NCBI RefSeq assembly: GCF_001194135.2
Contig: NC_068991.1
Span: 28,036,057-28,100,056, forward strand
From: Octopus bimaculoides
Lineage: Eukaryota
DNA length: 64,000 bases
Direction: 5' to 3'
Part shown: in pieces, positions 1 through 64,000 of the stretch
Layout of the letters: every line of letters begins with the position of its first letter
Numbering within the stretch: position 1 is the stretch's first letter
The notes under the pieces: model-generated
The model's database searches: none
What the model saw: the letters and a program-made list of their open reading frames with translations, nothing else
What the model was told of the DNA's origin: nothing
Position numbers and translations under genes: made by a program

Positions 1-200
1 CACATAATTTTCTTATGGTTTCTTAAACATTCACTTGAACAAAACTGTACAAATCCAAATATATGGTACCCTAGGCATAAACACCTACATGAACTTCTAA
101 CTTGTTGTCTCTTGAGGTCTCTGGGTGAGACTTGGATCCAACTTGTACAGATGCAAAACAAAAGTCAAACATAAAATAATAATAATAATAATAATAATGA
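1..200 (+). mobile_element. 3' UTR of an R4/Dong-like non-LTR element ending in (AAT)n
   Basis: gaggtctctgggtgagacttgga block resembles R4/Dong 3' UTRs (recognition) and is followed by an (AAT)n tail. Confidence 0.5.
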
Positions 201-272
201 TAATAATAATAAGATCATCAAAAAAAATACCTTAGGAATGAGAACCCAGGGTTGGGTTCAAAATTCTATCAG

Positions 273-318
273 GACACCTGATGAAGGCTGGAGAGTAAAT
301 CAGCCGAAACCTTGTGGT
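273..318 (+). ncRNA. Hammerhead ribozyme motif, family 1, degenerate copy
   Basis: GACAC-CTGATGA-A-GGCTG(10 nt)CAGCC-GAAAC-CTT-GTGGT; stem III G16.2->C and one stem I mismatch relative to the other copies. Confidence 0.7.
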
Positions 319-433
319 AACAGCAAACAAGATGAGGACACATATCCGTCCAATGTAAATAATATATATACACAAGTATATTATTATTATTATTATTATT
401 ATGATTATTATTATTATTATTATTATTATTATT

Positions 434-1385
434 GCAATGCACAACGGCCCCTGCTCGGCGGTCAAAGTAAATGGCCACCTATTGGAACCTTTAAGTATCG
501 CACGTTCGGTCCGTCAGGGCTGCTCGCTGTCACCTCTTCTGCTGCGGAAGTTGGAACAGTTAAGAGGCCTCCCTTTCGAAATTGGACTCGGGAGAGCAGT
601 GTCTGCATAAGCGGACGGCGTCATCGTCATGGTGTCGGACACCTCCGAAGTGGAGACGGTTGGCTCCATTGTAAAGGAATAAGAGTCGGTTGCAGGGGCT
701 AAGATCAATGCCGACAGGCCGGTGGGATTGCGACTGGGCACCTGAGAAGCAAATCGATGCCGTCGGGCGCTTGACTGACTAACCAGTGAAACTACTTGAG
801 ATCTGGTTTGGTCCTGACCTCCAGGTGGATAAGAATTGGAAAGAGGTGCCGAACAGGGTGACCTCTTTTACCCAGAAATGGGCAGAGAGGAAATTGTCCC
901 TGGAAGGTCGGGCAGAGGTAGCGAACGCCTAATACGCCTAACTCATTATTTATCGTCTGACCGTTGTGCCTTGCCCCAGTTACTGCTTGATTAGATTGGA
1001 GTGCATCCTGTTTATTTTCTTGTGGAAAGAACGCGTTCCAATTGTCCGGCGGTCGGTCTGCTGCCAATTTCTTTTGCTTGGCGGCTTAGGCATGCCATGG
1101 ATTTTAAGGCGTAGACACACACGCCATATACAGCGATTTCTTGGTGAACGTGTGTGGGTTCTGTTTGTGAGACACACCTTTCTGCAGCTCGTCTCCTTGA
1201 CGGTGCTGCAGACTTGGGTGAAGGATGTCGTCAGGCGCTCACTGTCTTCTACAAGTCGAGCAACAGGATAGGTGGATGTTCCACTTTAGATATTTAGAGA
1301 GGATTAGTAGTGGGGAAGTGCTCTAGGCGTCGACGAAGACGAACTGGCAAGTCTATTCCGGAGGTCATTCCGGTCAGGGACTGTT
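434..1385 (+). mobile_element. Tx1/L1-clade LINE RT fragment (degenerate)
   Basis: RSVRQGCSLSPLL, SA*ADGV (YADD relic) and downstream LFIFLWK...GGLGMP; stops and frameshifts. Confidence 0.85.
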
Positions 1386-1715
1386 ATGGATAATTTCCAT
1401 CAGTTCAAGTCTTTAGGAATAGTTGCCAATGCGCCTATTACTACTGGGATACATTTTACCTGCACTTTCCATAGTGGCTAGGTTCTGGTACTTTTCTATT
1501 GTTTCTATACCTCTTATATTGATTCCTTCTTCATTTGTGACTGTAAAGTCAATTATCTGGCACTTTCTATTCTCTTTATCTACTACTACTACTACTACTA
1601 CTACTACTAAATCAGGCCTTCGAGCATTTATTACTCTGTCAGTCTGAATGTTAAAGTCCAGCATCTTGTACTTCTTACTTTCTAGCACTTTACTAGGTTC
1701 ATGTTCATACCGTTA
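1386..1715 (-). mobile_element. R4/Dong-type restriction-like endonuclease (RLE) fragment
   Basis: DFNIQTDRVINARRPDLVV..DKENRKCQIID...EKYQNL and PVVIGAL motifs. Confidence 0.85.
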
Positions 1716-2109
1716 TTATGATGATTATAATTATTATTATTGCTGTTGTTGTTGTATAGTCAGCTCATGCTGTAAACATGTAAACATTCACTCTCATCCA
1801 ATAGCCGAAAATAAACATCATTGAGCATTGTTAGCCGTTTCATGGGTGACATCTTGGTATCTCTACATGCTACAATTATCTTACATAAATGAAGGATCAT
1901 TATAATGTTTACTACATAGATATACTATTTGCAGTTTATATATGTTTGCATTATTGTATTACATGGATGTATAATTTCTTAACATAGCTGAAGCTACGAC
2001 CCATTATATTCTGTGTTGGTACATTTGCAAAAGTGAACAAAATTAGTGATACATTTTCCATTTATTGCCTTGTTGTTGAAAATTTCACATTATTTGTCTA
2101 TATTTTCAG

Positions 2110-2180
2110 TACTGGGATAAAGACTTGGAATATGTTGCTCAGAAATGGGCAGAAAATTGCCAGTTTAAGCATGACAACGC
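2110..2180 (+). CDS. CAP-EGF-ShKT gene copy A, CAP exon YWDKDLEYVAQKWAENCQFKHDN (3' end lost in N-gap 2181-2703)
   Basis: ttttcag acceptor ending 2109; translation matches the CAP helix-2 motif WDxxLxxxAQxWAxxCxFxH; phase 0 fits the MLKM exon seen in copy B. Confidence 0.88.
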
Positions 2181-2881
2181 NNNNNNNNNNNNNNNNNNNN
2201 NNNNNNNNNNNNNNNNNNNNNNNNNNNNNNNNNNNNNNNNNNNNNNNNNNNNNNNNNNNNNNNNNNNNNNNNNNNNNNNNNNNNNNNNNNNNNNNNNNNN
2301 NNNNNNNNNNNNNNNNNNNNNNNNNNNNNNNNNNNNNNNNNNNNNNNNNNNNNNNNNNNNNNNNNNNNNNNNNNNNNNNNNNNNNNNNNNNNNNNNNNNN
2401 NNNNNNNNNNNNNNNNNNNNNNNNNNNNNNNNNNNNNNNNNNNNNNNNNNNNNNNNNNNNNNNNNNNNNNNNNNNNNNNNNNNNNNNNNNNNNNNNNNNN
2501 NNNNNNNNNNNNNNNNNNNNNNNNNNNNNNNNNNNNNNNNNNNNNNNNNNNNNNNNNNNNNNNNNNNNNNNNNNNNNNNNNNNNNNNNNNNNNNNNNNNN
2601 NNNNNNNNNNNNNNNNNNNNNNNNNNNNNNNNNNNNNNNNNNNNNNNNNNNNNNNNNNNNNNNNNNNNNNNNNNNNNNNNNNNNNNNNNNNNNNNNNNNN
2701 NNNATCTCATCTTCCTCGTCCACTTAATCTTGGGATGGTCGTAGGGACAGAGTCTTCAAGCATGCCTTTCATTGGGTCCTGTTATAATCAACTGCCTCTA
2801 ATCAATCAGGCTGTATCTCTAAGCAAGATCAACTGAATTCAATGTGAAAACTTTCAGATGATAAAATTTTAAGTATAAATG

Positions 2882-2967
2882 TATAGATATTTATATTAAT
2901 AGGTCCAAATTACAGAACACAAATGAGTGATTTGTGTAAGTTGGACCTATTAATATAAATATCTATA
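2882..2967. repeat. 86-bp hairpin with perfect 27-bp arms (paralog at 22937-23022)
   Basis: tatagatatttatattaataggtccaa ... ttggacctattaatataaatatctata. Confidence 0.85.
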
Positions 2968-3304
2968 TATTTATACTTAAAAAAATTCCTTGTCTGAAAG
3001 TTTCCACCTTTTGCTTTCTCTTCTTTGGCATGTATACAGAGATGCATATTTTGTATTTCATACCCAAACTATTATATTTAATATATTTTTATATATTTAA
3101 TATAATTGATGTATCTAATTTGTTTGTCTGCATAATTGATTCTATATCTGCTTGACTTGATCCTTCTTACAGTGATATTTTACCTTAGAAAGTTAATCCC
3201 CTGTAAAGACATTGGAATCTCAGTTTGAATTTTTTGAGCACCACAAAGTGCCTTCTCAACTCAAAATCTCTGGATCTCATCTGTGGGCTATATATATAAT
3301 ATAT

Positions 3305-4575
3305 CTCATCATCATCATTTAGCGTTTGTTGTCCATGCTGGCATGGGTTGGACAGTTTGTCCAGGGCTGGCAAGCTGGAAGGCTGCACCAGACCCCAATC
3401 TGATTTGGCATGGTTTCTTTGTCTGTATGCCCTTCCTAACACTAACCACTCCAAGAGTGTAATGGATGCTTTTAAGTGTCACCAGCTCAGGTGGCATTTG
3501 CATGACACCGGTATATGCCATGACAGCAATTTTACTTGGCTTGATGAGTCTTTCTCTCAAGCACGACATAATGCCAAAGCTCTTAGTCATTGCCTCTATG
3601 AGGCTCAATACTGAAGAGTAGCTTTTCATGTGCCACTGACATCGGCCACTTTGCTTCTGTGGGGCCCAGCACTCAAAAGATGCTTTTTACATGTCACAGG
3701 CATGAATACCAGTTATGTGACACCAGCATCAGCCATGGCTGTGATTTTACTTGGTTTGACAAGTCTTCTCAAGCACAGTATATCACCAAATATCTTCGTC
3801 ACTAGTCATTGACTCTGTGGGGTCCAAAGTCTGAAGATGAATTTTCACCACCTCGTCCCATGTCTTCCTGGGTCTACCTCTTCCACAGGTTCCTACTACA
3901 GTCAGACATCAGCACTTCGTTACACAGCTGTCCTCGTCCATATACATCACATGACCATACCAGCACAGTCGTCTCTCTAGCACACCACATCTAATGCCTC
4001 TAATGCCTAACTTTTCTCTTTAGATTACACTCTGTCGAACATGCACACTGATATTGCATGTCAAACGAAGCATATAGGCTTCATTTCTTTCAAGCCTACA
4101 CATGTCCTCGGCTGTCACAGCCCATGTTTCACTGCCATGTAACATGGCTGTTCAATCACAGGCATCATGCAATCTGCCTTTCAATCTGAGTGGGAGGCCC
4201 TTTGTTGTCAGCAGGGGTAGGAGCTCTCTGAACTTTACCCAGCCTATTCTTATTCTCACAGCTATGCTCTTGGAGCATCCACTTCCACTATTCACTTGGT
4301 CACCTAGATAATGGAAGCTGTCTAGCTTACCCCATTGGCAGTTGATGGAGTCTATTTTCTGTACATTTTCAGTGTTTGTGGTACCTGTGCATTTTCCATG
4401 CATAAAAGCTATTTTCCCAGTTAACAACCTTCCTCTGATATTGCTGTACTTCTTATGTGTCCATAGCTTACATCAGGTACATCCTATGGAGTTTCTACCT
4501 TTGCCTTTTCTACAGATCAAGCAGGGCCATCTACCTGAAGGGATTTGTGATTTGTCTGCCTTCCCACTTACTAAG
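3305..4575 (-). mobile_element. 5'-truncated RTE-clade LINE (paralogous copy about 23290-24215)
   Basis: SFHYLGD..RIRIGWVKFRELLPLLTTKGLPL and WPCLICRK, ending in a (GAT)n tail; same position in both duplication units. Confidence 0.88.
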
Positions 4576-4780
4576 AATTATATGTCTATATATGTATCTT
4601 TGATCTTTTACTGGTTTCAATCATCAGACTGCAGACATGTTGGGGTGCCACCTTCAAGAATTTTTAATTGAATGAATTAACTCGTGCTTTTCACAAAACC
4701 TGGTACTTATTCTATAGTGATCAACTAAGTTACAGGGATGTAAACACACTAAATTCAGTTGTCAAGCAGTAGTGAGGGTA

Positions 4781-4883
<103 letters not shown>

Positions 4884-5788
4884 GTAAGCAGAGTTAGCAT
4901 TTATAGTAACCAACTAAGGGATAAAAATATCCGTATTTACTATCGGAATCAGGTACTTGTGCTATCCCTGGACATGGGTATGCAGATAGACGATACAAAG
5001 AAAACACGGACAGGTCATTCGGAGTTTTATCTCTTCAGTCAAGATTCTGATTATCCTTGCAATTTCAGCTGTTTATTCTCGATATTGCTACAATCTGGCC
5101 AGCTCCAAGGAAAAAACTAAGATAAGAGCATTAGATTCCTTGGAAGAAAGCAACAAATGTATACAAAAACAAGGACAGAAAAAGCAATCAATGTTACACA
5201 AATACAATAGGAATAGTAACAGGACAAAATAAGAGATGTCTTTCAACTAAGGACAAATAAAATTAAACTGGCGACCACTATCATGACTACCATCTACAAG
5301 CAAACAACAATTATGACAAGCAAAAACCAAAAAATCATCAGCATTGCCACCATCATTCCTCATTTTTTCCTTTTTTTCTCTGTCTCTCTCTCTCTTTCAC
5401 TCTTTCTCGCTCTCTCTACTCCCTCTTCTTCTATCTCTCATGAGCTACTTCCCTTAACATGATGCAGGAAGTAGGTAGGAACATATTATTGTACTAATGC
5501 ATAGATGATTATGCCCTGTCATATAAAATCTGCCTTATCCCATATTATGACATTGCAATAAAGAGTACATACATCAGAAGAATACTAAACCATTCAAATA
5601 CTATTTCAATGAGTTGAGTAGCTTAGTTGATCAAACACATTCACAGTCATAAATCAGATTGAGACGTGTTTACTTTCAATCTCATTATAAAGCAATAATT
5701 AAATGATTACTGGAAAGTAAAGAAATTTGGCTCAGTCATAACAATACAAAATTTGACTGTTAAAGTTATTTTAAATATTTTTCTTTAG

Positions 5789-5925
5789 GGAAATTTAATG
5801 TCGGACAAAATTTGGCTCTTGGACACCTAAACTGGTCACATGCTGTAAGCGGCTGGTATGGTGAAATAAAAGATTTCACCTATAACAAGCAAAATGTATT
5901 TTATAAAGTAGGACATTACACACAG
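5789..5925 (+). CDS. Copy A CAP exon xKFNVGQNLALGHLNWSHAVSGWYGEIKDFTYNKQNVFYKVGHYTQ
   Basis: tctttag acceptor, gtaaga donor, 137 nt; contains G(Q/E)NL, WxxE and the CAP signature GHYTQ. Confidence 0.95.
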
Positions 5926-6644
5926 GTAAGAATAATCTATTTTATACATCCAAACTTATTAAAATGTCTGAGTATTGTGGAAAACGAATAGTTGTGTTCT
6001 AGATAAAAAAGATGTCACAATTTAGTAAAAGATAAAAAGAGAACAGACCAGAAGTTAGTAAGAAATTCTAGAAGAAAATGACTTTATAGTTTTTCAGGAT
6101 CAAATATTTTTATTCTGTGAAATCTGATTTGTAATTAGAATTTTCAGTATTTCTAAAGTGATTTTTCCAACTTATATACATATTGTTGTTATTATGTTAA
6201 ACTGTTGTGTGTCCAAATTTGGCCAGATGTGTTTTTTTTTTCTCAATATTTATTTTTGCTTGCAATAGCAGGTTGTTTTCTTCAAACTATCATATCTCCA
6301 GCTGTTTCAGCTGCCAAGATATCAAAAATTGTCAAACTGCAGTACAACAGTTTTGCTATGGAATGGTGAAACTATTATTTTTTTTTTTTTCTGAAAAGGC
6401 TACGTTTTGGACTAACAACACTTATGCACAGTAGCAACATTATACAACATATTGACACACAAGAAATTCTCATAGATTTAGACATATTTTACCTTCATAA
6501 AGAAAGATCTAATGAAGTATATCAATGTAAATGTGGTGAACATGATGAAAGAGAGTATGTGGTAAGTTAGAGTACTCTAGACTAAACTGTATGTATTACT
6601 TGGATGCTATATATAAAGTTTTAAGTATATTTTCATTTTTACAG

Positions 6645-6733
6645 CTGGTCTGGGCAAGCTCTGCTGCTATTGGTTGTGGATTCGCTTATTGCAAAGGCGT
6701 AGGAAGACTGTATGCATGTAACTATGGTCCAGG
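6645..6733 (+). CDS. Copy A CAP exon LVWASSAAIGCGFAYCKGVGRLYACNYGPG
   Basis: tttacag acceptor, gtaagt donor, 89 nt; completes GHYTQ-LVW and CNYGPxGN CAP signatures in frame. Confidence 0.95.
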
Positions 6734-7510
6734 GTAAGTCAATGTTTTCAATCTCTTTATAGTATTGCATTTTGGTGGTTGGCCAAAATGTATGTTTGGT
6801 TTTTCTTGATATTAAATTTCAGGCACTCCAATAAGTAGCTACTTTAAGTCTGTCTCTTGCACATCGCCACTCATTAGAGACTTGACGCTTCAGTATAGTT
6901 TGTCACAAACTTGCAATCAGACAGGTTGTATTTTGTGTGCTTAACTTTACTCTGAAGATGGAAGACCAAAGTAAGCATTATCAACATGTCATATATTTTT
7001 ATTTTTAAAAAAATGTCAACATGACCAGTAGAATCATTCAGGAAGATATGTAATGTGTATGAAATTGATGTAGTGTATTCTAGTCATAACAATTTTAGCT
7101 ACTGTTCCCCTGACTACACCTAATGTGTCTTTCTTTGAAGGGTATGATTTGAGGGAGATATGGTCACTACATCTAGCAATCCCAGTGATCACACAGCTAT
7201 TGATTTCATGCTGGTAATAAATCTATTTGTCACATAAACTTAAGGAAAATTTACTGACGCATGAGATGAGTAATAATTTTTTTATAAATGTTAATATCGT
7301 TGGAGAAGATGGAAGGTTCATCTTTACCTTCCATTTCTTTTCATGTATAACTTGAGCATACTACACTTTTCCTTTCATTTCCTGTGTCGATAGATTTTAC
7401 AAATGCCATTTTTACATTAAGAAATACAAGAAATTCATACATACACACACACACGCACACAAGCACATGCATGCACAAACACAATAAACACACATATGCA
7501 TACATACACG

Positions 7511-7562
<52 letters not shown>

Positions 7563-7895
7563 NNNNNNNNNNNNNNNNNNNNNNNNNNNNNNNNNNNNNN
7601 NNNNNNNNNNNNNNNNNNNNNNNNNNNNNNNNNNNNNNNNNNNNNNNNNNNNNNNNNNNNNNNNNNNNNNNNNNNNNNNNNNNNNNNNNNNNNNNNNNNN
7701 NNNNNNNNNNNNNNNNNNNNNNNNNNNNNNNNNNNNNNNNNNNNNNNNNNNNNNNNNNNNNNNNNNNNNNNNNNNNNNNNNNNNNNNNNNNNNNNNNNNN
7801 NNNNNNNNNNNNNNNNNNNNNNNNNNNNNNNNNNNNNNNNNNNNNNNNNNNNNNNNNNNNNNNNNNNNNNNNNNNNNNNNNNNNNNNNNNNNNNN

Positions 7896-7933
<38 letters not shown>

Positions 7934-8726
7934 AAATAAGAGAGAAGATGGAGATAAGATTAATAAAAGTATATTAACATTGACAAGTCCAGACCTACAG
8001 TTGTTTCAATTCATCATTTGTAGCAAGAAATTAACCAAATTTAATTATATTTAACTGAATTAATTTGGTTAATTACTACAGCTAAGAATATCTTCAGGAA
8101 AAGATGCACAAAGCAATTAATTACATGCCACTACATTCTGAGTTCAAATTCCACTGAGGTCAACTTTGTCTTTCATCCTTTCAGAGTCAATAGATTAAGT
8201 ACCAGTTCAATACTGAGGTCAGTTCAGTAATGGGGTCGCCTCCCCAAATTTTGGGCTTTGTGCCTATAGTAGAAAGGATTATTTATATTAATTTATGACA
8301 ATCTGTATTTTTTTCTATAACTGTATCTATTTTTTTAACTGTGGTATATACTTTTAACTATAAAGGTACACTGTATTCTTCCTGTTCTTATGTTTCCATT
8401 TTGATTTAAATATGATTAATTCCTTTGTACATCCTTCCCTGAAGATGTTCTCACTTGTAGTAATTAACCAAAACAAATTAGTTAAATTAAATTAAATTTG
8501 GTTAAATTTTATGCTGCAAGTGATGAATTAAAATGATTGTAGGTCTGGTCTTGTCAATGTTAATAACCTTTTATTAACCTTATCTCCATCTCCTCTCTGG
8601 TTTTGTATAATATTAATAATACTATATATGTATGTGACTGCTTTGTTAGGCATTCAACTTGTCTAATCTTGGATAATTTTTTCCCTCAGAAGTTTATATC
8701 CTCACTTGTACCTTTATATATATATG

Positions 8727-8769
<43 letters not shown>

Positions 8770-9614
8770 NNNNNNNNNNNNNNNNNNNNNNNNNNNNNNN
8801 NNNNNNNNNNNNNNNNNNNNNNNNNNNNNNNNNNNNNNNNNNNNNNNNNNNNNNNNNNNNNNNNNNNNNNNNNNNNNNNNNNNNNNNNNNNNNNNNNNNN
8901 NNNNNNNNNNNNNNNNNNNNNNNNNNNNNNNNNNNNNNNNNNNNNNNNNNNNNNNNNNNNNNNNNNNNNNNNNNNNNNNNNNNNNNNNNNNNNNNNNNNN
9001 NNNNNNNNNNNNNNNNNNNNNNNNNNNNNNNNNNNNNNNNNNNNNNNNNNNNNNNNNNNNNNNNNNNNNNNNNNNNNNNNNNNNNNNNNNNNNNNNNNNN
9101 NNNNNNNNNNNNNNNNNNNNNNNNNNNNNNNNNNNNNNNNNNNNNNNNNNNNNNNNNNNNNNNNNNNNNNNNNNNNNNNNNNNNNNNNNNNNNNNNNNNN
9201 NNNNNNNNNNNNNNNNNNNNNNNNNNNNNNNNNNNNNNNNNNNNNNNNNNNNNNNNNNNNNNNNNNNNNNNNNNNNNNNNNNNNNNNNNNNNNNNNNNNN
9301 NNNNNNNNNNNNNNNNNNNNNNNNNNNNNNNNNNNNNNNNNNNNNNNNNNNNNNNNNNNNNNNNNNNNNNNNNNNNNNNNNNNNNNNNNNNNNNNNNNNN
9401 NNNNNNNNNNNNNNNNNNNNNNNNNNNNNNNNNNNNNNNNNNNNNNNNNNNNNNNNNNNNNNNNNNNNNNNNNNNNNNNNNNNNNNNNNNNNNNNNNNNN
9501 NNNNNNNNNNNNNNNNNNNNNNNNNNNNNNNNNNNNNNNNNNNNNNNNNNNNNNNNNNNNNNNNNNNNNNTATACATATATATATATACATATATACATA
9601 CATACATACATACA

Positions 9615-9648
<34 letters not shown>

Positions 9649-10385
9649 CATACATACACACACAACAGGCTTCTTTTTCTTTCCATCTACCAATTCCACT
9701 CAGAAGGCTTTGGTCAGCTTGAGGTTATAGTAGAAGACACTTGCCAAAAATGCTATGTAGTGGGACTGAACCCTGAATTATGTGGTTGGGAGGCAAACTT
9801 TTTATTACAGCCACACCTGCATTTTAATCCACATTTTTTTTTTTAGTTAAATCTCTTTATCCCTTTCATGCATTTTTAATATTTTATAATCACTCCTCAT
9901 TAAAACATATTCATCAAAGAAATCATCAGTGTTTTTATAGAACATTCACAGATATGATTTCACAATTTGGGAACTAACTCCTTTTTCTCTTTACACATAT
10001 TTTAATAACTGAATATTTATCCCCAAGATCTCTAATTCTTGCCCTGATTTCATTTCCTCACACCTTAAGTTGTAACTAATATTTCTGTTACATCAGCTGA
10101 CCCTTCTGCTAGCTTGATCACTAAGTCCTTGTACTGGTCCTACTATTACATTAGCTGGTCCTTCTATTGGTCCTTTCTTTAGATCAGCTAGTCTTTCTAC
10201 CAGTTCTTTTAAACCAACTTGGGAGAAAATTCTTATTTTCTTGTATAATTTTTTAAGTGCTTATTTCATGTATATGAAATAGAAAATCACACGATATAGT
10301 CTTATATTCAATATTACTATACCGAATATTATCTTCTCTCAACTTTTAGAAAATTAATTATTTTAAATGTTTTTTTATTTTTCAG

Positions 10386-10450
10386 AGGAAACAGTGCTTA
10401 CTCTCTTAACCGACCATATAAATCATGCAAAGGACCTACAAAACTCATTG
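10386..10450 (+). CDS. Copy A exon GNSAYSLNRPYKSCKGPTKLI (end of CAP domain/linker)
   Basis: ttttcag acceptor, gtgaga donor, 65 nt; phase 2 to phase 1 joins give CNYGPGGN..PY. Confidence 0.92.
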
Positions 10451-10682
10451 GTGAGAAGATATTTTAAAAAGCACACTTCTTTGTCCTTCAATAAGAAATA
10501 CATAAACTAGCAATTAGAGTTCTGCATCATTGAATTAAGTGATTTCCTAAGCATTGTGTCTTATGTGCTAATGATTTTAATGGCTCAATACCTAACAAAT
10601 TCATTATAATTTAAATTTGATTTCTGACATAATTCAATAATGTAATATATTAATTCATGGAAACTTTCTCATTTACTTTCAG

Positions 10683-10784
10683 ATTGTAAAGGAAAGATTT
10701 GTCTGAATGGTGGTTCAAGGATTGGTGATGGTTGTACGTGTAAATGTTATCGGAACAAGATCTATTATGGACCACAATGTGAAA
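10683..10784 (+). CDS. Copy A EGF-like exon DCKGKICLNGGSRIGDGCTCKCYRNKIYYGPQCE
   Basis: ctttcag acceptor, gtaaat donor, 102 nt phase 1-1; six Cys with CLNGG and CxC..YGxxCE EGF pattern. Confidence 0.92.
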
Positions 10785-11473
10785 GTAAATATATTTTATC
10801 TTTTATCTTTTCCTTGCTTCAGTCATTGAAGTGTGACCATGTTTGGGCACTGTCATGAAGGTTTTAGTCAAACAAATCACACCCAGTACTTATTATTTTT
10901 ATTTGTTTAAGCCTGATTCTTGTTCTATTGGTTTCTTTTGCAAAATTGCCAAGTTATGAAGACTTGCACAAACCAGCATTAGTTGTGCAGTGGTGGTGCA
11001 AGTCAAGCACACACACCCACACAAACATGACGGGCTTCTCTGAACTTCCTTCTAGAAAATTCACTCATAAAGCTTTGGTCAGTCTAGCGCTATAACAGAA
11101 GACACCTTAGGTGCCGTGCAGTGGGATTGAACCTAGGAAGCAAAATAGGAAGTAAAATTGGAAGCAAAATGTTTACTACACAGCCATATCTGGGCCTATA
11201 ACTCTATTTTAAAGCAAAATTAAGTCATTATTGGTATCTATAATTATTTTCCTTATGTAATTAATAATTACATAAACGATAAATAACTGACACTAGGTTG
11301 TTATCTTGTTCTCTAGATAGTCATTTTGATAGGTAAATTTGGAAGTATATTTTTGTCTCCAAGGGCAATATCAGGAAATATGGCAAACATACAAGAATTA
11401 TAATTACACTTTTATCAAATGAAAAGAAAACTTGTTAAAAGAAAAATATTTATTACCATAATATAAATTTTAA

Positions 11474-11618
11474 TTATTTACATTATTTACATTCGACGGA
11501 TATTTGTCCTCATCTTGTTTGTTGCTAACACAACGTTTCAGCTGATATAACCTCCAGCTTTCATCAGGTGTCTTGGGGAAATTTCGAACCTGGGTTCTCA
11601 TTCCTAACGTATTTTCGA

Positions 11619-11661
<43 letters not shown>

Positions 11662-12224
11662 GAGTGAGAGAGCAGTGCATGTCATGAAAGTGACACTGGG
11701 GTAAAATATACGAAGTCCGTTATACCCATCATGACTACCCATCTGATAAGGGTACACCAGGCACATGCATCACAACCATATGTGCGCGACATAGTGATTT
11801 CATATCAAGATATAACAGTGCATGACCTCGCAGGTGGGACCCAGTTAGAATTTTCTTCAAGTCAAATAGCCCATCCTGCTCAAAACGTCCCTGAATAAGG
11901 TTTGTTTAAGGATGTTGAGCAAAACACCCATGTTTCCAAAGGTGAATTATTCAAACCCAAAAGAATTCCTCTCAGCACATGGCTATGATGCTCCCCCACT
12001 ACCTCTGCTCATGATCAGAGATGCACATATCATCAGCCACCAAGGGACATGCTCAACTGGTTAAGGTGAAACAACTGACAAGCAAATCTGTGGTATTAAG
12101 CAGAATATTTGCTGTAGGCCATCTTTTTATACCAAGACAAAACAATGTACATGATAACACTTCCAATCAGTTAAGATCAGAAGCCATGAGAACCACTGCT
12201 TGGTACTGCATCCGGGCAGTGTTA

Positions 12225-12260
<36 letters not shown>

Positions 12261-12332
12261 TCACTGTCTGGAATCGAAATCAGAATCTTGGGGTTAGTAG
12301 CCCGCGCACTTAACCACTATGCCATATGCCCA
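11474..12332 (-). mobile_element. Hammerhead-bearing tRNA-SINE interrupted in its internal (AAT)n by an unclassified insert (about 11663-12225)
   Basis: tRNA-like head about 12255-12332 and ribozyme/tail 11474-11625 match the uninterrupted copy at 29441-29733. Confidence 0.8.
11527..11572 (-). ncRNA. Minimal type I hammerhead ribozyme motif, family 1
   Basis: minus strand GACAC-CUGAUGA-A-AGCUG(10)CAGCU-GAAAC-GUU^GUGUU; palindromic AACGUU stem III; stem I GACAC/GUGUU. Confidence 0.82.
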
Positions 12333-12730
12333 TGGGCATATGGCATAGTGGTTAAGAACCTAGTTGTCTACCAAAGCAACTCTTAGGTGACTCTGGCACT
12401 TAATATATTGAAGTGGTATCTCTGGCCCTTCATATATACTACAGTGGTAGGGATGGCAGTGGTATTAGTGATGGTGGCGGGGTGAAGTTATTATAATTTC
12501 TTAGAAAAAATGAAACAAAAGTAACCCAGAAATTTTGTTATTGTATTCCATTGCTAAGTCACCATACTTTATATTGAATATTTAAAGCAAAATATATCTA
12601 ACCATCATCGATCATCATCATCGATCATCATCATCGATCATCATCATCATCACAAATGTCGTTAATGTCATTTTTATTATCACTATTTTAATGTGATTTT
12701 CTTTTCCATTGTAAACTAAATAGATGCTAG

Positions 12731-14030
12731 TAGGGTGGGACAGAGAAGATGGACGTTTTTAAAATGGCTATTACTCAGCCCTAGGAGGAGAGACATGTAT
12801 CTGATAGGTACCATTCGGCCTATGGTGTTTTAGCATTTTTTACCCTTTTTAAGCAAAGCTATATCACTGTAGACAATAGAGTATTGCATGTTTGCTTAAA
12901 ACAGTTACATGAAGAATAACAAGTCTGTCAGCAGTTCAGCATGAGTTTTAGTGACACTTCAGCATTCACCAAAATCAGGTTGTTCCTACCCGTAACACAA
13001 TCTTACTTTGTACACGAGGTATGCTAATGAAAAGACTGGTAGGGGCACTATGAAAGGTATGGACTCCAGAAAATGTAGAACACATCAGACAAGATTTGAT
13101 ACGGAGTCCAAATTGCTCTGCTCAGAGGTACTCTACTGATCTTGACATTGGTAATTGATTGGTAAGGTGTATTTTGCATGAAGACCTGTATTTCCACCCA
13201 TACAAATTGGTCATTGTGCAACACTTGAAACCATTGGACTAGGTGAAGCAGCTTCATGGAAGATGGAAGCAACTTTTGAGCTAAATGACAACCTCATTTT
13301 GTTAATGAGTGATGAAGCACGTTGTCATTTCAATGGCATGGTTAATCAACAGAACTGTCATTCTTGGGCTCTTAAAAATCCAAGAGAACTGCATGAAAGA
13401 TCATTGCACAGCCTAAAGTGATGGTCTGGTATACTGTTGGAAAAGCTGCCATCTTGTTCCTTACATTTTTTAAGACAATAATGGAAATTCTATTACTGTG
13501 AACTCTGAGTGTTACATTGAGATGATAAGCAACTTCTCTCTGCCTGAATTATGATGAAAACATATGTCTATTCAAAGTGGGTGTTTTCAGCAGGATGAGG
13601 TGACAGCCCACACAGCCAGAGCATCAATGGACGTTCTTCGCCCTCTCTTTGGTGCCCTCCTCATTTCCAGGTTTGCTGACATTCCTTAGCCCCCTCGGTC
13701 CCTGATTTGTCTATGTGTGATTATTTCTTGTTGGGAAACCTCAAGGCACATGCGTATGTGCATATGCCCATACATTGGACAATTTGAAGGAAGCTATTCA
13801 CGAAGAAATTGACAGACCAATACTGGAAAAAGTGGAGGCAAACTTCCAAGAACGCCTTCAGAAATGCATCATTGAAAATTGACACCACATGATGGTTGTT
13901 GTTTTCCACACTTAGATTTGACAATTGTTAATTTAATATAAACACATTGATGTCAATAAAATTTGTTTGCAGCTAAAACTAATGAGTACATGAATTTTTC
14001 AAAAACATCCATTCTCTCTGTCCCACCCTG
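12731..14030 (+). mobile_element. Tc1/mariner-superfamily transposon, decayed, present only in unit A
   Basis: about 35-bp TIRs ((c)agggtgggacagag...), TA target site, transposase relics SDEAR, QQD, (W)PPRSPDL, CDYFL; empty site tagatgctagtatgatg at about 32640-32656. Confidence 0.9.
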
Positions 14031-14677
14031 TATGATGTTTACTATTATTTCAATTAAGCATCCATTAGGCTAAACATCTTAAGAACTGTCAATTCTAAAA
14101 CTTCTCACATCTTCTTCACTCTTCTCTTACCTATGTCATCGTCTTCTACCAGTGCATACTACATTTTGTATACAAGTCATTGACTAGAACTAGAACATTT
14201 GTCTCTGCTGCATACATCAGCTGATGTCTTCAATGTCCAGATACATTCTCAACACAGCTGTGCACCATCTTTCATGTGGATTAATGTTACACATTCCATA
14301 CATCATGCATGTGTCATTTCTTTCCAACCTATGAAGTAGATCTTCCATATTCAGTGTCCACATCCACATTCCATAACATTTGGTACCACACATCTCACAC
14401 CAACTTTATGCAGTCTAACTCTACACAAAGAATCAAAATGAACAAGTTCCTCAACTTCTTTTGTCATCCTCCTTATACTAACAACTATTCTTTCTCCATA
14501 TCCAGCCCTTTTGTTAATTCACATATGTATCTATCACACCTCAAGACACCCTACTTATATTTTTTTTGAATTTCCCACTTATTTACTTTACATACATAGA
14601 ATTCCTGTGAACTTTCTTTACTAAATTTGAAATAATACCACTTCTGAGATGAAACTGAGATTTTGCTTTCCCCATGA

Positions 14678-14824
<147 letters not shown>

Positions 14825-17434
14825 ATTGCATTTTCTATGATTTTACTTCCTCTCTCCTTTCAATGTTAACAGGTCATAGGATTGTTCAACCATTGTTAGG
14901 ACAATAAATGTATTTGTATAAAGATAAACTAGGAGTTGGTATATAGAAGTAAGTTACAAAAGGTAACTACAGGTAAATAGAAATAGGTTTCCAGAGATTA
15001 ATAGGCAAGTAGGCAAACATTTAGATGTATGATTGTCATCAATGTATTTGTGAAAAAGGCATATTTATAATATATGCTTTTTACAACTATGGCCATCTTA
15101 CTAGTGTTGGTGCTATGAAAAAGTACTCAGTGCACTCTGTAAAGTGGTTGACATTTGAAACCATGCCAAAGCAGACATTAGTGCAAGATGTAGTCTACTG
15201 ACCTGCTGGATCCTATGAAATTGTCGAACCCATGCCAGCATAGAAGATGCACTTTAAAGGATGATTATACATATTTAAACATAAAAAAAAGCAGGGAAAA
15301 AGATAAACTCGGAGTTGGTATATAGAAGTAATTTACAAAAGGTAACTAAAGGTAAGTAGAAATAAGTAACCAGAAAGAGATTGATTAGTAGGTATAGGTA
15401 TGTTCAGTATGTTAGAATAAGATGCTTTTGTAAACTATGGCCACCTCACTAGCCATGGTGCCATAGAAAAAGCATGCAGTATGCTCTATAATGTGTTTGG
15501 CTTAGGAAGAGCACCAAGCTGTAGAAATCATGCCAAAGCAGACACTGGAGCATAATGCAATCCTCTGGCTTGTTGAATTCAGCCAAATCATCCATCCTAT
15601 GCCAGCATGGAAGATGAAATCTAAAGGATAATTATGCATAATTAATATTAAAAGAAGGAAAATAAGTTGCATAATGCAGACACTATATCTGCTATAAACT
15701 GTACAGATGTGCTAACTATCACGTCATAGCAACATCACAGCAATTTTTTTCTAAATTAAGAGACTTAAATTGAGTTGTTAAACTGATAAACTAGAGACAT
15801 GTCAGTGGGGATCTCAGTCCACACAATATTTCAGGTATACTATTATATATGTAATACATAAGAGAAGATAATAGAGAAGATAATATATATTATCTTCTAT
15901 GTTATAACATACCTGCAAATGCATTGCGTTTTGGACAGGGTGTTGCTGTCATGATCACATGATTGTGGTTTCACAGCACATATATATACGTGTGTGTGTA
16001 TGTGTTTGCGTGTGTGTGTGTGCGTATGTGTGTGTGTATGTGTGTGTGCAAGCACGCATATCTATATGTATATATTGCTATGGGTCATAAATTTGGGAAT
16101 TTTAACTAATGCCGTTTTACGCCTATCCTGTATGTAAAAAATAGAAGCCAATATCATGCCTCACCTTGAATCAAAACAATTACATTAGTGAATTTTTTAT
16201 AAATGAAATCTGCATGTCTAAATACATACAAATACTATATTGTAGGTGCAGTAATTCCACATGTGAAATCAGAACCCTCAAATCCAAACTTGGTAATGTA
16301 TTTTCTAATGATTATTTGATATGAATGTAGGTGTACTCATAAGGTTCAAATGCTCAGTTTGCCTTTAGAATGGTTTCAGTTATGATGGCATTGTGCAGAT
16401 TTTGATAAATTGTTTTCTAACAAAGCAAATTACTGGACTTAAAAATGTATTAAGGTCTGTCAATGTATGCATGAATGTGTGTGTAGACAGCGATATACTT
16501 TGTGGTATAAGGAGATAATCCTTTACAAATCTTACCAGATCAAATTAACCTTTTCCATTTCCAAATTTGATCAAATATTTTACAAGAAACAACAGTGGTA
16601 TCAATATAATCAGCATAAATTAAGACAATGAGCTGGCCAAATTTTTACCACATCAGGCAAATTGCTTAGCAGCATTTCATCAGTTTTTATATTTTGAGTT
16701 CAAATTCTGCCAAGATCAACTTTACCTTTCATCTTTTCGGGGTCGAAAAAGCAAGTACCAGACAAAAGTCAATGTAATCAACTTATTCAATCCCCAGATA
16801 TTGCTGGCCTTGTACCAATAATTGAAGCCAATATAACCAGTGTAAATACCTTTCACCATGGTGCCCCAACATGGCCACAGATCAGTGGCTAAAACCAATA
16901 AAAGAATAAAATAGTATGCATCATTACATTGTACATAACCCCCTTACTTTCTGATCTATGCTCCTTCCTGAGTCACTTCTATCTATCTCACCTTGCCATC
17001 TCTCCATATTGATGTTTCCCATCAAGCATTCTTCCACACTGCTTAGCATTTGCAGCATTCTTCTCAAACCTCATCTACAACCATCTCTTATTTCACACTC
17101 TCATAAAATTACTCATCCTCTTGTCCCCTCTAATTCACCACCTGAGTTCTTTTATATGCTCCTTCTTGTACCTTGAAATTCTACTCCTTGTGACCACCAT
17201 CTCTATCTTCTTCTTTTAATTTTCTTGTCTGCCAAGTTTTGTGGTCACCTCACTTAGTGCCAGGAGCACAAAAAAAGCACTCAGTACACACTGTAATATG
17301 GATGGTATTATTCAGAGTATCCAGTCATAGGAACATTGCAAAAGCTGACAGTGCAGCTTGAAGCACTTTTGTGGTTCATCAGATCCTGTCTGACCATCTA
17401 ATCCAGGGCAGCATGGAAAATAGAAGTTAAAATG

Positions 17435-17559
17435 GGATGATGACGATGATGACGATAATGATGATGAAGGGGATGATGATGATGACAGTGATGATGATGA
17501 CAGTGATGATGCTGATGTCGATGATGATGACGATGATAAGACAAGGATGATCATGACAT

Positions 17560-17604
<45 letters not shown>

Positions 17605-17665
17605 CAATGATGGTGATGATGATGAGGACGATGATGATGATGGCGATGATGATGATAAGGATGAT
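17435..17665 (+). repeat. Expanded (GAT)n microsatellite, tail of an RTE-derived 3' fragment (about 17240-17435)
   Basis: atgatgatg run following ...gcatggaaaatagaagttaaa. Confidence 0.9.
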
Positions 17666-18190
17666 GATGGAGAGTATGATATTGGAAATTCTAATTACAC
17701 AATATTTTCCCCATTACAAAGAGGGAGAAATCATTAAAATTCCTCTAAAGTATAATCAAAAAATTACTATTTCTAAAATGTAAGATCAACAGTTTTAGAT
17801 TATCAATTTAGTTTAACAATTTGGAGAAGGAAGTTGATGATCCTTCATAAACCATGTTAGGCAGCACCATTTTTTATGAGATTCATTTTCTATAAGGTCC
17901 AAAAATCAGAAGTATATTATTACAAGAAATTCTGTAAAGCAAACACCAAATATTTGAATCTCAATAATAAAAGCAAAGTATGGGTATTCCAGAAAGTGCT
18001 AAAGCATTTTATAAGGATTCAAAAGATCATTTGATATATTCAGTGTAAAAAAATGATGAGTGTCATTGTTATCTGTTCCACTGGTCTGAATACAGATTGT
18101 ATAGGGACCATCATAGAGTTGTTTTTAGAACTTCCTTTTTGATATCTGACATCTTGTTCATTCATAAAATTCATTTCTACTTTCCAACAG

Positions 18191-18269
18191 AAAAACTGTC
18201 CTAGGAAGTACCATAAAATAGCAAATCACACAGCTTGCCTTCCGAAATCTAGTCTTGTATTAAAATCTG
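18191..18269 (+). CDS. CAP-EGF-ShKT gene copy B, N-terminal exon KNCPRKYHKIANHTACLPKSSLVLKS
   Basis: tttccaacag acceptor, gtaagt donor; C..Y..HTAC motif typical of the N-terminal extension of invertebrate CAP proteins; phase 1 end joins next exon in frame. Confidence 0.8.
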
Positions 18270-19567
18270 GTAAGTTAATTTCTTTGCTTAAAAATAACCT
18301 TAAATTTCTACAAAATCTAAATAACTAATCATTATTATTATATTTCTACATCAATCAAATCAAATCAGATCTAATAACCGAAAAGTAATGTTTTAAATCA
18401 GTCCAAAAATTGTCCTACACATGCTGGTTTACCAGGTGCATGTTCAAAATCTATTAATTGCGCAAGCTTTTTGTGTATACATTAGAGTACAATGTTTGAA
18501 AGATACTCTTATAGCATAATCCACTATGGATATATGTCAAGGAATGTCATACCAGAGCAAAAAACAACAACACCAATTATGATGCTGACAAATTGAACAT
18601 GAGATCTGAAAGTTTTTCTGTGAATAGTTAGCAAAATCTTTTTTATTAATGATATGAATAGCATTTTACCCTCTCTCTATCACAGCGATATTCTCTGAAA
18701 CATAAAGTTGTGTACCACACCATCTAAACCAACTGGATTCACTCACATTATAGTATATCACACATATATGTGTATTTGTTTATATAACAAAAGAAAATAG
18801 CATTCAGTACATGATATCGAGTTAATATTTATGGAGAATTGGCTGATTGATGATCCACACCTTTCCTACCCAGATTTTCATGAACATAGCATACATGTAC
18901 AATTAATTGCCCATGCTTCCAAACTATATCAAATGAATGGTTAAAGCTGAGTTCACTTTGCACCAGCTAGATTGATTCTCATTGGCCAAGTCAGTCAACT
19001 AAACAAATAGTTTTTAGGGCAGAAAGAGGGCTGTTTCACATCTATATTGTAAGGAAAGTCACTTTGTCAAGACTTATAGTCATTAATGCTCAAGTACTCA
19101 ATGATACTTGTTAGATCTGATAGCTGTGAGATTTCAGGCATTTGTGAGCTCTCAAATAGAAAATTATTTCAATGATGGCAATTAAATCATAGCTCTGTTC
19201 TCTGCCTAAATAATATCGCTGTCTGTTTTACTATATCTGATATATTAACTATATCCTAGGCAAAGCATGCATTAAAGAACAATATGATTTTATTAACAAA
19301 GTGCACGGTTATCTCTCTTAAACCTGAGAAGTCCAATCAGAAATTTCCCAGACTTACCACATACACAACGTGTCACATATTTGATCATGTCACCTACTTT
19401 GACAAGTAAAAGTTAGCACAGCTAATGCACCATGAACACACTATCAACCATTCACCATACATTGCTTGATCAATCATGTGTAAAACTCCAAATATTACCG
19501 TGTGAAAAGTTTTTATAGTTTATATTTTAAGAATATCTAACTTATAAATATCTGTTTCATTGTATAG

Positions 19568-19659
19568 GCATGACAGACAAAGACAGAAAACTTATTTTAG
19601 ATTTACACAATAAATATCGGACAGAAGTTAATCCACCAGCATGTGACATGCTGAAAATG
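19568..19659 (+). CDS. Copy B CAP exon GMTDKDRKLILDLHNKYRTEVNPPACDMLKM
   Basis: gtatag acceptor, gtaagt donor; CAP helix-1 motif ILxxHNxxR..PPAxxMxxM; phase 0 end. Confidence 0.93.
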
Positions 19660-20341
19660 GTAAGTGCACATCGTTATACAAAATTTAAATTTTGTAATTG
19701 ATAGAGTTAGTATCTGAATAAATAATTAAGTGAAGGTGGTTTATCACATGATTTTGGCATGTAAAATCAGTGTAGTTAACAACAAGGGGAGAAACTAAAG
19801 GAATTGTCTTCCAAGATGACCAAATATATATTGTGTCAATGATATATTTAGTAGTAGACATACACAAGAAAATAAATATACATATATAACTTTATTTATC
19901 AAACTATGTCTGTCTGTTAATCTCTCTGTCTGCATGTATGTCTGCATACAACTGGTAAATTACGATATATAATGTAGGTATATGTCTCATGAAGCACTTC
20001 CAGGGACGGTAGTGGTTATCTGAAAGTTGATATGTAAGGATGTGACTGGAAAGGCCACAAAACAACCTTCGAGTTTCATTCAATAAAGGAAATTTTGAAG
20101 AACAGAGTTAGAAAATTGTGTTTATTTCTTAGTTTACAATTGTTTCGGTGAATTCAAGTAAACCAATCTTGTGTGATCTGTTAGCTATGTCACAGCCCAT
20201 GCCAGCTCTTCTGGACTTCGACAAAAGCAACAAACAATTTGATTTTTCAATCTTGCCAAAAATAGTATATACTCAGTAGACATGTAGTATGATATAGTAG
20301 GATATAATATAAAATAATATAATATAATATAATATAATATA

Positions 20342-20387
<46 letters not shown>

Positions 20388-21300
20388 ATGGTGATGGACT
20401 CTGCCATCAAGGACAATGTATGACCATTCACTTTTTACCAAATGGCCGTCACAAATGATTTGTTTATAGTGATCAAATGTTAGTGCCACACATTAGCTCA
20501 TGCTCTCCATCAAATTGGCCTTGTCTGTAGAGGTGCACTGTGCCATGCATTGAGTATTAAAGTGATTGCAGAGATGAAGTGTTTTGCTTTAGAACACAAT
20601 GTACCACCTGGTCTAGAGATTGAAATCACAATCTAGTAATCATGAATGCAACATCCTAACCACTAGGTATATATATATATATATATTGGTTTCACATTTC
20701 AGTATAAGGCAAGCGATGTCAAGGGAGGGGTTAAGTTGATTACTTTGACCTCAATGTTGAGCTGTTACTTATTTTATCCACTCCAAAATGCTGAAATGAT
20801 GAACAGCAATGTTGACCTCAGCAGAATTTGAATCCAGAATATAGAGGCGGATGAAATTCTGCTAAGCATTTTCCCAGTGCACTAACGATTCTGCCAACTC
20901 CGCTTATTTAATACATATATATATATTATTATTGTTATTATTGTTATTATTATTCCACTGTGGTTGACTTTGCCTTTCATCCTTTGAGTGTCGATAAATT
21001 AAATACCAGTTGAGTACTGGGGTCGATGTAATCGATGTAACCCCACCCACCAAATGTCAGGCTTTGTTCCTATAGTAGAAATGATTATAATTATTTATTA
21101 GTCTTATTTTTATTGCGTGCTTTCATTGCACTACTAAGCACAGCTCTGTGTGCCTTGGGTATGTGCTGTGGTTTGTTGTTGTGTTCTTATTTTCATTGTA
21201 TTGAATGTGTTTTACATAGGATGTATGTGGTGCATAGTAGTATAATTTTCTATATGTTATATACACTTGTAAAATAAAACAAGTATATAGAAGTATATAC

Positions 21301-21335
<35 letters not shown>

Positions 21336-21479
21336 TGCTGAGATTGACTTTGCCTTTCATCCTTTTGGGGTCAATAAATTAAGTACCAGCTGAGTACTGT
21401 AGTCAATACGATCGATTATCCTCCTCCCAACAAAATCCAGGCCTTGTGCCTATAGTAGAAAGGATTATTTATACTATTA

Positions 21480-21503
21480 TCATTATCATCATCATCATCA
21501 TCA

Positions 21504-21570
<67 letters not shown>

Positions 21571-21580
21571 CATTGTTATT
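21480..21580. repeat. (ATC)n/(ATT)n microsatellite, one of many simple repeats ((CA)n, (TA)n, (TACA)n, (CT)n) that border most N-gaps
   Basis: direct inspection. Confidence 0.95.
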
Positions 21581-21582
21581 AT

Positions 21583-21960
21583 AGACGTCACACAGTATAC
21601 AATATTGTGAGGTTGTTAATTGAAGATATTGTATCTACTGAGGGTTTGTATTGTTTGTCAAGTTACAACGAGGACTTCAGACAGGCAGTACTTTATGCAA
21701 TATGCGTGCAGTTCCAAGTAATGCTGACTTTTGCAATACATCTAAATTGTAGGGTATTTCTAAGATATTCAGTTGTTTTTTCAGATTGGGTGGTATTGAA
21801 CCCAATGCTTTGATGATAAAAGGGATAACCTTTATGTTCGGCTCTTGTAGTTGCCACACATTAGCAATCTCAATTTTGAGGTCTCCTTATTTATCAACTT
21901 TTTCTCTTTCTTTCATGATGATATGTTGATCTTCTGGCACTGCTATGTCGATTATTAGGC
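21583..21960 (-). mobile_element. R4/Dong-like 3' fragment (RLE end plus UTR) embedded in (ATT)n
   Basis: IIDIAVPEDQHIIMKEREKVDKY...IPFIIKALGSIP...LLGTARILHKVL, flanked by ATT runs. Confidence 0.85.
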
Positions 21961-21992
21961 AATTATTATAATTATTATTGCTATTATTATCC

Positions 21993-22029
<37 letters not shown>

Positions 22030-22377
22030 CATTATATAGTCAGCTCATGATGGAAACATGTAAACATTTGCTCTCATCCAATAGCCAAAGATAAACATCA
22101 TTGAGCATTGTTAGCCGTTTCATGGGTGACATCTTGGTATCTCTACATGCTACAATTATCTTACATAAATGAAGGATCATTATAATGTTTACTACATAGA
22201 TATACCATTTGCAGTTTATACATGTTTGCATTATTGTATTACATGGATGTATAATTTCTTAACATAGCTGAAGCTACGACCCATTATATTCTGTGTTGGT
22301 ACATTTGCAAAAGTGAACAAAATTAGTGATACATTTTCCATTTATTGCCTTGTTGTTGAAAATTTCACATTATTTGT

Positions 22378-22597
22378 NNNNNNNNNNNNNNNNNNNNNNN
22401 NNNNNNNNNNNNNNNNNNNNNNNNNNNNNNNNNNNNNNNNNNNNNNNNNNNNNNNNNNNNNNNNNNNNNNNNNNNNNNNNNNNNNNNNNNNNNNNNNNNN
22501 NNNNNNNNNNNNNNNNNNNNNNNNNNNNNNNNNNNNNNNNNNNNNNNNNNNNNNNNNNNNNNNNNNNNNNNNNNNNNNNNNNNNNNNNNNNNNNNNN
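22378..22597 (+). other. N-gap inferred to hide the copy B YWD...FKH exon
   Basis: left flank 22033-22377 matches 1753-2097 and right flank from about 22760 matches 2704 onward, the sequences bracketing this exon in copy A. Confidence 0.75.
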
Positions 22598-24433
22598 TTG
22601 TATTAACCTTGAAAGGATGAACAGCAAAGCTGATCTTGACAGGATTTGAAAACAGAATGTAAAGAGACATAACTAAATACTATGAGGCACTCGGACAATT
22701 CTGCCAAACCACCATGGAAAGAAACTAATATAAAATATATTTTGGGAATTCTCATCTCATCTCATCTTCCTCGTCCACTTAATCTTGGGATGGTCGTAGG
22801 GACAGAGTCTTCAAGCATGCCTTTCATTGGGTCCTGTTATAATCAACTGCCTCTAATCAATCAGGCTGTATCTCTAAGCAAGATCAACTGAATTCAATGT
22901 GAAAACTTTCAGATGATAAACTTTTAAGTATAAATGTATAGATATTTATATTAATAGGTCCAAATTACAGAACACAAATGAGTGATTTGTATAAGTTGGA
23001 CCTATTAATATAAATATCTATATATTTATACTTAAAAAAAATTCCTTGTCTGAAAGTTTCCACCTTTTGCTTTCTCTTCTTTGGCATGTATACAAAGATG
23101 CATATTTTGTATTTCATACCCAAACTATTATATTTAATATATTTTTATATATCTAATATAATTAATGCATTTAATTTGTTTATCTGTATAATTGACTCTA
23201 TATCTGCTCAACTTGGTCTCTCTTACAGTCATTCTTTACCTTGTGAAATCGATCCCCTGTAGAGACATTGGAAACTAAGTTTCCATTGGAAGCTAACTAG
23301 CTTTTCATGTGTCACTAGCAGGAGACAGTTTGCCTCCGTGAGACCCTGAACTCGAAAGATACTTTTTATATGCCACTATTATGGGTACCAGTTATGTGAC
23401 ACCTGCATCAACCTTGGCAATGATTTCACTTGGTTTGACAGGTCTTCTCAAGTACAGCATATCCCCAAAGACTTTGGTCACAAGTCATTGCCTCTGTGGG
23501 ACCCATGTCTTCCTAGGTCTACCTCTACCACAGGTTCCCTCTACAGTTAGACATTGGCACTTGTTTACACAGCTGCCATTGTCTATATGCATCACATAAC
23601 CATACCAGCACAGTCATCTCTCTTGTACACATCTGATGCCTCTTATGCCTGGCTTTCCTCTCAAGATGTTTGCACTCTCTTGATCATGCATGCTGACTTG
23701 AAGATCTAGTGAAGCATGCTGCCTTCATTTCTTTCAAGCCTATGCATGTCCTTGGCTGTCACAGCTGTGTAGCATAGCTGTTTGCACACAGGCATCATGC
23801 AATCTGTCTTTCACATTGAGGGGAAGGCCTTTTGTTGTCAGCAGGGGTAGGAGCTCTCTGAACTTTACCCAGCCTATTCTTATTCTCACAGCTGCACTCT
23901 CAGAGCATCCACCTCCATTATTAACTTGGTCACCTATATAGCAGAAGCTATCAGCTAACTCTAGCTTACCCACCTGGCAATTGATGGAGACTATTTTCTG
24001 TATATTTTCAATGCTTATTGTACCTGCCCATTTTCCACCAATAAAAGCCATTTTCCCTGTTGACAACCTTCCTCTGATATTGCTGTACCTCTTATGTGTC
24101 CATAGCTTACATCAGATATATCTTATGGAGTTTCTACCTACGCTTTTTCTACAGATCAAGCAGGGCCATCTACCTGAAGGGATTTGTGATTTGTCTGCCT
24201 TCCTACTTACTAAGAATTATATGTCTATATATGTATCTTTGATCTTTTACTGGTTTCAATCATCAGACTGCAGACATGTTGAGGTGCCACCTTCAAGAAT
24301 TTTTAATTGAATGAATTAACTCCAGTGTTTTTCGAAAAACCTGGTACTTATTCTATAGGTGTATTTTACTGAACAACTAAGTCACAGTGACGTAAACACA
24401 CCACAATCGGTTGTCAAGTAGTGCTGAGGACAA

Positions 24434-24507
<74 letters not shown>

Positions 24508-24528
24508 ACACATACACACACTCACATG

Positions 24529-24561
<33 letters not shown>

Positions 24562-24563
<2 letters not shown>

Positions 24564-25835
24564 CAATATAAGCAACAGGATATCAAGAGGTGATGCAGTA
24601 CGACCATTACAAGGAGCTCCATTTAATTGAACAATGCAATCCTCAGCTGCATGAATAAATAGAATCTTTTAATCAGTTGGACACATTAATATAATTTTAC
24701 TCAAATTAATTCTAGTGTCATATATGATGTGAACTTACCCACTAGTATTATATATAAGTTATATATATTTTCTTATTATTCTCTATAATTTCTTACTATT
24801 GTGTTTTCTTATTTTGATATCTTTACCTATTAACCTTTTATCTCTTCTAAGTTATTAAATTTTTTAAAGGGAAATATAAACTTTCAAGCTACTTAAGTCT
24901 AGAAGAGATGATTATAACATATCCATAATAAAGTCCATATATTTGTGCATAGTTGCATGTGTGCACATAGTTAAATATATGTATGTATCTGTGCACAACT
25001 TATTTTTCCAGTTTTTTCTCTCATTCTTAGCTTATAACTAATATAAAGATAGTATGATTTATCATCCCAGTATTCCATAAGTAAATACCCAGAGCAATCT
25101 TTATAGAAACCACCTTATAAGTAAATAATTAAGTACAGGTGTGAATATTAAACTAATTCTATGTAATCTTCCCTTTCTAATGTTGAAAATTGGTATATAT
25201 TCACAGTTTATCTATTCTGGTTATAATATCATTTTTAATAATCTTAAATTTTATCTTCATACAACATAACAATATTGTTTATATACATTCATCCATTGTA
25301 CCCTGTGATAATTTCCTCTGTATTAACATCATAGGTTTTATTAGCGTCTTGCCCCTTTCACTGGTAATTAACATCTTGATTTAGGGTCTTCCCCTACCCA
25401 GCCTCCTTATAGACAATTACTTATACGTTTCCTAAAATCTCAACATGATTTATGACCATACCCAACTATAAAATGTCAACTCACTCTGTCTATCCATTCT
25501 AAACTGATACTGTCCTCTAGCCTTAGATTTGATAGTTGATTAAAAAAAAAAAGACTAATAAATTAAAAGTGAAACACAATCATTTACAAGCTATGACCCT
25601 AACAAACTTCATATAGCCCTTAGAAGTGTAATATATTCTGAGTTACATTAGTAGCAACATGGACTTTCTCCCTCTTCTTGCTTTATTAGAGAATTTGAGT
25701 AAAATTATATTAATGTGTCCAACTGAGGATAGCCCTGCATTTAAATTGATGTAATGATTGCATTGTTCAATTAAATGGAGTTGCTTGAAACGGTCGTACT
25801 GCATCACGTCTTGATATCCTGTTGCTTATTTTGAT
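24562..25835. mobile_element. Non-autonomous TIR element (about 140-bp imperfect TIRs), unit B only
   Basis: ataagcaacaggatatcaagaggtgatgcagtacgacc... mirrored by ...ggtcgtactgcatcacgtcttgatatcctgttgcttat; no long ORF inside. Confidence 0.8.
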
Positions 25836-26103
25836 TTTATTCACCTTACTTTGAGTTGTACAGATAATACTGCACTGTCTTGGTGCTCCAACTTAAGTAC
25901 CTAATTCAACTGAATCTCAATTATTTATGTATATATATACATATATGATGAACTTCTTTCAGTTTCCAACTACCAAATCTACTCAAAGTTTTGATCAGTC
26001 AGAGGCTTTAGCAGAAGACACTTGTCTAAGTTGCTATGCAGTCAGACTAAACCCGGAACCATGTGCTTGCGAAGCAAGCTCCTTATCACAAGCAACACCT
26101 GTA

Positions 26104-26134
<31 letters not shown>

Positions 26135-26518
26135 ATGCACTCACTAATAATTTGTTGTAGTTATTAGGTCAAAAGGAGGTTAGCTAATGAAGGTGTTGAT
26201 GATGGTGGTGTATTCTTTTCTAAGTAGTAAGGAATTGACTCTGAACAATTTATTTTTTTGCATGGACTGAAATCTAAATCAAATACAGTTTGATTTAATA
26301 CTTGCACATTTGTGCAAGTAATTGGCATTGAACAATGTCATTTTTACTGCCACCACTAACATAATTACTAACTACAAACAAACAACAATCATGACAGGCA
26401 ACAACCAAAAATCATCAGCATTGACACCATCATCAATTTTTCATTGTCATCTCATTTTTTTTCATTTTTTTCTGGCTTTTTTCTTTATCTCCCATTCTCT
26501 GTCTCTCTATCTCTTTCC

Positions 26519-26597
<79 letters not shown>

Positions 26598-26979
26598 TCT
26601 ACTCCCTCTTCTTATATCTCTCATGAGCTACTTCCCTTAACATGATGCAGGAAGTAGGTAGGAACATATTATTGTACTAATGCATAGATGATTATGCCCT
26701 GTCATATAAAATCTGCCTTATCCCATATTATGACATTGCAATAAAGAGTACATACATCAGAAGAATACTAAACCATTCAAATACTAATTCAATGAGTCGA
26801 GTAGCTTAGTTGATCAAACACTTTCACAGTCATAAAATCAGATTGAGATGTATTTACTATTTACTTTTAATCTCATTATAAAGCGATAATTAAATGATTA
26901 CTGGAAAGAAAAGAAATTTGGCTCAGTCATGACAATACAAAATTTGACAGTTAAAGTTATTTCGAATATTTTTCTTTAG

Positions 26980-27116
26980 GGAAATTTAGTGTTGGAAAAA
27001 ATATGGGTCTTAGATACCAAAACTGGACAGATGTTGTAGGCGGCTGGTATGCGGATATAAAAGAATTCACCTATAATGCATCAAATGCATTTCAGAAAGT
27101 AGGACATTACACACAG
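26980..27116 (+). CDS. Copy B CAP exon xKFSVGKNMGLRYQNWTDVVGGWYADIKEFTYNASNAFQKVGHYTQ
   Basis: same length (137 nt), phase and splice sites as 5789-5925; GHYTQ. Confidence 0.94.
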
Positions 27117-27822
27117 GTAAGAATAATCTATTTTATACATCCAAATTTTTTAAAATATCTGAGTATTGTGGAAAACGAATAGTTGTGTTCTAGATAAAAA
27201 AAGATGTCACAATTTAGTAAAAGATAAAAAGAGAACAGACCAGAAGTTAGTAAGAAATTCTAGAAGAAAAAGACTTTATAGTTTTTCAGGATCAAATATT
27301 TTACTCAGTGAAATCTGATTTGTAATTAGAATTTTCAGTATTTCTAAAGTGATTTTTCCAACTTATATACATATTGTTGCTATTATGTTAAACTGTTGTA
27401 TGTCCAAATTTGGCAATATGCATATTTTTCAATATTTATTTTTGCTTGCAATAGCCAGTTCTTTTGGTCAAACTATCATATTTCCAGCTGTTCCAGATGT
27501 CAAGGTATCAAAAATTGTCAAAGTGTAGTGCAACAGTTTTGCTATGAAATGGTGAAACTATTGTTTTGTTTTCAGAAAAAGAAACGTTTTAGACTTACAA
27601 CACCTTTGCATAATAGCAACAATATACATCTTATTGACACCCTACAAATTCTCATAGATTTAGAATTATTTTAACTTCATAATGAAAGATCTAATGAAGT
27701 ATAGCAATGTAAATGTTGTGAACATGTTGAAAGTGAGTATGTGGGGTTTTTTAGTTCCCTGGGCTAAATTGGATGTAAAAGATGGTAGATATAAAATTTT
27801 AAGTATATTTTCATTTTTACAG

Positions 27823-27911
27823 ATAGTCTGGGCAAACACTGCTACTATTGGTTGTGGATTCGCTGATTGCAAAGGTCAAGGAAAAATGTTTGTATGTAAC
27901 TATGGTCCAGC
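27823..27911 (+). CDS. Copy B CAP exon IVWANTATIGCGFADCKGQGKMFVCNYGPA
   Basis: tttacag/gtaagt, 89 nt, paralog of 6645-6733. Confidence 0.94.
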
Positions 27912-28049
27912 GTAAGTCAATGCTTTCAATCTCTTTATAATATTGCATTTTGGTGGTTGGCCAAAATGTATGTTTGGTTTTTCTTGATATCAAATTTCAG
28001 GCACTCCAATAAGTAGCTACTTTAAGCCTGTCTCTTGCACATCTCCACT

Positions 28050-29010
28050 CATTAGAGACTTGATGCCTCGGTTTACTTTCTCACAAGTCAGCAATCAGAC
28101 AGGTTGTATTTTGTATGCTTGAAAATGGAGGACTGAACTGAACATTATCAACACTTCATGTATTTTTATTTTAAGAAATGGCAACAAAAGCAGTAGAATT
28201 GTTCAGGAAGATATGTGCTGTGTATGGAAAGGATGCAGTTACTGAATGTATGTGTCAGGAATGGTTTCCAAGTATGCATTCCAGACATTTCGTGGCTCAA
28301 AATGCACCTCATTCTGGCCAGCCTACTGAGATTTACAAGCAATATTAACCCCCATTATATGGCCAGGATGATTGCAGATAATCCCTAAATATCCAAACTG
28401 AGTCTTCAATACAAACCAGCTGCATCAACTTGGTGATGTGAGCAGGTTCAGTGTTTGGGTCCCACATCAATTGAATGAAAGTAAACTTGGTCAATGGATT
28501 TCCATCGGTGATTCTTGGTAGAAATATAAAGAAAATTATCCTTTTTCGACGGGAATGGTATCACAGAATATAAAATGGATCATCTATAACAATGTGAAGT
28601 GCAAAAGATCATTAGGGAAGTCCAGTGAACCACCACAAATAACCACTAAAGCAGGAGTTCACACACAAAAAGTTATGCTTTCAGTTTAGTGAGACTGGAA
28701 GAGCATTATCGTTTACTAGCTTCTTCCCATATACAGGACCAACAATAATTTGGATGTGTACTGTGCCAATGGACAAATTAAATACAGCAATCCACTTGAA
28801 ATATCTACCACTTGTAATTGTAAGTGCATTGTCTTTCATTACAACGAAGTCAGATCACAGTCTTCTTTGCAGACATACCAGAAATTATTGGGTCTTGGTT
28901 GGGAAGTTCTGCTCTCTCCATATTTGCCACCCTTGCAACTTCTAATTTCCACCTGCTTTGGTTTCTTCGTTGAGTGGAAAAACCTTCAACTCTTCAGTTG
29001 TGATGAAGTG
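28050..29010 (+). mobile_element. Mariner (DD34D-like) transposase relic; internally deleted remnant at about 6880-7075
   Basis: HFMYFYFKK..RKICAVYGKDAVTE..EWF, KWIIYNN, KVMLSV, LGWEVL..PY.LPP motifs. Confidence 0.85.
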
Positions 29011-29440
29011 TATTCCAGTCATGACAAGTTAGCCCTTTTTAACTATTGTACACATCACTACACCTAATGTGTCTTTCCTTGACGGGTGTGATTTGAGGGA
29101 GATTTGAGCACTACATCTAGCAAGCCCAGTGAACACACAGTTATTGATTTTATGTTGGTAATAAATCTATTTGTCACATAAACTTAAGGAAAATTTACAG
29201 ACACATGAAATGAATTATAATGTTTTTTTATAATGTTAATATCTTTGGAGATGAAATATTTCTTGATATTTATATCTATCATACCAGTTAGCTGACAAAA
29301 TTGTTATCATGCTGGGCAAAATGCTTAGCAGCATTTCATCCATCATTTTGTTCGTAATTCAAATTCTACTGAGGCCAACATAGCATTTCATCCTTTCAGG
29401 GTTGATAAAATAAGTACCAGTTGAACACTGTGGTTGATAT

Positions 29441-29602
29441 TATTTACATTATTTACATTTGATGGATATTTGTCCTCATCTTGTTTGTTGTTAACACAAC
29501 GTTTCGGCTGATATACCCTCCAGCCTTCTTCAGGTGTCTTGGGGAAATTTCGAATCTGGTTTCTCATTCCTAAGGTATTTTTTGATGTTGTTATTATTAT
29601 TA

Positions 29603-29637
<35 letters not shown>

Positions 29638-29733
29638 GTTCAGGATACTGCTTGGAATCGAACTCGGAATCTTGGGGTTAGTAGCCTGTGCTCTTAACCA
29701 CTACGCCATATGCCTGTGTGCATATAGAACTTT
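29441..29733 (-). mobile_element. tRNA-derived SINE carrying a hammerhead ribozyme, with 14-bp TSD
   Basis: A-box TGGCGTAGTGG, B-box GAGTTCGATTCC, (AAT)n, hammerhead, (AATGTAAAT) tail; TSD actgtggttgatat at 29427-29440 and 29734-29747. Confidence 0.85.
29493..29538 (-). ncRNA. Minimal type I hammerhead ribozyme motif, family 1
   Basis: minus strand GACAC-CUGAAGA-A-GGCUG(10)CAGCC-GAAAC-GUU^GUGUU; all core nucleotides present. Confidence 0.83.
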
Positions 29734-30100
29734 ACTGTGGTTGATATAATTGATTTACCCGCTTCCTCAAAATTGCTGGCCTCAAGCCAAACTTTGAAGT
29801 TAATATTCATCCAAAGTTTCAATCATTTTGATCTTTAACCTCATCTATCTCTATTTCTGAATAGGTACCTGAATGTTATTAAAAGGTATCTAAGCCTCTA
29901 TACACACCCACATCTAAAATAAATCTTAGGGACATCCAAAATTAGAGTTCACCAAACTAACAAATCCTCTATAACTACCAGCAGGTACATTTTCTGTGTC
30001 CTCTTTCTCATCTCCAATCACTTACAAGTTACAGGGATTTAAACCCAACAACATCAGTTACCGAATAGTTACCAACACAGGCACAAAAACACACACGCAC

Positions 30101-30142
<42 letters not shown>

Positions 30143-30206
30143 ACATAGGCACAGGAGTGGCTGTGTNNNNNNNNNNCACACACACACACACAAACACACA
30201 CATAGG

Positions 30207-30552
30207 CACAGGAGTGGCTGTGTGGTAAGAAGCTTACTTCCCAACCACATGGTTCTAGGGTCAGTCCCACTGCCTGGCACCTTGGGTGTCTTCTGCTATA
30301 GCCTCAGGGCGACCAAAGCCTTCTGTGTGGATTTGGTAGATGGAAACTGAAAGAAGCCCATTGTATGTATGTTTGTGTGTGTGTGTGTGTGTGTGTGACA
30401 CACACACACACACACACACACACACAACAGGCTTCTTTCTCTTTCCATCTACCAATTCCACTCACAAGGCTTTGATCAGCTTGAGGCTATAGCAGAAGAC
30501 ACTTACCATACATGGCACGTAGTGGGACTGAATCCAGAATTATGTGGTTCCT
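30207..30552. mobile_element. Two copies of an abundant tRNA/CORE-like SINE in inverted orientation (+ 30207-30370, - 30425-30552)
   Basis: ggcacaggagtggctgtgtggtaag...accttggg...gaccaaagcc; other copies about 9661-9820(-), 10820-11200(-), 25955-26100(-), 34478-34855(+), 57040-57412(+). Confidence 0.8.
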
Positions 30553-30797
30553 CTGTTGGATCAACTGGTACTTCTATTACAGCAACTTGTTCGTCTAGTG
30601 GTTCTTTTAAACCAACTGGTCCTTCTACCTGGGAGAAAATTCTTATTTTCTTGTATAATTTTTGAGTGCTTATTTCAGGTATATGAAATAGAAAATCACA
30701 AGATATTGTCTTATATTCAATATTACTATACTGAATATTACCTTCTCTCAACTTTTAGAAAATTAATTATTTTAAATGTTTTTTTTTTATTTTTCAG

Positions 30798-30862
30798 AGG
30801 AAACGCTCATGACACTTATAACCTACCATATAAATCATGTAAAGGACCTACAAAACTCATTG
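30798..30862 (+). CDS. Copy B exon GNAHDTYNLPYKSCKGPTKLI
   Basis: ttttcag/gtgaga, 65 nt, paralog of 10386-10450. Confidence 0.92.
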
Positions 30863-31094
30863 GTGAGAAGATATTTTAAAAAGCACACTTCTTTGTCCGT
30901 CAATAAGAAATACATAAACTAGCGATTAGAGTTCTGCATCATTGAATTAAGTGATTTCCTAAGCATTGTGTCTTATGTGCTAATGATTTTAATGGCTCAA
31001 TACCTAACAAATTCATTATAATTTAAATTTGATTTCTGACATAATTCAATAATATAATATATTAATTCATGAAAACTTTCTCATTTACTTTTAG

Positions 31095-31196
31095 ATTGTA
31101 AAGGAAGGGTTTGTCGGAATTGGAGTACAAGGATTGGTGATGGTTGTAAGTGTAAATGTTTGAAGAGCCGGATCTATCATGGACCACAATGTAGAA
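31095..31196 (+). CDS. Copy B EGF-like exon DCKGRVCRNWSTRIGDGCKCKCLKSRIYHGPQCR
   Basis: cttttag/gtaaat, 102 nt, six Cys conserved with copy A. Confidence 0.9.
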
Positions 31197-31308
31197 GTAA
31201 ATATATTTTATCTTTTATCTTTTCCTTTTTGTCTTTTCCTCTCTCTCTCTCTCTTTCTCTCTCTCGCTCTCTTTCTCACTCACTTTCCTTCTCTCTCTCC
31301 CTCTCTCG

Positions 31309-31339
<31 letters not shown>

Positions 31340-33317
31340 ATCCTCCTCTGTACTATGTAAAGCAAGACTGGAGGATCAATCAGTTACCCAATCCCATATT
31401 TGCTTCTTGTCAAGCCAAGAAAGGCAAGATGTCTAAGTAGTGGCCACCCTCTGACAGATTTATGGTAGAGCTTGAAGTAGTGGTGACCCGCTGGACTACA
31501 TCCCTGCTCATTGCTATTAGGACAGAGGTGCTATCCACAAGTGCGAGCCCGTGAGTCAGAACAGCTGTTCCAGCATGTCTCCTTCACCATCCCCGGGGCA
31601 ATGCCTCTCGGATTTTGTCCACCAGGAGCATGAAGCAGACTGACAAATCATTTTAGTTATAGTTGTTTTATTGACATTAAGTACAAGACACCTGTTTCTA
31701 TCTCTGTTACACTCTAAAATTTTATCATCTGACACAAGATCACCTCCTCCAATGCCCCCTCCCTTCTCAAAGGATCTTTCTCTTGCAAGTTACTTGGTGA
31801 CCCAGCCAGTGCTGATGCCACTTCAAAAGCGTCCAGTCCACACTGTAATGTGGTTATCATTTGGAAGGGCAACCATCCAACTGTAAAATCCATGCCAAAA
31901 CTAATCTTGCCATGTAAAAAGCACTCAGTCGTGTCTGCTGAGAGGTTGGTGCTAGGAAGGGCATCCAGCCATAAAAGCCATGCCAAAACAGACACAGAAG
32001 TTTGGTGCATTCTTCTGCCTGGCCAGCTTCTGTCAAATTGCCCAACCCATGCCAGCATGGAAGGCAGAAATTAAACAATAATGATGGTGATGAAAACAGA
32101 ATAAAGATACTTGAATGATATAGGAATATATGAAAGACAGCTAATACCAAAAGCTATTGCTAACTAATGAACTACAGGTAATCAACATTTATATTAGCTA
32201 TAATATCAGATTACCTGATATAGTTCATGTATATCAGGTAACCTAACTGCCTCAGATTACGTAAATGGTTGTCTGACAAACTCACAATAATAATTTAGCT
32301 GTCTACCAAAAACAACTCTTAGATATCTCTGGCATTTAATATACTGAAGCAATATCTTTGGTCCCTCATATATACTACAGTAGGAGGGATGGCAGTGGTG
32401 ATGGTGGTGGTGGTGGTGGTGGTGGTGGTGGTGGTGGTGATGGTGGGGTTATTATAATTTCTTAGAAAAAATAAAAAAGTCACCAGAAATTTTGTTATTA
32501 TACTCTACTGATAAGTCCCAATATCTTAGAATGGATATTTAAAGCAAAACATATCTAATCATCATCATCATCATCAGTACCACTTGTCACTTTTATTGTC
32601 ACTATTTTAATGTGCTTTTCTTTGCCATTGTAGACTGCATAGATGCTAGTATGATGCTTAATACTATTTCAATTAAGCATCCATTAAGCAAAACATCTTA
32701 AGAACTGTCTCTACTAAAACTTCTCACATCTTCTTCACTCTTCTCTTACCTATGTCATCATCTTCTACCAGTGCACACTACATTTTGTATACAAGTCATT
32801 GACTAGAACTAGAACATTTGTCTCTGCTGCTTACATCAGCTGATGTCTTCAATGTCCAGATAGTCTCAACACAGCAGTGCACCATTTTTCATGTGGATTA
32901 ATGTTACACATTCCATACACCATGCATGTGTCATTTCTTTCCAACCTCTGTAATAGATCTTCTACAGTCACTGTCCATGTCCCTATTCCATAACATTTGG
33001 TATCACACATCTCGCACCACCATTATGCAGTCTAACTCTACACAAAGAATCAGAATGAACACGTTCACCCAACTTCTTTGTCACCTTCCTTATACTAACA
33101 ACTATTCTTTCATCAAATCCAGCTCTTTTGTTATTTATGTCACATATGCATTTATCACACCTAAAGGGACTCTACCTACATTTTTTTTTTTTTTGTATTT
33201 CTCGCTGTTTACATTATATGTACATTGAACTTTCTCACTTAATTTGAAATAATACCACTTCTGAGATGAAAGTGAGATTTTGCTTTCCCCATGAAACAAA
33301 TTCTTGATTTTTTACAG

Positions 33318-33442
33318 TGAACTGTGCTCGAGGCAAAGAAAATGCTCATTGTGGTGGATATTTCACAAAAGAAGATTGTATTGAGTATTCCAATGTTCCA
33401 TTCATATGTCCTGAGACGTGTAACCTGTGTCCAAGTGAGTAA
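33318..33442 (+). CDS. Copy B ShKT exon [41 protein letters not shown]
   Basis: tttacag acceptor, six Cys, TAA 33440-33442, AATAAA 33852-33857 after the gap. Confidence 0.9.
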
Positions 33443-35812
33443 ANNNNNNNNNNNNNNNNNNNNNNNNNNNNNNNNNNNNNNNNNNNNNNNNNNNNNNNNN
33501 NNNNNNNNNNNNNNNNNNNNNNNNNNNNNNNNNNNNNNNNNNNNNNNNNNNNNNNNNNNNNNNNNNNNNNNNNNNNNNNNNNNNNNNNNNNNNNNNNNNN
33601 NNNNNNNNNNNNNNNNNNNNNNNNNNNNNNNNNNNNNNNNNNNNNNNNNNNNNNNNNNNNNNNNNNNNNNNNNNNNNNNNNNNNNNNNNNNNNNNNNNNN
33701 NNNNNNNNNNNNNNNNNNNNNNNNNNNNNNNNNNNNNNNNNNNNNNNNNNNNNNNNNNNNNNNNNNNNNNNNNNNNNNNNNNNNNNNNNNNNNNNNNNNN
33801 NNNNNNNNNCAATGTTAACAGGTCATAGGATTGTTCAACCATTGTTAGGACAATAAATGTATTTGTATAAAGATAAACTAGGAGTTGGTATATAGAAGTA
33901 AGTTACAAAAGGTAACTACAGGTAAATAGAAATAGGTTTCCAGAGATTAATAGGCAAGTAGGCAAACATTTAGATGTATGATTGTCGTCAATGTATTTGT
34001 GAAAAAGGCATATTTATAATATATGCTTTTTACAACTATGGCCATCTTACTAGTGTTGGTGCTATGAAAAAGTACTCAGTGCACTCTGTAAAGTGGTTGG
34101 CATTTGAAACCATGCCAAAGCAGACATTAGTGCAAGATGCAGTCTACTGACCTGCTGGATCCTGTGAAATTGTTCAACCCATGCCAGCATAGAAGATGCA
34201 CTTTAAAGGATGATTATACATATTTAAATGTAAAAAGAAGCAGGGAAAAAGTTGCAAGTTGCAAACACTATATCTGCTGTAGCTGTATAGCTGTTCTAAC
34301 CTTTACACTTTGGTGCAGTGGTTAGCACAACATTTGACTGCCTAACATAACAGACTTAAAGAGAGTAGCTACAAAAACAAATTAGAGACTTGTCAGTGAG
34401 GATCTCAGTCCACACAGTATTTAAAGTATACTATTATATGTTATATAATATAGAAGATGATATATATTATTTCAGAGTCATAGCCGTGTGGTAAGAAGCT
34501 TACTTCCCAACTTCATGGTTCTGGGTTCAGTTCCACTGCATGGCACCTTGGGCAAGTGTCTTTTACTACAGCTTCAGGTTGACCAAAGCCTAACAGAAAG
34601 AATCCTATTATATATTTGTGTGTGTTTGTCCTTGTGTCTATGTTTGTCCCCCACCACCAGTTGACAATTGATGTTAATATGTTTACATTTCCATAATTTG
34701 GCAGTTTGGCAAAAGGGACCAATAAAAAAAGTACTAGGCTTTAAAAAAGTAAATAAGTACTGGTCTTGATTCATTTGACTAAAAGATTTTCAAGGTGTTG
34801 CCCCACCATTGCCCTAGTCAAATGACTGAAACAAGTAAGAGATAAAAGATAAAAGAATAGTATAGAAAATGAAAAGTATAATTCATTAACAAATTACTTT
34901 TATGACAGGAACCAAAATGTCCTGACGACATTTCTGATATTTTGATACATATAGGAATATTTGAAATATAAAAATTGAAATTCATGTAAAAGTATATGAA
35001 AGAATTCCAGTTGTTTGTGGCTGTTTCTAAAGTTATATGCCAAAGATATTGCCTGTATAATTAACAAAGTAGATAAGCAAAGAAATAAATCTGCCATTAG
35101 CAGAGTCTATAAGGAGAGGGACTTATTCATAGTTATTTGAATGTCTACTAATGTTTATATAAAGCAAAAAAGCAACAAAAATATTGCAAAACTTTTGGCT
35201 CAACAAACGATGTATCTATATGTATATATATNNNNNNNNNNNNNNNNNNNNNNNNNNNNNNNNNNNNNNNNNNNNNNNNNNNNNNNNNNNNNNNNNNNNN
35301 NNNNNNNNNNNNNNNNNNNNNNNNNNNNNNNNNNNNNNNNNNNNNNNNNNNNNNNNNNNNNNNNNNNNNNNNNNNNNNNNNNNNNNNNNNNNNNNNNNNN
35401 NNNNNNNNNNNNNNNNNNNNNNNNNNNNNNNNNNNNNNNNNNNNNNNNNNNNNNNNNNNNNNNNNNNNNNNNNNNNNNNNNNNNNNNNNNNNNNNNNNNN
35501 NNNNNNNNNNNNATATATATATATATATATATATACATACATACAATAGGAACCATTTAAATAATTTATTGATAATGTTATCATTATTGCTATCAAAGTT
35601 TAATTATATTTCAACTAGTTATTGTTATCTAAGGGTTCTATCCCAAAGTGGTTATAGTAAAAGTTAATAATAGACAGGTATACCTATATACATACATGTT
35701 TACATGTGTGTGTTTGTGTATACAATATGTAAATTTATAAGTATACATACAAATATGCATATATATATATACATACATGCACGCACACGCAAACACACAC
35801 ACACACACACAT

Positions 35813-35846
<34 letters not shown>

Positions 35847-36084
35847 GCATGTATGTATTTATATATGTCTGATCAGATATTCAGTGATATAAACAGAAAA
35901 GTCTTTTTCAGCTAAACTGGCATTATCTGAATATGTTCAACCAGTCTAATCACTCACAACAATTCACTATGAAATACACACAACATTCTGTTATTAACAA
36001 TGTTACCATGTCTTGTCTTATTCACCTTTTCCTGATCATTCTGGTCAATTTATTTCACTCTGATTTCTTTTCTGCTCTCCTTTG

Positions 36085-36126
<42 letters not shown>

Positions 36127-38049
36127 TNNNNNNNNNNTTTTGCAAACAACTTGGAAATTCAAATGCTACCTGTTGAAAGCTCCGCATATTAGATACTAAG
36201 AAGTTCATGGTGTCAACAGGAGAGAATGTATGCCATTTTGGGGCCTTCCTCTCAATGGTGGTTTTTACCTTACAATGAGTTAACCTTGGTGACAACAATA
36301 GCCTCTCACTGTGTCCAATGAATCCTCTACTTCCAACTGCGCTTGGAAAACGATCTGCTTTCCAGCCTGTGTCTTCATATTCCTCAAGGAAGCTTTTATA
36401 ATGGCTGATCTTTCAACCCCAAGTTAATATTCATTTCCTTTGTAACTGGAATGGGAATGAATCCTTGGCACCAAGGAAAATCTGCAGCCACCCCACAAGG
36501 AAGTTTCTTCTTCTTCAAATGGATCTGCTGTCCTGAACGCAGAAAGGTAATGAAATCTGTTTGATTTCTTCAGTGTTTTTTCTCTACTGTTGATGAAAAC
36601 AACTTTGTTCCTTATAGCATTGAAGATGACCTTAAGGATGAGATTGCATCTCCATGTATATCTATCTATTCAATAGCAGCAGTTGAAAAGAATATATTTC
36701 AGTGTTCTGACATCTGCATTTCTCATTCTTTGATACATTCCATCATACTAGATTTGTAGGCAACGGCAAAACATCATAGGATGAATGAATCTGGAAACTT
36801 AGATGTGATTTAGTCCACATCCATATTTCATTCCAACTTATTTTTCCCTCAACTACGTGTTTCTCCTATCTTGTCATCTGTCCTTGAGAGCATTGTATTA
36901 TATNNNNNNNNNNNNNNNNNNNNNNNNNNNNNNNNNNNNNNNNNNNNNNNNNNNNNNNNNNNNNNNNNNNNNNNNNNNNNNNNNNNNNNNNNNNNNNNNN
37001 NNNNNNNNNNNNNNNNNNNNNNNNNNNNNNNNNNNNNNNNNNNNNNNNNNNNNNNNNNNNNNNNNNNNNNNNNNNNNNNNNNNNNNNNNNNNNNNNNNNN
37101 NNNNNNNNNNNNNNNNNNNNNNNNNNNNNNNNNNNNNNNNNNNNNNNNNNNNNNNNNNNNNNNNNNNNNNNNNNNNNNNNNNNNNNNNNNNNNNNNNNNN
37201 NNNNNNNNNNNNNNNNNNNNNNNNNNNNNNNNNNNNNNNNNNNNNNNNNNNNNNATATATACTTCCGGTCTCGTTGAAGAAAGACGTGCATTTTCGTTCT
37301 CCTGAAACAACCCAAAAGAGATTGCATAAATCGACGATAAAATCTGCTAAAACTGACAAAACATAGACCTTGTTATATAAGAACAGTCTACTGTAATATA
37401 CTAATTAAAAAAACGTAATATATTACTCTAAAAGTTGAATATATTACATTAAAGTCAGCGACACAAGCAAGTTATCATCGAAAAACCACGTTGTTACAAG
37501 GGATTGCCTAAATCGAAGCAAAGCTAAAACTGACAGAAGGTAGTACTTGTTACGTCATAACGGTCTACCATAATATATTGATTAAAAGAGAAAAAAAGTA
37601 ATATATTACACTAAAAGTTTAATATAGTACATTAAAGTCGGTGCAACAAGGCATCGTCGATAACCGCGTGGTTACAAGTCGTAGGTTTATTTGCAGTCGA
37701 ATGTAAGAAGCAAAAAAAGAATTGTTTTTGAAAGAAAACTTCTTCGTACAGGAACAAGGATTTGGAATTTTACTTCTTACGAATAAGTATTCTTTTCATT
37801 TGTTTGTTTTCTTTTAACTTGTGTAACATTTGAGTTACGACTTAATCTTTGTTTACTTTCTGAGAATTCTCATTATAATTTTCATTTAACTTTTATTACA
37901 GCGACCACTTAGCTTTGGTTCTCTTTGAAAAATAGAAACCATTACGAAACCCCTTTCTTTTTTCTTATCGTTTCTTTTTTTCACTTCATCTCTTTGCAAT
38001 TATTTAAATTACAAATCCAATTTAGAATTACGAAATTTCGTTTTCCTAC

Positions 38050-38640
38050 ACATCTTCGTTACCTGCTCCCACTCTCTTTTTCATAAGTACCATTTCCTCT
38101 CTCCCTCTCTGTCTTCCATATCTTACTCTTTTTCTCATCTCTCTCCCTCGCTTTCATATCCTCCTCTTTTCTCAGTTCTCTTTCCTTTCCTTTGTATCTC
38201 ACAACGTCTTCCTCCCCTTCTGTCACCTCACCCTCTCCCTCATATACTTCTCATTTTCCCCCTCTTCTCAGTCCGTTTCTCCCTTTCTCTCACATCCTTC
38301 ATCCTTTCCTGTCTCTCCCTCAGTCTCTCTCTTTTTCTCTTCCCATCTTCTACCTCCCTTAGTCTGTCTCTTTCTCCTCCCCTCCTCTCCTTTACTCTGT
38401 CTCTCTTTCTCTCCCCCTCCTCTCCTCACTCTGCCTCTCTTTCTCTCCCCTTCCTCTACCTCTCTCTGTCTCTCTAACACCCCACACTCCCCCTCTTCCT
38501 CATATCACCCTCTCTCTTTCCTTCATATCTCCCTCTCTCTTTCCTTCATATCTCCTTCTCTCTTTCCCTATTCCCCCCTCTGTGTTTCTTTTCTACCTCC
38601 CCCTATCTGTCACTTCCCCGCTATCCTCTACTCCCCTTCT
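38050..38640 (+). repeat. About 600-bp CT-rich low-complexity tract just upstream of LINE ORF1
   Basis: almost purely pyrimidine on the + strand. Confidence 0.9.
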
Positions 38641-38657
38641 GGGCTTAAAAAACGAAG

Positions 38658-39794
38658 ATGGCACCAAAGTGGGAGAAGAAAGAATTAAATCTTCTGTTGC
38701 GAGCATGGATAATTGCTAGTGGCGATCCGCCGAACAACATCATCACTACTGCACTGAAGAGCAATGGCTTTCACATAACCACTGATCAGATAGAGCGGAA
38801 GAAGAATGAATTCCTCCGATCCTATACACTCATCAGACCACACATCGACACCCTGGATGTCATAATCGAAAACTATTGTGGAAAGGCTGATAAGGATGGA
38901 GAAGATGAAAAGGAAAAAACACCCGGAAGTCTCTTTNNNNNNNNNNNNNNNNNNNNNNNNNNNNNNNNNNNNNNNNNNNNNNNNNNNNNNNNNNNNNNNN
39001 NNNNNNNNNNNNNNNNNNNNNNNNNNNNNNNNNNNNNNNNNNNNNNNNNNNNNNNNNNNNNNNNNNNNNNNNNNNNNNNNNNNNNNNNNNNNNNNNNNNN
39101 NNNNNNNNNNNNNNNNNNNNNNNNNNNNNNNNNNNNNNNNNNNNNNNNNNNNNNNNNNNNNNNNNNNNNNNNNNNNNNNNNNNNNNNNNNNNNNNNNNNN
39201 NNNNNNNNNNNNNNNNNNNNNNNNNNNNNNNNNNNNNNNNNNNNNNNNNNNNNNNNNNNNNNNNNNNNNNNNNNNNNNNNNCACAAGCATAAAGAAGGAA
39301 AATGTAAAAATGAAACAACTAAAACCGAAACCCCAATCCACCAAACAAAAAGTAGAAAACCCCAAGGAGGATCCAATGCCATCCAAGACCCTACAGGAAA
39401 GAAGAAATTTGGAAGGCACTCAAGAACCTGCAAATTTTACCTGCAAGGCAAATGTTGGCATAGGGAAGACGGCAAAAACTGCCGGTTTGCCCACCCGACA
39501 CCCCACCAAAACTACAAAGGCCTTAATGATAAAAACTTCCTTGAGGAAAGACGACAAATGTCTCCAAGGAAAAATTTCACCAAAGAAGTGCGCTCTTCAG
39601 AGATTATACGCAACGCAGCAGCTGAGCAAGAGTCTTTTCTATACATGGTGCAAAAGATTGTGCTGCAGCTGAACTGGCTACACCAAGCACAAACAAGGAA
39701 CCTTGCCCACCACTGCGCAAGACCACCACAGTCAACAGACATGGGATGGCCTCCCCTAACGCCTGCACAGGCATCACGCCAATATTTTTACTAA
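38658..39794 (+). CDS. LINE ORF1: Myb/SANT-like (trihelix) N-terminus plus C-terminal CCCH zinc finger; middle in N-gap 38937-39281
   Basis: KWEKKELNLLLRAW...ITTALKSNGFHITTDQIERKKNEFLRSY; CKFYLQGKCWHREDGKNCRFAH at 39429-39494; lies directly upstream of and overlaps ORF2. Confidence 0.7.
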   Translation: MAPKWEKKELNLLLRAWIIASGDPPNNIITTALKSNGFHITTDQIERKKNEFLRSYTLIRPHIDTLDVIIENYCGKADKDGEDEKEKTPGSLFXXXXXXXXXXXXXXXXXXXXXXXXXXXXXXXXXXXXXXXXXXXXXXXXXXXXXXXXXXXXXXXXXXXXXXXXXXXXXXXXXXXXXXXXXXXXXXXXXXXXXXXXXXXXXXXXXXXHKHKEGKCKNETTKTETPIHQTKSRKPQGGSNAIQDPTGKKKFGRHSRTCKFYLQGKCWHREDGKNCRFAHPTPHQNYKGLNDKNFLEERRQMSPRKNFTKEVRSSEIIRNAAAEQESFLYMVQKIVLQLNWLHQAQTRNLAHHCARPPQSTDMGWPPLTPAQASRQYFY

Positions 39795-42440
39795 ATATTG
39801 GGGGCCTGTTGTATTATAATAACAAAAGCAAAATTTCTTTCCTGAGAGACCTTGCTGCATGCAATCAAGCCCTATGCATAGCACTCGTGGAAACTCACCT
39901 CAGCCCTGATATAGAGGATGCAGAAGTACACATACCAAAATATGTCATACTGCGAACAGACAGAAGGGAAAGGAGCTATAGTGGAGTTGCTGTATACATC
40001 CGTGACGACCTCAAGCCCCAGGTCTTACTGTCATACTCAAATTCGGTATGTGACACCCTAATTGTATACATAAGACAACAAAATATAGTCATATGCAATA
40101 CATATCGCCCACCGGATGCTCTAAACCACATAGGCAAATCTGAAGATTGCTTCACTAGAATTAAAGAAATCCTCATGAAACTGGAACACCACGTGACCAT
40201 ATTTCTTATGAGTGATTTCAACTTCCCAAACGTCAAATGGCCCGAAGGTCTCATATTCTCAAGAATGACTCATAGCAAGCAAGCACAGGTGGAGTCCCTG
40301 CTCAACCTCACCAATGCCCTATTCATGGAGCAAGCTGTTCTCAGGCCAACTAGAGCAAATAACATTCTGGATCTCTGCTTCACGAACAATATGGACATCA
40401 TTCATGATGTGAAAGTGACGCCGACATTAGTCTCGGAGCACAACATAATAGAGTTGTCTGTTTGGGCCGAAAGTAACCACAGACATATAGCCTAAAGGAA
40501 GCACTCGAAATCTCTCCAATCTGAACTTCCACAAAGCAGACTGGAAATCGATCCAGAAAGAGATCCACAGAGAGGATTGGCCAAAGTGTCTCTCCACACC
40601 AGACATTGATATGAAGCTAAAATGTTTCATGTCTATTGTGCAAGCCATATGCCAGAAATATGTCCCAGAGCACAAGGCCAAAACAGATAGGAACAAGATT
40701 CCAAGGGAGAAGAAGATCCTCATGAGNNNNNNNNNNATAGGAACAAGATTCCAAGGGAGAAGAAGATCCTCATGAGACGACGCACAAAAGTTGCAAATCG
40801 ACTCAACCAGCATCCCAAAAGTAGCGAAAGGTCCCGCCTAAAATCGATACTGATGGAGATTGAAAAAAGGCTGCAACACTCCTATGTGAGGGAGAGAGCA
40901 GACAAAGAAGCCTGGGTTAGAAAAAACATTAAGTCAAACCCAAAGGCCTTCTTTCATTACGCGAAAGAAACAGCCTCAGTACGCTGCAAGATTGGACCCC
41001 TCTTCGAAAAGGATGGCTCCCTCACAGACAGTCCAACTAGGATCAGTGAGGTACTGAATGAGCAGTTCAAAAGTGTCTTCACAGACAAGTGAACGAACCA
41101 ATGGACTTCTTTGCTACCTCCCCTATAATCAGAGAGGCAGTTACGATAGAATACATCAACATTAGTGAAGAAGATGTACTACTAGCTATAGATGAAGTGG
41201 ACACAAACTCAACTGCTGGTCCTGATAGTTTCCCAGTAATCCTCCTTAAATCGATTAAGCATGCCCTGGCAAAACCCCTCCAGATCTTCTTCCAGAGCTT
41301 TCTCGCAAATGGCAGACTGCCAGGCAAGCTGAAGGAGGGAATAATATGCCCAATCCATAAAGGGGGAAGCAGAGCAGATGCCAAAAACTATAGGCCTATC
41401 TCTCTGACTTCACACATCAGCAAAGTCATGGAAAGGATAGTCAGAGGAAAACTTATCGCATTCCTTGAAGAAAATAACTTGCTGAGTGAAACCCAACATG
41501 GCTTTCGACCAGGTAGGAGCTGCCTGACCCAGCTCTTACAATATTATGACTGGGTGTTGAGGCAGTTACTCAACAACTCAAATGTGAACGTAATATACCT
41601 TGATTTTGCAAAAGCTTTTGACAAAGTGGATCATGGTGTGATATGCCACAAACTGCGTGATCTTGGCATAGCTGGAAAACTTGGAGAGTGGTTACATGAT
41701 TTTCTGAAAGATAGAAGTCAGGCAGTAATGGCTAATACAAATAGTGAGCGGTGTTCCACAGGGCACTGTCTTGGGACCATTGCTTTTTGTAGTCGCCCTC
41801 TCAGATATGGCATCAAGCGTCCGGATAGCCACCCTTGCAAGCTACGCAGACGATAAGAAAGTCTCGCAGAAAATACAGAACTCCAGTGATGTTGCACATC
41901 TGCTGCAGGAGTTGGACTCAGTTTACAGATGGGCTGAGGATAATAATATGCAGTTTAATGCTGAAAAATCCCAAGCCCTGCGCTACCAACATCCGAAACT
42001 GAATATGAAACTTACAGAATACACTGGTCTTCAGGGAATTTCAATCCCAGAGCCTAAATTAGTGAGAGACCTGAGTATCGACATGAGTGATGATACCTCT
42101 TTCCAAGTACACATTACCAGGATGGCGACAAAGTGTAGACGAATGGCTGGATGGATCCTGGGAACATTCAGAACCAGAGATAAGGAAACCATGATGGTCC
42201 TCTGGAAGACATTTGTCCTCAGCCGCCTGGATTACTGCTCACAGCTATGGTCACTCACCAGTGTGAAATTAACAGCAGACCTTGAGGCAATCCAGAGAAG
42301 ATTCACAAAGAAGATTGTCTCTTTGCAACTGCTCAGCTACTGGGAAAGGCTGAAACAGCTAAGAATCTACTCCCTGGAGAGAAGGCGGTAGAGGTATGCA
42401 GTAATATACATCTGGAAGATCCTGGAAGGAATTGTGCNNN
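39746..42440 (+). pseudogene. CR1-like LINE ORF2 (AP endonuclease plus reverse transcriptase), disrupted
   Basis: EN: NIGGL, ETHL, YRPP, SDFNFP, NILDL; RT: NYRPISLTS, QHGFRPGRSC, YLDFAKAFDKV, GVPQGTVLGP, YADD (41843-41854), SYWERLKQL..SLERRR; stops/frameshifts near 40495, 41090, 41740, 42390. Confidence 0.93.
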
Positions 42441-42960
42441 NNNNNNNNNNNNNNNNNNNNNNNNNNNNNNNNNNNNNNNNNNNNNNNNNNNNNNNNNNNN
42501 NNNNNNNNNNNNNNNNNNNNNNNNNNNNNNNNNNNNNNNNNNNNNNNNNNNNNNNNNNNNNNNNNNNNNNNNNNNNNNNNNNNNNNNNNNNNNNNNNNNN
42601 NNNNNNNNNNNNNNNNNNNNNNNNNNNNNNNNNNNNNNNNNNNNNNNNNNNNNNNNNNNNNNNNNNNNNNNNNNNNNNNNNNNNNNNNNNNNNNNNNNNN
42701 NNNNNNNNNNNNNNNNNNNNNNNNNNNNNNNNNNNNNNNNNNNNNNNNNNNNNNNNNNNNNNNNNNNNNNNNNNNNCCATTCTTCACCAAGTGCCACATA
42801 TTGGAAGAGGCTCTCAGAAATAAAAGCGTAGCAAAACGGCGGTGCATCAACATGGCCGCAACTTTCAGCTGAAACTATAGGAAAAAAAATATACATATAT
42901 ATATTGAGAAAAAAGTTGTCAGAATTTTGGAAAAAAAAACTTTTTATTTTTTTTCCTTAT

Positions 42961-43140
42961 TATTAGCACTTTCGTTTCTTTCTTGAACATGTCAAATAAA
43001 ATTTTGTTCATTTATATAAAACAGATGGCTTTTCTGGGGAAAACCCCCCAAAAACATTTGTTTTATATAAATGAACAAGTTGTTTGTACATTCACAAAAT
43101 TTTATTTGACAAGGTCGAGAAAGCATTGAAAATGCCAATA
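42961..43140. repeat. Imperfect inverted repeat (MITE-like hairpin)
   Basis: 42961-43022 is the reverse complement of 43060-43140 apart from an internal insertion. Confidence 0.7.
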
Positions 43141-43212
43141 ATGAATGTCAAACATTAAGGTAAGGCAAATATCTCAAATCATATACAATATTATTATAGG
43201 AAGAAATTCAAT

Positions 43213-43268
43213 ATCTTACAGCTGTTACTGAGATATCCCCAAGTATGGTATATTCCATCATCAGAGAC
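43213..43268 (-). ncRNA. Hammerhead motif family 2 (GAAA mutated to GUAA)
   Basis: GUCU-CUGAUGA-UGGAAUAUACC(7)GGGAUAUCUCA-GUAAC-AGCU-GUA^AGAU. Confidence 0.72.
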
Positions 43269-43651
43269 AAATAGGGGAAACAATATGGAAAATGAGAATG
43301 TATATATCCATAAGATGACAACATAGAGGAAGGAAGTAAAAGAATGAGGAGATGGAGAAAGAGAAGAAAAAAAGAAACATAAAAGTTCATAGTTCAACTT
43401 TCTGAAGTTATAGAAACCAGACCATGAATCCTTAGGTGCAATCCTGCATAATGAATTAAGCTCATGGATCTATGAAAGATTGCACCTAAGGACTCGTGGT
43501 CTGATTTCTATAACTTCGGAAAGTCGAATTATGAACTTTTATGCTTCTTGTCTCTTCTCTCTTTCCATCTCCTCATTCATTTACTCCTTTCCTCTATGTT
43601 GTCATCTTATGGATGTATACATTCCCATTTTCCATATTGTTTCCCCTATTT

Positions 43652-43707
43652 GTCTCTGGTGATGGAATATCCCGTATTTGGGGATATCCCAGAAACAGCT
43701 GTAAGAT
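43652..43707 (+). ncRNA. Hammerhead motif family 2 (CUGAUGA mutated to CUGGUGA)
   Basis: GTCT-CTGGTGA-TGGAATATCCC(7)GGGATATCCCA-GAAAC-AGCT-GTA^AGAT; 10/11-bp stem II; palindromic ACAGCTGT stem III. Confidence 0.75.
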
Positions 43708-43792
43708 TTTGAATTTCTTCCTATAATTTCTTCCAAGGCAGTGCCCCAGCTTGGCTGCAGTCTAATGACTGAAACAAATAAAAGATAAAAGT

Positions 43793-43824
<32 letters not shown>

Positions 43825-45724
43825 AACATGTAATGTAAACAGTTATACATTACACAGAAAAGTGAGACAAGTGTAACAAACAAGCAAGCAAAATTACTAG
43901 TCTAGGCTGTCTTCCAGAACATTCCTTTCAAAATGGAATGCTAGCATCAAACAGAATAAGTAGTTTCCTAGTTTCCATGCATCATGATTTCGTCTTCTTG
44001 CCATTTGTTGAAGACATTCAAAGACTCATAAGAATTACTCTTCTTCAAAATTATAAAAAAAATGTAATAAAATACTGATAACTTATTCTTTCAAGGAAAG
44101 TTACCGGAAGATTCTGAAGGTGCTAAGTATTATGGTATAGGGCATGTTAGTGTGTAAACTTATGCATCAGTAGATCTTTTTTTTTTATTTATAGCATAAT
44201 GAATGACAGATGTGTATCATTTATGACCATGTGACAGGAGGAACTTTGCTCATCAACAATTAGTACAAGTAATTATCTAATTATCTCCATGATACTTAAA
44301 CTGGAGTCATAGTGTACTTCCATGGGCAATGGGGGATAATGGTTATGATTAAATAATGGTGTAACTTTGACCAGAACTAATTTATATTATATTAAGTGGT
44401 CTTTGTACTTATCAAGGGGGTTCTTTAACCCTAGTTTCCTAGATCAGAGGAATGGTATAGCCAATAGATCTGCAGGGATTGCCAAGAGAATCAACAAATC
44501 AAAAACCTTGATGAGGTCTCACTCCATTTTGTTTGATGAAGGGATTGATGAAGGGCTGTTGACTCCATGTTGAGTTCATCCACCCTTGTAGATAGGTATG
44601 GTTTATTTATCTGGTCATGATACCACCACCACCAGCATCATCATCATCATGCCAGTTTAGTCACAAATGGATCAACCATAAAGCAGGTAGTGCTCATCCA
44701 CAAGGTTACCAGCAACAGACCATTTTTGATCCAACCTGACAACAGCACAATATACTCCATCAAACAAGGAATGAATAAAACCATTCTTTTAAACAGCTTT
44801 CAACTGAATTCCAATTCGTTTTAAGTTCCAGTAAATAAGAATTTTGTATCTGCACAGGAAGAATTCAAAAGCATGAATAAATCACAGATCAAAAGGGAAA
44901 CAAAAGTGTGTATTAAAGTGGGGAAGGAAGTATCCAATATTATGGAGCAGGGGCTATCTTAGTTACAGTAAAAGAGAGAGAGAGAGGGAGAGATGTGGAG
45001 TGGTTGTTATTTCTAAGCCCAATTCAGTCCTAACTGAGCAAGCCAACAATCAAAGGATTTTCAGCCATGACCATCTTGTATTTCTTATATATCAACAAGT
45101 ACATTGTTCAAAGTATCATTCTTTTCATAACAAAGTGTGATTTGAGGAAAATTTGGTTGCCATCTCTACCAGATCAACCAAACACCAAGACGATCCCTGA
45201 GAAGATTTATCTAACAGTCAGATGGCCTTTTTTTTATATGTAAGATGAGCCATCCCAGAGTAGATCTGTAGTGAATCAACAACTAATAAAAGAAATAGAT
45301 CTTTCTAGTTGTAAAGATGAAACCAAATATTTAAATAATTGTTGCCAACTATTAGTTAAATATATGTATAGTCACTATAAACAACCATAATTGAGGGTAT
45401 AGGTAAAATACAGATGATCAATTCAACAACACTTCATACATGGATCTGACTAGCAAAGAGTTCAAATATCAGTATAAAGGTTAGATTTTTTTTTATTAAC
45501 CAAAGAAGGATTAGTTACACTTCAGTTGATTATTAAAGGAGCACTCCACCAATCCAAAGAATGCATATCATATTGGAATGTTATAATCCTTACACAACCA
45601 ACTTATGAAATAAAATTACAAGTGTAAGATTTTCATTGCTTATACACATACATACATACATACATACACTTGTCATTCTGGAGTTTATATATGTATATAT
45701 ATATATATAATAAATAAAATAAAT

Positions 45725-45972
45725 GTGCCCTTTTAAAGCCTAGCTAGGCTCATGGGCTCGGTTTCCTGGTTTCTGTGGCGTATGTGTTCCCCAGCTGGAC
45801 GGGACACCAGTCCATTGCAGCGTTACTCATTTTTGCCAGCTGAGTGGACTGGAGCAACGTGAAATGAAGTGTTTTGCTCAAGAACACACCGCGTCGCCCG
45901 GTCCAGGAATTGAAACCACAATCTTACGATCGTGATGCTGACACCCTAACCACTAAGCCACGTGCCTCCACA
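45725..45972 (-). mobile_element. tRNA-derived SINE
   Basis: head gtggaggcacgtggcttagtggttaggg...gtttcaattcctggaccggg with A/B-box-like motifs. Confidence 0.8.
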
Positions 45973-46900
45973 TTATATATATATATATATATATATNNNN
46001 NNNNNNNNNNNNNNNNNNNNNNNNNNNNNNNNNNNNNNNNNNNNNNNNNNNNNNNNNNNNNNNNNNNNNNNNNNNNNNNNNNNNNNNNNNNNNNNNNNNN
46101 NNNNNNNNNNNNNNNNNNNNNNNNNNNNNNNNNNNNNNNNNNNNNNNNNNNNNNNNNNNNNNNNNNNNNNNNNNNNNNNNNNNNNNNNNNNNNNNNNNNN
46201 NNNNNNNNNNNNNNNNNNNNNNNNNNNNNNNNNNNNNNNNNNNNNNNNNNNNNNNNNNNNNNNNNNNNNNNNNNNNNNNNNNNNNNNNNNNNNNNNNNNN
46301 NNNNNNNNNNNNNNNNNNNNNNNNNNNNNNNNNNNNNNNNNNNNNNNNNNNNNNNNNNNNNNNNNNNNNNNNNNNNNNNNNNNNNNNNNNNNNNNNNNNN
46401 NNNNNNNNNNNNNNNNNNNNNNNNNNNNNNNNNNNNNNNNNNNNNNNNNNNNNNNNNNNNNNNNNNNNNNNNNNNNNNNNNNNNNNNNNNNNNNNNNNNN
46501 NNNNNNNNNNNNNNNNNNNNNNNNNNNNNNNNNNNNNNNNNNNNNNNNNNNNNNNNNNNNNNNNNNNNNNNNNNNNNNNNNNNNNNNNNNNNNNNNNNNN
46601 NNNNNNNNNNNNNNNNNNNNNNNNNNNNNNNNNNNNNNNNNNNNNNNNNNNNNNNNNNNNNNNNNNNNNNNNNNNNNNNNNNNNNNNNNNNNNNNNNNNN
46701 NNNNNNNNNNNNNNNNNNNNNNNNNNNNNNNNNNNNNNNNNNNNNNNNNNNNNNNNNNNNNNNNNNNNNNNNNNNNNNNNNNNNNNNNNNNNNNNNNNNN
46801 NNNNNNNNNNNNNNNNNNNNNNNNNNNNNNNNNNNNNNNNNNNNNNNNNNNNNNNNNNNNNNNNNNNNNNNNNNNNNNNNNNNNNNNNNNNNNNNNNNNN

Positions 46901-46939
<39 letters not shown>

Positions 46940-47271
46940 GTATAATATATATATATATATAAAGGTTATGAAGGGTATTGGAGTCAACCAAACCCTAAAG
47001 ATACAGGCAATACCGAATAAGTGCCGTATACCGACTAGTTATGCCTCTGTTATTGTAGTAACATGAGTGGGGAATATAACATAGGTCGTGTATTAGCGTG
47101 TGTATGTATAAAGAAAGAAAAAGATAAAGAGACCAATGGCAAAGTTTAATGTTGGAAGGGAAATATACTCCAAGTACTTTTTCTTCTTTGTTCTTTCTTC
47201 TACGCATCACTCTTACTTCTTACTATAAATCTCCTCTTATAGATGTAATAATCCATTCTTCTACTATTACC

Positions 47272-47320
47272 ATCTCCGATGAAGGGATACGTTGGATTTT
47301 CCCTGAAACAGCTGTAAGAC
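47272..47320 (+). ncRNA. Hammerhead motif family 2 (U4->C, CCGAUGA)
   Basis: ATCT-CCGATGA-AGGGA(12)TCCCT-GAAAC-AGCT-GTA^AGAC; enclosed by a perfect 46-bp inverted repeat 47101-47146/47343-47388. Confidence 0.75.
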
Positions 47321-47379
47321 TTTATACAAAAAATATAATTTTAACTTTGCCATTGGTCTCTTTATCTTTTTCTTTCTTT

Positions 47380-47427
<48 letters not shown>

Positions 47428-49171
47428 CACAACCACTTCTTCAAATAAAGAGGGTGTTGTGTGAATGTTGCTCAATACGTGTAGTGGCTGTGTCTTGTCT
47501 CGATGTTGTTAAAGGTGGCTACTTTGTCGTGTCTATTGTTAATCATTGTTTTATGTCTGTGTACAGAGGAGTAATACAGCTCTGATTTGTTTTATCAAAA
47601 CACACAACAAACTAATCAGTGTAATGTATAGAAACTCTATGAAACATTATCCACCTGTTGTTGAGCAGATTAAATGCTCAACTATTTTCTTTTTGCTTTA
47701 ATAGATTGTATTGGATGAATACATGATATAAGGAGATAAATCAGTTGTTGTGAAACTGATTGCTTTATCTTCTATATTTTCTCCATTCTCTAGGCGCTGA
47801 ATAGCATTCTAAAGGGACTACAGGGTCAACATTACCAGCAACTTGTTTCAGTATTTAACTTAAACACTTCCTGTCACAAATATTTGCTACAGATGTAATT
47901 CGATCTGAATAAAATCAATCAAATTTTGGCTTGCAAACCTCTTTTGTCTGATGAATCCTATATTTTGAAACTTTATTGTTTATTGATTATTGACCTGTTT
48001 TGCCGTTTTACATCTACCTTACCATTTGATGGATCATAGAAAATTATACATTTGCATATCACTGGAGCAATGTCTTTTACAGCTGGTTGTCCTTTCTGCA
48101 AATTACTGACTCACTTGGAGAAGGTATAGAGAATGTCAATCAAACAAAACTAAATCACATAAAATTATGTCACCGTGACTACAGACACAAAATAATAATT
48201 GCACATCTTGATATAATTATTAGATTATTAAATCGCAATAACAAATATTTTATAATATAGCAAGATTGACATGATACAATTTCCTCCATCTTTCTTTATT
48301 CTATCTTCTCCTATTCTTTACTATTATAATCTCTTTCTCTTCCTCTCTCTCTCTCTCTATATATATATATGGTGGGGGAGTATATATATGGATCTATCTG
48401 GAGGATTATGTTCCTCTCCCTCTTTCTTTTCCTCTAAGTCTTCCTCCAGTCTTCACCTTATCTATTTCACTTCACTTCAAACTTCTATTGCAATTTTATA
48501 TAATCTATTTTATGTAAATTTTATTTTTCTTCATCTATTAAGATTTATCTAGTTCTGTGAAGCCCTCTTCATTAAAAGATACTATTATTATTACTACTAC
48601 GTCTATTGTTCCAAATACTACTACTACTACATCTGTAGTCACTCAGGTAAGACATTTCATGAAGTTATTCCCAGAATACCATACCTTAATATTAATAAAC
48701 CAGAAGATTTTACCTCTTCCCTGTAAACATAATCTTTAATAAATATTTTATTCTTACACTAATTTACTAGAAAAATTCTAATATTAACAACTAAACAAAA
48801 GTAAATATCTAAATATCTGATACAAGATGTTGCTAATATGATTTTATAATTTTCCTGACTATTTACCTTACATTTAGCATTAATCACCACCACCACCTCC
48901 ACCATTATCCTCATCATCATCATCATCATCATCATTGTTTTCCATGCAAGCATGACTCAGATGGATTGTCAGGATCCAGTCAATTTTATTTGGCATCACT
49001 GCCATCCTAGATGCATTAAAAAACCACTCACTCAAACTCTATTTTGGGCTTGAGTGGTAAGGAGCACTTAGGATTACTTGAGGTAAGCAATCCCAATATA
49101 TTTCATGTGATGGATAAATCTTGGGTTTGCTTAGCTGGATTATAAATATTTTACCAAGTGGTATGTCCAAG

Positions 49172-49557
49172 ACAGTGGAGGCGCAATGGCCCAGTGGTTA
49201 GGGCAGCGGATTCGCGGTCATAGGATCACGGTTTTGATTCCCAGACCGGGCGTTGTGTGTGTTTATTGAGCGAAAACACCTAAAGCTCCACGAGGCTTTG
49301 GCAGGGGATGGTGGCGAACCCTGCTGTACTCTTTCACCACAACTTTCTCTCACTCTTACTCCCTGTTTCTGCTGTGCCTGTAATTCAAAGGGTCAGCCTT
49401 GTCACACTGTGTCATGCTGAATATCCCCAAGAACTACGTTAAGGGTACACGTGTCTGTGGAGTGCTCAGCCACTTGCACGTTAATTTCACGAGCAGGCTG
49501 TTCTGTTGATCGGATCGACTGGAACCCTCGACGTCGTAAGTAACGGAGTGCCAACAA
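49172..49557 (+). mobile_element. Young tRNA-derived SINE with 9-bp TSD
   Basis: ggcgcaatggcccagtggttaggg...gattccc head; TSD atgtccaag at 49163-49171 and 49558-49566. Confidence 0.88.
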
Positions 49558-50859
49558 ATGTCCAAGGCAATTACAGTGACTTTGGAGATTAATACACCTG
49601 AGTATTTTTAATTACTACAGGTAATTATGCAACATATAAATGTCTAATACACGTTTCTGCTGCATACAGACATCTCACAGTTGCATTTGCACCCAGTTAT
49701 AGTCATCATTAGTCTATGCAACTTTATTCAAGGTCCAACCACTGACATGGTCTGAAGAGAAATAAGGGTATTTGGGTTTAGCTAACATTATTTTTGGTAG
49801 GTGACTATAGGTTTTGAGTGCAAAGAATGTGAGAGAAAAATCTGGAAACTTGATACATCTATAAAAATTGCTATCATATTGACCCTATAATAACCCTAGT
49901 TTGGATTCTGAATAAAGAATATTAGACCTTGAATAAGGTCAGAGTATATTTTTAACCACTAGGTGGATTAGGAATTAATGAATTTCAGATATATTGGATA
50001 CAGCTACTGGTCACAAATTCAATCTGAATCTTCCTTTATATAAATCAAGTTTTATTTACATGTAGTTTTATTGTTGTATATACGTTGCAAGAATTTTTGT
50101 ACATGCAGTTTTATGCATGGAGTCTACTGATTACTGCTTGATACAGGCAAACTAGAATATAACACTGACATTTACCATGTAAGCTCCTATTATAGTGCAC
50201 CGGTTAAAGATTCTATCATATTTATTCAATTTAGGAAAATTCCTATATATAGGGGCAAAAAAATTAGTTGGAATGCTAGAAGCTATTTGCCAACCAAATA
50301 CTGCATTATACCACATATGGCCTTACATCTTTGGCATTCACAACACCTGTTGGCTGTTTTGACCTCAGCACAAGGGTATTACTTCCACTCCCTGTGAATT
50401 AGTTTCCTTAAGGTCTTACCTCATATTTGCAATTCTAGTCATACAGAGCAGACATGTTATGAATAAGAAATGTTCAGATAAGCAACTTCATTTTCCTATC
50501 CTAGCTTTACTTCTCACCTCACTTCATATTACTAATATTATTAACAAAGCCTAATTTATTTCCATGCTATATGTTATATAGTAAAGTTAAATAATCCTAA
50601 TGTTCAAATAAACAATTCCATTTTTCTTCCATAGCTTTAATTCTCAAAAATTTTATCTCACTCATTTAATGTCTAAAACCTCCCTTTTTTCCATGCTATA
50701 TGTTAAATAATAACTGCATTAAGCAATACTAGTGAAAATGTGCTTTTTTTCACCTCTTCGTTTTGTTTGGATTCTCACTTTATTTTATCTTGCTCATATT
50801 ATGTGTAAAACCTCACTTTTTTCCATGTTATATGTCAAATAGATGCTTTCACTTTATTT

Positions 50860-64000: not shown

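What the first reader, a model, noticed from the sequence alone, without database searches (positions are those of the whole stretch)
29441..29733. tRNA-derived SINE that carries a Penelope-type hammerhead ribozyme
Seen on the minus strand, in order: a tRNA-like Pol III head (A-box TGGCGTAGTGG, anticodon-like arm, B-box GAGTTCGATTCC), an (AAT)n spacer, a minimal type I hammerhead (29538-29493: GACAC-CUGAAGA-A-GGCUG/CAGCC-GAAAC-GUU^GUGUU with palindromic AACGUU stem III) and a short AATGTAAAT tail. The whole unit is bounded by a 14-bp TSD inside another SINE, so it moved as one piece, and three copies occur in 30 kb. Established: minimal hammerheads with palindromic stem III that cleave as dimers occur in Penelope-like element terminal repeats, and Schistosoma SMalpha is a tRNA-related repeat with a hammerhead. 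Inference: a self-cleaving SINE that captured a PLE 3' end and may be mobilised by PLE RT. I do not know of such a family being described in cephalopods, but could not check the literature. Caveats: one extra A before stem II and a GUU triplet may lower activity.
Basis: partly seen in the sequence, partly recalled or inferred. Interest (0 to 1): 0.9.

Follow-up and report, generated by a model that had tools for sequence, protein, structure and literature searches.

The report
Octopus SINE carrying a minimal hammerhead
A short octopus jumping element joins a tRNA-like promoter to a tail holding a small hammerhead ribozyme motif of the type found in Penelope-like retrotransposons; it is real and uncommon, but its helper enzyme and self-cleavage remain untested.

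Summary
On the minus strand, 29733-29441 is a 293-bp insertion flanked by a perfect 14-bp target-site duplication inside another SINE. It has a tRNA-type A box and B box, an (AAT)n run, and a 46-nt motif (29538-29493) that meets every sequence rule of the Penelope-type minimal type I hammerhead. My descriptor found nothing in 300 shuffles of the window or in 860 Mb of random sequence.

Two more copies exist. Copy B (12356-11473) has a head and a module split by a 565-bp insert, with a compensatory G-C to A-U change in helix II. Copy C (171-370) has no head and a decayed motif. A peptide match places the family in Octopus bimaculoides.

The PLE origin of the tail, the PLE partner and catalytic activity were not shown. 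I could obtain no octopus PLE sequence. Only three copies were available. I found no copy in 65 kb of O. sinensis and Argonauta hians. In its RNA context a competing hairpin buries the cleavage site.

The closest precedent is the schistosome SM-alpha/Sj-alpha SINE-like hammerhead elements, so this is a new variant of a known kind. Interest is moderate.

The parts
29734..29747 (-). 5' copy of the 14-bp target-site duplication ATATCAACCACAGT, which is host SINE sequence
   Evidence: Exact repeat located. Host continuity shown against a related SINE.
29715..29733 (-). 19-nt 5' leader AAAGTTCTATATGCACACA lying upstream of the tRNA-like start. It is partly an inverted copy of the head's first bases.
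   Evidence: Copy B shows a perfect version of the same feature.
29638..29714 (-). tRNA-like Pol III head, with A box at 29708-29698 and B box at 29665-29654
   Evidence: One search gives the coordinates, one pattern hit in the window and a shuffle mean of 0.065. No cloverleaf was detected.
29591..29637 (-). Internal (AAT)n microsatellite. It precedes the 3' module in all three copies.
29539..29590 (-). 5' part of the 3' module (CAACATCAAAAAATACCTTAGGAATGAGAAACCAGATTCGAAATTTCCCCAA)
   Evidence: Conserved between copies A, B and C.
29493..29538 (-). Minimal type I hammerhead motif: 5-bp helix I, CUGAAGA, bulged A, 6-bp helix II with an 8-nt loop, GAA, palindromic ACGU, U17. The predicted cut is between 29498 and 29497.
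   Evidence: Descriptor hits. Zero hits in shuffles and in 860 Mb of random sequence. The isolated 46-mer folds to helices I and II.
29487..29500 (-). Competing hairpin GUUGU-GUUA-ACAAC. It pairs U16.1, U17 and the 3' strand of helix I.
   Evidence: Partition-function folding of the 150-nt and 274-nt RNAs. The pairing is kept in copy B.
29441..29492 (-). Post-ribozyme 3' region and the (AATGTAAAT)2 terminus. All copies share this end point.
29427..29440 (-). 3' copy of the 14-bp target-site duplication
11473..12356 (-). Copy B. In order: 24-nt inverted arm (12356-12333); head (12332 to about 12257); (AAT)n; 565-bp unique insert (12225-11661); (AAT)n; 3' module. The hammerhead lies at 11572-11527, where helix II reads AGCUGG/UCAGCU.
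   Evidence: The paralogous site near 32288 lacks it.
171..370 (+). Copy C: (AAT)n plus the 3' module, with no head. Its decayed hammerhead at 273-318 reads AACCUU in place of the palindrome and GUGGU in helix I.

Best explanation
This is a lineage-restricted octopus SINE of about 290 bp. It has three parts.
1. A decayed tRNA-derived head that keeps Pol III A and B boxes.
2. An internal (AAT)n run.
3. A 3' domain of about 150 nt that contains a genuine Penelope-type minimal type I hammerhead motif and ends in (GTAAATAAT)n.

Proposed mechanism:
- Pol III starts a few bases upstream of the A box.
- It reads through the whole unit, because the sense strand has no T4 run, and stops at a T run in the flank.
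- A reverse transcriptase/endonuclease supplied in trans recognises the 3' domain and copies the RNA by target-primed reverse transcription. This produces variable-length TSDs, 5' truncation and snap-back 5' junctions.
- I infer that the hammerhead was inherited with a PLE 3' end.
- In a single-copy SINE RNA it acts mainly as a passenger or a recognition structure. Cleavage would be weak and dimer-dependent.

Confidence by step:
- Composite unit that moved as one piece: shown, about 0.85.
- Motif is a true hammerhead-family motif by descent: strongly indicated, about 0.8.
- PLE origin of the tail and PLE partner: inferred, about 0.4-0.5.
- Appreciable self-cleavage in vivo: inferred to be low, about 0.25.
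For: Anatomy and the 14-bp TSD are documented. Host SINE continuity across the site is shown.

Copy B supports movement as a unit. The head, the module and a 48-nt palindrome are all missing from the paralogous arm of a roughly 13-kb segmental duplication.

Both heads in the window are followed by a module in the same orientation. All three modules are preceded by (AAT)n and stop at the same 3' end. The sense strand of copy A has no T4 run, and the first TTTT lies 31 nt downstream.

The hammerhead meets these criteria:
- CUGANGA and GAAA boxes.
- A G10.1-C11.1 pair.
- A 6-bp helix II and a 5-bp helix I.
- A palindromic 15.1-16.1 segment with no loop 3.
These are the traits listed for PLE min-HHRs in PMC4209133. 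The descriptor gave 0 of 300 shuffles and 0 hits in 860 Mb of random sequence.

The four differences between copies A and B inside the motif fall on N7, on loop 2 and on a compensatory G-C to A-U pair. The isolated 46-mer folds into helices I and II with the core open.

Literature context:
- PLEs are abundant and recently active in octopus (PMC13282606).
- PLE machinery can act in trans, truncates copies at the 5' end and gives variable TSDs (PMC8557442).
- Most min-HHRs are dispersed single motifs.
Against: - No PLE sequence from an octopus could be compared, so the tail-to-PLE link rests only on the motif type.
- No PLE ORF lies near any copy.
- The 3' terminus AAT-GTA-AAT-AAT-GTA-AAT-A is a degenerate (AAT)n, and the element has an internal (AAT)n. 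That fits a LINE partner with a microsatellite tail equally well.
- With three copies, covariation is not statistically significant: 153 of 500 shuffles did as well.
- One copy lacks the head and one is interrupted.
- No copy was found in 65 kb sampled from O. sinensis and A. hians, so abundance and age are unknown.
- In the 150-nt and 274-nt RNA contexts, helix I has about 0.04 pairing probability, because a GUUGU-GUUA-ACAAC hairpin competes and buries U17.
- The double-hammerhead dimer is predicted at -22.3 kcal/mol. That is no better than two separate monomers at -24.0.
- Rfam hammerhead models do not hit.
Confidence: 0.5

Rival explanations
1. The composite SINE is the same, but a LINE mobilises it and the hammerhead is an inert fossil. 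In this reading the element uses a LINE whose 3' end is a (TAA)n/(AAT)n-type microsatellite, such as a Dong/R4-like element. The hammerhead-bearing stretch is a PLE-derived or unrelated fragment fixed in the SINE body, with no role in mobility.
For: - The terminus is a degenerate (AAT)n, and an (AAT)n run sits inside the element.
- Dong-R4, CR1, RTE and L1-Tx1 LINEs are the most active LINEs reported in O. vulgaris (PMC13282606).
- A 14-bp TSD, 5' truncation and 5' snap-back junctions are ordinary outcomes of LINE-type TPRT. This point is from my own knowledge.
- Folding does not favour the active hammerhead in context.
Against: - The 3' ends of the two LINEs in the window share nothing with the SINE tail.
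- All three copies share a 57-nt non-microsatellite region after the ribozyme, and the motif keeps pairing through a compensatory change. That argues for a specific 3' domain rather than a bare microsatellite tail.
- That Dong elements end in (TAA)n comes from memory and was not checked here.
Confidence: 0.28
2. Two separate elements lie side by side. An ordinary tRNA SINE with an (AAT)n tail was later hit by an independent short hammerhead-bearing PLE derivative (a solo pLTR or 3' fragment) that targets microsatellites.
For: - Copy C has a module with no head.
- In copy B, 565 bp separate the head from the module.
- PLEs show insertion bias for microsatellites (PMC8557442).
- A TSD made by the first SINE would still flank a later insertion into its tail.
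Against: - In all three copies (AAT)n lies only on the 5' side of the module, and the module's 3' end abuts unrelated flank. An insertion into a microsatellite would leave repeat on both sides.
- Both heads in the window carry a module in the same orientation, and no head-only copy exists.
- The whole of copy B, from head to module, is missing at the paralogous site.
Confidence: 0.1
3. It is a retrozyme-like element. Hammerheads would cut multimeric transcripts into units that circularise and serve as templates, as proposed for metazoan non-LTR retrozymes and for SM-alpha arrays.
For: - It carries a type I hammerhead of the dimer-dependent kind.
- Non-LTR retrozymes are proposed to be non-autonomous PLE derivatives (bioRxiv 10.64898/2026.07.22.740005; PMC7761336).
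Against: - The window has no tandem arrangement. The copies are single, dispersed, 11-18 kb apart and in mixed orientation.
- Copy A has defined linear ends and a TSD.
- The insertion ends do not coincide with the predicted cleavage site.
Confidence: 0.05
4. The resemblance is a coincidence. The 46-nt stretch is not related to hammerheads at all.
For: - No Rfam hammerhead hit even at E<=10.
- Covariation is not significant with three copies.
- Helix I is poorly populated in context.
Against: - Zero descriptor hits in 860 Mb of random sequence and in 300 shuffles.
- The motif shows traits that published work lists as emergent hallmarks of PLE hammerheads.
- The changes between copies A and B are all of tolerated or compensatory kinds.
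Confidence: 0.05

Closest known systems
SM-alpha / Sj-alpha SINE-like retroposons of Schistosoma (Ferbeyre et al. 1998; Laha et al. 2000, as summarised in PMC2770079 and PMC6765202)
   Same: - A tRNA-related, apparently Pol III-driven short non-autonomous retroposon.
- It carries a type I hammerhead downstream of the promoter.
- It is non-coding.
   Different: - SM-alpha has a canonical hammerhead with helix III and loop-loop contacts that cleaves in vitro. This element has the helix III-less minimal variant.
- SM-alpha is typically found in tandem or satellite-like arrays, with a tRNA-Gln-like head. Here the copies are dispersed and single, with a TSD, an internal (AAT)n and a different, undetectable tRNA parent.
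- The phylum differs: Mollusca rather than Platyhelminthes.
- Sequence homology was not tested, because no SM-alpha sequence was at hand.
Minimal type I hammerheads of Penelope-like elements (Cervera & de la Pena 2014, PMC4209133; Lunse et al. 2017, cited but not readable here)
   Same: - Core boxes.
[quoted passage not shown]
- A G10.1-C11.1 pair.
- A long helix II and a short helix I.
- Palindromic 15.x-16.x positions without loop 3.
- Occurrence as dispersed single motifs.
   Different: - The motif is not located in a recognisable pLTR or next to an RT/GIY-YIG ORF.
- It sits downstream of a Pol III head inside a 293-bp unit with its own TSD.
Metazoan non-LTR retrozymes (PMC7761336; bioRxiv 10.64898/2026.07.22.740005)
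   Same: - Short non-coding elements with type I hammerheads.
- Proposed to parasitise PLE machinery.
- Reported in a mollusc (mussel).
   Different: - Retrozymes are tandem repeats that yield circular RNAs, and in invertebrates they usually have a stable helix III.
- This element is a single unit with a tRNA-type promoter and no tandem copies in the window.
Conventional tRNA-derived SINEs of octopus (Ohshima & Okada 1994; tRNA-Core/tRNA-Deu families, PMC8967140)
   Same: - A box and B box head.
- TSD and 5'-truncated copies.
- Nesting within other SINEs.
   Different: - The 3' domain contains a hammerhead motif and an internal (AAT)n run.
- Neither the head nor the body matches the abundant host SINEs in the window.

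Membership tests
Hammerhead ribozyme, Penelope-type minimal type I | Conserved core C3-U4-G5-A6-N7-G8-A9 and G12-A13-A14, an A15.1/U16.1 pair, and H17 other than G | tested here: met
   CUGAAGA in copy A and CUGAUGA in copies B and C; GAA; A15.1...U16.1; U17..
Hammerhead ribozyme, Penelope-type minimal type I | Helix I of 4-5 bp and helix II of at least 4 bp closed by G10.1-C11.1 | tested here: met
   Copies A and B have a 5-bp helix I and a 6-bp helix II. The closing pair is G-C in A and C and A-U in B, a compensatory change. Helix I is broken in copy C..
Hammerhead ribozyme, Penelope-type minimal type I | [quoted passage not shown] | tested here: met
   An A is present in all three DNA copies. 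The paper's wording is quoted.
Hammerhead ribozyme, Penelope-type minimal type I | No or minimal helix III, with palindromic 15.x-16.x positions that allow a dimeric helix III | tested here: met
   ACGU is present in copies A and B. Copy C has ACCU and is decayed..
Hammerhead ribozyme, Penelope-type minimal type I | Location in the pLTR or 3' end of an RT/GIY-YIG element | not testable with these tools
   No PLE ORF lies near any copy. Octopus PLE sequences could not be fetched, and the third protein search returned nothing.
Hammerhead ribozyme, Penelope-type minimal type I | Self-cleavage as a dimer | not testable with these tools
   Only folding was possible. The dimer is predicted at -22.3 kcal/mol against -24.0 for two monomers. 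Helix I probability is about 0.04 in context..
Hammerhead ribozyme (Rfam Hammerhead_1 and related models) | Match to the covariance model | tested here: not met
   No hit at the gathering threshold or at E<=10. This is expected, because the models require helix III.
tRNA-derived SINE (SINE2) | Internal Pol III A and B boxes at tRNA-like spacing | tested here: met
   Copy A has an 11 of 11 A box, a B box with one mismatch and about 32 nt between them. Copy B keeps the A box, but its B box is degraded.
tRNA-derived SINE (SINE2) | Recognisable tRNA cloverleaf or an identifiable parent tRNA | tested here: not met
   ARAGORN found 0 genes. Rfam tRNA gave no hit at E<=10. A resemblance of the D loop and anticodon loop to tRNA-Ser comes from memory only.
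tRNA-derived SINE (SINE2) | Target-site duplication and retroposed dispersed copies, some truncated at the 5' end | tested here: met
   Copy A has a 14-bp TSD. Copy B is absent from the paralogous site. Copy C is truncated in the (AAT)n run.
tRNA-derived SINE (SINE2) | 3' end shared with an autonomous partner | not testable with these tools
   The LINEs in the window do not share it. No genome-wide TE library was available.
tRNA-derived SINE (SINE2) | High copy number | tested here: inconclusive
   There are three copies in 64 kb, plus one O. bimaculoides gene model translated from a fourth copy (P0001). None was found in 65 kb of O. sinensis and A. hians.
SM-alpha / Sj-alpha | Canonical hammerhead with helix III, and tandem array organisation | tested here: not met
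   The motif has no helix III. The copies are dispersed and single.
Non-LTR retrozyme | Tandem repeats, each unit carrying a hammerhead | tested here: not met
   BLAST of the element against the window shows three dispersed copies and no tandem units.

The most novel reading that the evidence does not exclude
This would be the first SINE with a tRNA-type Pol III head that parasitises Penelope-like elements, giving PLEs a SINE partner in the way LINEs have. In this reading the minimal hammerhead fold is the 3' module that the PLE RT/EN recognises or processes. The family arose recently in the Octopus bimaculoides lineage.
Probability: 0.35. Interest if true: 0.7.

Novelty: new variant of a known kind. 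Interest (0 to 1): 0.5.

Why it matters
PLEs are the least understood major class of retrotransposons, and the role of their hammerheads is an open question (PMC8557442). A short Pol III-driven element that borrowed only the hammerhead-bearing 3' end would help in two ways.
- It would define the minimal cis-requirements for PLE-type retrotransposition.
- It would give a compact reporter for testing whether the hammerhead is needed for cleavage, for RT recognition, or for neither.

It would also extend the schistosome SINE-with-hammerhead design to molluscs, and add a distinct family to the SINE-rich octopus genome.

If a LINE turns out to mobilise it, it is simply a SINE with a fossil ribozyme. 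That would be of modest interest.

Tried and rejected
**Searches for more copies**
- A protein-level search with the module's open frame found only one O. bimaculoides gene model, P0001. Its contig is not on record.
- Look-ups of window ORFs found nothing, so the source assembly is not in the contig collection.
- Sampling via LINE RT homologues gave two O. sinensis loci and one A. hians locus, 65 kb in total. None holds a head, module or hammerhead copy.
- Two metagenome scans and one viral scan with degenerate patterns returned 0.

**Searches for a PLE**
- The one exception is a degenerate RT plus GIY-YIG-like remnant at about 54.4-55.5 kb.
- That remnant, used as the third protein query, returned nothing at E<=1e-5. 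The threshold may have been too strict.

**Literature**
- No paper in the library describes a hammerhead in a cephalopod SINE or prints these sequences.
- One search was swamped by hammerhead-shark papers.
- Lunse et al. 2017, Ferbeyre et al. 1998 and Pyatkov et al. 2004 are not held.
- Supplements with PLE consensus sequences are not held.

**Ideas rejected**
- That copies A and B are paralogues of the segmental duplication: their flanks differ, and B is absent from the other arm.
- That the 565-bp insert in copy B is a repeated TE present elsewhere in the window: it is unique there.
- That the SINE at 8143-8260 is the empty paralogous site of copy A: it is a different family, and the true paralogous site falls in an N gap.
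Full report
**1. Observation**

I read 29300-29900 on the minus strand.
- A perfect 14-bp direct repeat, ATATCAACCACAGT, lies at 29747-29734 and 29440-29427. It brackets a 293-bp insert at 29733-29441.
- The insert starts with a 19-nt leader.
- A tRNA-like head follows at 29714-29638. It has an A box TGGCGTAGTGG (29708-29698) and a B box GAGTTCGATTCC (29665-29654).
- Next come an (AAT)n run (29637-29591) and a 52-nt stretch.
- The 46-nt hammerhead motif is at 29538-29493.
- A 33-nt stretch and the terminus (AATGTAAAT)2 follow (29459-29441).

The flanks belong to one of the abundant octopus-type SINEs. A related SINE copy at 8143-8260 reads straight through the equivalent point (...cagt|attgaactggtac...). 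The repeat is therefore a true target-site duplication.

The motif parses as GACAC / CUGAAGA / A / GGCUGG-AGGGUAUA-UCAGCC / GAA / ACGU / U17 / GUGUU.

**2. Is it more than chance?**

I wrote a descriptor for the Penelope-type minimal hammerhead. It requires:
- CUGANGA, then 0-1 extra nucleotide;
- helix II of at least 4 bp;
- GAAA;
- a palindromic 15.1-16.1 segment with 0, 2 or 4 loop bases;
- U16.1 and H17;
- helix I of at least 4 bp.

On both strands of the window it hits only 29538-29493 and 11572-11527. It gave no hits in 300 block shuffles. It gave none in 860 Mb of random sequence with the window's composition.

A relaxed descriptor adds only one weak AT-rich hit at 17809-17759, which I regard as chance. 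A combined A-box/B-box pattern occurs once in the window, against a shuffle mean of 0.065.

ARAGORN and Rfam find no tRNA or hammerhead, even at E<=10 over a 601-nt stretch. That fits a decayed SINE head and a hammerhead without helix III. It also means membership rests on the descriptor and on the published criteria, not on a curated model.

**3. Other copies**

BLAST of the 293-bp unit against the window, followed by reading the hits, gives two further copies.

*Copy B* (minus strand, 12356-11473):
- The head is 87.5% identical to that of copy A.
- (AAT)n follows, then a 565-bp sequence that is unique in the window. Another (AAT)n follows, and then the 3' module at 92.5% identity.
- Its 5' junction is a perfect 48-nt palindrome (arms 12309-12332 and 12333-12356). 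This is a snap-back copy of the first 24 nt of the head.
- Copy A's leader shows a weak version of the same thing.

*Copy C* (plus strand, 171-370, 84% identity):
- It has (AAT)n and the module but no head.
- It is either 5'-truncated or head-less.

All three modules are preceded by (AAT)n. All three end at the same point...AATGTAAATAAT, directly against unrelated flank.

**4. Did head and module move together?**

Copy A's TSD encloses both. No leftover (AAT)n lies between the module's end and the 3' TSD.

The window also contains a roughly 13-kb segmental duplication, about 1.7-15.3 kb against 22-34.2 kb, at 82-98% identity.
- Copy B lies in the first arm.
- At the paralogous position in the second arm (about 32288), the left flank aligns up to ...GGTAGACA(A/G)CTA.
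- The sequence then continues without the palindrome, head, 565-bp insert or module.
- The first 20 nt or so of B's right flank plausibly resume there.
- B therefore arrived after the duplication. This is consistent with head and module arriving together, but sequential insertions are not excluded.

The paralogous site of copy A falls in an N gap.

Both heads in the window carry a module downstream in the same orientation, and there is no head-only copy. An insertion of the module into a pre-existing (AAT)n tail would leave repeat on both sides, and none of the three copies shows that.

I conclude that the composite is a single mobile unit, with confidence about 0.85.

**5. Is the hammerhead of the Penelope type?**

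Cervera and de la Pena (PMC4209133) describe metazoan PLE hammerheads as follows:
- a short helix I of 4-5 bp;
- a longer than usual helix II;
- a conserved G10.1-C11.1 pair;
- palindromic 15.2-16.2 positions, with loop 3 absent or palindromic.

They also state that most such motifs are found as single dispersed elements and that in vitro cleavage is low and needs dimers.

Copy A meets every one of these. U17 is allowed by the NUH rule.

Within the 46 nt, copies A and B differ at four positions: N7, one loop-2 base, and G10.1/C11.1 changed to A/U, a compensatory pair. A formal count gives 97% of cells paired and one pair with changes on both sides. With three sequences this is not significant, since 153 of 500 shuffles did as well.

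Copy C has lost the palindrome (ACCU) and one helix I pair. A fourth copy is visible only as a translated gene model, P0001. Its peptide implies a change in the codon spanning the helix III palindrome, so that copy is probably decayed as well.

**6. Would it cleave?**

- The isolated 46-mer folds exactly into helices I and II with the core open, at -12.0 kcal/mol.
- In the 150-nt module or the 274-nt SINE RNA, helix II keeps a probability of 0.5-0.75.
- Helix I drops to about 0.04. Its 3' strand and U17 are captured by a local hairpin, GUUGU-GUUA-ACAAC (29500-29487), which is also present in copy B.
- The domain-swapped double hammerhead is predicted at -22.3 kcal/mol, against -24.0 for two free monomers.
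- Nearest-neighbour models ignore tertiary contacts, so this does not exclude activity.
- It does agree with the literature that such motifs are weak and dimer-dependent.
- Cleavage in cis would also separate the head from the last 57 nt. That would be counter-productive for a SINE whose full-length copies clearly derive from uncut RNA.

I therefore favour a passenger or recognition role over efficient self-cleavage.

**7. Transcription and integration (inferred)**

- The sense strand of copy A has no run of four or more T. The first TTTT lies 31 nt beyond the element, so a Pol III transcript from the A and B boxes could cover the whole unit.
- Variable TSDs, frequent 5' truncation and complex 5' junctions are reported for PLE insertions. 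PLE machinery can retrotranspose other RNAs in trans (PMC8557442).
- These features also occur with LINEs, so they do not discriminate between partners.

**8. The partner**

What I could establish:
- I found no PLE ORF near any copy.
- The only PLE-like trace in the window is a degenerate RT plus GIY-YIG-like remnant at about 55.5-54.4 kb on the minus strand. It lies 25 kb away and is truncated at its 3' side.
- Used as a query, that remnant returned nothing.
- The 3' ends of the two LINEs in the window do not resemble the SINE tail.
- The terminus AAT-GTA-AAT-AAT-GTA-AAT-A is a degenerate (AAT)n. A LINE with a (TAA)n-type tail is therefore a live alternative.
- Octopus genomes hold both active PLEs and active Dong-R4, CR1 and RTE LINEs (PMC13282606).

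I put the PLE partner at about 0.4-0.5.

**9. Taxon and distribution**

- The only database protein matching the module's open frame is A0A0L8FV75_OCTBM from Octopus bimaculoides, at 79% identity. The window is therefore from that species or a close relative.
- The window's LINE RT has 61-68% identical relatives in O. sinensis and Argonauta hians.
- I fetched 65 kb around three of those genes and found no head, module or hammerhead copy. At the window's density about three copies would be expected. This weakly suggests a lineage-restricted or patchy family.
- Pairwise divergence is 7.5% between A and B and 16% between A and C.
- Using the rate in PMC13282606 (Jukes-Cantor distance 0.065, about 18 My), insertions would date to roughly 10-25 My ago. 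This is a rough inference.

**10. Comparison with what is known**

- *SM-alpha/Sj-alpha of schistosomes.* This is the closest functional analogue. These are tRNA(Gln)-related, apparently Pol III-transcribed SINE-like elements with a hammerhead (PMC2770079; PMC6765202; PMC8490949). They differ in having a canonical, active hammerhead and tandem organisation.
- *PLE minimal hammerheads.* The motif itself belongs with these.
- *Metazoan non-LTR retrozymes.* They are proposed as PLE non-autonomous derivatives, but they are tandem and produce circular RNAs.
- I found no description of a hammerhead-bearing SINE in cephalopods. No paper in the library prints these sequences. The library is incomplete, and Repbase and Dfam could not be consulted.

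**11. Verdict**

A composite tRNA-headed SINE with a bona fide PLE-type minimal hammerhead is well supported. Capture from a PLE, mobilisation by a PLE RT and self-cleavage are plausible but untested.
- Novelty: a new variant of a known kind.
- Interest: about 0.5.
- Most novel surviving reading: this is the first Pol III-headed SINE that depends on PLEs, with probability about 0.35. If true it would deserve about 0.7.

Noticed in passing
window 1713-15302 versus 21993-34251: There is a segmental duplication of about 13 kb in the same orientation, seen as eight colinear blocks at 82-98% identity with many indels and N gaps. It provided the 'empty site' comparison for copy B.
   Followed up: partly
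window about 54400-55500, minus strand: A degenerate reverse-transcriptase remnant (FIQLDISNYYASI ... DITMGS ... GLYWGN ... FLDVTMNL..YYKPND..NHP) is followed by a possible GIY-YIG-like stretch (ILDxICNISNYNIGKCDKRK). It looks like a Penelope-like element, perhaps of the 'Hydra' clade. Pfam gave no significant hit and the homologue search returned nothing.
   Followed up: partly
window 38658-42900, plus strand: A LINE with an ORF1-like ORF, an endonuclease domain (Exo_endo_phos_2) and RT (RVT_1), broken by N gaps and a frameshift. The closest relatives, at 61-68% identity, are in Argonauta hians and Octopus sinensis. Its 3' end is A-rich and unrelated to the SINE tail.
   Followed up: partly
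window 50843-54320, plus strand: A second LINE fragment: a weak RVT_1 hit at 52728-53093, a C-terminal ORF at 53504-53824 and a 3' UTR reaching about 54320.
   Followed up: no
window 12309-12356: A perfect 48-nt palindrome at the 5' junction of copy B, formed by an inverted copy of the first 24 nt of the SINE head. It suggests snap-back synthesis at the end of reverse transcription. Copy A has a weak 8-nt version at 29733-29715.
   Followed up: partly
window 11661-12225, minus strand: A 565-bp sequence splits the (AAT)n run of copy B. It is unique in the window and starts with a 14-nt inverted repeat (12151-12164 and 12215-12228). It contains T runs that would stop Pol III. Its origin is unknown: it could be a nested insertion or part of a longer variant of the element.
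   Followed up: partly
window 29442-29567 (minus), 11476-11597 (minus), 238-702 (plus): The 3' module is open in one reading frame in all three copies (MRNQIRNFPKTPEEGWRVYQPKRCV...). The same frame is annotated as a 51-aa 'uncharacterized protein' in O. bimaculoides (A0A0L8FV75). This is most likely a spurious gene model laid over a SINE copy.
   Followed up: partly
window 29487-29500, minus strand: The hairpin GUUGU-GUUA-ACAAC overlaps the predicted cleavage site and competes with helix I. It is kept in copy B with a U-G pair. It could act as a switch that masks the ribozyme, or it could be part of a 3' recognition structure.
   Followed up: partly
window 17759-17809, minus strand: The relaxed descriptor gives one AT-rich hammerhead-like hit with a U3-A8 core variant and 3-bp helix I. 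It is probably chance.
   Followed up: no
L001 15450-15590, minus strand (O. sinensis): An unrelated tRNA-derived SINE whose first 22 nt resemble this element's head (GGCACATGGCTTAGTGGTTAAGG...) but whose body is different. Several octopus SINE families may share a similar tRNA parent.
   Followed up: no
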